Shown here: piece by piece, positions 1 to 64,000 of the stretch
Position numbering within the stretch: the first letter of the stretch is position 1
Layout: every line of letters begins with the position of its first letter
DNA from: an uncultured Verrucomicrobiota bacterium
GTDB taxonomy: Bacteria; Verrucomicrobiota; Verrucomicrobiia; Verrucomicrobiales; V1-33
Direction of reading: 5' to 3'
Length of the DNA: 64,000 nt
Assembly: GCA_942492905.1 (NCBI GenBank)
Contig: OW818657.1
Location: 5,918,188 to 5,982,187, forward strand
Notes under the pieces: generated by a model
The model's database searches: none
Seen by the model: only the letters and a program-made list of their open reading frames with translations
Told to the model about the DNA's origin: nothing
Made by a program: the position numbers and the translations under genes

Positions 1-510
1 TTAGACATTTTTCCCTGAGGGAGCTCCTGATTCCGGATCATCGGATTTCCCGGCACTATCCGCCAGTCTTTCGCGCAGAGACAGAAGCACCCGTTGAAAT
101 GCTTCCAGATCATCCAAATCAAGGCCGTCCGTGACTTGATTCACCCACGGTGCCTGCAGTTTCATCGCGGCTTCATAGGCTTGTTTGCCCTTTGCGCTCA
201 AAACGACCAGTTGGGCGCGGCGGTGGCGCGGATTGGCTTTGAAAGTGAGGAATCCCAGTCTGTGCAGATCATTCACGATGCGCTGCACGTTCTGGCGGTT
301 GGTCCCAAGATTCCGGGCAATCCCAGCCACGCTTTGCGGGGGACCGGCACGGACAATCGCGCCAAGGATTTGCCAACGGGTTCCGGTCAGTCCGAGATGA
401 GCCGCCAAACGGTCACCGGCATTCAGAATGAGACTGCCAACCCGGAATAGTTCCATCGTCAAAGTGGTCAATATCTCGCCGGCGGGGGTGCGTTGGGGTG
501 GTGGGGGCAT
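1..510 (-). CDS. MarR-family transcriptional regulator
   Basis: 169-aa ORF; its stop codon is nt 1-3, at the window edge. Winged-HTH MarR-like core LTGTRWQILGAIVRAGPPQSVAGIARNLGTNRQNVQRIVNDLHRLGFL. Divergently oriented to the esterase/xylanase operon. Confidence 0.85.
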   Translation of the reverse strand: MPPPPQRTPAGEILTTLTMELFRVGSLILNAGDRLAAHLGLTGTRWQILGAIVRAGPPQSVAGIARNLGTNRQNVQRIVNDLHRLGFLTFKANPRHRRAQLVVLSAKGKQAYEAAMKLQAPWVNQVTDGLDLDDLEAFQRVLLSLRERLADSAGKSDDPESGAPSGKNV

Positions 511-527
511 GGGTGGTTTGAACAGAT

Positions 528-7879
<7,352 letters not shown>

Positions 7880-7889
7880 CCTGCCCTGA

Positions 7890-9056
<1,167 letters not shown>

Positions 9057-9059
9057 TCC

Positions 9060-10475
9060 GTGTCAACCACCGCGCCACAACCCGCCGATGATGGCGTGAA
9101 TCTCCGGAAGAGCGAATACATCGGTTATGCGTTGGGCGATACCGCGTCCAACTTCTTCTTCCAGACCTTCAACATCTTCCTCACCTACTACTATGTGGAT
9201 GTGTGGGGCATCGCACCGACGGTGCTGCTCTGGCTGTTCCCGTTGGTGAGGGCATTCGGGGCGTTTGACGATGTCATCATGGGGCTGATCGCCGACCGCA
9301 CGAAAACCCGGTGGGGAAAATTCAGGCCTTATCTTCTTTTCGGAGCGATTCCCTACGGCATCTGCGGTTATCTCATGTTCCTCGGTCCGGATTTCGGGGA
9401 GACCGGAAAGATCATTTATGCCGGAGTGAGCTACGCGCTTATGATGGTCAGCTACACGGTGATCAATGTGCCCTACTCAGCCATGCTGGGAGTGATCAGC
9501 CCATCGCCGCGCACCCGCACCCTGGCCTCCACCTACCGGTTCGTCGGCGCTTTCGGAGCGGCCTTTCTCATCTCGCTTTTTGTGCGGCCCCTCGTCGAAC
9601 ATCTTGGCGCCGGGAATGAAACCCGCGGCTTCCAGCTGACCATGGCGATCTTCGCCGTGATCTCCGTGGTGCTCATTCTGATCACCTTTGCCACGACCAA
9701 GGAGCGGGTGAAACCCCCGTCGCAGCAGAAAACCAATGTCAAAGAAGAGCTGGGGGAACTTTTCAAAAACTGGCCATGGGTTGTGCTGCTTATCACGTCC
9801 ATTTTCTCCAATGCCTTTTCCGCGCTGCGTTCAGGCAGTTCGATCTTTTATTTCAAATACGTGCAGGGTTATGATTCCACGCCCGTCTGGTGGCGGCTGG
9901 ATCACACCACGCTGTTCCTCACCAGCGGAGCCCTGGGGCTGGTGCTGGGCACCCTGTGCCTCGCCCCCATCGCCCGGAAGGTGGATAAGAAATACTATGC
10001 CGCCGGCCTCAGCTTGATCACCGGCTTGTGTTTCCTGGCATTTTATTTCATCCCGAAAGGAGCCTTCTGGCCCATGGTCGCGCTGAATATGCTGGCGCAG
10101 TTTTGCGCGGGGCCCACCTCTGCCCTGACATGGGCCCTCTACGGCGATGTGGCGGACTATGGCGAGGTCAAATACGGCCGCCGCTCCACCGGCCTCATTT
10201 ATTCGGCGTCGTTGTTTTCCATCAAAGCCGGGATTCTGATCGGCGGTTTTCTGGTGCCGCTTTTCCTCGCCGGATATGGTTATGTCAAAGACGCCCCTGC
10301 ACAGACGACCCATGCCCTGCTGGGCATCGCTCTGGCCTTCTCCATCGGTCCTGCGATCTTTGCCCTGCTGAAGGCTGCGGCGCTGATAGTCTATCCACTC
10401 GATCAAAAACGCGTGGACGAAATAGAGGAATCCCTCGCCTCCCGGCGCAGGGAAACGGAAGCTCCCTCCGCATGA
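9060..10475 (+). CDS. Glycoside-pentoside-hexuronide (GPH):cation symporter, xyloside/oligosaccharide transporter type
   Basis: Polytopic membrane protein with the GPH signature GLIADRTKTRWGKFRPYLLFGAIPYG. GTG start 3 nt after the preceding stop. Its TGA overlaps the GH43 ATG (ATGA at 10472-10475). Confidence 0.85.
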   Translation: MSTTAPQPADDGVNLRKSEYIGYALGDTASNFFFQTFNIFLTYYYVDVWGIAPTVLLWLFPLVRAFGAFDDVIMGLIADRTKTRWGKFRPYLLFGAIPYGICGYLMFLGPDFGETGKIIYAGVSYALMMVSYTVINVPYSAMLGVISPSPRTRTLASTYRFVGAFGAAFLISLFVRPLVEHLGAGNETRGFQLTMAIFAVISVVLILITFATTKERVKPPSQQKTNVKEELGELFKNWPWVVLLITSIFSNAFSALRSGSSIFYFKYVQGYDSTPVWWRLDHTTLFLTSGALGLVLGTLCLAPIARKVDKKYYAAGLSLITGLCFLAFYFIPKGAFWPMVALNMLAQFCAGPTSALTWALYGDVADYGEVKYGRRSTGLIYSASLFSIKAGILIGGFLVPLFLAGYGYVKDAPAQTTHALLGIALAFSIGPAIFALLKAAALIVYPLDQKRVDEIEESLASRRRETEAPSA

Positions 10476-12130
10476 CCATCCGCAATCCTATCCTGCCTGG
10501 TTTCAATCCCGACCCGTCCATCGTGCGGGTGGGGGAGGATTATTACATCGCCACGTCCACCTTCGAGTGGTTTCCCGGGGTGCAGATTCATCACTCACGC
10601 GACCTTGTGAACTGGCGGCTCCTCACGCGTCCCCTGCGGCGGGCCAGCCAGCTCAACATGCTGGGCACGCCTGATTCCTGCGGCGTCTGGGCTCCCTGCC
10701 TGACCTATGCCGATGGCCTGTTCTGGCTGATCTACACGGACGTGAAGCGCTTTGGCCGCATGAGTGTGGCCGGGGCCAGCGGGTCGTCCATGCGGGATTT
10801 TCACAACTACCTGGTCACCTGCCCGGAGATCGATGGCGAATGGTCTGAACCTGTGCCGCTCAACAGCAGCGGATTTGATCCATCTCTTTTCCATGACGAC
10901 GATGGCAGAAAATACCTGCTCAACATGCTCTGGGACCACCGTGCGGGCCACAACCGCTTTGCCGGCATTTTGCTGCAGGAATATTCCACTGAGGAGCAGC
11001 GATTGATCGGTGAGCGGCGGATCATTTTCCATGGCACGGAACTGGGATTCACCGAAGCTCCGCATCTCTACAAACGCGATGGCTGGTATTACCTCCTTAC
11101 GGCGGAGGGCGGCACCTTTTGGGGCCACGCCGTCACCATGGCCCGGTCCCGCGACATTGCCGGTCCCTATGAGCTGCATCCTGACAATCCCCTGCTGACC
11201 TCCCGGGACCGCCCGGATGCCGTGCTCCACCGCGCCGGTCACGCCGATCTGGTCGAGACTCCCGCTGGCGAAACCTACCTGGTTTGCCTCGCCGGGCGCC
11301 CGCTGCCTAACCGGGGCCGGTGTACGCTGGGGCGCGAAACGATCATTCAAAAGATGCGTTGGCATGCGGATGGCTGGCTGCGCACCCTGGATGGCGGCAG
11401 CCTGCCCACATTGGAAACGCCGGCGCCGGATCTGCCAGCGCATCCGTTTCCAACAGCACCTGCGCGGGATGACTTCGACTCGCCGCACCTCGGTGTCGAT
11501 TATCAATGGCTGCGCACGCCGCATCCGGAGGAAATCTTCAGTCTCACTGCCCGGCCCGGCTTTCTTCGACTAACAGGACGCGAGACGCTCGGCAGTCTCT
11601 TCACGCAGGCCCTGGTGGCCCGCCGCCAGCAAGCGCATTGTTTTACGGCGGCGACGGTCATCGGGTTCGAGCCTGACCATTTCCAACAACTCGCGGGCTT
11701 GGTCTGTTACTACAGCAGCACGAAGTTCCATTACCTGCATCTTACCCACAGCGACGCCGCTGGAAAACATCTCCGCGTCATGTCCTGCGTGCCGGATTCC
11801 CCGCAGGCCGACTCCTTCACAGCGCCCATTCCAATTCTGCCAGGACGGCCCGTGCACCTTCGCGTGGAAGTGGACTTTGAGCGGCTCCGGTTCGGCTATC
11901 GGGTGGAAGGTGTGCACGACACCTGGCAATGGCTTCCCGAATCCTTCGATGCCAGCATTTTATCGGACGAATGCAATGCTCCCGGTCACGCCAGCTTCAC
12001 CGGCAACTTCCTCGGCATGGCCTGTCAGGATCTTTCCGGCACGCGAAAGGCTGCCGACTTTGATTCCTTTTACTACGCAGAACGGCCATTTGCCTCCGGG
12101 CTCAACTCCAACCCCCTGACTTTCCTATGA
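10472..12130 (+). CDS. GH43 beta-xylosidase / alpha-L-arabinofuranosidase
   Basis: MTIRNPILPGFNPDPSIVRVGEDYYIATSTFEWFPGVQIHHSRDLVNW is a classic GH43 N-terminus. There is a C-terminal beta-sandwich region. The ORF-track start at 10028 is an upstream in-frame extension overlapping the transporter; ATG 10472 is in frame and coupled. Confidence 0.9.
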   Translation: MTIRNPILPGFNPDPSIVRVGEDYYIATSTFEWFPGVQIHHSRDLVNWRLLTRPLRRASQLNMLGTPDSCGVWAPCLTYADGLFWLIYTDVKRFGRMSVAGASGSSMRDFHNYLVTCPEIDGEWSEPVPLNSSGFDPSLFHDDDGRKYLLNMLWDHRAGHNRFAGILLQEYSTEEQRLIGERRIIFHGTELGFTEAPHLYKRDGWYYLLTAEGGTFWGHAVTMARSRDIAGPYELHPDNPLLTSRDRPDAVLHRAGHADLVETPAGETYLVCLAGRPLPNRGRCTLGRETIIQKMRWHADGWLRTLDGGSLPTLETPAPDLPAHPFPTAPARDDFDSPHLGVDYQWLRTPHPEEIFSLTARPGFLRLTGRETLGSLFTQALVARRQQAHCFTAATVIGFEPDHFQQLAGLVCYYSSTKFHYLHLTHSDAAGKHLRVMSCVPDSPQADSFTAPIPILPGRPVHLRVEVDFERLRFGYRVEGVHDTWQWLPESFDASILSDECNAPGHASFTGNFLGMACQDLSGTRKAADFDSFYYAERPFASGLNSNPLTFL

Positions 12131-13413
12131 AACCCGTCACAAAACTAGTCCGCAGCCTCCTCCTTCCCGCCGTCCTGGTCAGCTCCCTGTTCGCGGCGGA
12201 CGGCCCGGTTACTCTGAAGGATGCCTACGCGCCTCACTTCAAAATAGGAACCTGCATCAACCGCAGTGTCGCCACGGGCCAGGGTGGGCGGCGGAGTGAG
12301 GACCAGGTCAAAGCGGACATCGCCCTGGTGAAGGCGCAGTTCAATCAGGTGGTGGCGGAGAATGAAATGAAGTGGATGAGCCTGCATCCCCGGGCGGGGA
12401 AGGATGGTTATGACTGGACCGCCGCGGACGCCTTTGTGGAGTTCGGAACCAAAAACAATATGGAAATGGCCGGGCACACGCTCGTGTGGCACAGTCAAAC
12501 TCCCAATTGGGTTTTTGAGGGCACCTTTCTGCCGCCGGGTGCCGCGGAAAAACAGAATCCTCCCGCTGCCGAAAGCACCCCGCCGGCGCCACCAGCGCCA
12601 ACGCCGCCGAACGGCGGACCTCCCAGCACCCGGCGCGGACCCGGCGGATTTCCCGGCTTCCGCCCCTTCGATCTCAATGGCCCCCGTGCCACCCGCGAGG
12701 AATTGCTCGAACGCATGCGTGAACACATTCATACCGTGGTGGGCCGGTACAAAGGTAAGATCAAGGTGTGGGACGTGGTGAACGAAGCCATTTCCGATGG
12801 CGGGGATGAGGTCCTGCGGAAGTCCCCGTGGTCCGTCATCATCGGGCCGGACTTTATTGAAAAGGCCTTTGAGTTTGCCCATGAGGCCGATCCAGACGCC
12901 ATCCTCCGCTACAACGACTATGGACTGGAGAACCCGAAGAAGCGCCAAAAACTCATCACCCTCATCAAAGGGCTGCAGGAAAAGAAGATTCCCGTCATGG
13001 CCATCGGCACCCAGGCGCATCTCAATGTCTCCGTGACTTTCGACATCATGGACCAGTCACTGGCGGAAATGAAGACGCTCGGTCTTCCTATCGACGTCAC
13101 GGAACTGGACGTGAACGGAGCCATGGGCGGTCAGGGAGGGTTCGGCGCGGACGTCGCGGGCAATGCCGCAGCCACGGACGGAGGACTGGTCGCCGAGGCT
13201 GACAAAAAACTGACCGAAGCCTACACCGCCGTATTCAAAGCCTTCCTCAAACACAAGGATGCCGTAAAAGTAGTAACCTTCTGGGGCCCCAACGATGCCA
13301 ACTCATGGAGGGGCCGCGCCCGCCCGCTGCTCTTTAATGGAGACAGCAAGCCAAAGCCCGCCTTCGATGCCGTCATTAAACTCGCCACGGAAAATGCGCC
13401 CAAAGCCCCGTAA
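12127..13413 (+). CDS. GH10 endo-1,4-beta-xylanase (secreted) with an internal Pro-rich insertion
   Basis: Signal peptide. GHTLVWHSQTPNWVF, WDVVNEA (acid/base Glu), IDVTELDV (nucleophile Glu). ATGA overlap with the GH43 stop. Confidence 0.9.
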   Translation: MKPVTKLVRSLLLPAVLVSSLFAADGPVTLKDAYAPHFKIGTCINRSVATGQGGRRSEDQVKADIALVKAQFNQVVAENEMKWMSLHPRAGKDGYDWTAADAFVEFGTKNNMEMAGHTLVWHSQTPNWVFEGTFLPPGAAEKQNPPAAESTPPAPPAPTPPNGGPPSTRRGPGGFPGFRPFDLNGPRATREELLERMREHIHTVVGRYKGKIKVWDVVNEAISDGGDEVLRKSPWSVIIGPDFIEKAFEFAHEADPDAILRYNDYGLENPKKRQKLITLIKGLQEKKIPVMAIGTQAHLNVSVTFDIMDQSLAEMKTLGLPIDVTELDVNGAMGGQGGFGADVAGNAAATDGGLVAEADKKLTEAYTAVFKAFLKHKDAVKVVTFWGPNDANSWRGRARPLLFNGDSKPKPAFDAVIKLATENAPKAP

Positions 13414-14310
<897 letters not shown>

Positions 14311-14421
14311 TGCGGTAAATGCCGGAAAACTTCTCCCTCCACCTCGCGCCCGACGTGGCGCGGGGCCGGCGCCGGCGCCTGATCCCAACTCCCCCATCAT
14401 CTCCCTTCCCTATCATTCAAG

Positions 14422-16992
14422 ATGAAATACCTTCTGCCGGTTGTCTTAACTCTACTGCTGCCTTTGCTCTGTCACGCGCAGGATCCGTCCCGGTTTGAAA
14501 AAGAAGTGTTGGCTGCGGGATTGAGTGACCCGCTGCAACTGGACATCGCCCAGGACGGACGGGTGTTTTTCATTGAGCGGAAGGGAGCGGTGAAAGTGTG
14601 GGAGCCGGCATCGCGGAGCACGGTGACGATTGGCGATTTCCCCTGCGCCACGGGTGGGGATGCGGGGGGGCTGGGGCTGACCCTGGCGCGGGATTTCCAA
14701 AAGAGCGGTCATCTTTATACGATCCGCGTGCCCGCGCAGGGCGAGGCGAAGCTGTTGTTGGCGCGCTTCAAACTCGAAGGCGGGAAGCTCGTGGACGAGC
14801 ATGCGGTTCTGACCATTCCGCTGGGCAAAGGGCGGGACCAGTCCCACTGCGGTGCGGGGCTTGCCTGGGATGCGCAGGGCAACCTCATCATCAGCGTCGG
14901 AGACAATATGGCGCCGCAGGATGTGCCGGCGGTTCATGCCGAAGACGCCGGGCGCGATGCGCGAGGCACGGCGGGAAATTCGCAGGAGTTGCGCGGGAAG
15001 ATTCTGCGTATCACCCCGCAGGCGGACGGCTCCTACGGCATCCCTTCTGGCAATCTTTTCCCCAATCCCCAACAAGGACGACCGGAGGTGTTCGCGTTTG
15101 GGGTGCGGAATCCATTTCGCGTCACTTGCGATGCGAAGACGGGTTTTATCATCTGGGGAGACGTGGGGGGCAACGTGCGCACGGAACTCGATCTGGGCCC
15201 GGAGGGTTTTGATGAGTTGAACGTGACGCGGGAACCGGGGTTTTTCGGCTGGCCGTTCTGTGCCGGGCCCAACCTGCCGTGGCGTCCGTTTGATCCGAAG
15301 ACGCAGAAGCCGGCCGGAGCGTTTTTTGATCCGGCAAAACTCATCAATGACAGCCGCTTCAACACGGGGCTGAAGGAGTTGCCGCCCGCCCGGCCTGCCG
15401 CTTTTTATTACGACAATCTGGCCTCGGAAGAGTGGCCGTTTGCCGGCAGCGGCGGGCGGAGCATCACCGGCGGCGTGGTTTACCGGAAGCCGGAGGCAGC
15501 GGGGGAATCGCGCCTGCCCGACGAATGGGAGGGGGCCTATCTTTTCTGCGAATGGATGCGCAACTGGGTGGCGGCGGCACGCTTCGACGGGGACGGCAAG
15601 CTGGTGAAGGCGGAGCGGGTGCTGGAAGGGTTGACGTTCAAGCGGCCGGCCGATTTAAAGATCGGGCCGGACGGTGCCCTCTACCTCGCGGAGTGCGGCG
15701 ACCAGTGGACCGGAAATACCGATAGCCGGATCACACGCGTGACTTACTGGCGCGGGAATCGGCCACCCGAAGCCGTGGTAGGTGCGGACCGCGTCGCCGG
15801 CAAGCTGCCGCTGGAGGTCGCGTTCGATGCCGCAGCCTCGCGTGACGCGGACGGCGGGGAGTTGAAATTCACTTGGGATTTTGGAGATGGAAAGCAGGCC
15901 GGAGGCGTCAAAACCAGCCACGTTTTCACCACAGCGGGCGTGTGGCCCGTAACGCTCACGGTCACGGATGCACAGGAGACCGCCGCCACGGCCGTGGTGA
16001 ATATCGCAGCCGGAAATGAAGCGCCCCGGGTGAAGTTTGCCACTCCGCTGGACGGCGGATTTTTGGATGGGAAGGAAATCGCCTGGACCGTCAACGCCAC
16101 GGATGCGGAGGATGGCGCGGTGCCGGCGGAGCGACTGCTGATTCAGCTGGAGAAACGCGACCGGGCAGCGACGGAAGAGACGCATCCCGGGCTGGCGCTG
16201 ATGAAAGGCACCACTTGTTTTGCCTGTCACAATGCCACGGATCAAAGCGCGGGCCCGCCCTATGCCGCCATCGCTGCGAAGTATGCCGCAGATTCCGGGG
16301 CGCGGGAAACATTGCAGGCGAAAATCATCCAGGGAGGGGCCGGGGTGTGGGGCCCATTGCCCATGCCGCCGCATCCGCAACACACGCCGGCCGAGGCGGC
16401 ACTGATGGTGGATTGGGTGTTGTCCTTGGCTCAACGCCGGATCACCGCGCTGCCCGCCGCCGCTGAGGGCAAAGCTGCCGTGCCGGCGACCGTGGGCGGG
16501 TTCGGCCGCGCGGACAATACCGTGATGTTCCTGACCGCCGCCACGACGGACCAGGGGGCCGGCGTGCTGCCACCGCTGCGGGGTTCCACCGAGGTGATGC
16601 TGCGCAGCCGGCGTCAGCGCGCCGCGTGCTTCGACCACGGTGAAAAAGCCGCCGCCCAGGACAATCTCGATCAGGGCGGACTGGTGGCGCGCATTCATCC
16701 CGGCGGCTGGATCGGGTTTGACCGCATCCGGCTGCAGGACTTCGGGCTCCTGAAACTGACTGCCTGGCCGCAAGGCGCGGCCCCACTCACCGTTAGCATT
16801 CTCACCGGTGGCCAGGAGCTGGCGCGGCAAACCCTGCCGCCCGGCCCGGCTGCCGGCCGGCCGCCTCCGGAATTCGTGTTCCCCATGCCGTCCGCCACCG
16901 AAGCCGGCCCGCCTCAGCAGGTGCGGATCAAATTGGAAGGCTCTGCCGGGAGTGTGCTGGAGATAATGTGGGTGGAATTCCAGCGGCGTTAG
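14422..16992 (+). CDS. PQQ-type soluble sugar dehydrogenase (GSDH beta-propeller) + PKD domain + cytochrome c + C-terminal CBM6-like domain
   Basis: FEKEVLAAGLSDPLQLDIAQDGRVFFIERKGAVKVW and VFAFGVRNPFRVTCDAKTGFIIWGDVG are GSDH-like. WDFGDG marks a PKD domain. Heme motif CFACH at nt 16216-16230, with GVWGPLPMPPH. The C-terminal segment GGWIGFDRIRL...VLEIMWVEF is CBM-like. Confidence 0.85.
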   Translation: MKYLLPVVLTLLLPLLCHAQDPSRFEKEVLAAGLSDPLQLDIAQDGRVFFIERKGAVKVWEPASRSTVTIGDFPCATGGDAGGLGLTLARDFQKSGHLYTIRVPAQGEAKLLLARFKLEGGKLVDEHAVLTIPLGKGRDQSHCGAGLAWDAQGNLIISVGDNMAPQDVPAVHAEDAGRDARGTAGNSQELRGKILRITPQADGSYGIPSGNLFPNPQQGRPEVFAFGVRNPFRVTCDAKTGFIIWGDVGGNVRTELDLGPEGFDELNVTREPGFFGWPFCAGPNLPWRPFDPKTQKPAGAFFDPAKLINDSRFNTGLKELPPARPAAFYYDNLASEEWPFAGSGGRSITGGVVYRKPEAAGESRLPDEWEGAYLFCEWMRNWVAAARFDGDGKLVKAERVLEGLTFKRPADLKIGPDGALYLAECGDQWTGNTDSRITRVTYWRGNRPPEAVVGADRVAGKLPLEVAFDAAASRDADGGELKFTWDFGDGKQAGGVKTSHVFTTAGVWPVTLTVTDAQETAATAVVNIAAGNEAPRVKFATPLDGGFLDGKEIAWTVNATDAEDGAVPAERLLIQLEKRDRAATEETHPGLALMKGTTCFACHNATDQSAGPPYAAIAAKYAADSGARETLQAKIIQGGAGVWGPLPMPPHPQHTPAEAALMVDWVLSLAQRRITALPAAAEGKAAVPATVGGFGRADNTVMFLTAATTDQGAGVLPPLRGSTEVMLRSRRQRAACFDHGEKAAAQDNLDQGGLVARIHPGGWIGFDRIRLQDFGLLKLTAWPQGAAPLTVSILTGGQELARQTLPPGPAAGRPPPEFVFPMPSATEAGPPQQVRIKLEGSAGSVLEIMWVEFQRR

Positions 16993-17158
16993 AACAAAGC
17001 GATTTCCACAGAGCGTGGGGGAGGGGCGAGGATGAGACATCGTTGGAATCCGACGGCAACACCTACAACTGCTCCTACCTCCAGAGTGTGGAAGTACGAG
17101 AGGTGAATAGCCTGGTAAGGGCCGCTGGAGTTTGGCTCCGGATTGTCGGATTTATGGT

Positions 17159-17761
17159 CTAATAAACCTCAGGCAATAGCCCCGCCTTTTTCTGCTCATA
17201 CCGACAATTCTTAGCTCCCTCAGGTTTGGTATTTTGTCTTGTTCGGGTGTTAAGGAGGTCAGGCAGCGTTTCAGGAAACCCCATCCTGATCCGGTATGCT
17301 TCAGGCTCATGTCGCTTAAGATTTCTGTAAATTGAAATTTCCTGCCGCCGCCAGCGGGTCGCGTCCGAATCATCAAGGCTTGCGACACGGATTAATCTGC
17401 GGCCCTCTGCGCAAAGTGGGTTGATGGTGCCATTCTTAGCTACGGACACGAGGGTGCCGTAGCCCAGCTTGCAGGGATCTGGCATCCGGCCCGCTGATTT
17501 CCAACTATTGCAAGTCGTGCAGGCAAGAACGAGGTTAGAATATGTGGTATCCAGGTCCCTGCGTTGCGAGCGTGGGACCAAATGTTCGACGACCCAAATG
17601 GCTCTCCGACGCTCCCACGTTTCCCGACGCAGACAATAGACGCAGCGGAAGTCGAACTCATCCCGAAGCCAATCCTTGTAGTCGGCATAGTCGGAGTAGC
17701 CGGACGGACCGTGTTTACGACAGTGGGGCTGGGTGGGATACAGAAACGGCTCAGGACTCAT
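17159..17761 (-). CDS. HNH endonuclease (200 aa)
   Basis: HNH/Zn-finger core CVYCLRRETWERRRAIWVVEHLVPRSQRRDLDTTYSNLVLACTTCNSWK (nt ~17498-17644). The start overlaps the methyltransferase stop by 4 nt (ATGA on the minus strand at 17758-17761). Confidence 0.85.
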   Translation of the reverse strand: MSPEPFLYPTQPHCRKHGPSGYSDYADYKDWLRDEFDFRCVYCLRRETWERRRAIWVVEHLVPRSQRRDLDTTYSNLVLACTTCNSWKSAGRMPDPCKLGYGTLVSVAKNGTINPLCAEGRRLIRVASLDDSDATRWRRQEISIYRNLKRHEPEAYRIRMGFPETLPDLLNTRTRQNTKPEGAKNCRYEQKKAGLLPEVY

Positions 17762-20505
17762 TCACTCCATTTGCCCTCCCGTTTGAGTCTTTCGATCAGA
17801 GCCTCCTGTTCCTCAAATGGGAAAGGGGCCACCAGTCGCCGCCTCAACAGGGCAAAGTGTTGGAGCTGCTCCAATTCTCCGACCTCGGTCTTCTTGAGCT
17901 TGCCTTTATACTCCAAATCAATGAGGTCCAAGCGCCGGGCATTGGTTGCTTCCCAATCCGCCGTGATGGTCAGCAGTTCCTGCAGGGTCTGTGCTCCATC
18001 GAATCCGGCGGGATAATATTCAGTCTGATGAAATGGCACACCCTCCCGTTCGTAGCCTGTAAAGAAGTCTAGTAGTTTCCGTTCCAGTTCCTGCGGCAGT
18101 TTGTAGAGTGCCAGAACGGCGGCATCCAGCCGCCAGTGAAGGTGCTTTAGGTAGTCATCATGGTCTGGAGGATTTTCGTTCAGTTCCAAGCCGGGCAATT
18201 CTGCCGAGTCCAATCTCCTTGCTGCCTGGACAGAGCGTTTTGATGTTCTGCCGGGTTTCAATGATCCGCTGGCTGCGTCGCGATACTGCTTTGCCAACTT
18301 CTCGATATGATCCTGTTGGGCCTCGGTAATTGTTGGTAACGGGAGCTGTTCGACCGTGCCGGAAAGGATATCCCGCTTGCTGGAGTAGGATTTCGTAAAC
18401 GCGTTTGCCAAAGGTGAATTGAGAATAGCCCATAGACAAATTGGTATTATTTGAGTCTCCTCGGTTTCCTGTGATTTAACAGGGCGAATTACAAGAAACC
18501 GACCTCGGGTGGGGTGACCGATTGCATCAAAGTATGCGAGATTTCTCCACGGGCCTCGGCTGATTGGGGAGTGGTTCATAACCACCTTTGGTATGCCAGT
18601 TTCACATCCTGCAACGGCTCGATCTATCGCTGCATCGTCAAACAGAAGCCATTGAAGATGGGGTAATTGATGGGAAAATCCAGTCTGCTTTAGATCATAG
18701 AAACCAAGGCGATACCCCGATTGTTTCGTGCTTACACGCTTGGGTTTTCCCTTGGGAAACGTGGGATCCGACTCTGCCTTATAAATGAATCCTTGTCCGG
18801 CGGCAGCAGCCTTTCCGAGCTTGTTGAAGCGGGAACAAAAATCCCAGACATCCACCAAATCCGGCACAAGCATTGAGACAGCATCGTCGGCCAGCATTCC
18901 CGCAGCCTCCCGCTCCTGCGTCACGGTTGGCTTACCCTTGGTCTCAAACTCCGGCAGTCCGCCATCCCACACATGGTTGATTCGCACAGGCACCGTGGAT
19001 CTGTTCTTTCCGGACAATTTGCGACCGATGATTATAGCGGTTTCAACATCAGCTTTTTCGAAGACTTTGTCAGGAAGGCGCAGGATTTCCTGCCACTCGA
19101 AGTGTCCCAGCAAGTCTTTCCGCAAAGCGGTAGCCTTTTTGGAATCAAGAATCGTCTGTGGCATGATGTAGGCCACCAAGGTGCCGGGCTTGGCATTCAG
19201 ACTAATCCTGCGGAGTAACTCGGCGGCCTGACCAACATGGAAAAGTTCGTCACCTGCGCTGGGCCGGGTTTCGAACGGGGGATTTGAAATGATGATATCA
19301 GCGTTTGCGAGGCGGGACTCCATCCGTCCATTTCGGAACATATCCCCATCATCCAACTCCCAGCCGTTTGGATTCGGGATATCCGCCAGCGTCAGCGAAA
19401 GGCGAGCAACTTCGCGGGCGAAGTCATCGGTCTCCGCGCCGACCAGCCGGGATTGAAGCCACGCATGTCTTTCCACATCATTCATGGCGATGCAGGGCTT
19501 CATGCCGGAGAATAGCCTGAGCATCGCCACCAAGAACGGAGCATGACCGCAACCTGGCTCGTAAACTTTGCGGCGTGACTCCGGCTGTGCTTCGACCCAA
19601 GGCGTGAGCCGTTGCACGATGTAATTCACAAGCCACGCTGGAGTGCTGTGAGTTCCGAGCGCTTTGCGGGTCTCCTTGGTGATAAGCACGTTTTCATAAA
19701 CGCGGGCCAGCGTTTCCGTGCTTACCAGCCGCAGTGAGCTGTGGGAGTTGAGAATATCCGCAGCGCCCGTCAGGGCTTTGCGGCGACGTTGCGAAAGCGC
19801 GTGCTGCGGTCGCGATCCATAGTGCCGCGCCACGCGTGAAAAGACATTGTCCAAATCCTCCAAATCAAGTGTTTTGAAGTTTTGTACTTGTTTGTCGTGG
19901 AGCAGGCGGGCCGCGAGGAGCCAGAAGTTCGCTTGGACCAGCCATTGAGCATCCATTTCCTCCAATTCCTTGAAGGCAGCCATGTTCAGCTTTTCGCGGG
20001 TGGCAAGAATCATGCTCTCTACCAAGCAGCAGAGCTGCGCGCTGGATTCAGATTCCACCATCTCCAGCAGGCCGATATCCACGAAACTCAGCTGCCGACT
20101 AATATCGAGGCGTGCGGTTGTCTTGGCGCGATAAATAGACCGTGGATCAAGCTTCGAACGGTAGGCTTGGAAAAAAGCATCCAAGGAGCCATTATCAGGA
20201 TCCCATAGGCGGCAAGGTTGAGCGGGGGTCAATTGCCAGACGCTCCAGTGTTGGCCTGAGCCAAGAAAGGCAAGAGGTGCTCCAGTATCGCGCCCCACAT
20301 TCAAAAAGGCACTTGGGTCATTCTGATCGGGCGCGGCCACCACACACGCGGTCCGCGTGTCAAATGGGCGGTGTGAGAAAGCCAGTAGCGGCACCGTGCT
20401 TTTTCCAAAAAGAAAATCCGGGGCAAGATTTTCGCGGGCAAATCCACACCGCTCGAGATGCGAGCGAAGCTGACGGTCATCGAACGCTGGACGGGAAAAT
20501 GACAA
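17758..20505 (-). CDS. Gamma-class N6-adenine DNA methyltransferase with target-recognition domain (Eco57I/MmeI-like size and layout), 915 aa
   Basis: SAM motif I VYEPGCGHAPFLV. Catalytic motif IV IIISNPPFE (NPPF at nt 19273-19284). TRD-like WAILNSPLANAF. The uncharacterised N-terminal ~250 aa and C-terminal ~150 aa remain unassigned. The start is a TTG at 20505 and is uncertain. Confidence 0.85.
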   Translation of the reverse strand: MSFSRPAFDDRQLRSHLERCGFARENLAPDFLFGKSTVPLLAFSHRPFDTRTACVVAAPDQNDPSAFLNVGRDTGAPLAFLGSGQHWSVWQLTPAQPCRLWDPDNGSLDAFFQAYRSKLDPRSIYRAKTTARLDISRQLSFVDIGLLEMVESESSAQLCCLVESMILATREKLNMAAFKELEEMDAQWLVQANFWLLAARLLHDKQVQNFKTLDLEDLDNVFSRVARHYGSRPQHALSQRRRKALTGAADILNSHSSLRLVSTETLARVYENVLITKETRKALGTHSTPAWLVNYIVQRLTPWVEAQPESRRKVYEPGCGHAPFLVAMLRLFSGMKPCIAMNDVERHAWLQSRLVGAETDDFAREVARLSLTLADIPNPNGWELDDGDMFRNGRMESRLANADIIISNPPFETRPSAGDELFHVGQAAELLRRISLNAKPGTLVAYIMPQTILDSKKATALRKDLLGHFEWQEILRLPDKVFEKADVETAIIIGRKLSGKNRSTVPVRINHVWDGGLPEFETKGKPTVTQEREAAGMLADDAVSMLVPDLVDVWDFCSRFNKLGKAAAAGQGFIYKAESDPTFPKGKPKRVSTKQSGYRLGFYDLKQTGFSHQLPHLQWLLFDDAAIDRAVAGCETGIPKVVMNHSPISRGPWRNLAYFDAIGHPTRGRFLVIRPVKSQETEETQIIPICLWAILNSPLANAFTKSYSSKRDILSGTVEQLPLPTITEAQQDHIEKLAKQYRDAASGSLKPGRTSKRSVQAARRLDSAELPGLELNENPPDHDDYLKHLHWRLDAAVLALYKLPQELERKLLDFFTGYEREGVPFHQTEYYPAGFDGAQTLQELLTITADWEATNARRLDLIDLEYKGKLKKTEVGELEQLQHFALLRRRLVAPFPFEEQEALIERLKREGKWSE

Positions 20506-20591
20506 AGTGGAGAAGCAAGGAGAAGCCTTTAACGAATAGGTTTTAGAAACAAATTTGCGAGCAGGAAATTGAAGGTAATTCGGAATCCTGG

Positions 20592-20626
20592 AAGAAAAAA
20601 GCCGCCCCGGATGACTCCGGGGCGGC
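20592..20626 (-). terminator. Rho-independent terminator downstream of ppdK
   Basis: On the minus strand: GCCGCCCCGG-agtcat-CCGGGGCGGC, followed by TTTTTTC. 10-bp GC stem (20601-20610 / 20617-20626), 27 nt after the ppdK stop. Confidence 0.75.
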
Positions 20627-20653
20627 TTCGTGATTTAAGCTGATGGAAGCGGA

Positions 20654-23458
<2,805 letters not shown>

Positions 23459-23570
23459 TTGTGGTTCTGCTGGTTGGGTTGGATTGTGGAAGTGGAACGG
23501 GGAGGAAGCGCTACCGGGCCGGAAGGGGCAATGCAGTTAGCGCCCGAAACGTCCGGTCCGGGGAGGCGGG

Positions 23571-23598
23571 ACTTTAATGGGGACGGTCAGGGAGTCAA
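23571..23598 (-). promoter_or_regulatory. Candidate sigma70-type promoter for ppdK (TTGACT-16 nt-TAAAGT on the minus strand)
   Basis: -35 = reverse complement of 23593-23598; -10 = reverse complement of 23571-23576. ~110 nt upstream of the start codon. Based on the hexamer match only. Confidence 0.3.
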
Positions 23599-23744
23599 AC
23601 CGGGAGTTGGGGGTGGCGCCAGCCGGGTTTGTTGGCAGGACAGGGGTTCGGCCGCACCGGAAGCTGACCTGCGCCCTTGTGTTATCGCTGTTTTACGGGT
23701 TAGACGGCCGTGCTGCGGATGGGCTCAGGCCTCACCGGGTAAAT

Positions 23745-23779
23745 AACAAAAACTCCTGGAGACCGGGAGTCTCCAGGAG
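23745..23779 (-). terminator. Rho-independent terminator downstream of infC
   Basis: Minus strand: CTCCTGGAGAC-tcccg-GTCTCCAGGAG followed by TTTTTG. 11-bp stem (23753-23763 / 23769-23779). Confidence 0.7.
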
Positions 23780-23829
23780 GTGATTGTTGCGGCGGAGAGT
23801 TGCGGCCGCAAGGCGCCCTGCGACTCATC

Positions 23830-24519
23830 CTACTCTGCCTTCTTCCGCTTCTTCGGACGGCCGTTGTCCTCTTCCATTTCATCCAGCACCGCTTCCAGGG
23901 TAAGCGTATGGACGTGAGGGGTGTGGCTACCGTCGTCTTCGGCGTCGTCGTCTTCTTCGCTGCCGATGTCCTCGATGTATTCCACCTTCGGTTTGGCGAA
24001 GCGGCGGGTCCGCTGGTTGGCGGGAAGCGGGGAGAGGGCCATGCTGATGGCACGTCCGGCCTGACGGGGCGGCATATCAAGATGCCCCATGGTTTTGAGG
24101 TCATCCACGATGCGCATCATGCGGGCAAACCCAATCTCAGGGTGGGCACCTTCGCGGCCCCGGAACTGGAGTACGACCCGCAGCTTGTTGTTTTCACTGA
24201 GGAATTCCTCGGCGTGCTGCAGTTTGATATTATAATCGTTCTCGCTAATGTTGGCGCGGAATTTGACTTCCTTGAGCTTTCCGCCTTTCTGTTTGCCGGT
24301 GTCCTTGGCGTTCTTGGACTGCTCGTATTTGTATTTGCCGTAGTCGACAATTTTACAGACGGGCGGTTTGGCATCCGCCGAAACCTCGACCAGATCGAGA
24401 CCGCGCTGACGGGCAATCTGGAGAGCTTCCGGAACCGACATAATCCCCAACTGCTCATGGGTACGGCCATCAACGACGCGGATTTTAGGGGCACGGATGC
24501 GGTCATTGACGCGCGTCAT
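23830..24519 (-). CDS. infC: Translation initiation factor IF-3 with an acidic C-terminal extension
   Basis: RVNDRIRAPKIRVVDGRTHEQLGIMSVPEALQIARQRGLDLVEVSADAKPPVCKIVDYGKYKYEQ is a canonical IF-3 N-domain and linker. ATG start. An extra ~55 aa D/E-rich tail ends in KKRKKAE. Confidence 0.9.
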   Translation of the reverse strand: MTRVNDRIRAPKIRVVDGRTHEQLGIMSVPEALQIARQRGLDLVEVSADAKPPVCKIVDYGKYKYEQSKNAKDTGKQKGGKLKEVKFRANISENDYNIKLQHAEEFLSENNKLRVVLQFRGREGAHPEIGFARMMRIVDDLKTMGHLDMPPRQAGRAISMALSPLPANQRTRRFAKPKVEYIEDIGSEEDDDAEDDGSHTPHVHTLTLEAVLDEMEEDNGRPKKRKKAE

Positions 24520-24841
24520 GTCGCGGTAACGGCTGGGCTGTTTTCTGGGAGGCGGGGAGGGAATAAGCGTGGGCAGGTTATGGGTTGATCAGAATACGGG
24601 GAAAAGAAAAAGCGGCGTGGTGGACGCAGGAAGGCTGAGCCCGGCGAGGGAGCAGGAAGACACTTCCAAACAGTTCATGACCGGAACACCCGCACCTCCC
24701 CGACCACCGGGAAGGACGGAAAAGCCGTCAAACAAGCCATCGTGGCCACACCCGGCGGGCGCACACCGGAACCGGACACTGGGAAAACAGTGCGGTAAAA
24801 TCGGGTCAGCGGAGGCGGCAGCATTCGTAAAACTATAATGC

Positions 24842-24870
24842 AATATAATGATTCTGCCAGGAATGCGCAA
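24842..24870 (-). promoter_or_regulatory. Candidate sigma70-type promoter for infC (TTGCGC-17 nt-TATATT on the minus strand)
   Basis: -35 = reverse complement of 24865-24870; -10 = reverse complement of 24842-24847. It sits in the only AT-rich patch of the 360-nt gap upstream of infC. Confidence 0.35.
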
Positions 24871-24880
24871 GATGGAATTT

Positions 24881-25588
24881 TCACTCCGGGCGGGCCGGAG
24901 CCGGACGGCGCAAGAAGGGGAGGTAGAGCAAGGTAAACAGCACCACCGCAAGGGCATCCAAGGCTAAAATATACCACGGCCACGGTCCCAGCACATCCAG
25001 CAGACTGGCCTGAGGCGGCTTGGCGCGCAAAAATCCGTAATTGGCCCCGGAGATAAGATTCACCAAGGCTGCGGCAGCAAGATAAACCTGTCCCCAGCCG
25101 AAGGCACGCCAGACGGCCCCTGGCTCCGGACGCAACCTCAGGCCAGCCACGAGGTAGAGTGCCGCGACCACCACACCCCCATGCAGCGCAAAAAACGCAA
25201 AGTAGGCGGGGGAAGGGAACGTGGCGCTGAGAGCGGGCGTGAGCAGCCCGTTCAATGTTCCGGCCAACCCCCAGAACCAAACCAATTCGGCCAGCCGCTG
25301 CCGGCGTGTCAGCAGGGCAAAGGCCCCAATGATCGCGGCAAGGTCACAAAGATGGCACGGGAAAGCGTTTTCCCGGTTCAAGGAACCTCCGGCGTAGTGG
25401 CCGATAACATGCGCCGGATACAACAGCAGCAGAAATCCCGCGAGAATTTTGCAGGTAAGGCCGGTGCGGTCCGGGTGGCGGCGGGCGCGATGAATGAGGA
25501 CCACAGCAGTCACGGCCGTCACCCCCAAGGCGCCCAGATGGGCTGCTCCCATGATCTCAAACGGCATGGCGGTCGCCGTTGAGGCCAT
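24881..25588 (-). CDS. Integral membrane protein, TIGR02206/YwaF-like family (function unknown)
   Basis: Seven or so hydrophobic segments. The FPCHLCDLAAIIGAFALL block resembles the family signature. The family assignment is tentative. Confidence 0.6.
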   Translation of the reverse strand: MASTATAMPFEIMGAAHLGALGVTAVTAVVLIHRARRHPDRTGLTCKILAGFLLLLYPAHVIGHYAGGSLNRENAFPCHLCDLAAIIGAFALLTRRQRLAELVWFWGLAGTLNGLLTPALSATFPSPAYFAFFALHGGVVVAALYLVAGLRLRPEPGAVWRAFGWGQVYLAAAALVNLISGANYGFLRAKPPQASLLDVLGPWPWYILALDALAVVLFTLLYLPFLRRPAPARPE

Positions 25589-25625
25589 CGATTGTCAGGC
25601 AGAGCATCGGAAAGAGAAATCCCGC

Positions 25626-26270
25626 TCAGTCCCAGGACTTCACGTTGTCTTCCCAGGTCTCTTCCTTGCCATCCTTGCCCGGAGACCACACGATGACCCG
25701 TTTGGCCAGCTTGGTGAGACCGTCCGCGACCCCGCCGGTGTCCGGGTTTTCCAATTCCTTGTTATAATCCGTGTCCAGCTTCACTTTGAAATAATTCCCC
25801 CAGCTGTCGACGATTTCGATGTTTTCGTCCTCCAGCACTAGGCCATTGCGCCATTTATCACTGGCTCCGGCCTGCGCCGTTCCGGTTTTGCCTTTGACAG
25901 TTTTTGCAGGTTTGATCCCCTCGGCATAGTCCACTTTGCGGGTGTTTTGCACCGCACCTTCCTCCCCTTCCTTGCCGGTCAGGACCTTGACCAAGCCTTC
26001 GCCCCCCTCGGTGGTGCTATCGGAATCGGCCCCGTCGGTCGCCGAAGACGGTTTGGGCAGACGGTTGTAATCGGCATAAAATTGCTCCACTGCATTGGCC
26101 ACAGCGATGGCCATCACCTGGGCTTCCTTTTTCCGCACATTTTCCACAATTTTCCCGTAGCCCGCGAATGAAGCGGCAGCGAGGATGGCGATGATGGCCA
26201 TGACCGTCAGCAATTCGATGAGGGTAAAACCGGCAACACGCGGCCGGAAAGAGGCGGAGGGAAGTTTCAT
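25626..26270 (-). CDS. Prepilin-type N-terminal cleavage/methylation domain protein (type II secretion pseudopilin / type IV pilin-like)
   Basis: N-terminus ...VAGFTLIELLTVMAIIAILAA is the classic G/FTLIE prepilin peptidase site plus hydrophobic helix. Confidence 0.8.
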   Translation of the reverse strand: MKLPSASFRPRVAGFTLIELLTVMAIIAILAAASFAGYGKIVENVRKKEAQVMAIAVANAVEQFYADYNRLPKPSSATDGADSDSTTEGGEGLVKVLTGKEGEEGAVQNTRKVDYAEGIKPAKTVKGKTGTAQAGASDKWRNGLVLEDENIEIVDSWGNYFKVKLDTDYNKELENPDTGGVADGLTKLAKRVIVWSPGKDGKEETWEDNVKSWD

Positions 26271-26386
26271 AAAGTTTGGGGGAGGGTTAATTTGAGTGGA
26301 TATAGCAGCGGACTGACGCGATGATAAAGCAAAAAGATGAAATCAACTAGGAAAATCCCGTATGCTGCGCCGAGGAGGGGCAAATT

Positions 26387-28831
26387 TTGACTCCCAGCGA
26401 CCCACTTTCGACCCAAGTGCTGGCCCTGCTGGCTCAAACCGCCACTGCCGCCCAGACCAAAAACGAGATCGCCAGGACACTCGGCGTCCCGGTCGATGAC
26501 CGCCAAGGCCTCCGGCGGGTTCTCAAGGAACTGGTGGATGACGGCCAGATTGTGGAAGTCGATGGCCGCCGCTACCGCCTGCGCAGCGCCGGGCAGCGCC
26601 TGCTCAACGGAACCATTTTCAGCAAACCCGGCGGCGGCGGTTCCTTCCGCCCGGAACAGGGAGACAAGGAAAATGCGGCGGTGTACGCGGCCCTCGGCTC
26701 CGATCCGGATGCACGCATTGCCATTCCGGAGGAACATCTGAATACCGCCCTCAATGGCGACAGAGTGAGCGTCAAAGTCACCGCTTCCGAACCACCCTCA
26801 TGGTGGCGCAGTGAAAAAGCCCGCAAGGAAAAGCCCAAACACGAGCGCCCGCCCCAGGAAGTCCACCTCGAAGCCCGTGTCGTCAAAATCCTCGAACGCC
26901 GTAATCAGAATATTCCCGGCACCCTCTTCATCCGGGCCAAACACGCCTGGGTCATCCCGGACGACGTCCTCCTCCCCAACGTTGATCTGCAAATCAGCGA
27001 TGACACCGAAGCCAAGGCCGGGGACAAGGTTGTGGTCGCCATCGATGAATGGCCCACCCGGAGTGCGCGCATGAAGGGTCACTTGGTGAAACGCCTCGGA
27101 CGCCCCGGTGAAAAAGGAGTGGATGTGCTCGGCGTGATCTACAAATTCCGTCTGCCGCTGGAATTCCCGGACGCGGTATTAAAGGAAGCCGCCTCCCATC
27201 CTGACGAAATCCCCACGGCTGAAATCGCCCGCCGCGAGGACTGCCGCGGCCACCACATCATCACGATCGATCCGTTTGATGCCAAGGACTTCGACGATGC
27301 CATCGGGGTCACCCAACTTAAGGACGGCGGGTTTGAACTCCACGTGCATATCGCCGATGTCGCCCACTACGTCACTCCCGGCAGCGCTCTCGACAAGGAA
27401 GCCCGTGAGCGCGGCAACAGCACGTATCTGGTGGACCGGGTCATCCCCATGCTGCCCGAGCGCCTCTCGAACGGTTTGTGCAGCCTCCGCCCCCACGAGG
27501 ACAAACTCACCCGCTTCGCCGTCCTCACCTTCAATGCCAAAGGTCAACGGACCGGCCAGCGGTTCGGGGCCGGGGTGATCCGCAGCGCCCGCCGCTACAG
27601 TTATGAGGAAGCGATGGCTTCCATGAAAAATCCTGACGTGGGCGATCCCGACAGCGATCTCCTGCAGCGCGCCTGGAAACTGGCCTCCATGATGCGCAAA
27701 CGCCGCTATCAACATGGCGCCCTTGATCTGGAGTTCCCCGAAATCAAAATCATCCTCGACGAAAAGGGGGTTCCTGTCCGTTTGGCCACCATTCAATATG
27801 ATGAGAGCCACCAGCTCATTGAGGAGTTCATGCTCGCCGCCAATGAAGCCGTGGCCGAGACGTTATTGCAAAGCGGCCGCCCGTCCATCTACCGGATCCA
27901 CGAAGAACCGGATCAGGCCAAGCTGGATGAACTCCGTGAAGTCCTTGGGGCGGCCGGCATCCATGTCGGGGATCTGTCCGTCCGCAGTGAACTGCAGAAA
28001 GCCATCGCGGCCATGGAAGGCCGGCCGGAAGCGCCCATGTTGAAGCTGACTTTGCTGAAGAGCCTGAAGCGCGCCGTGTACCATCCGGACTCGCTGGGCC
28101 ACTACGGGCTGCACTTCAAGCACTACACCCATTTCACCAGCCCGATCCGGCGGTATGCAGATCTGATCGTGCACCGATTGTTATGGAATCTCACCCGTGC
28201 CCCTGGCAGCGGCGGCACCATGAAGACGCCGGACTACGCGCACATGAAGGAAACCGCAGAACACATTTCCACCACCGAACGCGTCAGCGCCGATGCCGAG
28301 ATGGAAAGCCGCCGCCTCAAGGAACTGGAATACTTCGAGCGCCTCGCCTCCATGGAAAACCCCGAGCCGTGGCCCTGCATGGTCAGCCGGGTTCTGCCCT
28401 TCGGCCTGTTTATTGAAACGGTCAACAGCCAGACCCGCGGCGCCATCCGCTTCCCTGACCTTGGTCTGCCGGATCCCTTTTTTGATGCCGCCAGCTCCAC
28501 CCTGCGCAACCGCCAGCCGCCGGTGGCGATCCGTGCCGGCGACTTCATTGACGCAGTTCCCACCGGGATCGATCGCGAGCGCGGCACCGTCAACTTCCGC
28601 CTGCTGCGTGTCACTGCCACCAATTCCAAAGCCCCGGCCATGGAAGACCGGTCCCCACGGCGCAAGGGCCCCCGTCCCAATGAACGCCGGGGCAAACCCG
28701 CCACCGCCAAACCGGGCGGCGCCAGCGGCAAACGGGTGCGCCCGCAGGATGCCCAGCCGGTCAAAAAGAAACCTGCCGGGGAAACCGCACCGGAAGCCCC
28801 GGCGAAGACCGGCCGGCGGCGGAGACGCTAG
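26387..28831 (+). CDS. rnr: Ribonuclease R
   Basis: RNB-domain motifs ITIDPFDAKDFDDAI, STYLVDRVIPMLPERLSNGLCSL, HYGLHFKHYTHFTSPIRRYADLIVHR. S1 domain and a basic K/R tail. TTG start in the ORF track. Confidence 0.9.
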   Translation: MTPSDPLSTQVLALLAQTATAAQTKNEIARTLGVPVDDRQGLRRVLKELVDDGQIVEVDGRRYRLRSAGQRLLNGTIFSKPGGGGSFRPEQGDKENAAVYAALGSDPDARIAIPEEHLNTALNGDRVSVKVTASEPPSWWRSEKARKEKPKHERPPQEVHLEARVVKILERRNQNIPGTLFIRAKHAWVIPDDVLLPNVDLQISDDTEAKAGDKVVVAIDEWPTRSARMKGHLVKRLGRPGEKGVDVLGVIYKFRLPLEFPDAVLKEAASHPDEIPTAEIARREDCRGHHIITIDPFDAKDFDDAIGVTQLKDGGFELHVHIADVAHYVTPGSALDKEARERGNSTYLVDRVIPMLPERLSNGLCSLRPHEDKLTRFAVLTFNAKGQRTGQRFGAGVIRSARRYSYEEAMASMKNPDVGDPDSDLLQRAWKLASMMRKRRYQHGALDLEFPEIKIILDEKGVPVRLATIQYDESHQLIEEFMLAANEAVAETLLQSGRPSIYRIHEEPDQAKLDELREVLGAAGIHVGDLSVRSELQKAIAAMEGRPEAPMLKLTLLKSLKRAVYHPDSLGHYGLHFKHYTHFTSPIRRYADLIVHRLLWNLTRAPGSGGTMKTPDYAHMKETAEHISTTERVSADAEMESRRLKELEYFERLASMENPEPWPCMVSRVLPFGLFIETVNSQTRGAIRFPDLGLPDPFFDAASSTLRNRQPPVAIRAGDFIDAVPTGIDRERGTVNFRLLRVTATNSKAPAMEDRSPRRKGPRPNERRGKPATAKPGGASGKRVRPQDAQPVKKKPAGETAPEAPAKTGRRRRR

Positions 28832-28856
28832 AGCCGTTTGCCGCCACCTCCAGCCC

Positions 28857-29231
28857 CTATTTGTTCTTCAGGGCGTCCCGGATTTCCGTCAGGAGTTTCA
28901 CCTCCTCGGACGGTCCGGCGGGCGGCGGGGCCGCTTCGGCCTTCTTCACCCGGGCCATCAAAATGTTGTAGGGCTTGACGATCACAAAGAAAATCACAGC
29001 GGCCGTAATGAGAAAGCCGATGATCGTGTTGATCACCAGACCCAAATCAAAGATCCAGAGTTTCAGCGAAACATCAGGGTCTCCGCCGATCAGCCCCAGG
29101 ATCGGTTTGACAATCCCGTTGGTGAAGCCATCCACAATTTTGCCGAAAGCTGCGCCGATGAGGACCCCTGTGGACAGGGAAACGACGTCGCCTTTCAGGA
29201 TGAATTTCTTGAACTCTTCTAGCATTTGCAT
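28857..29231 (-). CDS. mscL: Large-conductance mechanosensitive channel
   Basis: MLEEFKKFILKGDVVSLSTGVLIGAAFGKIVDGFTNGIVKPILG is canonical MscL. The start was chosen at ATG 29231 (or 29225) rather than the ORF-track 29264. Confidence 0.9.
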   Translation of the reverse strand: MQMLEEFKKFILKGDVVSLSTGVLIGAAFGKIVDGFTNGIVKPILGLIGGDPDVSLKLWIFDLGLVINTIIGFLITAAVIFFVIVKPYNILMARVKKAEAAPPPAGPSEEVKLLTEIRDALKNK

Positions 29232-29318
29232 AGGATTGATATGGATTCGAATGGGATGGAACAACGGCGCAGAAGGCTATCCATTACGGAGCCCGCATCC
29301 TTCCGCAAAGCCAAAAGA

Positions 29319-30557
29319 TTAAAACTTCAATTCCTGTCCAAAAATGTGCCGTGACGCTTCCGCCACATCCTTGTCGCCGCGTCCGCTTAGATTCACGATG
29401 ATGATCTGATCCTTGCCCATGGTCGGCGCGATCTTCTTGGCATAAGCCAAACCGTGGGCCGTTTCGAGGGCGGGGATAATGCCTTCCATGCGGGAAAGTT
29501 CCTGGAAGGCGTCCAAGGCTTCGGCATCGGTAGCGTAGGTGTAGTTGATACGGCCTTTGGCTTGATAATAGGCATGCTCCGGACCCACCGCCGCGTAGTC
29601 CAGACCGGCGCTGACACTGTGGGTGAGCATGATCTGCCCATCGGAATTGGCGAGGAGCATCGTCTTGGTGCCCTGCAGCACGCCCAGTTTGCCACCTTCA
29701 AAGCGGGCGGCATGACGCCCTTCCACGATGCCTTCCCCCCCCGCTTCCACGCCGGTCATTTTCACACCGGCGTCGGATAGGAAAGGATGGAACAGGCCGA
29801 TCGCATTGCTGCCGCCGCCCACGCAGGCAATCAGCAGATCAGGCAGGCGTTCTTCCCGTTCGAGGATCTGTTTCCTCGCCTCCACTCCAATGACACGATG
29901 GAAATCCCTCACAATCATCGGGAACGGATGCGAGCCCAGGGCCGAGCCCAGAATGTAATGCGTGTCGCGCACGTTGGTGACCCAATCACGCATGGCTTCG
30001 TTCACCGCTTCTTTCAAGGTCGCCTGCCCGGCCGTGACGGCACGGACTTCAGCTCCGAGGAATTTCATGCGCGCTACATTCAGCGCCTGGCGCCGCATGT
30101 CTTCCGCGCCCATGTAAATCACGCATTCAAACCCAAACCGGGCACACACCGTGGCCGTGGCCACCCCATGCTGGCCGGCACCGGTCTCGGCGATGATCCG
30201 CTTTTTGCCGAGGCGGCGGGCGATCAGGATCTGGCCCATCGCGTTGTTGATCTTGTGGGCCCCGGTGTGGAGCAGGTCTTCGCGCTTCAGGTAAATCTTC
30301 GCGCCACCCAGTTTTTCCGTCCAGCGTTCCGCAAAATACAGGGGAGTAGGCCGGCCCACATATTCCCGCAGCAGATAATCCAGTTCCGACTGGAAAGCCG
30401 GATCGGCCTTGGCGCGGTCGTATTCCGCCGACAGCTCATTCAGCGCAAACATCAGCGTTTCCGGCACAAACATGCCGCCAAAGGCCCCAAAATGGCCATG
30501 GGCGTCGGGCAAAGTCTGAGGGGCAGGGAGGATCTCATTCATGGGAAAGGTTTTCAT
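29319..30557 (-). CDS. trpB: Tryptophan synthase beta chain
   Basis: [27 protein letters not shown] (PLP lysine), GGGSNAIG. The start is probably ATG 30557 or 30542. Confidence 0.95.
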
Positions 30558-30757
30558 GGAAAATCGTGGACGGCAAACGGCCAATCACGCCGGATGGACG
30601 GGAGCTTTCCCGGGATGGTGGCAAGTGGACCACGTCCCTTCAAGAGCCTGCTGGATTGATAACTGGTTCATCGGCTTTGGAAAACTTGCTCCGGAAGGCC
30701 CGCCGCTTCACGGCACTTGATTGATCCTTTTCTCTGGCGCACGCTGCCCGCTTACCC

Positions 30758-33301
30758 ATGAACAACGTCCAAATCATCAACGTCGCGCCGTGCATCCCGG
30801 AACCCCTCGCTTTTCTGGAAACACTGGCCCGCAATGCGTGGTGGTGCTGGAATCAGGATGCCCTGAATCTTTTCCGCCGCATCGATCCAGCGGCATGGCG
30901 CCATTCCGGCCAGAATCCCCTCACCTTCCTGCGCCAGGTCCCGCAGACCACTCTTGAAGCGATGGCGGAAGACCCGGGTTTCCTCAAACAATTGGCCAAA
31001 CTCCAGCACTGGTTTGAGGAAAGCACCGCGCCGGACCCGGACCCCAAACATGGTCTGGTGGCCTATTTTTCCTTGGAATTCGGTCTCAACGAAAATATCC
31101 GCCTCTACTCCGGTGGCCTTGGCGTTCTGGCCGGCGACCACCTGAAAGCGGCCTCGGATCTGGCGGTGCCTCTCGTGGGCGTCGGCTTGTTTTATTATCA
31201 GGGATACTTCGAACAGCGACTCAATCACGATGGCTGGCAGCAGGAAATATACCCGGATTCAGAAATCCAGGATCTTCCCATGAAACGGGCCCGGAAACCC
31301 GATGGTGAGCTGGTGGAGATCAGCATCATGCTCCCCGAAGGTGAACTGCATGCCCGCGTCTGGAATCTCAAGGTCGGCAGCATCTCCCTGATTCTGCTCG
31401 ACACCAATGTCTCCAAAAATCCGCCGGAATTCCTCGAAATCACCGCCCGGCTTTATGGCGGGGGACATGAAAACCGGATCCGGCAGGAGCTCCTCCTCGC
31501 CGTCGGTGGCTTCCGCGCCCTCATCGCGATGGGGCTGGAGCCCGACGTCTGCCACCTCAATGAGGGCCATGCCGCCTTCCTCAGCCTCGCCCGCCTGGAG
31601 TTCCTGACCAAAGTCAAGGGCCTCGACCTCCAGACCGCCTACGAAGTGGCCAGCCGCGCCACGGTCTTCACCACCCACACGCCGGTCGCCGCCGGAAATG
31701 AAACCTTCCCGGTGGACCTGGTGGAAGCCCACTTCAAAGCCCTCCAGCCCTCCACCGGCATCGATCCGTGGTATTTCATCAACTACGGGCGGGCGCCGGG
31801 CGATAGCAATTCGCCCCTTTCGATGACCATCCTCGGCCTGCGTTTTGCCCATTTTGCCAATGGTGTCAGCGAGTTGCATGGCGATGTCGCCCGCCGCATG
31901 TGGCAGCACGTCTGGCCGGAGCAGGTGCGCGATGAACTGCCGGTGCGGCACGTCACCAATGGAGTGCATGCCACAACCTGGCTGGCGCCGGAAGTATTGA
32001 CGCTGCTCCAGCAGCACATCGGCATGGATTGGGAAAAACGCATGAGCGAGCCCAAAATGAGGGCTCTCATCGACGGAATTCCTGACGAGGAAATCTGGCG
32101 CGCCCATGAACTGGGCCGCAGCCGCCTGATCCGCTCCGCCCGCGAGTCGATGGAAAAACAACTCACCCTGCGCAACGCCTCCCGCGCCGAGTTGTCCTAT
32201 GCCCGCAGCATTCTCGACCCTGAAGTGCTCACCATCGGTTTCGCCCGCCGCGCGGCCAGCTACAAGCGCGCCACCTTGTTATTGCGCGATCCGGACCGGC
32301 TGGAAGCCCTCATCAACCATGCCCAGCGCCCCGTCCAGTTCATCTATGCCGGCAAAGCCCACCCGGCCGACCAGCACGGCAAGGACTTCATCCGCCAAGT
32401 CGTGGAATTCTCCAAACGCCCCGGCATCAAGCGCCGGTTCTTCTTCCTCGAAAACTACGACATGCGCATCGCCCGGTATCTGGTGCAGGGCGTCGATATC
32501 TGGCTCAATACCCCCCGCCGCCGCGTGGAAGCCAGCGGCACCTCCGGCATGAAAGCCGCCATGAACGGGGTCCTGAATGCGTCCATTCTGGACGGCTGGT
32601 GGTGCGAAGGTTATGCGCCGGACTGCGGTTTTGCCATCGGCCACGGCGAGGAATACGACGACGATGAATACGCCGACCAAATCGAGTCTGCCGCCCTCTA
32701 CAAGCTGTTGGAGGACGACATCGCGCCGCTCTTCTACGACCGACCCGGCGGCGGCGATCCGATCGCCTGGATCGCCATGATGAAGGCGTCCATCAAGATG
32801 GCCGCGGGCTTCTTCACCAGCCGCCGGATGGTCGATGAATACCGGCAAAAATTTTACACACCAGCCTCCGCGAATTATCGCGGGCTGATGGCCAACGAAG
32901 GCGAGGCCGCTTTCGCCCTCACCGCCCAGCGCCAGCGTCTGGACAGCCTCTGGAACGAAGTCCGCGTGGGCACTCCGCAGAGTAACCGCGAGATTTCCCA
33001 ACTCCACTCCGGCGATAGTTTCGAGGTCACCTGCCCCGTCTTCCTTGGCAGCCTCCGGCCCGACGAAGTCGCGGTCGAACTCTGCTATGGCACCGCCGAT
33101 GCCCAGAACCAAATCCGCAAACCCTCCTTTTTCCCCCTCGCCCCGGTCAGCGAGAATCACAGCGGCTGGGTCAACTACTCCCTTACCATCCCCTGCCCTG
33201 CCAGCGGCCGCTTCGGCATGACCGCCCGGGCTGTCCCCTCCGGCACTCAATGGAGGGCGGTTTCCCCCCCCTACATCACGTGGGCCGGCCCACAGGGGTA
33301 A
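30758..33301 (+). CDS. glgP: Alpha-glucan phosphorylase (GT35, DUF3417-type N-terminus)
   Basis: YFSLEFGLNENIRLYSGGLGVLAGDHLKAASDL. PLP-lysine block EASGTSGMKAAMNG. 847 aa. Confidence 0.9.
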   Translation: MNNVQIINVAPCIPEPLAFLETLARNAWWCWNQDALNLFRRIDPAAWRHSGQNPLTFLRQVPQTTLEAMAEDPGFLKQLAKLQHWFEESTAPDPDPKHGLVAYFSLEFGLNENIRLYSGGLGVLAGDHLKAASDLAVPLVGVGLFYYQGYFEQRLNHDGWQQEIYPDSEIQDLPMKRARKPDGELVEISIMLPEGELHARVWNLKVGSISLILLDTNVSKNPPEFLEITARLYGGGHENRIRQELLLAVGGFRALIAMGLEPDVCHLNEGHAAFLSLARLEFLTKVKGLDLQTAYEVASRATVFTTHTPVAAGNETFPVDLVEAHFKALQPSTGIDPWYFINYGRAPGDSNSPLSMTILGLRFAHFANGVSELHGDVARRMWQHVWPEQVRDELPVRHVTNGVHATTWLAPEVLTLLQQHIGMDWEKRMSEPKMRALIDGIPDEEIWRAHELGRSRLIRSARESMEKQLTLRNASRAELSYARSILDPEVLTIGFARRAASYKRATLLLRDPDRLEALINHAQRPVQFIYAGKAHPADQHGKDFIRQVVEFSKRPGIKRRFFFLENYDMRIARYLVQGVDIWLNTPRRRVEASGTSGMKAAMNGVLNASILDGWWCEGYAPDCGFAIGHGEEYDDDEYADQIESAALYKLLEDDIAPLFYDRPGGGDPIAWIAMMKASIKMAAGFFTSRRMVDEYRQKFYTPASANYRGLMANEGEAAFALTAQRQRLDSLWNEVRVGTPQSNREISQLHSGDSFEVTCPVFLGSLRPDEVAVELCYGTADAQNQIRKPSFFPLAPVSENHSGWVNYSLTIPCPASGRFGMTARAVPSGTQWRAVSPPYITWAGPQG

Positions 33302-33448
33302 AGGGCTGCCGGCCAACCTCACGGCGGGGTGGCACCAAACCTGCATGGATGAGCGGAGCCCCCTCCGGAATCCTCCCGGAATGCTTTGTAATTCTGCAAT
33401 CCCTCATCCATACTTAACCATCTTTCACCCCTCACCTCCCCCGTTTTT

Positions 33449-35035
33449 GTGAGCAAACCGCGCATCCTCATCGTCACCCCGGAAATCACCTATTTGCCGG
33501 ATGGCATGGGAAATATGGCGCAGCGGATGCACGCCAAAGCCGGAGGGCTGGCGGATGTCTCGGCCTCATTGGTCTCGGCATTGTTCCAGCTCGGCGCCGA
33601 TGTCCACGTGGCCCTGCCGAACTACCGGCAGATGTTCAACACGGACGTCTTTGAAATCGTCGCCCAGGAACTTGAAACCATGCGCCGGGCCCTGCCGGAG
33701 GAGCGCATCCACCTCGCGGAGGACCGGATCTTTTATTACCGCGATTCCGTCTATTCCAGTTATGGCGGGGAGAACCCCAGAATCGCCCTCGCCTTCCAGC
33801 GGGAGGTCATCAATAACATCATCCCCCGCGTCCGGCCGGATCTGATCCACTGCAACGACTGGATGACCGGCCTGATCCCGGCCGCCGCCCGCCGCTTCCG
33901 CATCCCCTGCCTCTTCACCGTGCACAATATCCACACGGAAAAAATGACCCTGGAGGGCATCGAAGGCAGCGGCATTGATGCTGCCCAATTCTGGAATCAG
34001 CTCTACTACTCGACCATTCCCTACAACTACGAAACCGCCCGGCCGCGCGCCCCGGTTGATCTGCTGGCCTCCGGGATTTTCGCCGCGCACTACATCAATT
34101 CCGTCAGCCCGACCTTCCTCAATGAAGTCGCCGATGGCCATCACTCCTTTGTTCCTGACGCCGTGAGGACGGAGATCAAAAACAAACGGGATGCCGGTTG
34201 TGCCGTGGGCATCCTGAATGCGCCGGATGATTCCTACAACCCCTCCACCGACCCCGCTCTTCCCCTCAACTATAACGCGGATAACTTCCTCGAAGGAAAG
34301 CGTGCCGCCAAACGCCTGCTCCAGGAAAAAACCGGCCTGCGCCGCGACGCGGATGCCCCGCTGCTCTTCTGGCCCAGCCGGCTGGATCCAGTCCAAAAAG
34401 GCCCGCAGCTCCTGACAGATATCCTTTACCAAACCCTCGCGGATTACGAGGACGAAGGCCTCCAGCTCGCGGTGGTGGCCAATGGCGAATATCAGCGGCA
34501 CTTCCACGACATTGTGCGTCATCATGCCCTGCAAAACCGCGTCACTGTCTGCAACTTCAACGAGAACCTGTCCCGGCTCGCCTATGCCGCATCGGACTTC
34601 ACCCTGATGCCCAGCCGCTTCGAGCCCTGCGGTCTTCCCCAGATGGTGGCCCCGATCTACGGCAGCCTCACGATCGCCCATAACACCGGCGGCCTGAAGG
34701 ATACCGTGCACCATCTCAATGAGGAAGGCACCGCCGGAAATGGCTTCGTATTTGATCATTTCAGCGCCTCCGGCCTGCGCTGGGCCATTGACCGTGCCTT
34801 GGATTTCCACCGCCGTCCCGCGGCTGACCGGCAAGCCACCCTGCGGCGGGTCATGCAGGAATCCCTCAAGGAATTCAACCACGCCGAAACCGCCCGCTGC
34901 TATTTCGAAATCTACGAGGCCATGCTTCATCGTCCCCTGGTCGTCGAAGACGAGGAGCTTGAACAGTCCACCGCACCCGCGAAGCGCGCCTCCGGCACCG
35001 TCCGTGGCCCCCGTGGCAAAAAAGCCACTGCTTAG
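33449..35035 (+). CDS. glgA: Glycogen/starch synthase (GT5)
   Basis: ILIVTPEITYLP...KAGGLADVSASLVSALFQLGADVHVALPNY. C-terminal PSRFEPCGLPQM. GTG start. Confidence 0.85.
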   Translation: MSKPRILIVTPEITYLPDGMGNMAQRMHAKAGGLADVSASLVSALFQLGADVHVALPNYRQMFNTDVFEIVAQELETMRRALPEERIHLAEDRIFYYRDSVYSSYGGENPRIALAFQREVINNIIPRVRPDLIHCNDWMTGLIPAAARRFRIPCLFTVHNIHTEKMTLEGIEGSGIDAAQFWNQLYYSTIPYNYETARPRAPVDLLASGIFAAHYINSVSPTFLNEVADGHHSFVPDAVRTEIKNKRDAGCAVGILNAPDDSYNPSTDPALPLNYNADNFLEGKRAAKRLLQEKTGLRRDADAPLLFWPSRLDPVQKGPQLLTDILYQTLADYEDEGLQLAVVANGEYQRHFHDIVRHHALQNRVTVCNFNENLSRLAYAASDFTLMPSRFEPCGLPQMVAPIYGSLTIAHNTGGLKDTVHHLNEEGTAGNGFVFDHFSASGLRWAIDRALDFHRRPAADRQATLRRVMQESLKEFNHAETARCYFEIYEAMLHRPLVVEDEELEQSTAPAKRASGTVRGPRGKKATA

Positions 35036-35056
35036 CCTACGCCACTCCTTCCGCGC

Positions 35057-37090
35057 ATGTCCCAGACTCCACCGTCCCTTCCGGGTACGCCACCGCCGCG
35101 GGCCCGCCTGCGTGATGATGCCTGGCTGGCGCCCTACCTGCCGGATCTTGATCGCCGCCGGGACAAAACCACCGGTCTGCTCCGCCAACTCACGGAAAAC
35201 GGCCGCGTCTCCCTCCCGGAATTCTCCTTGGGCCACCACTACTATGGATTGCACCGCACCAGTAGCGGCTGGGTTTTCCGCGAGTGGGCTCCCCATGCCA
35301 GCGCCATTTTCCTGACGGGAGATTTCTGTGGCTGGCAGCAACTCCCGGAACTGGCGCTGCAGCGGCTCAATGCCCATGGAGACTGGGAACTGCAGTTGCC
35401 CCTGTCCACCCTGACCCACGGCCAGCATTACCGGCTCGACGTCTTCTGGCCCGGCGGCTGGGGAGACCGCATCCCCGCGTGGTCCCAGCGGGTCGTCCAG
35501 GATCCCCAATCCCTCATTTTCACCGCCCAGGTCTGGGACGTGCCGCCCTACGTCTGGAAAAACTCCCGGCCTCCCCACCTGCCGGACCGGCCGCTCCTCA
35601 TTTACGAAGCCCACATCGGCATGGCGCAGGAGACGCCGAAAGTCGGCTCCTACCGCGAGTTTCAGGACCTCATCCTTCCCCGCATCGTCGCCGCCGGCTA
35701 CAACGCGGTGCAGATCATGGGCATCCTTGAGCACCCCTACTACGGCTCCTTCGGTTATCATGTCAGCAGCTTCTTTGCCCCCAGCAGCCGCTTTGGGACC
35801 CCGGAGGAATTCAAGGAACTGGTCGACACTGCCCACGGCCTCGGTCTCGCTGTGATCATCGACCTGATCCATTCGCACAGCGTCAAAAACGAAAGTGACG
35901 GCATCTCGCGTTTTGATGGCTCTCTCTATCAATACTTCCACGAAGGCGACCGCGGCGAGCACCCGGCCTGGGACAGCCGCTGCTTCGACTACGGCAAGCC
36001 CGCCGTCCTGCATTTCCTGCTCTCCAATTGCCGGTGCTGGACCGAGGACTATCAACTCGACGGCTTCCGCTTCGACGGCATCACCTCCATGCTCTACTTT
36101 GACCATGGTCTCGGCAAGGCCTTTACCGGTTACGACGACTACTTCCATCCCGGGATTGATGAGGACGCCCTCGCCTACCTCGCCCTCGCCAATCAACTGA
36201 TCCACACCCTGAACCCCGGGGCCCTCACCATCGCCGAGGATGTGTCAGGCATGCCTGGCCTCGCGGCGCCCGTGGAGGAGGGAGGCGCCGGCTTCGACTA
36301 CCGCCTCGCCATGGGGGTGCCGGATCTGTGGGGCAAGCTCGGCTCCGACACCCCGGACGAAGCATGGAATGTCGAAACCCTCTGGCATGAACTCACCAGC
36401 CGCCGCGCCGAGGAACGGGTCATCAGTTATGTCGAAAGTCATGACCAGGCCATCGTCGGCGGGAAAACCTTTATTTTCCGCCTGCTGGATGCCGCCATCT
36501 ACACCGACATGGCCCTGTCCACCACCAACCCGCACGTGGACCGCGGCATCGCCCTCTGGAAGCTCGCCCGCCTCCTCACCCTCACCACTGCGGCTCATGG
36601 TTATCTGAATTTCATCGGGAATGAGTTCGGCCACCCGGAGTGGGTGGACTTCCCCCGCGCCGGCAACCAGTGGTCCTATCACTACGCCCGCCGCCAGTGG
36701 TCCCTGCGCGACAATCCGGATCTGAAATACCACGCGCTCGGCGATTTCGATGCCGCCATCATGCACCTGGTGGGCGACCCCGCCATCTTTGCTGCCCCGC
36801 CTTACAAACACTACAGCCACGTCAGCGACCAGGTGATGGTCATCCAACGCGGCGATCTTCTGATCGCCTTCAACTTCCACCCCGTCCGCAGCTTCACGGA
36901 CCATGCGGTTCCCGCCCCGGCTGGATCATGGGAACTGGTGCTGGATACGGACGAGCCACGTTTCGCCGGTCTCGGCCGGCTCGCCCTCCACCAGCGCTAT
37001 CAAACCATCCCCGTGGACGGGTCGCCACAACTGCTCCTCTACCTCCCCGCCCGATGTGCCCTCGTACTGGCCCGTTCCCCCTCCGGCTGA
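35057..37090 (+). CDS. glgB: 1,4-alpha-glucan branching enzyme, eukaryote-type (GH13_8-like)
   Basis: SFGYHVSSFFAPSSRFGTPEEFKELVDTAHGLGLAVIIDLIHSHSVKN, GFRFDGITSMLY, IAEDVSGMP, YVESHDQA. These blocks resemble eukaryotic GBE rather than classical bacterial GlgB. Confidence 0.9.
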   Translation: MSQTPPSLPGTPPPRARLRDDAWLAPYLPDLDRRRDKTTGLLRQLTENGRVSLPEFSLGHHYYGLHRTSSGWVFREWAPHASAIFLTGDFCGWQQLPELALQRLNAHGDWELQLPLSTLTHGQHYRLDVFWPGGWGDRIPAWSQRVVQDPQSLIFTAQVWDVPPYVWKNSRPPHLPDRPLLIYEAHIGMAQETPKVGSYREFQDLILPRIVAAGYNAVQIMGILEHPYYGSFGYHVSSFFAPSSRFGTPEEFKELVDTAHGLGLAVIIDLIHSHSVKNESDGISRFDGSLYQYFHEGDRGEHPAWDSRCFDYGKPAVLHFLLSNCRCWTEDYQLDGFRFDGITSMLYFDHGLGKAFTGYDDYFHPGIDEDALAYLALANQLIHTLNPGALTIAEDVSGMPGLAAPVEEGGAGFDYRLAMGVPDLWGKLGSDTPDEAWNVETLWHELTSRRAEERVISYVESHDQAIVGGKTFIFRLLDAAIYTDMALSTTNPHVDRGIALWKLARLLTLTTAAHGYLNFIGNEFGHPEWVDFPRAGNQWSYHYARRQWSLRDNPDLKYHALGDFDAAIMHLVGDPAIFAAPPYKHYSHVSDQVMVIQRGDLLIAFNFHPVRSFTDHAVPAPAGSWELVLDTDEPRFAGLGRLALHQRYQTIPVDGSPQLLLYLPARCALVLARSPSG

Positions 37091-37212
37091 AGTCCTGGGT
37101 CCGGCAGAAAAAATATCTCCCCGACTGAAATCCAGGACCATAGATTCCGAGTATTATCTGAAGACTTGCCCGTCTCCCTCAAGTCCATCCCAACCTGCCA
37201 CCAGCCAAAACC

Positions 37213-37656
37213 ATGAGCGATCCTACACCACCCAGCATTCCTCCGGTTCCAGAAGAAACGTCCTATACCCCTCCAGCAGGGCAAATCATTCCGCCGCCCC
37301 CGGTCACCGAGACAGGGCTGACCCCCAATGATAAAACAATGGGGATGCTGAGCCACCTCATCGCGCTGGCCGGTTTTCTGATTCCCTTCGGAAGCATCAT
37401 CGGGCCCTTGGTCATCTGGTTGACCCAGAAGGATAAATCCGCCTATCTCGACTATCATGGCAAGGAATCCCTGAACTTCCAGATTACGATCGGCATTGCG
37501 GTGGTGTGCTGCATGGTGCTCAGCCTCATACTGATCGGAATTCCCATGCTTTTTGCCGTGGGGATCTATGGTTTGGTCATGACTATTATTGCCGGAATCA
37601 AAGCGAACGAAGGGGTGCGATACCGTTATCCCTACACGCTCCGTCTCGTAAAATAA
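37213..37656 (+). CDS. DUF4870-family small membrane protein
   Basis: [55 protein letters not shown] matches the DUF4870 pattern. Pro-rich N-terminus. Confidence 0.7.
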
Positions 37657-37667
37657 CTGATTCCGCC

Positions 37668-37696
37668 GGGGCAGGCGATTCTGCCCCGTTTTTTCT
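37668..37696 (+). terminator. Rho-independent terminator (first of a tandem pair)
   Basis: GGGGCAG-gcgatt-CTGCCCC followed by GTTTTTTC, 12 nt after the DUF4870 stop. Confidence 0.6.
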
Positions 37697-37697
37697 T

Positions 37698-37738
37698 GCA
37701 GGCCCGGCGCTCCAGCGCCGGGCCTGCATTTTTTTTGC
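37698..37738 (+). terminator. Rho-independent terminator (second of a tandem pair)
   Basis: GCAGGCCCGGCGC-tcca-GCGCCGGGCCTGC (13-bp stem) followed by ATTTTTTTT. Confidence 0.7.
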
Positions 37739-37847
37739 AATCATCGGCAACCGTCCCACGGAGGAGTGGCGTTGCTGCCTCTGCAGGCCACCGGCGTGTG
37801 CCGGACCGGTCAGCAGATTCAACAAAAAACCCAAAATCAGCCTCCTT

Positions 37848-38333
37848 ATGAAACTCCTCAGCACCTCCCTGTTTGCCCTCTCCGTCATCCTGTCCCCCCT
37901 CGCCGCCCGGGCGGAAGAACCCACCAAAAACGTGGTGGAAATCGCCGCCGGCAACAAGGACTTCTCCACCCTGGTCGCTGCCGTAAAAGCCGCCGGTCTC
38001 GCCGAAACCCTGAGCGGCAAAGGCCCCTTCACCATTTTCGCCCCGACCAATGAGGCCTTCGCGAAACTTCCCGCCGGCACCGTGGAAGACCTGCTCAAGC
38101 CTGAAAACAAGGCCAAGCTCACCGCGATCCTGACCTATCACGTTGTCGCCGGAAAAGTGATGGCCGCTGATGTGAAGGCCGGGAAGGTCAAGACCGTCAA
38201 CGGAGCCGAGGCCACTATCGCCACCGATGGCGGCGTCACCATCGAAAAAGCCAAGGTCGTGAAAACCGACATCGCCGGCACCAACGGCGTGATCCACGTC
38301 ATCGATACCGTGATCCTTCCTCCTGCCAAATAA
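37848..38333 (+). CDS. Fasciclin (FAS1) domain protein, secreted
   Basis: Signal peptide [65 protein letters not shown]...TYHVV...[13 protein letters not shown]. The ORF-track start at 37506 is a spurious upstream extension across the terminators. Confidence 0.9.
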
Positions 38334-38382
38334 CCGGTCCGGAAATCAGTTTCCCGAAACCCCTCGGGAATCTCAAAAACCC

Positions 38383-38410
38383 ATGCCGCCGGTGTCACCA
38401 CCGGCGGCAT
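38383..38410. terminator. Bidirectional rho-independent terminator between the convergent fasciclin gene and dinB
   Basis: ATGCCGCCGGTG-tcac-CACCGGCGGCAT (12-bp stem). T-run TTCTTT downstream on the plus strand and GGGTTTTTG downstream on the minus strand. Confidence 0.7.
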
Positions 38411-38429
38411 TTCTTTGGCGGCGGCGCTC

Positions 38430-39521
38430 CTACTTCAACCCCAGCGTCAACTGCCGCAGGTTCACCTCCTGCAATCCTGACAATCCCAAACCAAGCAGCC
38501 GCAGCGGCCGTTTGACCAACTGGTGCCGGGCGAGCAGCCAGCAGGCAAAACGGTAAATGGTGGCAGCGTCCTCCAGCGGTTCCTCCACGCTGAACTGCCG
38601 TGTCAGGGTGGTGAAGTCGCCGTAGCGGACTTTGACCGACACTGTGCTGGCGGCGAGCCGGTATTTGGCTAGTTTCTGTGCCAGTTCATCCGCCTGTTCC
38701 CGCAGACAGGCCCGCAGCACCGGCCGGTCCGCCGTATCGCGGGCGAAGGTGTTTTCGCTGCTGATGCTTTTGACCTCGTCCCCAAAATCCAGCGGCCGCT
38801 CGTCCTCGCCGTGGGCCATGCGTTTGAGTTCGCGCCCCCACGAACCCACCAGCGAGCGCAGATCGGTAGTGGTGTCCTGGAGATCAGCAATAGTGTGATA
38901 GCCCGCTTTTTGCAGGGCCGCTTCGGTGACGTGGCCCACTCCGTGAATGGCCCCGACCGGCAAGGGACGCAGGAAGGCCGCCTTGCCCGAATCCGGCACC
39001 AGGGTCAATCCGTCCGGCTTGAAGGAGGACGATGCGATCTTGGCCAGCAGCTTGTTCGGGGCGATCCCGACGGTGGCGGTGAGCCGGCGTTCCCGACGGA
39101 TGGCCTCCTTGATTTCACGGGCCAGCGGCTGGGCGCTGATCAGCAGGGCATCATGGTCCTGGATGGGGGGAAGCCGGTCGGTGACATCCAGATAGGCTTC
39201 ATCCACTGAAACCTGCTGCACCAGTTCCCCGGCAAACCGGCGGACAATTTCCATGATGGCATGGCTCTCGTCCCGGTAAACCTCCATGCGGGGCCTGACA
39301 AAAATCCCGTCCGGGCACAACCGCCCCGCCGTGACGCTGGCCATGGCTGAGCGCACCCCGGATTTCCGGGCTTCATAACTGGCCGCACACACCACCCCGC
39401 GCCGCTCCGGCGGTCCGCCCACAATCACCGGTTTCCCCTGCCACTCCGGCTGATCACGCTGCTCCACCGACGCGTAGAAGGCGTCCATATCGAGGTGGAA
39501 AATGACGCGGGGAAGAGACAT
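38430..39521 (-). CDS. dinB: DNA polymerase IV (Y-family)
   Basis: VIFHLDMDAFYASVEQRDQPEWQGKPVIVGG, SVDEAYLDV, and a little-finger region. Start at ATG 39521 (MSLPRV...). The ORF-track start at 39920 adds 133 implausible residues. Confidence 0.9.
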   Translation of the reverse strand: MSLPRVIFHLDMDAFYASVEQRDQPEWQGKPVIVGGPPERRGVVCAASYEARKSGVRSAMASVTAGRLCPDGIFVRPRMEVYRDESHAIMEIVRRFAGELVQQVSVDEAYLDVTDRLPPIQDHDALLISAQPLAREIKEAIRRERRLTATVGIAPNKLLAKIASSSFKPDGLTLVPDSGKAAFLRPLPVGAIHGVGHVTEAALQKAGYHTIADLQDTTTDLRSLVGSWGRELKRMAHGEDERPLDFGDEVKSISSENTFARDTADRPVLRACLREQADELAQKLAKYRLAASTVSVKVRYGDFTTLTRQFSVEEPLEDAATIYRFACWLLARHQLVKRPLRLLGLGLSGLQEVNLRQLTLGLK

Positions 39522-39763
39522 GAGGGGGCTGTGCGGGCGATGCAATATCGACAGGCAGCAGCAGCGGTCCAGTTCGACTTGCGTGCTCAACCCAGTCCCT
39601 GCGGCCATCCCGGATCCACCACCATAGTCCCTGCATAACCAAAATCTCAACTGAAGCCACGCGGACCGGAGGATTCCACCCGCAAGAGCGGGACCGACGA
39701 TTAAAAAATGACCTTCGGTGTCCCGGCGGCATCCGGTGACCGGGTTGGAGCGATAGTAGAGGG

Positions 39764-40546
39764 ATGAAAATGACTCCCTGGTTTTTTCTTCCTCGGCTTT
39801 GGTGCGGCATGGGGTTGGTGCTGGTTTGGCTGAGTACAGCGGCTTGTCAGGGGCAGTCTGTGGCCGGATGGATGAGCCGGGGCGATGAATTGGATGCGCA
39901 GCAACAGACCAAGGCGGCATTGGCGGCCTATTTGGAAGGGGAGAAGCTCGGGGTACCCCCAGCGGCCTTGCTGCACCGGCTGGCCAAACAATATGGGCTT
40001 TCCATGAATGATGAGCCGACGGAACCGCGGAAAAAAGCCGCAGGGGAAAAGGCGCTGGCTTACGCCCGGCGGAGTGTGGCGGCGGACCCGAAGGACGCGG
40101 ACGCCCACGTGGCCCTGGCCATTTGTTATGGGAGGTTGGCGCGCTTTCAGGACACCAAGGTCCAGATTGCCTGGTCCCGGCTCATCAAGGAGTCGGCAGA
40201 CGAAGGGCTGCGACTGAATCCGGATCATGAATTGGGCTGCTACGTGCTGGGTTCGTGGCACTACGAAATGGCGGGACTGAATCCGGTGAAGCGGGCTCTG
40301 GCCCGGATGATTTACGGGGCGCTGCCTCCGGCCTCGTATGCGGAGGCAGCGGCGTATTTCAAAAGGGCGATTGCCCTGAATCCGGCCCGGATGGCCAGTT
40401 ACATTGATCTGGGCATGACCTATGTGGAGCTGGACGATGAGACTTCTGCCAAAAACATGCTGACTATAGGGCTGGCATTACCCGACCGGGACCGGGATGA
40501 CCCCATGGTGCGGGCACGGGGAAAACAGGCCCTGGCCGACCTGTGA
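39764..40546 (+). CDS. Secreted TPR-like helical-repeat protein (function unknown)
   Basis: Signal peptide. Repeated Ala/Leu-rich helical pairs (AAYFKRAIALNP... is a TPR-like segment). No specific family recognised. Confidence 0.55.
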   Translation: MKMTPWFFLPRLWCGMGLVLVWLSTAACQGQSVAGWMSRGDELDAQQQTKAALAAYLEGEKLGVPPAALLHRLAKQYGLSMNDEPTEPRKKAAGEKALAYARRSVAADPKDADAHVALAICYGRLARFQDTKVQIAWSRLIKESADEGLRLNPDHELGCYVLGSWHYEMAGLNPVKRALARMIYGALPPASYAEAAAYFKRAIALNPARMASYIDLGMTYVELDDETSAKNMLTIGLALPDRDRDDPMVRARGKQALADL

Positions 40547-40782
40547 AAGGGGCTTGGGACGGGGCTTGTTTCGGGTTTGCAGAAAATAATCGGCGGTTGG
40601 AAAAAATTAATCAAAAACTCATCGAAATGTCTTGCCACGCGCCCCGGATTTCACTAATCTCTAATTATTCTCTTGGGGGGGAATAGCAACTCCGGGTCGC
40701 TGGTAAAACAGCGCCCGGAGTTGTTTCTTTTCAGGCGGGGCGCTTGCGCAGGAGCGGGGCTGGGGCTTTCGGAGGAACGACA

Positions 40783-42057
40783 ATGGAGCGCACTGAAGTG
40801 ATCATCATCGGAGCCGGACTGGCCGGGCTTTGTTGTGCCCGCCGCTTGGTGGAAAGCGGCGTGCGGGTGACGGTGCTGGAGGCTTCCGACGGGGTGGGGG
40901 GAAGGATCCGGACGGATGTGGTGGACGGATTCCGGCTGGACCGGGGATTTCAGGTCCTGCTGACGGCTTACCCGGAAGCCCGGCGGGTTTTGGATTATGA
41001 ATCGTTGAATTTGAAGCCGTTTTACCCGGGCAGTCTCGTGCGGGTCGGGCAGCAGTGGCACCGGATGGCCGATCCTTGGCACGAACCCCTGGATGCGCTG
41101 CGGAGTTTTTCCAATCCAGTGGGAACCCCATGGGACAAGGTGAAGGCGGGCCTGTTGAGTCTGCGGCTCAATGCAGGCTTGGCCCACTCCCCGTCCCGCC
41201 AACCGGAGATTTCCACCCTGGCCTGGCTTCAGCAGCGATTTTCCCCTTCGATGATCGAGCGTTTTTTCCGGCCTTTCATGGCGGGGGTTCTCCTCGACCG
41301 CGAGTTGGAAGCGGGGAGCCGGTGGTTTGAGTCCCTTTACCGGCTGTTCTCCACCGGACAGACTGTGGTACCGGCCCTCGGCATGGAGGAGATCCCACGG
41401 CAAATCGCAGAAACGTTGCCCCGGGGGACCCTGCGGCTGCATTCCCGGGTGGAAGCCCTGCAGGCGGATGCCCTGAAGGTGCGGCTGGCAGACGGCGGGG
41501 AAATCACCGCGCGGGCCATCGTGGTGGCGACCGAAGCCAATGCGGCAGCGGCCCTGACAGGGACGCTTTTGCCGCCAGTGGAGTCCCGGATGGTGCGTAG
41601 TTGGTGGTTTACCGCGCTCGCGGCACCCCATTCCGAGCCCGTGCTTTACCTCAACGGCAACGGGGCAGGTCCTATCAACAATGCGGCCTGGCTGAGCAAT
41701 GTGAGCCGCGACTACGCCCCGATGGGTCAGGCACTGCTCAATGTGACCACTTTGCCCGGGATGGAAGGATGGGACGATGAGGCTGCGGTGCGGCGGCAGT
41801 TGCGCGATTGGTTCGGCCCCATCACGGACGACTGGCAGCTGCTCCGGGAGCAGTTGATTCCGCAGGCCTTGCCGGTGCCCGCTCAGGTCAATCCCCGATT
41901 TGAGGGACGCCCGCCGCGTTTGGCTCCGGGACTTTTTGTGGCGGGCGACCATCATGCGACAGCTTCGATCAATGGGGCGATGGTTTCGGGTCGGCGGGCA
42001 GCCGAGGCAGTCCTGACGGAGTTCGCCGCCGCTCCAGCGACCGGGGAGCTGTTGTAA
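40783..42057 (+). CDS. NAD(P)/FAD-dependent oxidoreductase (amine-oxidase / desaturase-like)
   Basis: Rossmann dinucleotide motif VIIIGAGLAGLCCARRLVESGVRVTVLEASDGVGGR. C-terminal FVAGDH. Start at ATG 40783. Confidence 0.8.
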   Translation: MERTEVIIIGAGLAGLCCARRLVESGVRVTVLEASDGVGGRIRTDVVDGFRLDRGFQVLLTAYPEARRVLDYESLNLKPFYPGSLVRVGQQWHRMADPWHEPLDALRSFSNPVGTPWDKVKAGLLSLRLNAGLAHSPSRQPEISTLAWLQQRFSPSMIERFFRPFMAGVLLDRELEAGSRWFESLYRLFSTGQTVVPALGMEEIPRQIAETLPRGTLRLHSRVEALQADALKVRLADGGEITARAIVVATEANAAAALTGTLLPPVESRMVRSWWFTALAAPHSEPVLYLNGNGAGPINNAAWLSNVSRDYAPMGQALLNVTTLPGMEGWDDEAAVRRQLRDWFGPITDDWQLLREQLIPQALPVPAQVNPRFEGRPPRLAPGLFVAGDHHATASINGAMVSGRRAAEAVLTEFAAAPATGELL

Positions 42058-42104
42058 AACGGGTTATAAGTGGGGATGAAAACTTTTTTCTAATTCCTAC
42101 TTGC

Positions 42105-42129
42105 GTAGTATACATTTCTCAAATACTAC
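42105..42129. promoter_or_regulatory. Inverted repeat GTAGTAT-11 nt-ATACTAC in the AT-rich region upstream of the Rrf2 gene; candidate operator
   Basis: Read directly: 42105-42111 is the reverse complement of 42123-42129. It ends 10 nt before the Rrf2 start codon (42139). The operator role is an inference. Confidence 0.4.
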
Positions 42130-42138
42130 TCGTGCACC

Positions 42139-42705
42139 ATGAAATTGACCAAACGAGGAGAATACGCCCTGCGGACCCTGATCCGGCTGGGAGTGGCGCA
42201 CCGTTTGGGCAAAGAAGTGTTGAGCGTTTCCCAGCTGGCGGAGGCCGAACATGTGCCCTTCAAGTTTCTGGAGCAGATCCTCGGAGAGTTGCGTCAGGCC
42301 GGTTATGTGGAAAGCCGCCGGGGCAAGCACGGCGGCTGTCTGCTCGCCAAACCGATGGACCAGATCAAAATGGGGGAATTGGTCCGCCTGATTGATGGCC
42401 GGCTCGCTCCGATCGGTTGTGCCAGTGAAACGGATTATGAAAAGTGCACTTGTCCGGACGAAGCCCACTGCGGCCTGCGCATGATCATGATCGACGTGCG
42501 CAATGCCATCGCCAACATCCTTGACCGCTACACCCTCGGCAATGTCGTCGAGGTGACGCTGCGGAAAATCCTGCGCGATGGCGGCCCCCTGCCTTTTGAA
42601 GTTCCGGCCCAGCCTACCCTGGCGCCGGAAGGAACCCGCCGGGCCGATCCCGCCGATGGATTCCTCACCTTTCTTTCCGAACCCCTGTTCTCCCCTGCCC
42701 GATGA
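42139..42705 (+). CDS. Rrf2-family transcriptional regulator
   Basis: MKLTKRGEYALRTLIRLG..., wHTH region, a Cys cluster GCASETDYEKCTCPDEAHC, and a ~45-aa C-terminal extension. Confidence 0.9.
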   Translation: MKLTKRGEYALRTLIRLGVAHRLGKEVLSVSQLAEAEHVPFKFLEQILGELRQAGYVESRRGKHGGCLLAKPMDQIKMGELVRLIDGRLAPIGCASETDYEKCTCPDEAHCGLRMIMIDVRNAIANILDRYTLGNVVEVTLRKILRDGGPLPFEVPAQPTLAPEGTRRADPADGFLTFLSEPLFSPAR

Positions 42706-42896
42706 ATCCTCCTGACGTCAATTCCCTGCCGGATGCCTCCAGCGTCTGGTTGGATCTGGTGAAGCGCAAAGTGGAAGCGATGCGCTTCGGCTCGGTGCAG
42801 ATCGTGGTTCACGACGGCCGCGTCACCACGGTGGAGGCCACCGAAAAAACCCGCCTGCCGTCCTGCCCGGCAGACGGTCCACCCATCAAGGGTTGA
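42702..42896 (+). CDS. YezD/DUF2292-family small protein
   Basis: 64 aa. The core VEAMRFGSVQIVVHDGRVTTVEATEKTRL matches the DUF2292 pattern. ATGA overlap with the Rrf2 stop. Confidence 0.7.
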   Translation: MNPPDVNSLPDASSVWLDLVKRKVEAMRFGSVQIVVHDGRVTTVEATEKTRLPSCPADGPPIKG

Positions 42897-43128
42897 TCCC
42901 TGTTTCCCCGAATTCCGCAGCGTCCTGCTGCCATTGCCCGCGATTCTGACCGGACCACCGGAAGCGTCAGCCAAGGCCCCGCCCGCCCTTTCTGCCCGGA
43001 AGTTCCGGCGCCTGCTGCCCCGCGTTTTTGTCCCTGCCTACCGGTCACACCGGAGGTCATCCTCCATCACCCGCGCCCCATGACCGCCCACCGCGGATTG
43101 TTGCGCCCCGGAAAAACCTATCAAAACA

Positions 43129-44310
43129 ATGTTCATTCCCCAAAAAACCAACCACACGGCGGGGCGTCTTGCCCCGCTACTTCTCCTCCTGTTGACGGCC
43201 GCCCTCGCCTTCGCCGGAGACCCCAACCCGCCGGTCAGGACTCCCGCTCCGGCTGACACGCCGCCTTCCGCCTTCGATCAGTTGTGGGGGCTGGCCACCC
43301 TCTATAAAAACGACCACAACCCGATCCTGCAGGAGTTCAAACTGCGCGGCCGCTATCAAGGTCAGTATCACTGGTTGGATTCCGACCAAGGCGATGCCGA
43401 TGATTGGGAAAACCGCCGCTCCCGTTTTGGATTCGATGCCAAACTTTTCAGCAAAAAGATCGAACTCCGACTCGATGCGGAAAGTAACGATGCCTTCGAT
43501 CCCTTCTATGGAGGGCTGGTGGATGCGTATCTGAAATGGAAACCGTCGGGTGACTTCGCCCTGACCCTGGGCCGCCAGAAACCGCAGATCGGGGGGTATG
43601 ACTGGTTGGCTTCCACCAACAATACACCGACTTTCGAACGATCGCAGATTTTCAATCAACTCCGGGTGAACCGGGCCACGGGAGCCGTGCTGGAGGGACT
43701 GGTGGGCAAGTTCACCTGGCAGGCGGGAGTTTACTCCAATGACGTGGACCGCGAATTCGGGCAACTCGATGGCGGGCTCAGCTACGGCGCCGGAGCCGGC
43801 TATCATTTCGGCGGCGCATGGGGGCTGAAAAAGGCTGACCTCCGGGCGGATTGGCTGCACAGCGACCACGAAGCGGAAGACACTGTGCTGAACCGTTATG
43901 ACGACCTGCTGTCGGCGACCCTGCAGTTGCAGGATGGCCGGTGGAGTCTGGTGACGGAGGCCTATTACGGCACCGGCGAAAAAGCAGCGGATGTGTTTGG
44001 CTTTTTCATCCAGCCCACGTGGGATTTGTTGCCGCAAGAGCTCCAACTGGTCGGCCGCTACAGCTTTGCCATCGGAGATGGTCCGGACAGCGTGATGGCC
44101 CAGTCCCGCTACGAACGCGAAGCCCCGCAACTCACCGGAGGCGGGCGCGGCGAGCGCTATCAGGCCGGCTATCTGGGTCTGCAATACTTCATCCACGGAG
44201 ACCGGCTGAAGCTCATGGCCGGGGCGGAATACGCCCGCCTCGATGGCGGCGGCAACGGCGGAGATTTTGAAGGCCTCACCCTCCTGACCGGCATCCGCCT
44301 CTCATTCTAA
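43129..44310 (+). CDS. Outer-membrane porin, OprO/OprP (anion-selective) family-like
   Basis: Signal peptide. Alternating beta-strand pattern. The N-terminal FKLRGRYQGQYHW block and the terminal ...LTGIRLSF are typical of the porin O/P family. Substrate is unknown. Confidence 0.6.
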   Translation: MFIPQKTNHTAGRLAPLLLLLLTAALAFAGDPNPPVRTPAPADTPPSAFDQLWGLATLYKNDHNPILQEFKLRGRYQGQYHWLDSDQGDADDWENRRSRFGFDAKLFSKKIELRLDAESNDAFDPFYGGLVDAYLKWKPSGDFALTLGRQKPQIGGYDWLASTNNTPTFERSQIFNQLRVNRATGAVLEGLVGKFTWQAGVYSNDVDREFGQLDGGLSYGAGAGYHFGGAWGLKKADLRADWLHSDHEAEDTVLNRYDDLLSATLQLQDGRWSLVTEAYYGTGEKAADVFGFFIQPTWDLLPQELQLVGRYSFAIGDGPDSVMAQSRYEREAPQLTGGGRGERYQAGYLGLQYFIHGDRLKLMAGAEYARLDGGGNGGDFEGLTLLTGIRLSF

Positions 44311-44339
44311 CACCAGACAAATCCCAAATCATCTCTATC

Positions 44340-45320
44340 ATGAAACGCCGTAACTTCCTCTACACCCTGCCGATTGGTCTCAGCGCCGGCCTGGCCGCCT
44401 GCGGACAAAAATCCGCCCCCGCCGGTGGGAAACCCGTGATCCGTTTTGGACACTTCCCGAATATCACCCATGTCCAGGCATTGGTGGCACACCATCTTTC
44501 CCGGCAAGGGAAAGGCTGGTTCGAGGAACGCCTCGGGGCCAATATCGAGTGGTTCACCTACAATGCCGGGCCTTCCGCCATTGAGGCCATTTTCGCCCGG
44601 TCCCTCGACGTCACTTACATCGGTCCCAGCCCTGTGCTGAATGCCTACGCCAAATCCAAAGGCGCCGAGCCCCGTATCCTCGCCGGCGCCGCAAATGGTG
44701 GATCGGCGCTGGTGGTCCGGCCTGCTTCCGGAATCCTGAAGCCTGAGGACTTCCGCGGGAAAAAGGTGGCCACTCCCCAGCTGGGCAATACCCAGGACGT
44801 CCAAGCCCGCGCCTGGCTGGTGGAGCACGGTTTTAAAGTCACTCAGACCGGCGGTGATGTCACCGTGATCCCGACCGCCAACGCCGACCAGTTGGGCTTG
44901 TTCGCCAAGGGGGAGATTGATGCCGTCTGGACGGCCGAACCGTGGGTGAGCCGGCTGGAGATCGAAGCTGGAGCCGCCGTGTTCCTGGAAGACCGCGAGA
45001 CCAATGTCACCATGCTGGTGGCCCGGGCCGCCTTCCTGACAGAACAGGCGGAACTGATCAAAAAGCTCACCGCAGCGCACCGGGAACTAACCGATTGGAT
45101 CACCGCCCACCCGGCAGAGGCGAAAGCCCTCATCAAAGCCGAACTGAAGGAACTGACCACCGCTGCCCCCAGTGACGCCGTGGTGGACCGGGCCCTCGCC
45201 CGCACCATCCTGACCAATGAAGTGTCCCGCCCGTCGCTCGACAAGATGGTGGGCAGTGCGCAGAAGGCCGGCTTCCTCAAGGACATCCCGGCCCTTGATC
45301 AACTCCTCGTCAAACCCTGA
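44340..45320 (+). CDS. ABC transporter substrate-binding protein, NitT/TauT (aliphatic sulfonate/taurine/nitrate) family
   Basis: Lipoprotein/Tat-like N-terminus MKRRNFLYTLPIGLSAGLAACG. The SsuA/NMT1-like pattern IRFGHFPNITHVQALVA...YIGPSPVLNAY. Confidence 0.8.
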   Translation: MKRRNFLYTLPIGLSAGLAACGQKSAPAGGKPVIRFGHFPNITHVQALVAHHLSRQGKGWFEERLGANIEWFTYNAGPSAIEAIFARSLDVTYIGPSPVLNAYAKSKGAEPRILAGAANGGSALVVRPASGILKPEDFRGKKVATPQLGNTQDVQARAWLVEHGFKVTQTGGDVTVIPTANADQLGLFAKGEIDAVWTAEPWVSRLEIEAGAAVFLEDRETNVTMLVARAAFLTEQAELIKKLTAAHRELTDWITAHPAEAKALIKAELKELTTAAPSDAVVDRALARTILTNEVSRPSLDKMVGSAQKAGFLKDIPALDQLLVKP

Positions 45321-46129
45321 TGCCGCCCTCTCCCATGAGCGCCACCGAAGCCCTCGAACTCATCACTCCGGCCAAACTGGTGGTGAAGGATGTCAGTAAA
45401 TCCTTCACCACCCGGCGGGGCTGGCTCCAGGCCCTGGATCACGTGAGCCTCACTGTAGGCGAGGGCGAGTTTGTCTGCCTCGTCGGCCCCAGCGGCTGCG
45501 GGAAGAGCACCCTCCTCAACCTCATCGCCGGACTGGATATCCCCGACTCCGGCAGCCTCGTCAGTGATGGCCAGCCGATCACCGGCACCGGCCGCGAACG
45601 CATGGTGATGTTCCAGGAACATGCGCTTTTCCCGTGGCTGGATGTGATGGGAAATGTGCTCTTCGGCCTGCGGCTGAAACCCAACCTGACCGACAAGGAC
45701 CGCAAGGAAGTGGCGAAATATTATCTGCATCTGGTGGGGCTGGAACGCTTCGCCCATAGCAATATCCACGAATTGTCGGGGGGCATGAAACAGCGGGTGG
45801 CCCTCGCCCGGGCCATGGCTCCCAATCCGCGGGTCCTGCTGATGGATGAACCGTTCGCCTCGCTTGATGCCATGACCCGCGAACAACTCTATGAGGACAT
45901 CCAGAAAATCTGGACGGCCCGGAAGAAGACCATCGTCTTCGTCACCCACAACGTGCGGGAGGCGGTCTGCCTGGGCGACCGCGTCATCCTTTTCTCACCG
46001 AATCCCGGCCGCATCCGCGAGGAATTTGTCATCGGCCTGCCGCGTCCGCGCGACATCAACAGCGTCGAACTGGCCGGTCTGGCCACTGAAATCACCCGTG
46101 CCTTGAAATCCCACCTGCCAGCCAAATGA
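45320..46129 (+). CDS. ABC transporter ATP-binding protein, NitT/TauT family
   Basis: Walker A GPSGCGKST, signature LSGGMKQRVALARA, Walker B LLMDEP. 1-nt overlap (TGATG) with the upstream gene. Confidence 0.9.
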   Translation: MPPSPMSATEALELITPAKLVVKDVSKSFTTRRGWLQALDHVSLTVGEGEFVCLVGPSGCGKSTLLNLIAGLDIPDSGSLVSDGQPITGTGRERMVMFQEHALFPWLDVMGNVLFGLRLKPNLTDKDRKEVAKYYLHLVGLERFAHSNIHELSGGMKQRVALARAMAPNPRVLLMDEPFASLDAMTREQLYEDIQKIWTARKKTIVFVTHNVREAVCLGDRVILFSPNPGRIREEFVIGLPRPRDINSVELAGLATEITRALKSHLPAK

Positions 46130-46893
46130 AACGTCTTACCGTCGCGCTCCTCTTTTTTGTGGCCTTGGCCGGTCTGTGGCAGGCTCTGGTGGCTTCAGGA
46201 CGATATTCCCCGGTGTTGTTGCCGCCGCCCGGCGATGTGGGGAAATACCTGCTGCAGGCACTCGCGGATGGCTCGCTGGCCAGCTCGGCCTGGGTCACCA
46301 CCAAGCGCCTCCTGATCGGTTATGGCATCGGCTGCCTGATCGGTCTGCCGCTGGGGCTGATGACAGCGCGTTCCAAATATCTCAGCGACACCGTCGGAGT
46401 GCTGGCCCTGGGCCTGCAGACCCTGCCCAGTGTCTGTTGGGTGCCGCTGGCCCTGCTCTGGTATGGTCAGACGGAATCCGCGATGCAGTTTGTGGTGATC
46501 ATGGGCACGCTGTGGAGCGTCCTGATCGCGGTCGACAACGGGGTTAAAAACCTGCCGCCGCTTTTCGTCAGGGCAGCCCGCACCATGGGCTCCAAGGGGC
46601 TGCACACCCTGACCCATGTGATCCTGCCGGCCTCCCTGCCGTATGTCATCAGCGGCATGAAACAGGGCTGGGCCTTCGCCTGGCGTTCGCTCATGGCGGC
46701 GGAAATCTACGTCACCATCCTCGGCGGCTACGGCCTCGGCCACCTGCTGCATTTCGGCCGCGAATTGAACTCCATGGATCAGGTGATCGGCATCATGCTG
46801 GTGATCGTGCTGATCGGCCTGCTGGCGGACAAGCTGCTCTTCTCCCCCTGGGAAAACTTTGTGCACCGGAGATGGGGCACCGCGCGCGGCTGA
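46126..46893 (+). CDS. ABC transporter permease, NitT/TauT family
   Basis: Six TM segments. EAA-like loop ARTMGSKGLHTLTHVILPASLPYVISGMKQGWAFAWRSLMAAE. ATGA overlap with the ATPase gene. Confidence 0.9.
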   Translation: MKRLTVALLFFVALAGLWQALVASGRYSPVLLPPPGDVGKYLLQALADGSLASSAWVTTKRLLIGYGIGCLIGLPLGLMTARSKYLSDTVGVLALGLQTLPSVCWVPLALLWYGQTESAMQFVVIMGTLWSVLIAVDNGVKNLPPLFVRAARTMGSKGLHTLTHVILPASLPYVISGMKQGWAFAWRSLMAAEIYVTILGGYGLGHLLHFGRELNSMDQVIGIMLVIVLIGLLADKLLFSPWENFVHRRWGTARG

Positions 46894-46907
46894 TCGACTG
46901 GAAAGCA

Positions 46908-46941
46908 AGGACCTGCGGGGCAGCTACGCCCGGCAGGTCCT
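46908..46941. terminator. Strong GC hairpin between the convergent ABC permease gene and leuS (possible bidirectional terminator)
   Basis: AGGACCTGC...GCAGGTCCT outer stem plus an inner GGGC/GCCC stem (13 bp with one mismatch, 6-nt loop). There is no clear T-run, hence the low confidence. Confidence 0.4.
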
Positions 46942-46955
46942 ATCGATAAGCCTCC

Positions 46956-49520
46956 TCACTTGACCACAATATTCACCAGCTTCCCGGGTACCACGATGGT
47001 TTTGACGATGGTGCCGGTGCCAACAAATTCCTGCACCCGCGCGGAAGCGAAGGCGAGGGTTTTGATTTCGTCTTCGGTGGCGGCGGTGGCGACGGTGATT
47101 TTGTCACGCAGCTTGCCGTTCACCTGGATCACGATTTCGATCTCGTCCACTACCAGAGCGCCCTCGTCCCACTGCGGCCAGGGCTGCTGGCACAGCTGAC
47201 CGGCGGGCAGCTGGGGGAAAACGGCCTGGAGGCGGGCGTTGATTTCCTCGGTGACATGCGGGGCGAAGGGATTGAGGCAGAGCAGGAGCTGGGTGAATTC
47301 GGCCAAAGGCACCGCGGCGGCAGCGGTGAAGGCATTGGTCAGGACCATCATCTGGGAGATGGCGGTATTGAAACTGAGGGCTTCCACGTCCTCCGTCACC
47401 TTTTTGATGGTCTGATGCGCCACGCGGCGCAGGGTTTTGTCCTGACAAGGGTCCGTGGTGATTTTTCGGTTCAGGACCCATTCACCGGCCTGGTTTTCCT
47501 CACAAGCCACCCGCCACACGCGGGCGAGGAAGCGGCTCACGCCTTCCACGCCTTTCATCTGCCAGGGTTTGACCTGGTCCAACGGGCCCATGAACATCTC
47601 GTAAAGGCGCAGGGAGTCGGCCCCATACTCGGCCACGACTTCATCCGGACTGACCACATTGCCGAGGGATTTGGACATTTTTTGTCCGTCCTCGCCGAGG
47701 ATCAGGCCTTGGTTGACCAGCTTTTGGAAGGGCTCGGTGGTGCTCAGGTGGCCGAGATCGAAGAGAACCTTGTGCCAGAAGCGGGCGTAGAGCAGGTGCA
47801 GCACGGCGTGCTCGGTGCCGCCGACGTAGAGGTCGACCGCGCCGGGTTTCCCGCTGCCGCCCAACCAGTAGGCTTCGGCTTCCTTGCTGATGAAGCGATC
47901 GGCGTTTTTCGGGTCGCAATAACGCAGGTAATACCAGCACGAGCCTGCCCATTGCGGCATGGTATTGGTTTCGCGCTGCGCCGTGGCGCTGTAGGCGATC
48001 CAATCCGTCGCTTTGATGAGCGGCCCGCGCGGGTCGCCGGTGGGTTTGAAGTCTTCCAGATCCGGCTGGAGCAACGGGAGTTCGCTATCCGGAATGCCGG
48101 CATGGTTGCCGTTTTCCCAAATGATCGGGAAGGGCTCGCCCCAGTAACGCTGGCGGGAGAACAGCCAGTCGCGCAGCTTGAATTGAATACGGCGTTTGCC
48201 GAGGCCTTTGGACTCGAGCCAGTCGATCATTTTGGCTTTGGCTTCGGCGGTGGGGAGACCGTCGAGGAAGCCGGAGTTCACGGCGGTGCCGGGATTGGTG
48301 TAACCTTGCCATTCGGAATCTTCACCTGGTTGGACGACCTGGAGGATCGGCAGAGAGAACTTTTTCGCGAATTCAAAATCCCGTTCATCATGCGCCGGGA
48401 CGGCCATGATGGCTCCGGTGCCGTAGCCCATCATGACGTAGTCGGCGATCCAGACGGGGATCTTTTCCTGGTTCACCGGATTGATGGCAAAGGCTCCGGT
48501 GAAGACGCCGGACTTGTCTTTGTTCAAGTCGCCGCGGTCCATGTCGGACTTGCTGGCGCAGGCGGCGACATAGGCTTCGACCGCGGCTTTTTGTTCCGGC
48601 GTGGTGATTTTGCTGACCAGGGAATGCTCGGGAGCCAGCACCATGTAAGTGGCTCCGAACAAGGTGTCAGGACGTGTGGTGAAAACGGTGACCTTGTGGC
48701 CTTGGACGTCAAAATCAACTTCGGCGCCTTCGCTTTTTCCGATCCAGTTTTTCTGGAGCAGTTTGATACCCTCCGGCCAGTCGAGCGGCTCCAGTTCGTC
48801 GATCAGGCGCTCGGCGTAGCTGGTGATGCGCAGCATCCATTGGCGCAGGGGGCGGCGCTCCACAGTGTGGCCTTTGTTTTTCCATTCCTCGATTTCCTCA
48901 TTGGCGAGGACGGTGCCGAGATCCGGGGACCAGTTCACGGGCGCTTCGTGGACAAAGGCGAGGCGGACGGCGTCGATTTGTTCGCGGGTCCAGCCTTTGG
49001 ATTCCAGTTGGGAGACGGGCTGGGCTTTGCGGGTTTCCTCACAGAAGTAGGAATGATAGAGCTGGAGGAAAATCCACTGGGTCCAGCGGACGTAGCCAGG
49101 GTCGGTGGTGTTGACTTCGCGGTCCCAGTCGTAGGAAAACCCGAGGGCTTTGAGCTGGCGGCGGAAGTTGTCGATGTTGGCCTCGGTGGTAACGCGGGGG
49201 TGCTGGCCGGTTTTGATGGCGTATTGCTCGGCGGGCAGGCCGAAGGCGTCCCAGCCCATGGGATGCAGGACGTTGCAGCCCTGCATACGCTTGGTGCGGG
49301 CGAGGATATCAGTGGCGGTGTAGCCCTCCGGATGGCCGACATGCAGGCCCGCCCCGCTGGGGTAGGGGAACATGTCGAGCACGTAATATTTCGGCTTCGA
49401 GGCATCAAAGTCGGCGTCGCCCGGCCCGGGGGTGCGGAAGGTTTTTTCGGTATCCCAGCGCTGCTGCCAGCGGGGCTCGAATTCATCGAAGGGGAAGGGC
49501 TTGCGTCGGTCGCTGCTCAT
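46956..49520 (-). CDS. leuS: Leucyl-tRNA synthetase
   Basis: 854 aa. The HIGH region [16 protein letters not shown], the KMSKS motif QKMSKSLGN and a CP1 editing domain are present. Confidence 0.95.
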
Positions 49521-49621
49521 GGTGGTCTGGGGAAAGTCGGAAAATTGAAGGGCGGGAAGGTGAATCGGATTTTTGAAAAAGAAACCCCTGACTGGCGGTG
49601 GATCGTGGGTAAGATATTCCC

Positions 49622-50110
49622 ATGCCTACCGTGCCGCCCAGCGCTGTGACTGATGCGTGGAATGAATTGAATATTGAGGACGACGAGAAATTGGCGATCC
49701 ACGTCGCCCAGTTCCGGACCGAACAGCCGGTGCTGGCGGGGTTTCTCCAAGCGGCGGAAGAAGCGATCGCGGACCGCGATGACCGGGGGCTGGTGTTTTT
49801 TTACGGACTGTGGGCGTGGCTGGCCTTTAAGAAATGCGGGGGAGCGACCCATGAGGTAACCGAGGAGCGCATCGAAGCGGCATGGGAGGAAAACGAAGAG
49901 GAAATGCAGGAGTTGGCGGCCGTCGATGAGCGCCGCTGGCTGCACAGCGCCCGGTCCTTGACCTCGCAGTACCGCCAGATGGCGCTGTTGGGAGCGATGA
50001 CGGAAAGCATCATGGACCCCGGACTGACCGACCGACCCCGAAGTGATGATCTGTCCGGCATCATCCTGCTGCATGTCAAAACGGCGATCGATGCCCTGGA
50101 TGGCGATTAG
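49622..50110 (+). CDS. Hypothetical acidic protein (162 aa)
   Basis: The ORF fills the gap between the leuS promoter region and rlmN. The composition is protein-like (amphipathic helices, WAWLAFKK). No family recognised. Confidence 0.5.
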
Positions 50111-50191
50111 GTTGGCCCAGCCCCCTTTCCCCAGTCGACCGGGCCCGGGCTCTCCGAATTCACCCTTCATAATTCGGAATCCGCGCCTACG

Positions 50192-51295
50192 ATGTCCCCC
50201 ATGATGACGGAATCTCCGCCCAGCCCCCCCGCTGCCACCGCCCTGACCGGCCTGCTGCCGGAGGAACTCACCGCCTCCCTCACCGCCGCCGGGGAGAAAC
50301 CTTATCGTGCCAAACAAGTCCAGGAATGGGTCTTTCAGAAAAGGGTCACCAGCTACGCGGAGATGACCAATCTGCCGGCCTCGCTGCGGGAAAGCCTTGC
50401 CGCCACCCACCCCTTCCACAGCCTCAAAACCGCCAAAATCCAGGGAGCCAAAGACACCACCCGCAAATTCCTCTTCCGCCTCCACGACGGCCGTTATGTC
50501 GAAAGCGTGCTGATTCCCGCCAACAAGGGATTCATGGGCAATCAAAGCGACCGCCTGACCCTCTGCGTCTCCAGCCAGGTCGGCTGCGCCTATGATTGTA
50601 AATTCTGCGCCAGCGGCCTCGCCGGCTTCACCCGCAACCTCCGCGCTGACGAAATCGTGGAACAGGTCATGGCCGCCGAGCGCGAAGCCGGGGAGCGCAT
50701 TGATAACATCGTCTTCATGGGCATGGGCGAGCCCCTCGCCAACTTCACCAACCTGACCCGCGCCCTGCAAATCCTGCACGGCCAGTGGGGCCTCAATATC
50801 GGAGCCCGTCACATCACCGTCTCCACCAGCGGCCTCGCCCCACAGATCAAAAAACTCGCCGACTTCCCGCTGAGCGTCCGCCTCGCCATCTCCCTGCACG
50901 GAGCCACCGACGAAGTCCGCAGCAAAATCATGCCGGTGAATAACAAATATCCCCTGGAGGAACTGTTCGAGTCCCTGCGCTACTTCAAACAACGCAGCAA
51001 ACACAAGATCACCTTCGAATATATCCTGATTGAAGGCGTCAACGACGGCCTCGACCAGGCCCGGGCCCTCGCCCGCCGCACCAAATCCCTCGAAGCCAAG
51101 GTCAACCTGATTCCCTACAACACCGTCGAAGGGCTCCCTTGGGTCCGCCCTTCCGAGGAGCAACAGGACGCCTTCTGCGCCACCCTGGTCGCCAATGGCG
51201 TCCCCGCCACCATCCGCCGCGAAAAAGGCCACGACATCGACGCCGCCTGTGGCCAGCTCCGCCTCAAGCAGGAAACCGCCGAAGGGTTGGTGTGA
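50192..51295 (+). CDS. rlmN: 23S rRNA/tRNA (adenine-C2)-methyltransferase, radical SAM
   Basis: Radical-SAM cluster motif CVSSQVGCAYDCKFCASG. GMGEPLAN. The C-terminal catalytic Cys region IDAACGQL. Confidence 0.9.
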   Translation: MSPMMTESPPSPPAATALTGLLPEELTASLTAAGEKPYRAKQVQEWVFQKRVTSYAEMTNLPASLRESLAATHPFHSLKTAKIQGAKDTTRKFLFRLHDGRYVESVLIPANKGFMGNQSDRLTLCVSSQVGCAYDCKFCASGLAGFTRNLRADEIVEQVMAAEREAGERIDNIVFMGMGEPLANFTNLTRALQILHGQWGLNIGARHITVSTSGLAPQIKKLADFPLSVRLAISLHGATDEVRSKIMPVNNKYPLEELFESLRYFKQRSKHKITFEYILIEGVNDGLDQARALARRTKSLEAKVNLIPYNTVEGLPWVRPSEEQQDAFCATLVANGVPATIRREKGHDIDAACGQLRLKQETAEGLV

Positions 51296-51360
51296 ACCGG
51301 CCAGGCCGGATCCGGGGAAATGGTAAGACCGGCGTCGATTCCGGCCGCCGGCCTCAGCCC

Positions 51361-53871
51361 TCAGGGCCGGGCCAGCCGGTAGAATTTCTTCTGGGTATCG
51401 ATCACGTCCAACACATGATTGAGGCCCCCGTCCACAAAGGGCACGGCATCGATGGTGATCCACGGGCCCACCGCCAAATTCGTCGTGTATTGCAGTAATA
51501 GGTTGGCCGGGGAGCTGACGGGCCAGGCGAGATCCACTGAATTCCCTGCCAACGGAGTAATCTGCAGGAGCACATTGCCGCTGGCTCCGGTGCCGGCGAA
51601 CAGATGCACATCATCGAGCAGCAGCGAATGGTCATCGGTGACCGCGCCGGTGGCCAACCCTTCAAATTTCACCTCGGCAGTCGTTCCGGCAGCGGTGAAG
51701 GTGATGGTCTTGCGGACGTATGGATTCCCCGGTCCCACCGGATCCTGGCTTTCCGTCAACACTTCCACGCCGTCGATCAGGATCCGGTAAGGGGTCGGCC
51801 CGGGGGTATCACCGTTGCGGGCATTGACCAGATAAGTCAGGGTGTAAGGACTGCCGGCCGTCAGCCCATCCATCATCTGGGAGAGGGACGAGGGGCCTTG
51901 GAGAAAGGCGACGCGGTCCTGAGCGCCGGCGAGGCCGTTGTCGCTGAAGGGTCCGACGGTATCCACATTGATGCCATGGCCCCCGGTAGTGGACCAGCCG
52001 GCCACTTCTCCAGTGTATCCCACCCCGGCGGGGCTGCCGGAAGACTCAAAACTGGGGTTCTTCACCACAAGCTCCCCTTCGCTGACGGGAACGATGCAAA
52101 TAGCGTCCAGGAGCAATGAAGCGTCCCCGGCCGCGGTCGTGGAGAATTCGAGCAGGCCTTCCGTAGCCGTGGCGGTGAAGGCCGCATTGAGGAAACTGAA
52201 AGGCTGGCCAGCTCCGGCAGGGACCACTCCAGCAATTGCCGCCAACTCGTTACCGTCGAGGCGGACTTGATAATCCATCGTGCCACCACAACAGCCGCGC
52301 GCATTGTAATAAGCCTGCAGCCAGTAGCGCTGGCCGGACACCAGACCTTTCACTGGCTGGCTGAGGACCTGGGACCCTTGGAGATAGGCGACCTGCCCCC
52401 GGTCCGGCACGAGGCCATTGTCAAAGAACGGCATCGTGTTGTTATTGATGCCGGAGCTGGCAAGGTTGTTGTCCCACGCCATGATGACCCCGGCCCCGAT
52501 GCCGGGATTCGGTCCGGTCGATTCAAAACTGGCATTGCGGACGAACGAGGTAACCCCCTCGATCACGATGGTACCATCCACCCCGTCGTGCCCGCCATTA
52601 TCCTCAATGACAATGGTGGTCGTGCCACGGCTGGCGCCTTCGATTTCGGTCGTCAAGGTAGTATCGACAGCCCCCTGAGGAAATGTCAGGGTAACCACCC
52701 CATTGAGATCCGCATCAACGAAACGCGCCACCCCTTCGTTGATAATCCGGACCGTGACCGTGGACGGGCCGCTTTCGAGACGCTTCGCGGAAACGGTGAA
52801 GGAAGCCCGGCCGCGCGTGCCGGGCCCTACTTCCACCATGGCGGGGCCGACTCTCAGATTGGGAATCGGTTCCACCACCACGCCGGTGACCTGGATGTCA
52901 TCCAGCAGCACGGTTTGGTCCCCGGCTGCTGTTTGGGCGAAGCTCAGGACTGCGGTGGTGGCGGCCGCCGTAAAATTCGCGGTCCCGGTGCGGTAGGCCA
53001 ACACTCCGCCGACCGGAGTCACGTCCTGGTCAAAAATCGAGGTTGCATCCACGCTGACATTCAGCCGGGGGGTATTGCCGGTTCTGGCGTTATAGCGGAA
53101 GGCGACGGCATACGTTTCTCCCACCGCCAGCCCCCTCAGGGTCTGCGAAATGGTCAGGTCACTCTGCAGGAAAGCTGCGTGGTCCTGCTCTGGGATCAGG
53201 CCATTGTCAGCAAAAGGGCCCACCGCATCGTTGACCCCGGCACTACCGGTTCCGGCACCGGTCCAACCTGCCGCCGCCGTCAAGCTTCCCGGGGCCGGAG
53301 GGGTGCCGCTGGCTTCGAAACTGGGATTCATCACCACAATTTGTCCGGCATTGCGCGGGACGAGGCAAACCCCATCAAACAAGCCGGTGGAATCGCCGGT
53401 GGAAAGCGTGGTAAAGGCAAGCGTGCCATCGGCAGCCGCCGGAGTGAAAACCACATTCCGGAAACGGTAGGCCGTCCCTGCTGCGCCCGGCAATACGGCG
53501 CTGACCGTATCCAGCGGGACATCATCCCACTTGGTCGTCAGATCGATCAGACTTCCATTCCGGGAATCGTAGAAATATTGAATCCAATAACTCTGGCCGG
53601 GAGTGAGGCCGGAAATCGCCTGACTCATGGTGGTGCTCCCCTGGATGAAGGCCATCTGCTGCCCGTCCATAACGGGAGTTCCTCCATTGTGGAATGGACC
53701 ATCCGCCCGGTTCGTGCCGCTGCCCCCGGTCCAACCATTGATGGGACCATAATGTGGCCAAGTCTCATTGTAGTTTTCTTCAAAACTGGGGTTTGCCACC
53801 AACCCCGCCCGGGCAGTTGTGGCGGCAAGCAGGCAGATCAATCCGACCAGGGAGACAACGCGATTTTTCAT
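51361..53871 (-). CDS. Secreted protein with four DUF642/CBM-like jelly-roll modules, a central Ig/Calx-like segment and a C-terminal beta-sandwich ending FYRLARP
   Basis: Signal peptide MKNRVVSLVGLICLLAATTARA. Four ~150-aa repeats each start N(P/A)SFE and contain GW...PF.DNG..P....AF(I/L)QG...SQ...GL..G..Y. ATG 53871 is preferred; a TTG at 53883 is possible. Confidence 0.75.
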   Translation of the reverse strand: MKNRVVSLVGLICLLAATTARAGLVANPSFEENYNETWPHYGPINGWTGGSGTNRADGPFHNGGTPVMDGQQMAFIQGSTTMSQAISGLTPGQSYWIQYFYDSRNGSLIDLTTKWDDVPLDTVSAVLPGAAGTAYRFRNVVFTPAAADGTLAFTTLSTGDSTGLFDGVCLVPRNAGQIVVMNPSFEASGTPPAPGSLTAAAGWTGAGTGSAGVNDAVGPFADNGLIPEQDHAAFLQSDLTISQTLRGLAVGETYAVAFRYNARTGNTPRLNVSVDATSIFDQDVTPVGGVLAYRTGTANFTAAATTAVLSFAQTAAGDQTVLLDDIQVTGVVVEPIPNLRVGPAMVEVGPGTRGRASFTVSAKRLESGPSTVTVRIINEGVARFVDADLNGVVTLTFPQGAVDTTLTTEIEGASRGTTTIVIEDNGGHDGVDGTIVIEGVTSFVRNASFESTGPNPGIGAGVIMAWDNNLASSGINNNTMPFFDNGLVPDRGQVAYLQGSQVLSQPVKGLVSGQRYWLQAYYNARGCCGGTMDYQVRLDGNELAAIAGVVPAGAGQPFSFLNAAFTATATEGLLEFSTTAAGDASLLLDAICIVPVSEGELVVKNPSFESSGSPAGVGYTGEVAGWSTTGGHGINVDTVGPFSDNGLAGAQDRVAFLQGPSSLSQMMDGLTAGSPYTLTYLVNARNGDTPGPTPYRILIDGVEVLTESQDPVGPGNPYVRKTITFTAAGTTAEVKFEGLATGAVTDDHSLLLDDVHLFAGTGASGNVLLQITPLAGNSVDLAWPVSSPANLLLQYTTNLAVGPWITIDAVPFVDGGLNHVLDVIDTQKKFYRLARP

Positions 53872-54113
53872 GGGTAAAAACAAATAAGGACAGACAGGCC
53901 TGCCGGTTTGGCGGTTCGCCTGAATCTTGTCAAGATTTTCCCGGCATCAGCCTGCCGGAACCCAGCGTCTCTTCCTCGGTCACCCCTAACCACCCCCTTC
54001 CGGAAGCCCTCAGTTTAAAATTGACATATTCCCGCGGATTCAATATCCAACTTGCCGGTGGCTTTATCCGACACCCCGCCCCAGCCTCCCCCTTCCCGGA
54101 CTTCATTCCTTCC

Positions 54114-55241
54114 ATGCGCCCTTCCCCTCTTTCCCTCAAAACAACCCTGACTGCATTGTTCCTGACCGGAGCCCCGCTGTTTGCCGCCTCCATTACGATT
54201 CAAAATCCCAGTTTCCAGGCTCAGGATTTCCCCAGCTTTCCGGGTTATCTGGGCGGTGCGAACCCCGCGACCATCACTGGCTGGGGCACCACGGGAGGAG
54301 CCGGAATCAATGGCAACGACATCGTAGCCGGCACGCCCTTCGCGGACAATGGTGCGATCCCGGATGGGTCGCGCGTCGCTTTTATTCAAGGAGGAGGCAG
54401 CCTGAGCCAGACCGTCACCGGCCTCACCGCCGGGAAACAATACTGGCTGCAGGGTTACGTCAACTCCCGCGGACCCGGTGCCTCCCCCCTCGGCAGTATG
54501 CCGGCGGTCGGGGTTTCCTTCGGCGGCACCCCGATCCTGCCCGCCCAGCCCATCCCTTCCGTGGGAGGCGCCAATGCCTATCATAAGGTGAACATCCCGT
54601 TCACCGCCGCAGCCACCAGTGGTGAAATCCTCATCAGCTCCGCGCCCTTTGCCGGGGGAGACGTCGCCCTGGTGATCGATGGTATCACTCTGATCCAGCG
54701 GGACGCCGGCGAGGTCGTGGTCTTCAACCCCAGCTTTGAAGCCAGCGGCACCGGGCTCAGTTTCCCCGGCTATCTCCCCAATATTGCCGGCTGGACCCGC
54801 ACTCTCGGAGTCGGCGGCAATAGTGCCGTCAATACCGCAGGCGGCCCCTTCAGCAATAGCTTCACTCCCGAGGGACTGAACCATGCGGTGCTGCAAAATG
54901 AAGCCTCGCTTTCCCAGGAACTCTCCGGTGTGGTCATCGGCAACAGCTACCGGCTGACGCTCGATTACTACGGCCGGGACGGCATCGCCCCTACCGGCCT
55001 GATCACGATCGACAGCAAAACCGCCCTGAGCGGGCTCATCCCCAACGGCGGCGGCCAACTCTCCCTCACCTACGATTTTGTCGCGGACAGCAGCAACCCA
55101 ACCCTGAGCATCGCCAACCTCGGAGTCGGCGCGGACAGCTCCCTGCTTTTTGACAACATCTCGCTCCGTGCCATCCCCGAACCAGGCAGCAGCCTCCTGG
55201 CTCTGCTCGGCACCGCCCTGTTATACCGCCGCCGCCGTTGA
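54114..55241 (+). CDS. PEP-CTERM-anchored protein with two DUF642/CBM-like modules
   Basis: Signal peptide. Modules start IQNPSFQ and VFNPSFE. The C-terminus AIPEPGSSLLALLGTALLYRRRR is PEP motif + TM + Arg cluster. ATG 54114 is in frame with the longer ORF-track call (53754). Confidence 0.8.
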   Translation: MRPSPLSLKTTLTALFLTGAPLFAASITIQNPSFQAQDFPSFPGYLGGANPATITGWGTTGGAGINGNDIVAGTPFADNGAIPDGSRVAFIQGGGSLSQTVTGLTAGKQYWLQGYVNSRGPGASPLGSMPAVGVSFGGTPILPAQPIPSVGGANAYHKVNIPFTAAATSGEILISSAPFAGGDVALVIDGITLIQRDAGEVVVFNPSFEASGTGLSFPGYLPNIAGWTRTLGVGGNSAVNTAGGPFSNSFTPEGLNHAVLQNEASLSQELSGVVIGNSYRLTLDYYGRDGIAPTGLITIDSKTALSGLIPNGGGQLSLTYDFVADSSNPTLSIANLGVGADSSLLFDNISLRAIPEPGSSLLALLGTALLYRRRR

Positions 55242-55342
55242 TTCCAGGTCCACGGTGTTGCCTGTCTGAAGCGGTCCCATTGTCTGCGACGGATGATTTG
55301 ACCAGCCAGCCACCGGTTGGCCCGCCCCCTTAACCCCTGAGT

Positions 55343-58300
55343 ATGCCCCCCCTCCTCCGCTGGCTGATCCCGGCTGTGGCGGTGTTTTCCAGTGCCCTGG
55401 CAGCCAATGCCGCACCGGACAGCGTCGTCACGCTGAACGAAATCTTCTACCACCCGCCAGACCCGCTGCCGCCCGCCACGACAGCGGCCCCGGAGTGGGT
55501 TGAATTGCATAACCAGATGTCCATCCGGGTTGATCTCGGAGGCTGGTCCCTGCAAGGAGGAATCGACTACACTTTCCCCGAAGGCACCGTGATGGAACCG
55601 GGTGCCTACCTTGTTATCTCGGCTGTCGCGGGCAGTCCCCCGGGGGCGTTGGGCCCGGTCGCCGGAAAGCTGGACAATGCTGGCGAGGAAATCCGTCTCC
55701 ACGAACGTTGGGGCCGGATGATGGACAGCCTCAGCTATAGCGATGAAGGAGCCTGGCCCTCAACTCCTGACGGCGGTGGCCCTTCCTTGGCCAAACGGGC
55801 TCCAGACGACGGCAGCGGTCCCGCGTTATCATGGATGGCCAGCACCACCCCGGGCGGTACGCCGGGAGCAGAAAATTTCCCAGTCGCCGCAGAAACGGCC
55901 CCGCGGGTGTTATTCAATGCCGGAGGCAGTTGGAAATATGAACCTACCGGCACCGATCCCGGCCCGGACTGGGCGCAACCGGTTGGTTTTTCCGACGCAG
56001 CCTGGACCACCGCAAACGCCCCCCTCGGCACTGCCAACCCGCTCACTCCGCCTGCCCCGGTCACCGTTCTCCCCGGAGGGCGCCCGGCCTATTTCTTCCG
56101 TAAATCCTTCGCCTGGAGCGGCACCATGCCCCATCCCCGGCTGCTCCTGACCGGCATCCTGAAAGGAACCGTGGAATGTTATTTCAATGGCATCCTCGTC
56201 GCCACGGAAACCTCCAGTCAAACCACCGGCCTCTCCATCAATGCCACCGGTCTCCTGCCGGGGGCCAACCTGGTGGCCCTGAAACTCACCCCGGCCTCGG
56301 CCCCGGCCTCGCCCGACGTCGTCCTCGACCTCGCCGCCAGCCTGCTGGATGGCAACACTGCGGTAGCCCCCGCGCTCGCCCCCACTCTGCCGGGCACGGT
56401 GGTGGTCAATGAAATTTCCTATCATGCGCGTCCCACCTACGCCAATCCCGCCGCCGCCATCGCCTTTGCGGAAAATCCCGCGGAATGGATTGAATTGCAC
56501 AACCCCGGCACGCTGCCGGTAGATCTCTCCGACTGGCGGCTCAGCGATGCCGTCGATTATGCCTTTCCCGCAGGCACCCAGCTGGCCGCAGGCGGGTTCC
56601 TCGTGGTGGATCACACCCAATTCAGCGGGACTCTGGCCAATCGCGGCGACCGCCTGCGGCTGCGTGATGCCACGGATGCCTTGATCGATGAGGTGCCTTA
56701 CCTCGATGATGGACGCTGGCCCGAGCTGGCGGATGGCGGCGGCTCCACCCTGGAACTTATCAATCCCCGGGCGGACCGACGCCAGCCTGAATCCTGGGCC
56801 GCCAGCGACGAAACGGGCCGCTCCGCGTGGCAGACCATCACTTACCGGGCCACCGGCGCAGAGCCCACCGGCAGCAACAATCCTGACATCTGGCACGAGT
56901 TCCTGCTGGGCTTTCTTGATGGCGGCGAGGCCCTGATTGATGACGTGTCCGTGGTGGAAGACCCCGACACCACGAAGCTCCAACTCATCCAGAATGGTTC
57001 CTTCGAGGGCGACACCATCGGCCTCGGCGCTGCAAAATGGCGGCTCCTCGGGACCCACAAAACCAGCAAGGTGGCGGCCCATCCGGATGGGCCCGGCAAG
57101 GTCTTGCACCTCGCTGCGACTGCCGCGGCCGAACACACTTACAATACCGCCTCCACCACCCTGGTGGGGAACCGCGCCCTCAACCCAGCCAAAACCTACG
57201 AAATATCCTTCAAGGCCAAATGGCTGGCCGGCTCCCCCCAGCTCAACTCCCGGCTGTATCTCAACCGCGCCGCCCGCACCACCATCCTCTCCCAGCCTGC
57301 CCTGACCGGAACGCCCGGCAGCGTGAATGGCCGGCGCCTCGCCAATGCCGGCCCTGCTTGCGAAGGATTGCGTCATAGCCCGCTGGTCCCGGCCGCCTCA
57401 CTGCCGGTAAGGGTCAGTCTATCCATCGCCGATCCTGACGGCCTCGCGGAGGTCACTCTGTTTTACAGTCTGAATCAGGGCGCCTGGCAGCGCACCTCCA
57501 TGGGTGGTGATGGCACCGGACGTTATTTTGGGGTTTTGCCGGGACAGGTCACCGGAGCCCAGGTTCAATTCTATGTTCAAGCCACCGACCGGGCCGGCGC
57601 CACTTCGCTTATCCCGGAGGGCGGACCGGCCTCGCGGGCGATTTACAAAGTTGGGGATGGCGGGACCAGCACCCAGACCGTGCGCAATAAAATGCGTCTG
57701 CTGATGAATGCCGCCGACGCGGCCGAACTCCACAACCCCATCCATGGGGTCTCCAACTTCCGCTGGCCCTGCACCGTTATCTACAATGACCGCGGGGTCT
57801 GGTATAACGCCAAAGTGCGGCTGCGCTCCGCGCCCTTCGGCCGGCAGGGAAACCGGGCGGGCTGGAACATCCAATTCGGGCCCGAACATCCCTTCCGCGG
57901 CGTGCAGACCAGCATCGTGATCGATGGCGCCTTCAATATGCCAAAAGGCGACGGCACCGGCTGGTTGGAAAACTCCCTCGGTCCCAGCGTGAACGAAATG
58001 CTCTATCAGGCCATCGCCAACCGCGCCGGGGATATTCCGGCGACCTACGATGACGTAGTCTATTTCCAAACCCCGCGCTCCACCGAAGGCAACCGCCGTG
58101 CCCAGCTCAAGATGACGCGATTCAATCCTTCCTACCTGGAGGAAACCTTTGCGGACGGCGCGGAGGGCACCCTCTTCAAACAGGAACTAATCTACTTCCC
58201 CACCACAACCGTGGACGGCAATGTGGAAAGCCTCAAAAACGCCTACAATTCGGTGCGCGACACGGAGATCCGGAGCTTCGGCGGAGCCAAGGAAGGCTGG

Positions 58301-59914
58301 CGCTGGAACTATCTGCTGCAGACCAATGCGGACCGCGACGACTTTTCCCGCCTCATCGCCCTCGGCCAGGCTTTCGACTCCTCCTCCGCCAATCTCTATG
58401 CAGCCACTTCCACCGCGATGGATATGGAGAATTGGACGCGCGTTTTTGCCCTCACCGCGCTGACCGGCCTGGCCGACACCTACAACAACGGCCTCGCCCA
58501 TAACATTCAACTCTACGTCCGCCCTTCCGACCAAAAGGTGCTGCTTTTCCCATGGGACCAGGACCACGCCTTTTATTATGGGACGAATTCAAACATCTTT
58601 GGTTCGGGCTCCCACCGTTTCGCTGCGGTGCTCAATCTGGCACAAAACCGCCGCCTCTTTGCCGGGCATCTGAGGCACCTCTGCCAGACCGCGTTCACCA
58701 ACACCACGCTGGATCCTGTCATCAATCACCTCAGTTCCTCCATCGTGGCCGACCGGGCGCAATATGCGGCCAACCTCCGGACCTGGGTCGCGGCCCGCCG
58801 CACTTATGTCCTGGGTCAGATTACGACCCAGTTCCCCACGGTGGCCTTCGCGATTACGACCGGCAGCGGCTTGGATTTCACCACCACCCAGCCTGCCGCC
58901 ACCCTCTCCGGGACCGGCTGGATCGACGTGCATGAAATCCGTGTTTCCCGGAATGGGGCTCCCGCCGAAGCTGCCCCGGTGACCTGGCTGAACGGCCAGA
59001 CCTGGCAACTCATCCTCCCCGTCACCGCCGGTGCCAATGCCTTCATTTTAACTGCGGTGAATCATGACGGCGCGATTGTGGGCACGGACAGCATCACGGT
59101 CACCAACCTCGGCACGGTCGAACCGGCGGCGGCGGCCAATCTGGTTATTTCCGAAATCAACTACCATCCGGCCGGATCAGGGGCGGAGGAATTCATCGAG
59201 CTGCGCAACATCGGCACCCGGACCGTGGACCTGACCGGCGTCCGCTTCACCGAAGGCCTCCTGTTTGGTTTTACCGGCAGTGCCATCACCACCCTGGCTC
59301 CGGGCCAGCGTGTGCTGGCGGTGGAAAACGCCGCGGCCTTTACCGCCCGCTATGGAGCTGGCCTGCCGGTGGCCGGGGCATTCACGCCAGGCAGTGCTCT
59401 TTCAAACGATGGCGACCGCGTGGTGCTGCGCGACCGGGCCGACGCCGTCATCGCGGCTTTCAGCTATGGGGACCAACTGCCCTGGCCGCCTGAAGCTGAT
59501 GGCGGGGGCTGGACGCTCACTCTGATCCGCCCGGAATTGCGGCCCGATCCCTCCCTGGCCGCCAGCTGGCGGCCCAGCCGCCTGACTGGCGGCAGTCCCG
59601 GCACCGGCGATGAGCTTGCAGCCGGCAGTTACCCCTCTCTGGCCGATTACGCCTTCACCGCCCTGCCTGCGGTCACGACGGCGCCGGATGGCCGGATGCT
59701 GATCACCTGGAGTGAGCGTCTCGGGGCTGATGGCGTGCGCCTTTGGCCCGAAAGCTCCCCCGATCTCAATACCTGGACCCCGGATCCCACGGACGGCACC
59801 GGGTTGGAACACCTCAGTGCCTCCTCCGCCAATGGCTCCCGCACCATCACCGCGATCGTCCCAGGCGGATCTTCCACCGGCAGATTTGTGCGCTTCCGGA
59901 TCACAACACGCTAG
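55343..59914 (+). CDS. 1523-aa secreted protein: three lamin-tail domains (LTD) + galactose-binding-like domain + CotH kinase-family domain
   Basis: LTD blocks VVTLNEIFYHP...EWVELHNQ...DLGGWSL, VVVNEISYH...EWIELHNPG...DLSDWRL, LVISEINYHP...EFIELRNIG...DLTGVRF. The CotH region contains WNIQF...IVIDG and LFPWDQDHAF. Confidence 0.85.
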   Translation: MPPLLRWLIPAVAVFSSALAANAAPDSVVTLNEIFYHPPDPLPPATTAAPEWVELHNQMSIRVDLGGWSLQGGIDYTFPEGTVMEPGAYLVISAVAGSPPGALGPVAGKLDNAGEEIRLHERWGRMMDSLSYSDEGAWPSTPDGGGPSLAKRAPDDGSGPALSWMASTTPGGTPGAENFPVAAETAPRVLFNAGGSWKYEPTGTDPGPDWAQPVGFSDAAWTTANAPLGTANPLTPPAPVTVLPGGRPAYFFRKSFAWSGTMPHPRLLLTGILKGTVECYFNGILVATETSSQTTGLSINATGLLPGANLVALKLTPASAPASPDVVLDLAASLLDGNTAVAPALAPTLPGTVVVNEISYHARPTYANPAAAIAFAENPAEWIELHNPGTLPVDLSDWRLSDAVDYAFPAGTQLAAGGFLVVDHTQFSGTLANRGDRLRLRDATDALIDEVPYLDDGRWPELADGGGSTLELINPRADRRQPESWAASDETGRSAWQTITYRATGAEPTGSNNPDIWHEFLLGFLDGGEALIDDVSVVEDPDTTKLQLIQNGSFEGDTIGLGAAKWRLLGTHKTSKVAAHPDGPGKVLHLAATAAAEHTYNTASTTLVGNRALNPAKTYEISFKAKWLAGSPQLNSRLYLNRAARTTILSQPALTGTPGSVNGRRLANAGPACEGLRHSPLVPAASLPVRVSLSIADPDGLAEVTLFYSLNQGAWQRTSMGGDGTGRYFGVLPGQVTGAQVQFYVQATDRAGATSLIPEGGPASRAIYKVGDGGTSTQTVRNKMRLLMNAADAAELHNPIHGVSNFRWPCTVIYNDRGVWYNAKVRLRSAPFGRQGNRAGWNIQFGPEHPFRGVQTSIVIDGAFNMPKGDGTGWLENSLGPSVNEMLYQAIANRAGDIPATYDDVVYFQTPRSTEGNRRAQLKMTRFNPSYLEETFADGAEGTLFKQELIYFPTTTVDGNVESLKNAYNSVRDTEIRSFGGAKEGWRWNYLLQTNADRDDFSRLIALGQAFDSSSANLYAATSTAMDMENWTRVFALTALTGLADTYNNGLAHNIQLYVRPSDQKVLLFPWDQDHAFYYGTNSNIFGSGSHRFAAVLNLAQNRRLFAGHLRHLCQTAFTNTTLDPVINHLSSSIVADRAQYAANLRTWVAARRTYVLGQITTQFPTVAFAITTGSGLDFTTTQPAATLSGTGWIDVHEIRVSRNGAPAEAAPVTWLNGQTWQLILPVTAGANAFILTAVNHDGAIVGTDSITVTNLGTVEPAAAANLVISEINYHPAGSGAEEFIELRNIGTRTVDLTGVRFTEGLLFGFTGSAITTLAPGQRVLAVENAAAFTARYGAGLPVAGAFTPGSALSNDGDRVVLRDRADAVIAAFSYGDQLPWPPEADGGGWTLTLIRPELRPDPSLAASWRPSRLTGGSPGTGDELAAGSYPSLADYAFTALPAVTTAPDGRMLITWSERLGADGVRLWPESSPDLNTWTPDPTDGTGLEHLSASSANGSRTITAIVPGGSSTGRFVRFRITTR

Positions 59915-59966
59915 CAGGAAATCCGGCAAGGCCCGTCCGGGCGGTACGGATCATCCAAACGCCCCG

Positions 59967-61361
59967 TCACTGCCTTGCTGCCTTGAGCAAGCCGCCAAGC
60001 TTCGCCCGCTCGCCCTCAAAAGCCGGATCGTCGGCCAGGTTGGTGTATTCCTTTGGATCCTTATCGTGGTCGTAAAGCTCAATCCCGGCTCCGCCGTCCT
60101 GCCACTCGGTATAGCGCCAGCGGTCCGTCCTCACACTTCGCCCGAAGACCCACTCCCCATTCTTTTTGCCGCGCTGCGTCTGGGTAAAGGCGGGGCGGGC
60201 CCAGGCCGCACCCGGATCATCCAGCAGAGGACGCAAGCTGGCCCCTTGGAGGTTGGCCGGACCCTTCAGCCCTGCCAGATCAGCTAGGGTGGGGTAGAGA
60301 TCGATCAATTCCACGGTAGCCCTGGTCACCCCTCCCCGGGCTTTGGTGCCTGGCGCGGCGATGATGAAGGGCACCCGCGCCGCTTCCTCAAAACAGGTCT
60401 GCTTTTGCCAGAGTCCATGCTCGCCGAGATGATAGCCATGATCGCTCCAGAAGACGATGATGGTTTTGTCCCGGAGCTTCAGGCGGTCGAGGGAATCGAG
60501 CACCCGGCCAATCTGGGTATCGGCAAAGGAAATGCAGGCCCAATAGGCCCGGCGGAGCAGGCGGCGTTGTTCATCAGTCAGGTTTTTTGCCTGGTGACCA
60601 GCCAGGGCCATCAGCGGGATGTCATCGCTGTCGCCGGGCTTTACGTCAGCCAACGGAATCCGGTCCGCCGGTGGATAGAGATCAAAGTATTTTTTCGGAG
60701 CCACATAGGGCGTGTGCGGTTTGTAGAAACCGACCGCGAGGAAGAACGGCTGATCCTTCTTTTCCTCCATCAGACGGATCGCTTCATCCGCGACTTTACC
60801 GTCGGTGTGGTCGGAATCACTGCCCTCCGCCGCCAGCCATGAGAGCGACGCCCCAAAGTTCATCGGTTTTCCGGTGTATTGGATAATGTCTGGTTCATCG
60901 GTCAGCTTGTCACGGCCGGCTGGATTGACCGCAAGATCCCAGGAAGGCGCGTCATCCAGCCCCGGAGTGCCGATCTGCCCCGGATTTCCATAATGATAAA
61001 TTTTTCCCACGCGGGCGCTGAACCAGCCGTTGTTTTTGAACAATTGGCTCAGGGTCACCACTTCCGGCAAACCTTCCCGGAAGTGGTATTGCAGATCGGC
61101 GACCTTGGTGCGGTCGGGCCGCAGCCCGGTCATGATGGAGGAACGGCTGGGGCTGCAGAGCGGGAACTGGCAATAAGCCCGTTCGAACTTCACCCCCTGG
61201 GAGGCCAGCCGGTCAATGTTCGGTGTTTTGACCAGCGGGTGGCCATAACATCCAAGATCGTTGTTCATGTCATCGACTGCGATGAAAAGCACATTGGGGC
61301 GCTCCGCGGCAGACAGGACCGTGGACCAGACGAGGAGAAGGGAAAGCAGACGGAGGATCAT
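59967..61361 (-). CDS. Sulfatase (formylglycine-dependent, iduronate-2-sulfatase-like)
   Basis: Signal peptide. PNVLFIAVDDMNNDLGCYG. The FGly motif CSPSRSSIMTG. WSDHGYHLGEH. Start at ATG 61361. Confidence 0.9.
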   Translation of the reverse strand: MILRLLSLLLVWSTVLSAAERPNVLFIAVDDMNNDLGCYGHPLVKTPNIDRLASQGVKFERAYCQFPLCSPSRSSIMTGLRPDRTKVADLQYHFREGLPEVVTLSQLFKNNGWFSARVGKIYHYGNPGQIGTPGLDDAPSWDLAVNPAGRDKLTDEPDIIQYTGKPMNFGASLSWLAAEGSDSDHTDGKVADEAIRLMEEKKDQPFFLAVGFYKPHTPYVAPKKYFDLYPPADRIPLADVKPGDSDDIPLMALAGHQAKNLTDEQRRLLRRAYWACISFADTQIGRVLDSLDRLKLRDKTIIVFWSDHGYHLGEHGLWQKQTCFEEAARVPFIIAAPGTKARGGVTRATVELIDLYPTLADLAGLKGPANLQGASLRPLLDDPGAAWARPAFTQTQRGKKNGEWVFGRSVRTDRWRYTEWQDGGAGIELYDHDKDPKEYTNLADDPAFEGERAKLGGLLKAARQ

Positions 61362-61465
61362 GGCGTAGGGGCAACACGGGGTGAACCGGCACCAGCCAAG
61401 CCATCCGGCTGTAGTCTGCCAAGGATTATTCCACCCGGGAATGCGGTGCCTCACGGCCGCGCTTT

Positions 61466-62191
61466 CTACTCCACCTCAAACACCATCAACTCCAGCGTGT
61501 AGAAAGCACGCGGACTGGCGGCATCCACATACACCGTCCTGACGTCCCCATCGCCGGCCAGCTGGGTCTGGTCCAGCGAACTGTCCTTTTCGAGCGCGAA
61601 AGCGGCCGGCTGGAAGGGCCCGGCAAGATCAGTGCTGCGCCGGATCCGGTAGGATGCCAGGTTCTTCGTGGGGAAAGTGAGGGCCAGACGTTTGGCTCCT
61701 TCGGTGGTGCGCACCGGGGAGAGTCCGCTGATCCCAAACTCAAATTCGGGGAGTTCCACCTCCAGCACCCCGCCGGAAAACCGGCTGGGATAGGGAATCA
61801 AATCCGCAGTGGCAGGGCCGTTGGTGACGGCCCCGTCGATGGCGTAGGTGGAGCCATGGCACGAACAGAAAATCTCCCGGCTCACCGTATCATAACGCTC
61901 CACGCGGCACCCCTCGTGCCGGCAGGTGGGATCAAGGACAAACAGAGCATCCCCCGGCCCGCGGTTGATCAGCAGCACGGTGGCCTCCCCATCATGAGTC
62001 AGCATGATCGATCCTCCCTCCTGTTGCAGCGCAGGATAGTCCGAAATCCTCAGCGGAAGCACCCGGTTCAGGTCAGGGGCAGGCGGGGTCTCTGCACGCC
62101 CCGGAGACGGCACCATCCCACTCAAGGCCCCGCAAGCCGATGCCAGACCTCCGAGGAATTTCCGACGCGAGCAGTTGAGGCAGGAATTCAT
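61466..62191 (-). CDS. Tat-exported Rieske [2Fe-2S] protein with a C-terminal beta-sandwich domain
   Basis: Twin-arginine signal MNSCLNCSRRKFLGGLASACGAL. Rieske boxes CRHEGC and CSCHGS. An alternative GTG start at 62275 overlaps the urtE stop (GTGA). Confidence 0.85.
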   Translation of the reverse strand: MNSCLNCSRRKFLGGLASACGALSGMVPSPGRAETPPAPDLNRVLPLRISDYPALQQEGGSIMLTHDGEATVLLINRGPGDALFVLDPTCRHEGCRVERYDTVSREIFCSCHGSTYAIDGAVTNGPATADLIPYPSRFSGGVLEVELPEFEFGISGLSPVRTTEGAKRLALTFPTKNLASYRIRRSTDLAGPFQPAAFALEKDSSLDQTQLAGDGDVRTVYVDAASPRAFYTLELMVFEVE

Positions 62192-62271
62192 CACAAATTT
62201 GAGGTCGACTCTATACCATTCCACCTCAGGATCTGCAATCTTTCCTTCCTGGCCGCTGGCGGTCCGCCACC

Positions 62272-62976
62272 TCACACTTGCAGGTGGGTCTTCACCACCT
62301 CATCCGTCAGGTCACGGATACTGCCGCTGGAAACGACCGCACCACGATCCATCGCAAAATAGCGATCCCCCACATCCCGGCAGAAATCGACATACTGTTC
62401 GACGAGGAGAATCGCCAGCTTTTCAGTAGTCCGGAGGAGCTTGATGGTCTCGCCGATTTCCTCGATAATGCTGGGCTGGATGCCCTCGGTGGGTTCATCC
62501 AGGATGAGGAGCTTCGGCCCGGTGAGCAGCGCCCTGCCGATGGCGAGTTGCTGCTGCTGGCCCCCGCTCAGCACCCCGCCCTTGCGGGCCAGCATGGATT
62601 TCAACACGGGGAAGAGGGTGTAGATCCGCTCCACCGCCGTCTTCACATCCTTGATCCGGCTACCATTGGCCACGTAGCCGATGCGCAGATTTTCCTCCAC
62701 CGTCATATGAGGAAAAATGTCACGTCCCTGGGGAACGTACCCAATCCCGAGCCGCGCCCGCGCATCCGGGGCGAGGCCGTTGAGGGCTTTTCCCTCAAGG
62801 GAAATGCTGCCGCTCCGGACCTCGCGCAACCCCGTGATCGACTTCAATGTCGTGGTTTTACCGACACCATTGCGGCCCATCAGGCAGGCCACTTCCCCTG
62901 GCCCGACCTCAAGAGAAACGCCCCGCAGAATGCGGGAACCGCCAATATCGGCGTGCAGGGATTCGACTTTAAGCAT
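62272..62976 (-). CDS. urtE: Urea ABC transporter ATP-binding protein UrtE
   Basis: Walker A GRNGVGKTT, LSGGQQQQLAIGRAL, and the UrtE-typical LDEPTEGIQPSII. Confidence 0.85.
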   Translation of the reverse strand: MLKVESLHADIGGSRILRGVSLEVGPGEVACLMGRNGVGKTTTLKSITGLREVRSGSISLEGKALNGLAPDARARLGIGYVPQGRDIFPHMTVEENLRIGYVANGSRIKDVKTAVERIYTLFPVLKSMLARKGGVLSGGQQQQLAIGRALLTGPKLLILDEPTEGIQPSIIEEIGETIKLLRTTEKLAILLVEQYVDFCRDVGDRYFAMDRGAVVSSGSIRDLTDEVVKTHLQV

Positions 62977-63047
62977 GAGTGGGAAAAAATTACGTCAGTT
63001 CAGTTATCAGGAAAAAGGCGGGATCCTGTTTCAAATCATGAATTCCA

Positions 63048-63806
63048 TCAGTGTTTGCCGCGGCCGAGATAGACGGAGCGGACTTCAGGATCGTTTTGCA
63101 CATCGTCCACCGTGCCCTCGCAGAGGACATGCCCCTGGTGCAGGACGGTGACCTTCTTCGCGATCTGACGGACAAAGACCATATCGTGCTCGATGACGAT
63201 GATGCTGTGCTTGCCCGCAAGGCTGAGAAGCAGCTCGCCGGTTTTGTGGGTTTCCTCATCGGTCATTCCGGCCGCCGGTTCATCGACAAGGAGGAGCTTG
63301 GCGTCCTGCGCCAGCAGCATCCCGATCTCCAGCCACTGCTTCTGGCCGTGGGCAAGGGAGCCGGCCTGGTCGTTCCGTTTCTCAAAGAGGCCGACGATTT
63401 TCAGGACGTCTTCAATCCGGTCACGGTCCTCGCTGCTGAGCTTGGCAAAAAGGGTGCGGAACACCCCGCGATGGCCCTTGAGACCCAGCAGGATGTTATC
63501 GAAAACGGTATGTTCCGTGAAGACGCTGGGGGTTTGGAATTTCCGGCCGATCCCCATGCGGTAGATTTCGTATTCCTTTTTGGAGGTGATCTCCTCGCCC
63601 ACTCCGGTGCCGAAGGTGATCTTTCCACTATCCAACCGTGTGCGGCCGGTGATGAGATCGAGGAAAGTGGATTTCCCGGCCCCGTTCGGTCCGATCACGG
63701 TCCGCAGTTCCCCCGCGTCGAGATAGAAGTTGAGATCGTTGATGGCCTTGAAGCCATCAAAGGCTTTGTTGACGCCTTCAGCGGCGAGGATGACTTGACT
63801 GCTCAT
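63048..63806 (-). CDS. urtD: Urea ABC transporter ATP-binding protein UrtD
   Basis: Walker A GPNGAGKST, and the UrtD-typical GIGRKFQTPSVF and LAHGQKQWLEIGMLL. Start at ATG 63806; the ORF-track start at 63992 runs into urtC. Confidence 0.85.
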   Translation of the reverse strand: MSSQVILAAEGVNKAFDGFKAINDLNFYLDAGELRTVIGPNGAGKSTFLDLITGRTRLDSGKITFGTGVGEEITSKKEYEIYRMGIGRKFQTPSVFTEHTVFDNILLGLKGHRGVFRTLFAKLSSEDRDRIEDVLKIVGLFEKRNDQAGSLAHGQKQWLEIGMLLAQDAKLLLVDEPAAGMTDEETHKTGELLLSLAGKHSIIVIEHDMVFVRQIAKKVTVLHQGHVLCEGTVDDVQNDPEVRSVYLGRGKH

Positions 63807-63814
63807 GAAAAGGG

Positions 63815-64000
63815 TCAGGCGGGAGTGGCTCCGGGTTCGATTGCAGGGGCGCTGCGGCGCTTCCACCATGCAGCGATGTCCTTGATCTGCTGGGGCAGGC
63901 CGGCGATGCCGTTCGGCGCGAAAAGCACCGCGAGGACGAAGAGTCCGCCCAGGATGATATACCAGTAATCGGGATAGGCCGTAGTGGCCCACGACTTGAG
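63815..64000 (-). CDS. urtC: Urea ABC transporter permease UrtC, C-terminal 61 codons (5' end outside the window)
   Basis: Not in the ORF track because no start lies in the window. Hand translation of the minus strand from 64000 gives [61 protein letters not shown]-stop (TGA = 63815-63817). This is a typical branched-chain/urea permease C-terminus, ending 8 nt before urtD. Confidence 0.75.

Follow-up and report, generated by a model that had tools for sequence, protein, structure and literature searches.

An exported GSDH-PKD-cytochrome c-CBM6-like protein, a candidate quinohemoprotein-type aldose dehydrogenase, encoded in a xylan and esterase gene cluster of a Verrucomicrobiota bacterium

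A run of nine co-directional genes for xylan breakdown and esterases in the 64,000-nt stretch of DNA analysed here (the window), from a Chthoniobacter-like soil bacterium, ends with a gene for an exported protein in which a six-bladed propeller of the sGDH/Asd type is followed by PKD, Ig-like, class I cytochrome c and CBM6-like modules (Table 1). Sequence comparison places this target protein in a large, already annotated bacterial family. With moderate confidence, the target is interpreted as a single-chain quinohemoprotein-type aldose dehydrogenase, which would pass electrons from xylan sugars to respiration. For this proposal we infer a PQQ cofactor, the substrate, the compartment (most likely the periplasm) and the electron sink.

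Table 1. Position and strand of the target gene, its encoded modules and the surrounding cluster in the window (residue numbers refer to the target protein)
Feature	Position	Strand	Basis or remark
MarR-family regulator gene, divergent, cluster head	4..510	-	PF12802 1e-14
Perfect 18-bp palindrome TTGACATCATGATGTCAA	529..546	.	Between regulator gene and first esterase gene
Exported esterase 1, PF00756, feruloyl-esterase-like	548..2128	+	Domain matches, signal peptide
First heme-linked propeller protein, 1471 aa: esterase + DUF7133 + cytochrome c	2188..6603	+	Pfam/NCBIfam
Two more exported esterases, the second with CBM48	6641-7879; 7893-9056	+	Domain matches, signal peptides
MFS_2 sugar symporter, glycoside-pentoside-hexuronide type	9060..10475	+	PF13347 1.4e-85
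GH43 beta-xylosidase	10472..12130	+	Domain match; start overlaps MFS stop codon by 4 nt
Exported GH10 endoxylanase	12127..13413	+	PF00331 4.1e-93, signal peptide
Exported SASA-type carbohydrate acetylesterase	13450..14310	+	PF03629 1.8e-33, signal peptide
Intergenic gap between SASA and target genes, 111 nt	14311..14421	+	SASA gene end at 14310
Target gene, exported GSDH-PKD-Ig-cytochrome c-CBM6-like protein	14422..16992	+	Stop codon 16990-16992
Sec signal peptide MKYLLPVVLTLLLPLLCHA, followed by QD, residues 1-20	14422..14481	+	Read directly from sequence
Six-bladed beta-propeller, sGDH/Asd (PF07995), residues 21-445	14482..15756	+	Pfam, PDB profile search, Foldseek, conservation
PKD domain with WDFGDG, residues 446-530	15757..16011	+	PF18911 1.8e-20, PF00801 1.3e-12
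Small Ig-like beta domain, residues 531-585	16012..16176	+	Model strands, weak Big_7 matches in homologs
Class I cytochrome c domain, c551/c552 type, residues 586-670	16177..16431	+	PF00034, PDB 1COR
Beta-strand extension + divergent CBM6-like beta-sandwich, residues 671-856	16432..16989	+	Family profile versus CBM6 structures
HNH endonuclease + N6 DNA methylase genes, convergent, lower G+C	17159..20505	-	Mark the downstream limit of the cluster

The target reading frame is intact in the window translation, starts with ATG and encodes 856 aa. Full-length homologs were retrieved at 60-100% identity by protein homology search, and the end-to-end alignment with hundreds of homologs (E = 0) shows that the reading frame is not due to chance. 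The signal peptide is kept in close orthologs, and pLDDT is low in this segment of the AF2 model (pLDDT 86.8 for the model). The initial annotation had described a propeller, a PKD domain with a WDFGDG motif, a CFACH heme site and a CBM6-like domain in this order, and the order was borne out by Pfam, PDB profiles and the translation (WDFGDG, residues 485-490; CFACH, residues 599-603). The Pfam PKD_4/PKD match spans residues 446-527 (E 1.8e-20), and PDB comparison showed that this domain also resembles collagenase PKD structures. The strands of the Ig-like domain were modelled at residues 536-541, 552-561 and 573-579.

Pfam family GSDH (PF07995) matched residues 35-281 with an E-value of 1.9e-32 (113 bits, cut-off 25); the match is partial and covers profile positions 2-223 of 332, the first two thirds. 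Blades 5-6 weakly resemble the DUF7133/TIGR02604 family, and NCBIfam TIGR03606 scored 38 bits, below its cut-off of 434 bits. When a profile of the family was compared with PDB, the matches included 2ISM (3.5e-31), 2G8S (1.1e-23) and 1C9U (7.6e-21), with 3A9G within the same range. Foldseek searches with the target model gave TM-scores (normalised to target length) of 0.87 to 2ISM and 0.84 to 3A9G, each with a probability of 1.00, and of 0.79-0.87 across the Asd enzymes. HHIP proteins came just after the Asd/sGDH enzymes in both the sequence and the fold searches. The HMM and structure-prediction checks that had been proposed thus returned PF07995, PKD and cytochrome c, together with a modelled six-bladed propeller. 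By these comparisons, the propeller is assigned to the bacterial sGDH/Asd family (PF07995) and not to AA12. Membership of AA12 was considered with CcPDH (6JWF/6JT5) and TrAA12 (6H7T) as reference structures and was rejected: the PDB profile search gave no AA12 entry at E <= 10, and Foldseek placed the AA12 folds at ranks 42-50 (TM 0.53-0.58, 11-12% identity), below Asd/sGDH and HHIP.

Residue conservation was counted over 111 homologs, with identities down to 33%, and was compared with the PQQ site of sGDH, for which residue roles have been described (PMC6881789). H142 (codon 14845-14847), a candidate for the catalytic base, aligns with sGDH His144, and R229-N230 align with sGDH Arg228-Asn229; all three are invariant, as are E265, W378 and R380. 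R346 and E424 are kept in 110/111 homologs; at the position of R408, which corresponds to sGDH Arg406, 110/111 have R, K or H. The candidate metal loop (sGDH Gly247-Pro248) is D247-V248-G249-G250, aligned with E-H-G-P of 2ISM: G249 is invariant, and at position 250 there are 68 homologs with G, 31 with P and 12 with some other residue. An alternative HMM alignment puts this loop at L258-G259-P260. Among the sGDH contacts to PQQ, the target family has F/Y in place of Gln231, V/I in place of Gln246 and a varying residue where sGDH has Arg408, and Lys377 could not be placed in the alignment; the near-invariant R346 and R380, which are specific to this family, might substitute. As for the PQQ-binding residues that the initial annotation had wanted checked, conservation extends to the catalytic-His candidate, to the Arg-Asn pair and to Gly of the metal loop, but three peripheral sGDH contacts are replaced.

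The heme domain matched Pfam Cytochrom_C (PF00034) at residues 590-669 (E 2.2e-6) and Pseudomonas cytochrome c551 (1COR) over 79 residues (E 2.9e-17, ~45% identity), and is classified from these alignments as a class I cytochrome c of the c551/c552 type. The predicted heme attachment site, C599-F-A-C602-H603, lies at 16216-16230. The distal ligand is predicted to be Met648, within a GVWGPLPMPP motif and aligned with the PMPP methionine of c551. C599, C602 and H603 are kept in 110/111 homologs and M648 in 111/111.

A Pfam scan of the C-terminal 185 aa of the target gave no match. A profile built from homologous C-termini matched the CBM6 structures 1W9S (1.7e-20) and 1GMM (1.1e-14), and also 1UXX and 1NAE, and 16/22 homologous C-termini matched PF03422; the label 'CBM6-like' holds by transitivity only, because the homologs and the profile match and the target alone does not. 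The canonical residues of CBM6 cleft A, which we take to be two aromatics and an Asn (W42, W99 and N132 in BhCBM6), were looked for by alignment and were absent: the target and its clade have R, A and E instead, and both W99 and N132 are kept in only 2/22 homologous C-termini.

At the head of the cluster, the palindrome TTGACATCATGATGTCAA is unique in the window at <=3 mismatches (chance expectation 0.01) and, from its sequence and position, is likely to be an operator. The real start of esterase 1 is probably a Met about 14 codons inside the open reading frame. Four PF00756 esterases in the cluster match the feruloyl-esterase half of NF041944. The DUF7133 part of the 1471-aa protein corresponds to the PVC-type heme-binding CxxCH protein family TIGR02604, and a weak, sub-threshold CBM4_9 match was also found in this protein. 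The initial annotation had counted two propeller-cytochrome proteins in the locus: this second one is indeed present and is unrelated to the target (BLASTP, no similarity, E 0.22).

Every esterase of the cluster carries a Sec signal peptide, as do GH10, SASA and the target itself. None was found on GH43, which is for this reason probably cytoplasmic. Since GH43 is probably unexported and its gene adjoins that of the MFS symporter, oligosaccharides would be the reducing sugars available in the compartment of the target. Two points weigh against the aldose-dehydrogenase reading: the main route (MFS symporter and cytoplasmic GH43) needs no oxidation step, and the cluster is without a lactonase or an aldonate-utilisation gene. 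Among the scanned open reading frames of the window, no pqq genes, PQQ importer, separate cytochrome or oxidase were found, in agreement with the earlier statement that the electron acceptor is not encoded there.

The target gene closes the plus-strand cluster, because the next downstream genes are convergent. Its co-directional position downstream of the acetylesterase gene had been reported with a gap of 111 nt, and this distance proved exact; scans of the gap detected no sigma-70-like promoter or terminator-like site, and the gap is retained in the two closest relatives (loci L019 and L015). Membership of a xylan operon is backed by the common strand, by the short gap and the lack of a terminator-like site in it, and by synteny in relatives, the conservation of which strengthens the case. 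In 12/13 distinct ortholog loci (>=77% identity) the gene immediately upstream of the target, on the target's strand, encodes GH10, GH43 or SASA; gene order varies among these loci, and the linkage is kept through at least three different orders. In several of them the upstream gaps seem shorter than about 60 nt, the start-codon calls there being approximate. The DUF7133-cytochrome protein is encoded within 10 kb of the target in six of the ortholog loci and is absent from this distance in L003 and L016.

More distant homologs (67%, 60% and 50% identity; three loci with readable flanks) occupy unrelated contexts with no xylan linkage, which is confined to one clade. Neighbouring genes of the homolog at 67% identity encode an AraC regulator and a member of the ILVD_EDD family. 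The ILVD_EDD family includes sugar-acid dehydratases, a point in favour of the proposed reading as regards the fate of the product. In two diverged homologs (58% identity between them) the C-terminus is extended by a collinear fusion made up of a transmembrane helix, a cytochrome oxidase subunit II CuA domain, in which the H...CxExCGxxHxxM motif is intact, and a cytochrome c domain. These fusions indicate a respiratory sink rather than LPMO support. Cytochrome c oxidases are encoded by most Chthoniobacteraceae genomes (PMC11596606).

The proposed mechanism is as follows: with PQQ and a divalent metal presumably bound, the sGDH/Asd-type propeller would convert xylan-derived sugars to lactones by oxidising the C1 hydroxyl at their reducing end, and His142 would act as the base. 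The substrates would mainly be xylo-oligosaccharides freed by the exported GH10, esterases and acetylesterase. The fused heme c domain of the c551 type would accept the two electrons singly and hand them on to a cytochrome, either soluble or in the membrane, and a terminal oxidase, both encoded elsewhere, so that part of the hemicellulose flux would give respiratory energy ahead of uptake. The PKD, Ig-like and CBM6-like modules may be spacers or a targeting module. The target gene would be co-transcribed with, or at least co-inherited in, the xylan/esterase cluster of Chthoniobacter-like Verrucomicrobiota. A broader proposition appears quite improbable to us: that in PVC bacteria the target and the esterase-DUF7133-cytochrome c protein make up an oxidative branch of hemicellulose use that is independent of LPMOs and has so far gone unrecognised. 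The reducing ends of xylo-oligosaccharides would then be oxidised outside the cytoplasm, and the electrons would either enter aerobic respiration directly or pass to a second heme enzyme, likewise extracytoplasmic, that acts on decorated xylan.

Several other readings were weighed. The target could be an AA12-like redox partner, the CBM binding xylan and the heme passing electrons to an LPMO-like enzyme or to O2 (giving H2O2); LPMOs are activated by CcPDH (PMC5960967), isolated bacterial c-type cytochrome domains are able to reduce LPMOs (PMC8981238), and the same analogy has been drawn for the GSDH-cytochrome c-CBM secretome proteins of T. turnerae (PMC12055684). The propeller, cytochrome and CBM logic of the target and the export of the partner enzymes (apart from GH43, without signal peptide) would agree with such a role, which we nevertheless judge very unlikely: the target falls outside AA12 by sequence and by fold rank, its cleft-A positions are substituted, neither LPMO_10 nor another AA-family domain turned up among the scanned window open reading frames or the annotated neighbours in loci L001-L006, and the homolog fusions to oxidase subunit II point to respiration. 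An electron feed to oxidative polysaccharide-degrading enzymes, which the initial annotation had cited for fungal AA12, is unsupported for the target, given the same fusions and the lack of LPMO_10 in the window and among those neighbours. It is possible, but unlikely, that the target is a redox-active or ligand-binding protein and not a PQQ dehydrogenase of xylan sugars, the xylan linkage being a clade-specific accident of gene order. Another cofactor, none, or another substrate would then be allowed, as for the non-enzymatic HHIP proteins, which rank right behind the enzymes, and for the T. turnerae pf08450-X173 domain, which is annotated as a PQQ glucose/sorbosone dehydrogenase domain and showed neither PQQ binding nor activity (PMC10916295). 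That domain, however, belongs to a different Pfam family (PF08450). Replacement of the peripheral PQQ contacts, the partial GSDH match, the distant homologs outside xylan loci and the lack of a PQQ source in the window are in keeping with a protein of this kind, whereas the invariant catalytic-His candidate, Arg-Asn pair and metal-loop Gly, together with heme ligands conserved in at least 110/111 homologs, argue for a conserved redox-catalytic function, and synteny through at least three gene orders is unexpected for a neutral accident.

We give very little credence to the idea that the two heme proteins of the cluster are a dedicated electron-transfer pair acting on lignin-carbohydrate or hydroxycinnamate-decorated xylan, in which, for example, phenolics freed by the four feruloyl-esterase-like enzymes would be processed and the target would supply sugar-derived reducing equivalents. 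One of the four PF00756 esterases is fused to the DUF7133-cytochrome module, this protein accompanies the target in six related loci, and a MarR-type regulator, a type that often senses phenolic acids, heads the cluster. The two heme proteins are nonetheless unrelated in sequence and their interaction is unsupported, DUF7133 has no known activity, loci L003 and L016 encode the target but no DUF7133 protein within 10 kb of it, and the cluster contains no aromatic-metabolism enzyme.

The preferred reading, an aldose dehydrogenase linked to respiration, was compared with known systems. The Asd/sGDH enzymes (E. coli Asd/YliI, 2G8S; T. thermophilus TTHA0570, 2ISM; P. aerophilum, 3A9G/3A9H; S. coelicolor, 3DAS; A. 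calcoaceticus sGDH, 1C9U/1CQ1) share with the target the six-bladed propeller, export (for the target, too, most likely to the periplasm), the catalytic His, the Arg-Asn pair, a metal loop of the form D/E-x-G-(P/G) and an Arg in the C-terminal part. Unlike the target, which adds PKD, Ig-like, cytochrome c and CBM6-like modules, they are single-domain proteins of ~350-450 aa with a separate acceptor; in addition, blades 5-6 of the target are divergent, and its chain has insertions such as LGPEG, which follows the metal loop. Coprinopsis cinerea CcPDH consists of an AA8 cytochrome b, an AA12 PQQ domain and a CBM1. CcPDH (the T. reesei AA12 being compared alongside) resembles the target in that a single secreted chain unites a PQQ-type six-bladed propeller with a built-in cytochrome and a module of the carbohydrate-binding type, but differs in its cytochrome b (class I cytochrome c in the target), its CBM1 (CBM6-like in the target) and its domain order, and no LPMO is encoded near the target. 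The fungal AA12 analogy of the initial annotation consequently holds for the logic of the architecture and not for propeller family, heme type or CBM. Both proteins come from plant-cell-wall degraders.

Bacterial GSDH-cytochrome c-CBM proteins have already been likened to CcPDH (PMC12055684, PMC10916295, PMC8981238). T. turnerae TERTU_3803/TERTU_2567 and the Cbp2D/Cbp2E-type proteins of Cellvibrio japonicus are also secreted GSDH-like propeller/cytochrome c/CBM proteins; they differ from the target in their domains (PF08450-X173, X183, X132, CBM2/5/10), their phylum and their linkage to cellulose and LPMOs. In a preprint (Voutsinos et al., 2026; bioRxiv 10.64898/2026.07.10.737718), exported six-bladed PQQ-type propellers are reported across many phyla including Verrucomicrobia, and in CAZyme clusters of 400 genomes, among them a xylan-PUL-like cluster; cytochrome c551 or c4 neighbours and occasional heme-domain fusions are described, and a model with electron flow from PQQ to cytochrome to terminal oxidase is proposed for the bacterial six-bladed PQQ enzymes. 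As presented there, that set is defined by nine CcPDH-type PQQ residues and by lanthanide/calcium motifs (NERD...D etc.), whereas the target is nearer to the sGDH/Asd branch; the sections of the preprint that were consulted describe neither the PKD-cytochrome-CBM6 architecture nor the Chthoniobacter xylan-operon synteny. The idea of a heme-linked sugar-dehydrogenase propeller in polysaccharide loci is already published (PMC12055684; bioRxiv 10.64898/2026.07.10.737718).

Quinohemoprotein alcohol dehydrogenases (type II/III ADH) resemble the target in that a PQQ propeller is fused to a C-terminal class I cytochrome c, but their propeller is eight-bladed and unrelated, their substrates are alcohols and they carry no PKD or CBM modules. 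In type II/III ADH, the cytochrome c domain is the first electron acceptor, in the periplasm.

The open reading frame at positions 14422-16992 (+ strand) is present as first described and translates to 856 aa, the N-terminal part of which is typical of Sec signal peptides (MKYLLPVVLTLLLPLLCHA/QD, read from the sequence). Pfam assigned residues 35-281 to the GSDH family (PF07995, E 1.9e-32), residues 446-527 to PKD (1.8e-20) and residues 590-669 to cytochrome c (2.2e-6), and the WDFGDG and CFACH motifs of the initial annotation were both found in the translation. The protein aligned end to end with many homologs (E = 0), and an AlphaFold2 (AF2) model built from 39 homologs was confident (mean pLDDT 86.8, pTM 0.71). 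The cytochrome domain, which carries CFACH and a methionine within a GVWGPLPMPP motif, was ~45% identical to Pseudomonas cytochrome c551 (1COR, 2.9e-17).

The protein had been likened to the fungal AA12 PQQ pyranose dehydrogenase (CcPDH), but structural comparison did not place its propeller in AA12. In Foldseek searches of the PDB, the propeller (residues 21-445) was grouped with the bacterial soluble PQQ sugar dehydrogenases (target-normalised TM of 0.87 for 2ISM, 0.84 for 3A9G and about 0.8 for 2G8S, 7CDY and 3DAS); fungal AA12 structures appeared only at ranks 42-50 (TM 0.53-0.58, 11-12% identity). A propeller profile matched 2ISM (3.5e-31), 2G8S, 3A9G and sGDH (1C9U, 7.6e-21), and no AA12 chain was returned from the PDB at E <= 10. 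Only the first two thirds of the Pfam GSDH model were matched, and blades 5-6 weakly resembled DUF7133/TIGR02604. On profile and model evidence, the propeller is assigned to the Asd/sGDH family and not to AA12.

Residue conservation was assessed in an alignment of 111 full-length homologs with identities to the query down to 33%, using the roles described for sGDH and CcPDH residues (PMC6881789). The following were kept in 111/111 homologs: H142 (= sGDH His144, the catalytic base), R229-N230 (= sGDH Arg228-Asn229), G249 (in a D/E-x-G-(G/P) loop aligning to the E-H/Q-G-P metal loop), E265, W277, W378, R380 and the heme ligand M648. R346 and E424 were kept in 110 of the 111, as were the other heme ligands (C599, C602 and H603), and position R408 (= sGDH Arg406) was R, K or H in the same number. 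Among the target homologs, sGDH Gln231 is replaced by F/Y and Gln246 by V/I, and the counterpart of sGDH Arg408 is variable. From this pattern, we conclude that the target has a conserved redox-catalytic pocket, for which PQQ is the most likely, albeit unproven, cofactor.

The description of the C-terminus as CBM6-like was borne out through the homologs; in the query itself, the 185 C-terminal aa had no Pfam match. A profile of homologous C-termini matched CBM6 structures (1W9S at 1.7e-20), and PF03422 was matched in 16/22 homologs. In the alignment, the three cleft-A residues of BhCBM6 (W42, W99 and N132) have R, A and E as their counterparts in the clade of the query. As aligned, the module is thus CBM6-like in fold with degenerate sugar-binding residues.

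The gene belongs to a cluster composed of a divergent MarR gene followed by nine + strand genes, in the order esterase 1, DUF7133-cytochrome protein, two esterases, MFS_2, GH43, GH10, SASA and target (coordinates of the main features are tabulated below). The SASA acetylesterase gene ends at 14310, leaving exactly the 111 nt originally reported before the target. The next genes downstream are convergent; the target therefore closes the + strand cluster, as had been proposed. Consensus scans of this gap, which may not suit Verrucomicrobiota, detected neither promoter-like nor terminator-like sites. The gap was also inspected for a conserved promoter or RNA hairpin; a GC-rich inverted repeat of the window was dropped, as it is not kept in the related loci L019 or L015. 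The palindrome beside the MarR gene is likely an operator and has no second copy upstream of the target. Phenolic acids are frequent signals for MarR regulators, and sensing of this kind would be in keeping with the four feruloyl-esterase-like genes of the cluster.

Features of the window, of the target protein and of the oxidase-subunit fusions in related loci
Feature	Position	Strand	Remarks
MarR-family regulator gene	4-510	-	Diverges from the esterase/xylan cluster
Perfect 18-bp palindrome TTGACATCATGATGTCAA	529-546		In the 37-nt space between the MarR gene and the cluster; unique in the window
1471-aa exported DUF7133-cytochrome protein	2188-6603	+	Feruloyl-esterase-like, DUF7133/TIGR02604 "PVC-type heme-binding CxxCH", weak sub-threshold CBM4_9, C-terminal cytochrome c
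Small Ig-like domain of the target	residues 531-585		Between the PKD and cytochrome domains (AF2 model)
HNH endonuclease and N6 DNA methylase genes	17159-20505	-	MmeI-like weak match; lower G+C (0.536 vs about 0.60)
Rieske [2Fe-2S] domain protein gene	61466-62272	-	Adjoins ABC-transporter ATPase genes
P0103 (fusion protein)	L007:4114-8544		P0103 and P0110 come from different samples, are 58% identical to each other and collinear
P0110 (fusion protein)	L008:5285-9505

All enzymes of the cluster carry signal peptides except the GH43 beta-xylosidase, the start of which overlaps the MFS stop codon. Xylo-oligosaccharides would therefore arise in the extracytoplasmic space and, once imported, be cleaved to xylose in the cytoplasm, so the reducing sugars reaching the target are predicted to be oligosaccharides or chain ends. 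Paralogy between the two heme proteins in the cluster was also considered and ruled out (BLASTP E 0.22). The HNH/N6 methylase pair probably represents a mobile restriction-modification island that entered just past the xylan cluster, and is missing from the corresponding position in the related loci L002 and L003.

For the analysis of gene context, a contig scan returned 72 loci, of which 12 were true orthologs; the others matched the PKD domain only and were ignored. The synteny sample comprised 13 distinct loci with orthologs that share 77% identity or more, all of them in MAGs of Chthoniobacter, Chthoniobacteraceae or Chthoniobacterales. In 12/13 loci (the exception is L014), the gene immediately before the target, in the same orientation, is GH10, GH43 or SASA, in at least three gene orders: MFS-GH43-GH10-SASA-target (the window and L019), GH10-SASA-MFS-GH43-target (L002), and DUF7133-cytochrome, one unassigned stretch, then GH10-target (L009, L010, L018 and L020). 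The gaps before the target appear short in several loci, these distances being approximate since automatic start-codon calls in distant orthologs are unreliable. A DUF7133-cytochrome protein is encoded within 10 kb of the target ortholog in six loci; in L009, L010 and L018, separate stretches match its esterase part and its DUF7133-cytochrome part. The homologs with 67%, 60% and 50% identity stand in unrelated gene contexts, and a fourth distant homolog (L017, 60%) sits on a 2.6-kb contig without readable flanks. Judged from these neighbourhoods, the xylan linkage is real and conserved but clade-specific, because the close loci are linked and the distant homologs lie in unrelated contexts.

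The locus of the 67% homolog carries, two genes upstream on the same strand, an AraC regulator gene and an ILVD_EDD-family gene (L004:6335-9023). The ILVD_EDD family includes sugar-acid dehydratases, and these neighbours could be a sign of aldonic acids as product in that lineage.

Among distant homologs, ThuA domains at the N-terminus or additional cytochrome domains occur. Many more distant homologs (P0106-P0119, e.g. P0108) have ThuA (PF06283) before the GSDH-PKD-cytochrome c-CBM6 core, and the fused gene of L007 is followed by a ThuA gene of its own; the gene and domain arrangements suggest that ThuA-like proteins and dehydrogenases of this family are functionally linked in a recurrent way.

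In P0103 and P0110, the domain order is GSDH, cytochrome c551, CBM6-like, ~180 aa unassigned, transmembrane helix, CuA and cytochrome c. The CuA domain (cytochrome oxidase subunit II) has its H...CxExCGxxHxxM motif intact; CBM_6 was matched by Pfam in P0103 only, not in P0110, and no COX1 gene was found within 8 kb of either gene. A sugar dehydrogenase joined in one chain with an oxidase subunit is already unusual. Because they are Rosetta-stone fusions to oxidase subunit II, these two proteins argue for the aerobic respiratory chain as the probable electron sink of the family. Cytochrome c oxidases are encoded by most Chthoniobacteraceae genomes (PMC11596606). The same electron route has been proposed for bacterial six-bladed PQQ enzymes in a 2026 preprint, according to which these enzymes have c551 partners, are occasionally fused to heme domains and occur in CAZyme clusters, one of them xylan-PUL-like (bioRxiv 10.64898/2026.07.10.737718). 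A literature search on PQQ biosynthesis in Chthoniobacter returned nothing usable.

With moderate confidence, we propose that the target is an exported quinohemoprotein dehydrogenase, which would oxidise aldoses or xylo-oligosaccharides; the electrons would move from PQQ to the built-in heme c and onward to a cytochrome and an oxidase encoded elsewhere. The window was initially said to encode no electron acceptor, in agreement with the finding that its remainder is without a cytochrome; it also contains no pqq genes and no LPMO. A function independent of PQQ or unrelated to xylan sugars is unlikely: the pocket residues are conserved and close relatives share the xylan synteny, and on the other side a T. 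turnerae domain annotated likewise failed to bind PQQ (PMC10916295), a caution to be heeded even if this domain is of another Pfam family than the target.

A role as an AA12-like partner of oxidative polysaccharide cleavage, to which the propeller-cytochrome-CBM architecture had pointed, is highly improbable given that no LPMO is nearby, that the target is not an AA12 member and that its CBM is degenerate. Little credence is likewise given to the target and the DUF7133 protein being a redox pair that acts on feruloylated or lignin-linked xylan, an arrangement for which the feruloyl-esterase-like part of the latter and its recurrence near target orthologs may be cited.

The likeness of bacterial GSDH-cytochrome c-CBM proteins to CcPDH is already in print (PMC12055684), and PVC cytochrome-CBM proteins have been called enigmatic (PMC5615132). 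The concept itself is not new and current views are not overturned; added here are the assignment to Asd/sGDH and not AA12, a record of which residues are kept and which are lost, the degeneracy of the CBM6, the conserved xylan synteny in Chthoniobacter and the fusions to oxidase subunit II. The family is large (> 1,600 matches at E <= 1e-10 among 8,000 candidates scored) and widely annotated as "PQQ-dependent sugar dehydrogenase" or "cytochrome c" by homology only, and one characterised member would anchor many of these annotations. The target clade is a sensible choice because its conserved synteny lets candidate substrates be guessed. If the proposed quinohemoprotein function is true, soil Verrucomicrobiota would draw respiratory energy from hemicellulose oligosaccharides before import and release aldonic acids, and models of xylan turnover and carbon-use efficiency would change for an abundant soil group. 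Single-chain fusions of sGDH and cytochrome c have so far been engineered (PMC12011955); a natural sGDH-type chain with cytochrome c would be of interest to builders of direct-electron-transfer biosensors.

Elsewhere in the window, the Rieske protein was the only redox-centre protein found besides the two heme proteins, and shows no link to the xylan cluster. Positions 51361-59914 encode a group of large proteins: one of 839 aa that contains DUF642 (- strand), one of 495 aa that is HpiC1-like and one of 1523 aa that carries CotH and Lamin-tail domains; such LTD/CotH giants also flank the target homolog in the related locus L006.

Follow-up and report, generated by a model that had tools for sequence, protein, structure and literature searches.

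The evidence supports the view that positions 16993 to 20653 of the window (the whole 64-kb stretch of DNA that was analysed) hold a horizontally acquired, self-contained two-gene module, in which a DNA methyltransferase is paired with a small HNH nuclease. On balance, we consider it probable, though not firmly so, that this segment is a horizontally acquired module of the restriction-modification type with a split, type IIG-like organisation and a predicted function in restriction. By its features the pair would be a defence module of the restriction-modification type that is as yet uncharacterised, and no name for it was encountered in the searched literature or the tested profile libraries. 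The two genes named in the preliminary description, a methyltransferase and an HNH nuclease, are both recognised by Pfam. They are translationally coupled on the minus strand through a 4-nt overlap (ATGA), according to the list of open reading frames. The locus is laid out as follows.

16993 to 17158, no strand: 166-nt spacer between the convergent 856-aa gene (plus) and HNH gene (minus), from the open reading frame list; holds the left breakpoint
17159 to 17761, minus strand: gene for the HNH nuclease, 200 aa (Pfam HNH match of 36 bits, cut-off 21.4, 7.5e-9)
17498 to 17644, minus strand: HNH catalytic core and zinc-finger cysteines, residues 40-88 (CxxC ... EH ... N ... CxxCN..K, from the translation)
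17758 to 20505, minus strand: gene for the methyltransferase, 915 aa, starting with TTG and overlapping the HNH ATG with its stop (Pfam N6_Mtase match of 60 bits, cut-off 20.4, 2.6e-16)
20506 to 20597, minus strand: 92-nt spacer from the ppdK terminator to the methyltransferase start, seen in the sequence; presumed promoter region of the cassette
20598 to 20629, minus strand: intrinsic terminator of ppdK, given for context and outside the cassette (14-bp stem with 10 G-C pairs, 4-nt loop, T run)

The ppdK hairpin reported earlier is real, reading from 20629 to 20598 on the minus strand, and contains a perfect 13-nt inverted repeat. Likewise, the 166-nt non-coding stretch described at the other end corresponds to the spacer between the convergent genes. 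A xylan operon had been placed on the left; GH10 xylanase and SASA esterase genes are indeed present there, but they precede the immediate neighbour, which is a gene for a glucose/sorbosone-dehydrogenase-PKD-cytochrome c protein (14422-16992, 856 aa, plus strand, TAG at 16990-16992). On the left, the variable segment has its breakpoint at about 17025-17030, inside the spacer; on the right, the acquired segment ends at some point within 20506-20597. A promoter scan of this latter interval found no consensus promoter and nothing above chance.

In base composition the segment stands well apart from its surroundings. Its G+C content is 53.9%, against 61.0% in the rest of the 64-kb window, and a scan of all 3661-nt windows at a 50-nt step places the minimum, 53.8%, at 16951-20611, about 4.3 SD under the mean of 60.7% (SD 1.6%). 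Thus the sliding-window deviation is real, and the cassette is the lowest-GC stretch of its own size within the 64 kb. The G+C contents of 60-nt lines inside and outside the segment differ accordingly (Mann-Whitney p = 3e-14), and the spot counts made earlier on the lines starting at 18421, 19021 and 21001 were exact (38.3%, 46.7% and 61.7%). The suspected difference in codon usage is also borne out. GC3 is 0.58 in the methyltransferase gene and 0.59 in the HNH gene, compared to 0.82 in ppdK, 0.75 in the 856-aa gene and 0.71-0.75 in the GH10, SASA and infC genes, and rare codons ending in A or T are enriched in the cassette (AGA, 0.11 versus 0.01; TCA, 0.21 versus 0.04; ATA, 0.12 versus 0.03).

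An ortholog of the left-flank gene (60-88% identity) was found in 12 loci of Chthoniobacter-like relatives, and in none of these 12 did the methyltransferase, the HNH gene or ppdK occur within 10 kb downstream of it. The two closest relatives, whose flanking protein is 85-88% identical, have a TOTE conflict-system gene at exactly the same junction, which is a variable slot. Nucleotide homology to loci L013 and L009 ends about 35 nt past the TAG of the left gene, near 17025-17030; similarly, tblastx shows L013 to be collinear with window positions 4489-17022 and then to end. With composition and GC3 deviant and the genes not conserved at this position, the acquisition proposed in the preliminary description stands. 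The pair is absent from the junction in all 12 relatives, but an arrangement with the left operon directly abutting ppdK is seen in none of them, so a clean insertion between two ancestral neighbours cannot be claimed. Furthermore, gene order past the left gene is poorly conserved across the genus.

The same methyltransferase-HNH pair occurs elsewhere in unrelated genomic contexts, and in 31 of 36 loci its A+T content is higher than that of its flanks (Wilcoxon 6e-8), findings that together fit repeated horizontal transfer. The closest methyltransferase homologues (60-72% identity) are metagenome proteins, and the named ones span phyla (Armatimonadota, Planctomycetota and other Verrucomicrobiota). 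As had been noted before, no integrase or transposase adjoins the pair in the open reading frame list, no tRNA was found in the whole window, and the search for direct repeats between the cassette flanks returned nothing beyond chance-level 13-15-mers. Of the features by which genomic islands are classically recognised, the segment thus shows deviant composition and absence from the site in relatives, and it lacks an integrase or transposase, a tRNA and repeats.

The 915-aa protein is a methyltransferase of the gamma-class N6-adenine type, and homologues of 880-967 aa align over 96-100% of it, starting at residue 1. Its AlphaFold2 model has a mean pLDDT of 89.6, and full-length Foldseek matches (E 1e-18 to 1e-13) are to BpuSI, BrxX/PglX, DrdV and MmeI. 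The domains, all on the minus strand, are ordered as nuclease-fold domain, helical connector, methyltransferase, target-recognition domain and C-terminal helices.

20101 to 20505, minus strand: N-terminal alpha/beta domain, residues 1-135, PD-(D/E)XK-nuclease-like fold (domain model pLDDT 87.9)
19720 to 20100, minus strand: helical connector, residues 136-262 (model secondary structure, conservation profile)
19006 to 19719, minus strand: gamma-class N6-adenine methyltransferase domain, residues 263-500 (Pfam N6_Mtase, 2.6e-16)
19534 to 19560, minus strand: SAM-binding motif I, EPGCGHAPF, residues 316-324 (translation)
19273 to 19284, minus strand: catalytic motif IV, NPPF, residues 408-411 (translation)
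18436 to 19005, minus strand: beta-rich target-recognition-like domain, residues 501-690 (secondary structure, Foldseek alignments)
17956 to 18435, minus strand: C-terminal helical domain, residues 691-850 (model confidence, secondary structure, conservation profile)
17761 to 17955, minus strand: three-helix C-terminal tail, residues 851-915, a putative HNH-partner module

The methyltransferase domain is the best conserved of the protein, with sequence matches to EcoKI M, StySJI M and M.BseCI. Among 61 homologues, E316, G320, H321 and F324 of motif I and N408 and P409 of motif IV are invariant, with P410 and F411 conserved in at least 90% of the sequences; the motifs are intact, and activity is predicted. 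The N-terminal domain is a different case. Its Foldseek matches in the PDB are weak (best TM about 0.46) but are consistently nuclease domains, headed by HsdR (3h1t, E 0.017) and BpuSI (3s1s, E 0.021) and followed by Cas4, Hjc and DrdV. Residues F43, D49, R51, G75, P121, R126, A127 and K128 are invariant, but no conserved D...(D/E)xK is present in either 61 or 24 aligned sequences; D49, the only invariant acidic residue, is Ser in a sister clade that carries a PIN nuclease. The domain is presumably catalytically dead. It is also specific to this family, occurring in 467 clusters and at the N-terminal position in all but a few. The connector has a conserved QLxFVDxGLLxxVExE motif, which the PIN clade also retains. 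Variability peaks in the recognition-like domain (highest column entropy, 2.13 bits), yet this domain aligns gap-free across the family and is less variable than typical specificity domains. The C-terminal helical domain includes a disordered, variable loop at residues 753-777.

The HNH protein, for which 157 homologues of about 200 aa were found, has its core in the N-terminal half and a conserved C-terminal half from about residue 95 to 200. Invariant in 36 homologues are C40, C43, H60, N76, C81, C84, N85 and K88, so that the active site is intact and activity is predicted. The PtuB-type profiles of PADLOC are its best matches (down to 3e-12), with the similarity confined to the HNH core, and this core also weakly matches Cas9 HNH domains in the PDB. 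Judging from its sequence, the protein is a small PtuB-like effector with no evident DNA-recognition domain.

The methyltransferase-HNH pair is obligate and, in bacteria of soil and freshwater, strictly conserved. In all 75 metagenomic loci with a methyltransferase homologue at 36-72% identity and at least 500 nt available downstream, an HNH gene follows on the same strand, and the gene junction is usually overlapping, most often by 4 nt. No recurrent third gene was found near the pair in 82 loci. A link between the proteins is suggested by the tail: the last ~65 residues of the methyltransferase are homologous to the C-terminal end of stand-alone small proteins, whose ORFs (125-160 aa as called) lie directly upstream of HNH homologues in three independent loci. 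In L163, L164 and L167, such a small ORF overlaps the start of the HNH relative by 4 nt, and there is no methyltransferase. In the sister clade, a PIN nuclease replaces the HNH protein, and there the tail is missing. We infer that the tail docks or controls the HNH nuclease.

Taken together, these results have led to the following model. The 915-aa protein would recognise its own site on host DNA and methylate an adenine within it, and the HNH protein would dock on the three-helix C-terminal tail. On unmethylated incoming DNA, the methyltransferase/recognition module would position or license the HNH protein to cut. In this model cleavage falls to the HNH protein, whose active site is intact and which has no evident DNA-recognition domain; the nuclease-fold domain of the 915-aa protein has lost its catalytic residues. 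Methylation would protect self DNA, and the system would restrict phage or plasmid DNA. As in restriction-modification with separate genes, the two genes are adjacent and co-oriented, with intact methyltransferase motifs and nuclease site. The restriction-modification or anti-phage role suggested in the preliminary description is still the best reading of function, and it stays a prediction; it is refined in that the pair departs from ordinary type II systems, combining a type IIG/PglX-like multidomain methyltransferase with a small PtuB-like HNH protein.

The closest parallels are the type IIG/IIL enzymes (BpuSI, MmeI, DrdV), which share the domain order of the 915-aa protein and are its top full-length structural matches (3s1s, E 1.4e-18; 7lo5; 5hr4). 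In these enzymes, target recognition by the methyltransferase/recognition module guides a nuclease that is otherwise non-specific, and it is proposed by analogy that the same logic may apply here. However, the D...(D/E)xK catalytic residues are missing from the N-terminal domain here, an obligatory HNH protein encoded by its own gene is the nuclease, and there is an extra C-terminal tail. Membership of the MmeI family by sequence was rejected: Pfam MmeI_N, MmeI_hel, MmeI_TRD and MmeI_C do not match, MmeI_Mtase reaches 19.2 bits, under its cut-off of 27, and hhalign gives the N-terminal domain a probability of 0.5% against the MmeI-like N-terminus. PglX/BrxX of BREX, the second-best structural match (9ewz, 8c45, 8q56), is likewise a large N6-adenine methyltransferase of several domains, one of them for recognition; BREX marks self DNA for defence, as the proposed module would. 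The 915-aa protein, in contrast, is about 300 residues shorter and has a nuclease as its partner. An assignment to BREX was rejected, since PglZ, BrxC, BrxL and other BREX genes are absent from the segment and no third gene recurs; with NCBIfam BREX_1_MTaseX the protein reaches 13 bits, where the cut-off is 500.

Other two-component systems resemble the pair in part. Type III (Mod + Res) also uses two genes, with recognition in the methyltransferase subunit, which the nuclease subunit needs for its targeting. There, Res combines helicase and nuclease in a large protein with a PD-(D/E)XK domain, whereas the nuclease here is a 200-aa HNH protein without an ATPase. PtuB of Septu and retron Ec78 is likewise a small HNH protein (about 200-220 aa) whose core lies at the N-terminus and whose C-terminal half binds the partner, and it is encoded directly after a larger partner on which it depends, the PtuA ATPase. 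Septu was nevertheless rejected; the partner here is a methyltransferase, not the ABC-type ATPase PtuA, and the HNH protein reaches 23.3 bits with the NCBIfam PtuB equivalog, where the cut-off is 150. MADS, the methylation-associated defence system, was rejected as well (NCBIfam MAD2, 17.5 bits against 720; PADLOC mad2 covers the methyltransferase core only; no other conserved neighbours). The PADLOC search suggested earlier thus yields generic matches to the cores, through PtuB-type and mad2 profiles; no model of Pfam, NCBIfam or PADLOC matches the pair as a system, and every match in these libraries is to the generic methyltransferase or HNH core. An N6-adenine methyltransferase and an HNH endonuclease, the latter of the type IV (modification-dependent) family, do share one anti-phage cluster in Ambrosia of Pseudomonas aeruginosa, which has five genes (AbrR, AbrA, AbrB, AbrC and AbrD) and includes an XRE regulator, a histidine kinase-like ATPase and a response regulator (bioRxiv 10.1101/2025.09.30.679545). 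Nothing resembling its extra genes accompanies the pair here.

A possible, though rather doubtful, alternative is that the pair is a toxin-antitoxin or abortive-infection system, in which the HNH protein is a non-specific toxin, the methyltransferase tail is a fused antitoxin and the rest of the methyltransferase senses, for example, unmodified foreign DNA or the anti-restriction proteins with which phages target methyltransferases. Upon infection the HNH protein would be freed or activated, and indiscriminate nucleic-acid degradation would lead to cell death or arrest. A small upstream gene that overlaps a toxin gene is the classic type II toxin-antitoxin layout, and this is how the HNH relatives with only a tail-bearing protein are arranged, suggesting that the HNH protein can be controlled with no intrinsic need for methylation. 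In addition, the PIN domain is often an RNase, and its presence in place of HNH fits the logic of a toxin effector better than that of site-specific DNA restriction. The likeness to PtuB, an effector, and the toxin-antitoxin genes that adjoin the pair in L002 and L161 point the same way. However, no Pfam antitoxin family was detected for the small ORFs, the strict conservation of the catalytic motifs in the methyltransferase would be unnecessary if the protein only sensed or served as a scaffold, and the architecture is like that of enzymes in which cleavage is directed from a recognition site. L131 has lost the catalytic half of its HNH protein and retains an intact methyltransferase, a pattern that fits restriction-modification-like decay and is equally compatible with the toxin-antitoxin model.

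That the methyltransferase can persist beside a decayed HNH gene would also be expected of an orphan regulatory or housekeeping adenine methyltransferase that is functionally uncoupled from a neighbouring selfish or homing HNH element. HNH genes are common selfish elements, and the PHROGs matches of this one are generic phage HNH families. Yet this reading, already disfavoured, can be given next to no credence: co-occurrence is complete in the 75 loci, on the same strand and with overlapping genes; the tail homology connects the two proteins; the HNH gene is not inside a host gene; and viral contigs contain no methyltransferase homologue and only one HNH homologue. Little more can be said for a cassette that is ancestral, with a low GC content set by gene-specific constraint and with loss or rearrangement in the relatives, which we judge unlikely. 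The missing empty site, the poor synteny past the left gene and the lack of integrase, tRNA and direct repeats are consistent with it. Against it stand the different conflict gene at the exact junction in the two closest relatives, the 60-72% identity of the closest methyltransferase homologues, which are metagenome proteins, the several phyla of the named ones, the AT-richness relative to hosts in most other contexts, and the sharply deviant codon usage.

The two minus-strand ORFs that fill the segment 16993-20653 are a solid candidate for a restriction-modification-type defence module that is as yet unnamed and unusual in its split architecture. The gene content given in the preliminary description, a methyltransferase together with an HNH nuclease, is borne out by the ORFs and their domains, and the ppdK terminator hairpin reported beside them is real:

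17159-17761, minus strand: HNH gene, 200 aa (ORF list)
17758-20505, minus strand: methyltransferase gene, 915 aa, TTG start (ORF list)
20629-20598, minus strand: ppdK terminator, a clean hairpin with a 14-bp stem, then a T run

The methyltransferase stop overlaps the HNH ATG in the sequence ATGA. A promoter scan for the cassette gave no signal above chance. The deposited methyltransferase protein (P0001, 774 aa) begins at an internal GTG (V142) and is without the N-terminal domain, leaving out residues 1-141 (window 20083-20505). The 915-aa form is supported both by its homologues and by the TTG at 20505.

The methyltransferase and the HNH nuclease are an obligate unit. Full-length homologues of the former (840-970 aa) number in the hundreds, and those that bear a name come mainly from Verrucomicrobiota and Planctomycetota and in part from Armatimonadota; for the latter there are 157, roughly 200 aa long. 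Pairing was assessed in 82 loci, comprising 80 from a metagenome scan (family alignment) plus the loci L001 and L002. Wherever at least 500 nt lie beyond the methyltransferase (75/75 loci), an HNH homologue is found directly downstream on the same strand, even over methyltransferase identities of 36-72%, and the gene junction overlaps in most loci, most commonly by 4 nt. Such complete co-occurrence, on one strand and with overlapping junctions, argues against an orphan methyltransferase lying beside an unrelated, selfish HNH gene, an explanation that is consequently disfavoured. No third recurrent gene was found in the 82 loci, since all-against-all clustering of the flanking ORFs gave only antisense shadows of the pair. 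A search for co-evolution of the two proteins yielded a Pearson r of 0.84 that is due to a few close pairs; the Spearman value, 0.19, is not significant, and the correlation is given no weight here. In three loci (L082, L094, and L131) the HNH match is restricted to the C-terminal part. Only the last 75 HNH codons are left in L131 (8768-8995), with the catalytic half deleted and a 900-aa methyltransferase intact, and both genes are damaged in L094 (8505-8883), where the methyltransferase has a frameshift near residue 840 and the C-terminal part is all that is present of the HNH gene.

A gamma-class N6-adenine methyltransferase domain occupies residues 263-500 of the methyltransferase (Pfam N6_Mtase, 60 bits; sequence matches to EcoKI M and M.BseCI), with a motif I (EPGCGHAPF) and a motif IV (NPPF) that are invariant or nearly so among 61 homologues. 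The AlphaFold2 model of the protein is confident (pLDDT 89.6), and its best full-length PDB matches are BpuSI (type IIG), BREX BrxX/PglX, and DrdV and MmeI (type IIL), while CamA and M.BseCI match it over the methyltransferase and recognition regions. From these matches, the predicted layout begins with an N-terminal alpha/beta domain, followed by a helical connector, the methyltransferase domain itself, a beta-rich recognition domain, and finally C-terminal helices. Variability along the protein is greatest in the recognition-like region (501-690). When residues 1-135 are modelled alone (pLDDT 87.9), the best matches of the N-terminal domain are PD-(D/E)XK nuclease domains (HsdR, the BpuSI N-terminus, Cas4, Hjc, and DrdV), and these are weak (best E 0.017). 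A D...(D/E)xK motif is not conserved in this domain of the aligned homologues; its invariant residues are F43, D49, R51, G75, P121, R126, A127, and K128, and D49 is replaced by Ser in a sister clade of distant homologues. From alignment and model together, we infer that the domain keeps the fold of a nuclease but has lost the ability to cut. A relationship to the MmeI-type nuclease domain was considered and rejected, as hhalign gave no signal. A profile of the N-terminal domain collects 467 clusters at 50% identity among 1.84 billion representatives, and the domain sits at the N-terminus of full-length proteins (about 830-945 aa). In the HNH nuclease, the residues CxxC...EH...N...CxxCN..K are invariant among 36 homologues. 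Its likeness to Cas9-type and PtuB-type nucleases is limited to the HNH cores, and no match was found for its conserved C-terminal half.

A connection between the two proteins is suggested by the three-helix tail of the methyltransferase (residues 851-915). Four HNH homologues on longer contigs were looked up for their upstream gene. In L165 this is a full methyltransferase, and in L163, L164, and L167 it is a small ORF (125, 131, and 160 aa, respectively) that overlaps the start of the HNH gene by 4 nt. L168 repeats the L167 pair on a shorter contig, whose end truncates the upstream ORF. Homology to the tail covers the C-terminal ~60 residues of the small ORFs (tblastn 2e-6 and 9e-6). Distant homologues of the methyltransferase (~29% identical across 86-91% of the length), found on Rhizobiaceae plasmids and in Pseudomonas aeruginosa, keep all domains, including the N-terminal one, in 828 aa and are without the tail, and their next gene encodes a PIN domain, not an HNH nuclease. 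The loci of both kinds are:

L163:4627-5600: stand-alone small ORF + HNH module
L164:4609-5597: stand-alone small ORF + HNH module
L167:4522-5594: stand-alone small ORF + HNH module
L168:2-852: stand-alone small ORF + HNH module
L155:4468-7957: sister clade (PIN) locus
L156:4974-7976: sister clade (PIN) locus
L157:5001-7996: sister clade (PIN) locus
L158:2401-5875: sister clade (PIN) locus

Since the tail is present on the stand-alone partners of the HNH nuclease and absent from the PIN clade, it appears to go with the nuclease rather than with the methyltransferase body, and consequently it presumably docks or restrains the HNH protein. The small upstream ORFs had also been considered as Phd/YefM-like antitoxins, an assignment that was dropped because Pfam gave no support. 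TIR and protein-kinase genes lie near the L163 module, and the L167 module adjoins an Eco57I/MmeI-like methyltransferase, a PIN pair, and a DUF4365 gene. The sister clade is large, with methyltransferases of 828-830 aa from Alphaproteobacteria and P. aeruginosa, and an overlapping ORF of about 160 aa is often found upstream of the methyltransferase. PADLOC models gave no match to the PIN protein or the small ORF of this clade, and its assignment to known systems yielded generic domain matches only. The P. aeruginosa set adjoins an MmeI-family enzyme and a DEAD helicase, and the Agrobacterium set adjoins a Shedu SduA gene and Tn7-like genes.

The reading that we favour, and regard as modestly probable, is that the pair is a split type IIG-like restriction-modification module. 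In such a module, the methyltransferase/recognition protein would methylate its own site in host DNA and, on unmethylated DNA, would place the tail-bound HNH nuclease for cutting; the ancestral built-in nuclease domain would have decayed into a structural or sensing role. The main rival, which we hold to be less probable, is that the pair works by toxin-antitoxin or abortive infection, with the tail as a fused antitoxin and the methyltransferase body as a sensor from which a non-specific nuclease is set free. This explanation is favoured by the existence of stand-alone tail-HNH pairs and by the presence of PIN in place of HNH in the sister clade. The catalytic motifs of the methyltransferase are strictly conserved and the architecture is type IIG-like, both of which favour restriction-modification.

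A further hypothesis, which we entertain only tentatively, places the pair in an unrecognised modular class of defence between restriction-modification and toxin-antitoxin/abortive infection. Here, a type IIG-derived, dead-nuclease sensor that discriminates DNA would control a swappable toxin-like effector via a short adaptor. The effector would be the tail-held HNH nuclease in this clade and the PIN nuclease in the sister clade. The tail-HNH core also circulates alone as a small two-gene module, and on this hypothesis the methyltransferase would have captured a pre-existing toxin-antitoxin pair by fusing to the antitoxin.

Among known systems, the pair would work most like the type IIG/IIL enzymes and type III Mod-Res. 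It differs from the MmeI/BpuSI family in that the catalytic motif is absent, the Pfam models are absent or sub-threshold, and the nuclease is separate. PglZ, BrxC, and the other genes of BREX are lacking (13 bits against a cut-off of 500), as is the PtuA of Septu (23 bits against 150), and the score for MADS is 17.5 bits against a cut-off of 720. The nearest description in the literature is Ambrosia, which also has an N6 methyltransferase and an HNH protein but consists of five genes, three beyond these two; a full-text literature search found no description of the pair itself. PADLOC, to which the preliminary description had pointed, recognises the methyltransferase and HNH cores but no named system, and across PADLOC, NCBIfam, Pfam, and PHROGs there were generic domain matches only and no known system for the pair. 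Should the split-module model hold, the pair would be a two-gene system that is compact, unnamed, and yet widespread. It would show how single-chain type IIG enzymes can come apart, the built-in nuclease decaying and a separate small nuclease being recruited by a short tail that also exists free-standing as a partner of the same nuclease. It would furthermore be a concrete case of restriction-modification and toxin-antitoxin modules exchanging parts in evolution, offer a small adaptor-nuclease pair open to re-targeting, and supply a new model for defence-system finders, which now see a generic methyltransferase and a generic HNH protein.

The deviant composition and codon usage that had been noted for the segment are confirmed by calculation. 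G+C is 53.9% in 16993-20653 and 61.0% in the rest of the window, and when every 3661-nt window is scanned at a step of 50 nt, the minimum (53.8%, ~4.3 SD under the mean) falls at 16951-20611. The earlier spot counts of 60-nt lines were exact (38.3% at 18421, 46.7% at 19021, and 61.7% at 21001), and such lines differ between the inside and the outside of the segment (Mann-Whitney p = 3e-14). GC3 is 0.58 in the methyltransferase gene and 0.59 in the HNH gene, compared with 0.82 in ppdK and 0.71-0.75 in four genes checked on both sides; A/T-ending codons are common in the cassette genes and near-absent from the flanking ones. The 1-kb bin 18001-19000 has 51.8% G+C, and none of the other fairly low bins (1-1000, 55.8%; 9001-10000, 56.7%; 29001-30000, 56.2%; 37001-38000, 57.2%) comes near it.

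That the cassette was acquired is supported by synteny; that it was cleanly inserted between a xylan operon and ppdK is not. The left neighbour (14422-16992) does follow xylan genes (a GH10 xylanase and a SASA esterase) but is itself a dehydrogenase-PKD-cytochrome c protein. A genome-contig scan gave 12 Chthoniobacter-like Verrucomicrobiota loci with an ortholog of this protein (60-88% identity), and in none of them (0/12) does a methyltransferase, an HNH, or a ppdK gene of this kind lie within 10 kb downstream of it. Thus, in no relative does the left operon abut ppdK. L013, the closest locus, keeps collinearity over window 4489-17022 and is completely divergent beyond; nucleotide identity to L013 and to a second relative, L009, fades ~35 nt past the stop of the left gene, near 17025-17030. 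The first gene downstream in both encodes a TOTE conflict-system protein (AEP primase-like domain, ResIII/DEAD helicase, and DUF559):

L013:12725-15655: TOTE conflict-system gene, immediately downstream of the window 14422-16992 ortholog
L009:5472-6632: TOTE conflict-system gene, immediately downstream of the window 14422-16992 ortholog

Remoter relatives have assorted metabolic genes at the same junction. Because the pair is missing there from all 12 relatives and other genes take its place, it is not an ancestral feature of the site, and the alternative of an ancestral cassette is disfavoured. The junction at the end of the xylan-utilisation cluster is instead a variable slot, holding different conflict genes in different strains and close relatives, rather than a simple insertion between two conserved neighbours. 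As had been stated, no integrase, transposase, tRNA, or direct repeat marks the site: the 64-kb window has no tRNA or tmRNA target, no mobility gene adjoins the pair among the ORFs, and direct or inverted repeats are limited to chance-level matches of 13-15 nt, none of which brackets the cassette.

Elsewhere, the pair lies amid unrelated housekeeping genes (L001, L160, and L162) or adjoins toxin-antitoxin genes and IS elements (L002 and L161). Composition was compared in the 36 loci that have 4 kb or more of flanking sequence, and in 31 of these the cassette is AT-richer than its flanks (mean difference -3.6 points, Wilcoxon p = 6e-8). These unrelated contexts and the AT-richness fit repeated horizontal transfer. 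A phage origin was rejected, as IMG/VR holds no methyltransferase homologue and only one HNH homologue, and matches in phage GenBank entries cover the methyltransferase core only, at 25% identity. The sole viral-contig HNH relative (L166:1055-1906, 37% identity) is on a 90-kb IMG/VR contig; its open frame runs ~80 residues upstream of the match, and the locus yielded no tail-like ORF. In L002 (89-5752 and 7230-7735), a ParE-type toxin-antitoxin pair immediately precedes the methyltransferase, and a ~3-kb unit occurs twice in tandem upstream of the methyltransferase-HNH pair, containing a small ORF, a phage-integrase fragment, an IS91-family Y2 transposase, and an ORF of 128-129 aa. In the unrelated genome of L164, ppdK (1-3025) adjoins the small-ORF/HNH pair in divergent orientation, which may be a coincidence or may reflect a shared preference for the neighbourhood of ppdK.

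Follow-up and report, generated by a model that had tools for sequence, protein, structure and literature searches.

A type IIG-like DNA methyltransferase paired with a PtuB-like HNH nuclease in an uncultured Verrucomicrobiota bacterium: a putative hybrid of restriction-modification enzyme and toxin-antitoxin system

Introduction

In a 64,000-nucleotide stretch of the genome of an uncultured Verrucomicrobiota bacterium (the window), a gene for a 915-aa DNA methyltransferase with a target-recognition domain (TRD) and a gene for a small HNH nuclease form one conserved module. The explanation that we favour, and to which we give an even chance of being right, is that the methyltransferase, type IIG-like but nuclease-dead, uses an antitoxin-like tail to hold a latent toxin. 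Other tails found among relatives of the methyltransferase match other classic toxin genes, and the module therefore appears to combine a restriction-modification enzyme with a toxin-antitoxin system in a hybrid not described before. No published description of such a methyltransferase-tail/toxin module was found in the literature.

Results

The two-gene unit

Both genes lie on the same strand with the HNH gene downstream, and its start overlaps the stop of the methyltransferase gene in an ATGA, as an earlier note on this DNA had described (Table 1). The neighbouring genes encode pyruvate phosphate dikinase (PPDK) and a GSDH/PKD/cytochrome c protein. A strong intrinsic terminator of the upstream PPDK gene marks the 5' boundary of the unit. 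GC content is 0.536 over 18-20 kb and ∼0.60 in the flanks, indicating a low-GC insert. The flanking genes are housekeeping and metabolic genes and contain no defence island, which counts against a role in defence.

Table 1. Features of the module in the window (minus strand throughout).
Feature	Residues (aa)	Position	Strand	Basis or remark
Intrinsic terminator of upstream PPDK gene, strong		20598..20629	-	14-bp stem then T run
Methyltransferase/TRD scaffold gene, TTG start	915 aa	17758..20505	-	ORF
N-terminal alpha/beta domain, at position of type IIG nuclease domain	1-135	20101..20505	-	AF2 + Foldseek
Helical linker region with invariant D143, E151	136-260	19726..20100	-	invariant columns, 107 sequences
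Predicted gamma-class N6-adenine DNA methyltransferase domain	261-500	19006..19725	-	Pfam N6_Mtase 2.6e-16; EcoKI HsdM 2e-10
Motif I, EPGCGHAPF	316-324	19534-19560	-	coordinates verified
Motif IV, NPPF	408-411	19273-19284	-	coordinates verified
Target-recognition region	501-766	18208..19005	-	beta-rich in model; fold matches cover TRDs of CamA, M.BseCI, MmeI
Disordered linker, poorly conserved	767-781	18163..18207	-	pLDDT <50 at 767-779; conservation 0.39
Conserved C-terminal helices and GVPFxQxEYxP loop	782-840	17986..18162	-	conservation 0.70
HNH-cognate helical tail	841-915	17761..17985	-	W851-x3-N-x-RR-x2-LID ... EL-x2-LQ ... AP-x-P
ATGA overlap, methyltransferase stop/HNH start		17758..17761	-	couples both genes
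HNH nuclease gene, PtuB-like	200 aa	17159..17761	-	Pfam HNH 7.5e-9
HNH catalytic core	40-88	17498-17644	-
HNH conserved C-terminal extension	89-200	17162-17497	-	conserved C-terminal motifs

The methyltransferase/TRD scaffold

The public annotation of the methyltransferase (P0001) covers only 774 aa of the 915-aa ORF. The TTG start used here is supported by homologues, whose initial methionine falls in the same alignment column. Homologous proteins of ∼900 aa number more than 478. In the AF2 model (pLDDT 91.8, pTM 0.89) the protein resembles type IIG/IIL enzymes in overall shape, with an N-terminal domain, a helical linker, the methyltransferase, the TRD and C-terminal helices in succession. 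Foldseek matched the model to BpuSI (E = 3e-18, more exactly 2.7e-18), DrdV (4e-16) and MmeI (3e-14, more exactly 2.9e-14), and also to PglX and CamA. Motif I precedes motif IV, which is the gamma-class order, and nearly all of the relatives checked, whether of HNH, PIN or RES type, retain both motifs. The ORF, the two motifs and the fold matches thus agree with the earlier description of a 915-aa gamma-class protein with a TRD-like region. The likeness to MmeI and type IIL enzymes proposed at the same time holds for the overall shape and fails at the level of sequence family: the best family of the methyltransferase domain is the HsdM-type N6_Mtase of Pfam (60.3 bits vs a cut-off of 20.4), MmeI_Mtase stays below threshold (19.2 bits vs a gathering score of 27), and no other MmeI domain was matched.

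The TRD is more variable than the methyltransferase domain, with a mean major-residue frequency of 0.52 vs 0.65. The most conserved part of the protein is the segment of helices (782-813) and loop that follows the disordered linker; it is common to HNH-, PIN- and RES-type relatives, and in PIN- and RES-type members it precedes divergent tails.

The N-terminal domain

Judged from the model and the family alignment, the N-terminal domain occupies the nuclease position of type IIG/IIL enzymes without the canonical catalytic residues. Its predicted secondary structure is a-b-b-b-a-b-b-b, and its best Foldseek matches, all non-significant (E ≥ 0.08), are to nuclease domains, namely those of DrdV, BpuSI, HsdR, Hjc and SPARDA. 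Structure prediction, which the earlier note had recommended, thus placed a domain with nuclease domains as its best fold matches at the nuclease position and a helical tail at the other end. A [DE]xK motif is absent throughout aa 1-260, and none is conserved across 107 family members, in keeping with the earlier failure to find a D...(D/E)XK pattern in ∼250 N-terminal residues. Nor do the 107 sequences conserve an acidic residue or a Lys at the strand positions of the domain that are canonical for PD-(D/E)XK; D49 is replaced by S in Rhizobiaceae relatives. An intact PD-(D/E)XK nuclease beside an unrelated HNH gene, the outcome that would have contradicted the earlier note, was not found, the motif being absent and the HNH gene conserved.

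The region is conserved in other respects. R126-A127-K128, late in the N-terminal segment and just upstream of the linker, is invariant, and the motifs HRAKS and QLDFVD are retained in distant relatives too. K128, D143 and E151, all invariant, together with E153 (91% acidic) lie close in sequence near the N-terminal domain and may form a non-canonical active site, which counts against our favoured explanation. The N-terminal/linker region would then be an active nuclease, and the HNH protein an accessory or a second nuclease. The MmeI motif reads FVD-x9-ExK, which the scaffold string FVD-x7-E-x-E loosely recalls, but the ExK position lacks the Lys. Moreover, these residues lie not on the strands of the alpha/beta domain but in a helix that follows it and is predicted with confidence, and no nuclease family matched the N-terminal/linker region at sequence level. 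We consider this reading very improbable.

The HNH protein and the tail

All residues named in the earlier description of the 200-aa CxxC...H...N...CxxC protein are invariant in its family (C40xxC43, H60, N76 and C81xxC84), as are N85 and K88. Among PADLOC models the HNH protein was matched by PtuB (3e-12 and weaker) and by the retron model HNH_I-A (2e-7, reaching aa 151). The NCBIfam PtuB model gave 23.3 bits vs a cut-off of 150, and the match to the solved PtuB chain was marginal (E = 0.33).

The last ∼75 residues of the methyltransferase make up a helical tail which, in the sampled loci, is invariably accompanied by this PtuB-like HNH family. A C-terminal helical tail of ∼150 aa had been noticed before; its helical nature is upheld by the AF2 model, and its length is revised to a family-specific extension of ∼75-135 aa. 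The model places helices at 841-847, 851-866, 872-892 and 897-909, of which the last three make up a shared three-helix module. An HMM built from methyltransferase tails only matched small ORFs overlapping the starts of HNH homologues (E 2e-14 to 2e-8), with no further match among 2,801 ORFs; it also matched a tail-only ORF of 85 aa (1e-14) and an ORF of 187 aa (1e-12). These small tail-bearing proteins (85-187 aa) form toxin-antitoxin-like pairs with HNH homologues, their genes lying directly upstream, with 4-nt gene overlaps in loci L006-L008, and some proteins paired with HNH homologues consist of the tail alone (80-91 aa). The tail family comprises 2,052 cluster representatives, in which the tail is almost always at the extreme C-terminus, on varied N-terminal parts. 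It has no match in Pfam, NCBIfam, PADLOC or PDB, leaving the family without annotation, and no sequence similarity to PtuA models.

Relatives and their partners

We sampled 80 GTDB loci of methyltransferase relatives, 67 with the tail (65 assessable) and 12 without. The HNH gene lies immediately downstream, on the same strand and with near-zero spacing, in 65/65 assessable tail-bearing loci, and is absent from the whole locus in all 12 tail-less relatives; co-occurrence of the two families in genomes, which the earlier note had proposed to look for, is therefore complete in the assessable tail-bearing loci. Chance pairing is ruled out because the 65 assessable relatives keep the pair in unrelated flanks; the pair is retained at 39-72% identity. 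That the two genes are unrelated neighbours, the HNH being for instance a selfish homing-type endonuclease, is a candidate with only the general mobility of HNH genes in its favour; it is refuted by this co-occurrence with the tail in varied contexts, and the shared strand, the near-zero spacing and the ATGA overlap also speak against it. Comparison of sequences supports the HNH protein as a functional partner of the methyltransferase, beyond a mere neighbour. Co-occurrence and homology further suggest that the tail contacts the HNH protein. The C-terminal tail, found together with the HNH without exception in the sampled loci, suits the earlier idea that a terminal extension could recruit the HNH.

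The 12 tail-less relatives all carry a VapC-like PIN gene instead (166-188 aa, spaced by -38 to +6 nt), and their methyltransferases share a different tail of ∼50 aa. Relatives at a greater distance have PIN or RES toxins as partners. On plasmids of cultured Rhizobiaceae the methyltransferase is followed by PIN (two cases) or by RES (one case, 4-nt overlap), and metagenomes added RES-type loci (two), PIN-type loci (56) and a single divergent locus of the HNH type. The scaffold was thus seen with a VapC-like PIN in 12 + 2 + 56 loci and with RES in 3. A bias towards the first query sequence affects both samples of loci, and these effector frequencies are therefore not population estimates. One RES-type methyltransferase matches, at its C-terminus and in this order, Xre-MbcA-ParS_M (E 0.011) and Xre_MbcA_ParS_C (E 1.5e-4) of Pfam; from this one case, slightly below the gathering scores, the protein looks to end in an MbcA/ParS-type toxin-binding domain. 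Sister clades of the scaffold therefore carry different tails and different toxin-antitoxin-type toxins, each effector with its own tail. VapC-like PIN proteins are best known for tRNA cleavage; RES toxins are not nucleases, their targets in the Xre/MbcA/ParS-RES pairs that have been characterised being NAD+ or Prs.

These swaps bear on the reading put forward in the earlier note, in which cleavage is outsourced to the HNH protein in a split type IIL/IIG-like system. The tail would recruit the HNH as cleaving subunit, self DNA would be methylated, and unmethylated DNA would be cut near the TRD-specified site. Two elements of that proposal are retained, namely the HNH partnership and the motif-less domain at the nuclease position, and such an enzyme would agree with the type IIG/IIL-like fold, the dead nuclease-position domain, the intact methyltransferase and TRD, and the association of tail and HNH without exception in the sampled loci. 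In type I enzymes, too, the C-terminus of HsdM helps to bind HsdR. HNH domains are common DNA nucleases, and PtuB has been reported as a DNase (PMC12475279). However, the same scaffold takes a VapC-like PIN or RES in place of the HNH, which the proposal as stated does not accommodate, the tail-only proteins beside HNH homologues cannot supply DNA targeting, and none of the restriction-endonuclease models in PADLOC is matched by the HNH. A split enzyme is therefore rather unlikely in our view, even if the HNH subfamily, taken by itself, might restrict in trans. Control of a toxin in the manner of an antitoxin explains the data better than plain replacement of a cleavage domain, because the scaffold swaps to PIN and RES and because the tail is homologous to tiny HNH-paired proteins.

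Toxin and fused antitoxin-like tail might, on the other hand, only stabilise an orphan (regulatory or epigenetic) methyltransferase through post-segregational killing, with no role against phages. A toxin-antitoxin-like gene layout, interchangeable toxins of three classes, the position of the module in the window as a low-GC insert between housekeeping genes, and the absence of relatives among the viral contigs searched are all consistent with such an addiction module. That a 900-aa scaffold has kept both a dead nuclease-position domain and a diversifying TRD in different phyla argues otherwise and suggests that the scaffold does more than methylate. Some relatives also adjoin toxin-antitoxin genes, and several lie beside Shedu or a BseRI-like type IIG enzyme; these latter neighbours, and BREX near one small-protein/HNH pair, weigh against pure addiction, which we regard as decidedly unlikely.

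Discussion

The scaffold resembles several known systems in part. Type IIG/IIL enzymes (BpuSI, MmeI, DrdV) are alike in size and domain order, with a gamma-class m6A methyltransferase and a TRD in one chain, but identity to them is only 11-14%, MmeI_Mtase being sub-threshold, and the scaffold lacks PD-(D/E)XK catalytic residues in its N-terminal domain, bears an additional tail at the C-terminus and has a separate HNH, PIN or RES protein as obligate partner. PglX/BrxX of BREX is likewise a type IIG-like methyltransferase/TRD protein without nuclease activity of its own that works within a defence system, and matches the scaffold in structure (E 1e-16 to 1e-14). The NCBIfam PglX model, however, gives 13 bits vs a cut-off of 500, the window neighbourhood contains no BrxA, BrxB, BrxC, PglZ or other BREX genes, and the partner is a single toxin-type gene. 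With type I systems the scaffold shares the HsdM-type N6_Mtase domain, but no separate HsdS and HsdR genes were found beside the module in the window or in the relatives' loci inspected. The best PADLOC match of the methyltransferase region is mad2 of MADS (5e-22, aa 217-500), restricted to the methyltransferase domain; NCBIfam MAD2 (NF047738) gives 17.5 bits vs a cut-off of 720, and other mad genes are absent beside the module.

In Septu and retron I-A, the ATPase has a C-terminal triple helix that holds a PtuB-type HNH by its C-terminal extension, and the HNH acts once released (PMC12475279). The module is similar to Septu PtuAB and the type I-A retron in its HNH, PtuB-like by the PADLOC models, with a C-terminal extension and in a partner that ends in a helical tail, but this partner is a DNA methyltransferase and not an SMC/ABC-type ATPase. 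No PtuA/ATPase gene lies beside the HNH gene in the window neighbourhood, the upstream partner being the methyltransferase, and no retron RT or ncRNA accompanies it. Type II toxin-antitoxin systems (VapBC; Xre/MbcA/ParS-RES) share an upstream partner gene that overlaps the toxin gene and a toxin-specific C-terminal module of the partner, and the HNH tail also occurs on antitoxin-sized proteins. Combinatorial networks have been described for toxin-antitoxin domains (PMC10440598), and the HNH, PIN and RES combinations of the scaffold resemble such partner swapping. Unlike a usual antitoxin, the putative 'antitoxin' here is a 900-aa DNA methyltransferase/TRD protein with intact catalytic motifs, and the usual DNA-binding autoregulator domain is absent. 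Coupling of a latent toxin to restriction-modification proteins, with release upon attack on them, is known from PrrC/EcoprrI, and PARIS senses an anti-restriction protein and responds with abortive infection (PMC12707154). PrrC accompanies a complete type I system with its own HsdR, whereas the scaffold locus lacks a separate restriction subunit and has its coupling built in, as a fused tail.

Under the favoured explanation, the tail would dock the putative toxin HNH and keep it latent as the C-terminus of an antitoxin holds its toxin, with the triple helix by which the ATPases of Septu and retron I-A hold their HNH as a published parallel. The methyltransferase would mark the host genome at the TRD-specified site and serve as the sensing part. 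The trigger is a matter of speculation: the toxin might be freed or activated when unmethylated foreign DNA is engaged, when a phage anti-restriction protein attacks, or when the module is lost. In the window, the freed toxin would be the HNH nuclease, which would cut nucleic acid, and the likely outcome would be abortive-infection-like defence or restriction-like damage.

More broadly, and more tentatively, the family may represent a class of its own among immune or conflict modules, one that would be new, a proposal that we find possible without expecting it to hold. Methyltransferase and TRD, of restriction-modification type, would discriminate self from non-self by methylation, and the restriction arm would have been replaced by interchangeable toxins (HNH, VapC-like PIN or RES), each held latent by a cognate fused antitoxin-type tail and released by unmethylated foreign DNA or an anti-restriction protein. 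If true, these systems would act by abortive infection through toxin release instead of site-specific cutting.

The gene pair and its surroundings

The description of the gene pair in the earlier note was borne out: the two ORFs, the ATGA in which the ATG of the HNH gene overlaps the TGA stop of the methyltransferase gene, the order of motif I before motif IV and the HNH residues were all verified, and both genes appear intact from their sequences. The TTG start of the methyltransferase gene falls in the same alignment column as the Met of its homologues. As publicly annotated in this genome (P0001), the methyltransferase begins 141 codons too late, has only 774 aa and therefore lacks the whole putative nuclease-like N-terminal domain. 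The pair is a two-gene insert, bounded on one side by the intrinsic terminator that follows a pyruvate phosphate dikinase gene and on the other by a convergent GSDH/PKD/cytochrome c gene, with a GC content of 0.536 vs ∼0.60 in the flanks. Its nearest relatives in a scan of GTDB species representatives are found in Verrucomicrobiota.

Features of the methyltransferase-HNH module and its flanks (nucleotide positions refer to the window, aa to the methyltransferase; domains and helices are AlphaFold2 predictions)
Feature	Location	Strand	Remark
Xylan-utilisation cluster	10028-14310	+	GH43 beta-xylosidase, GH10 xylanase, SASA-type acetylesterase
GSDH/PKD/cytochrome c protein gene	14422-16992		next after the xylan-utilisation cluster
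HNH gene	17159..17761	-	200 aa, ATG start
Methyltransferase gene	17758..20505	-	915 aa, TTG start
Part missing from public annotation	20083-20505	-	141 codons
Dikinase gene terminator	20598-20629
Pyruvate phosphate dikinase gene	20654-23458	-	directly adjoins the module
Shadow ORF	20795-23746	+	983 aa, antisense to dikinase gene
Alpha/beta N-terminal domain	aa 11-129
Conserved residue string	aa 126-153 (∼20047-20130)
Long linker helices			between N-terminal and methyltransferase domains
Methyltransferase domain, then beta-rich TRD			after the linker helices
Motif I	aa 316-324		EPGCGHAPF
Motif IV	aa 408-411		NPPF
Disordered linker	aa 767-779
Conserved helices	aa 782-813		followed by conserved GVPFxQxEY loop
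Tail helices	aa 841-847, 851-866, 872-892, 897-909

A pyruvate phosphate dikinase gene likewise adjoins a module of a small protein and an HNH protein in an unrelated MAG (L007:1852-5025), which could reflect a common insertion hotspot or a coincidence. The ORF antisense to the dikinase gene lacked any family match and was dismissed as a shadow ORF of the kind usual in GC-rich DNA.

The methyltransferase and its N-terminal domain

The methyltransferase domain is the only part of the 915-aa protein that was recognised by sequence searches. Pfam N6_Mtase matched at 2.6e-16 and MmeI_Mtase stayed under threshold; among solved structures, EcoKI HsdM was found at the sequence level (2e-10). The PADLOC matches of this domain were to mad2 and type I methyltransferase models, and scores against NCBIfam MAD2 and PglX were far under the cut-offs. 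The protein belongs to a family of >478 proteins of ∼900 aa that are conserved end to end. An AlphaFold2 model built on an alignment of 107 sequences (pLDDT 91.8, pTM 0.89) matched type IIG BpuSI over its full length when the whole protein was compared with the PDB by Foldseek (2.7e-18), with further matches to CamA, M.BseCI, BREX BrxX/PglX, type IIL DrdV and MmeI.

The earlier note had found no D...(D/E)XK pattern in the ∼250 N-terminal residues, and [DE]xK is indeed absent throughout aa 1-260. Pfam gave no match for the N-terminal domain. When it was modelled by itself (pLDDT 84), a Foldseek search of the PDB returned nothing significant (best E 0.08), and the top non-significant entries were mostly PD-(D/E)XK nuclease domains (DrdV, BpuSI, an HsdR N-terminal fragment, Hjc and the SPARDA nuclease). 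The canonical strand positions hold no conserved acidic or lysine residue; the sole well-conserved acidic residue of the domain is D49 (92%), which is a serine in distant relatives. Since the fold list is dominated by PD-(D/E)XK domains and these positions lack conserved residues, we read the domain, from its predicted structure, as a degenerate nuclease-like domain retained at the position of the type IIG nuclease.

The helical region after this domain carries invariant K128, D143 and E151, and E153 (91% acidic). R126-A127-K128 and F141-x-D143-x7-E151 are invariant, followed by E153, and the string is kept even at 28% identity. We take it to be loosely similar to the FVD-x9-ExK motif of MmeI; here it lies in a predicted helix. 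That an active non-canonical nuclease is built around K128, D143 and E151 seems highly improbable.

The HNH protein and the cognate tail

C40xxC43, H60, N76 and C81xxC84-N85 of the HNH protein are invariant across its family. An HNH gene lies directly downstream in all three methyltransferase relatives inspected (60%, 48% and 39% identity), with unrelated flanks. GTDB species representatives, each species being covered by one genome, gave 192 methyltransferase relatives, and metagenomes at least 386 relatives of the scaffold, the methyltransferase/TRD body. The best 80 of the 192 loci, a sample which like the metagenome one is biased toward its own query clades, were searched with three HMMs, one for the methyltransferase body, one for its tail (aa 836-915) and one for the HNH protein. 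The tail, comprising the last ∼75 aa, was present on 67 of the 80 methyltransferases, and wherever the contig continued (65/65 loci) an HNH gene was next, on the same strand and within a few tens of bases. Twelve methyltransferases lacked the tail, and HNH was absent from the whole locus in every one of them; one locus was cut off by the contig end. The co-occurrence check proposed in the earlier note came out in favour of the pairing, and these 80 loci exclude a chance neighbourhood of the two genes. Methyltransferase and HNH protein form a conserved two-gene module in which the tail is the HNH-specific part of the methyltransferase, and the C-terminal module co-varies with the effector and recurs in small partners of toxin-antitoxin-like character.

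Some HNH-type loci were unusual in other respects. In L091:2299-5004 the methyltransferase is in three reading-frame pieces (a frameshift or an assembly error), with tail and HNH gene intact. The 60%-identical relative (L001:644-5003) has a tandem-duplicated unit of an integrase fragment and an IS91/Y2 transposase just upstream of the module, followed by a ParE-type toxin-antitoxin pair that is also upstream. Five loci (L022, L025, L030, L032 and L044) are assigned to Klebsiella, Enterobacteriaceae, Bifidobacteriaceae or Heliobacteriaceae MAGs and have proteins nearest to Binatia/Acidobacteriota versions, which suggests mis-binning or recent transfer.

The tail on small proteins

More distant HNH homologues (∼40% identity) have no methyltransferase neighbour; in each case a small ORF upstream overlaps the HNH start. 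Among 2,801 ORFs, an HMM made from methyltransferase tails alone picked out these small ORFs (2e-14, 2e-10 and 2e-8) and nothing else up to E = 10. A further protein of 85 aa is essentially the tail alone (tail HMM 1e-14), and another of 187 aa carries it (1e-12). The small-protein family has >528 members, all annotated as "hypothetical" and without a Pfam domain. A search with a combined tail profile gave 2,052 cluster representatives among 1.84 billion, 654 of them at E <= 1e-10. Nearly always the tail lies at the very C-terminal end; its carriers are proteins of 72-290 aa, a few longer ones and methyltransferases. Profile searches of Pfam, NCBIfam, PADLOC and the PDB assigned the tail to no known family.

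Three database proteins, P0397 (246 aa), P0383 and P0418 (433 and 440 aa), carry the tail behind other N-terminal parts, one with a DUF4062/TIR-like domain (8e-16) and two with weak SBP_bac_3-like matches; these may be further sensor-tail-HNH combinations. A 318-aa ORF without Pfam or NCBIfam match (L007:5656-6612) runs into the start of the small gene that carries the tail, so that some small-protein/HNH modules may have three genes. A Phd/YefM-like N-terminus of the small partners, suggested by eye, was rejected after profile comparison with YefM gave a probability of 0.1% and Pfam no match.

Relatives with PIN and RES partners

The 12 tail-less methyltransferases are all followed by a gene for a PIN protein (166-188 aa), at -38 to +6 nt, and share a tail of ∼50 aa unlike the HNH-cognate one. 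Five PIN proteins tested matched Pfam PIN at 1e-8 to 2e-14; the best NCBIfam match was VapC tRNA(fMet) endonuclease (4e-16, under its cut-off), and the PIN proteins have GYLLDTN, ENDLWIAAQA and LVT(H/N)D motifs in common. Annotated plasmids of cultured Rhizobiaceae yielded three full-length methyltransferase relatives (28-30% identity) that match the HMMs of the N-terminal domain (1e-22 or better) and body (1e-140 or better). Those of Agrobacterium tumefaciens pAtA74a_a, with an adjoining Shedu gene, and Sinorhizobium chiapasense are paired with PIN, and that of Rhizobium sp. Q54, next to a BseRI-like enzyme, overlaps by 4 nt a gene for a RES-domain protein (Pfam RES 1.5e-16). The C-terminus of the Q54 methyltransferase matches, just under the Pfam thresholds, Xre-MbcA-ParS_M (E 0.011) and then Xre_MbcA_ParS_C (E 1.5e-4; 22.1 bits vs a gathering score of 24.5), in the expected order; the latter is the C-terminal toxin-binding domain of antitoxins.

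Metagenomes scanned with the Rhizobiaceae clade as seed contained 61 loci that are complete at the 3' end and have an ORF downstream; the partner there was PIN in 56, RES in two (Pfam 2.5e-17 and 7.7e-20) and a divergent HNH with a divergent tail in one, with no assignment in two. One RES-type locus again gave an MbcA/ParS middle-domain match, just under the Pfam threshold, and the other showed by eye a typical W...LGG.RPID motif at the methyltransferase end. Almost every methyltransferase checked, whether of the HNH, PIN or RES type, has retained motifs I and IV. An HMM of Planctomycete PIN-type tails did not match Rhizobiaceae ones; a plasmid search for PIN homologues, aimed at a free-standing antitoxin akin to the PIN-type tail, yielded nothing beyond remote VapC genes; and no relative was found among IMG/VR viral contigs.

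Proposed mechanism and alternatives

We infer from sequence that the tail binds the HNH protein. This tail also accompanies HNH homologues when it stands by itself or on a small protein, and through other tails, of which one resembles a known toxin-binding domain, the scaffold takes VapC-like or RES toxins. On the most parsimonious reading, the methyltransferase would be an outsized antitoxin-like protein that holds a latent toxin, its tail keeping the HNH protein latent. Predicted retention of methyltransferase catalysis and the variable TRD suggest that self-marking matters, so that the cue may, speculatively, be that unmethylated DNA is engaged or that anti-restriction proteins attack the methyltransferase. 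Precedents in the literature agree with the antitoxin-like reading. The ATPases of type I-A retrons and of Septu hold the C-terminal extension of a PtuB-type HNH protein with a triple helix at their own C-terminus; once released, the HNH protein of the retron is a toxin that depletes tRNA-Ser, and that of Septu is reportedly a DNase (PMC12475279). The EcoprrI restriction-modification enzyme keeps PrrC silent and frees it when a phage inhibits EcoprrI, and PARIS has a similar guard role (PMC12707154).

The earlier note had proposed a split type IIL/IIG-like restriction enzyme with cleavage by the separate HNH protein. This is possible for the HNH branch, but accounts poorly for the branches paired with PIN or RES and for partners that consist of the tail only. 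A pure addiction module stabilising an orphan methyltransferase would agree with toxin-antitoxin logic and the housekeeping flanks in the window, but we consider it unlikely, as the retained dead nuclease-like domain and the defence-gene neighbours of several relatives are left unaccounted for.

Relation to known systems and significance

We rate the methyltransferase-HNH module as assembled from known kinds of parts. The predicted structure makes the methyltransferase probably alike in shape and way of working to type IIG/IIL enzymes or PglX, but it fails their nuclease motif and family-specific sequence models. The HNH protein is PtuB-like, but PtuA is absent. In gene layout and tail logic the module follows type II toxin-antitoxin pairs, and the partner swapping of the scaffold recalls combinatorial toxin-antitoxin networks (PMC10440598). 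A 2017 survey reported PIN genes near type I subunits and no demonstrated direct interaction between restriction-modification and toxin-antitoxin systems (PMC5499597). PADLOC 2.0 has no model for the HNH-cognate tail or the methyltransferase-HNH pair, and in full-text literature we found no description of a methyltransferase module with HNH, PIN or RES, or of a methyltransferase-antitoxin fusion.

The helical tail is a new widespread domain without annotation (∼2,000 clusters at 50% identity). Close analogues are encoded by cultured hosts (A. tumefaciens A74a, S. chiapasense, Rhizobium sp. Q54 and Chthoniobacter flavus Ellin428), which makes experiments feasible, and the design rule of a sensor scaffold with a swappable tail and a swappable toxin is open to testing. 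A programmable switch could be made from the tail, should it gate the nuclease by the methylation state of DNA. If the release of swappable toxins is confirmed to be gated by methylation, this would be a new class; the methyltransferase-toxin family would physically link restriction-modification and toxin-antitoxin systems, which have long been likened.
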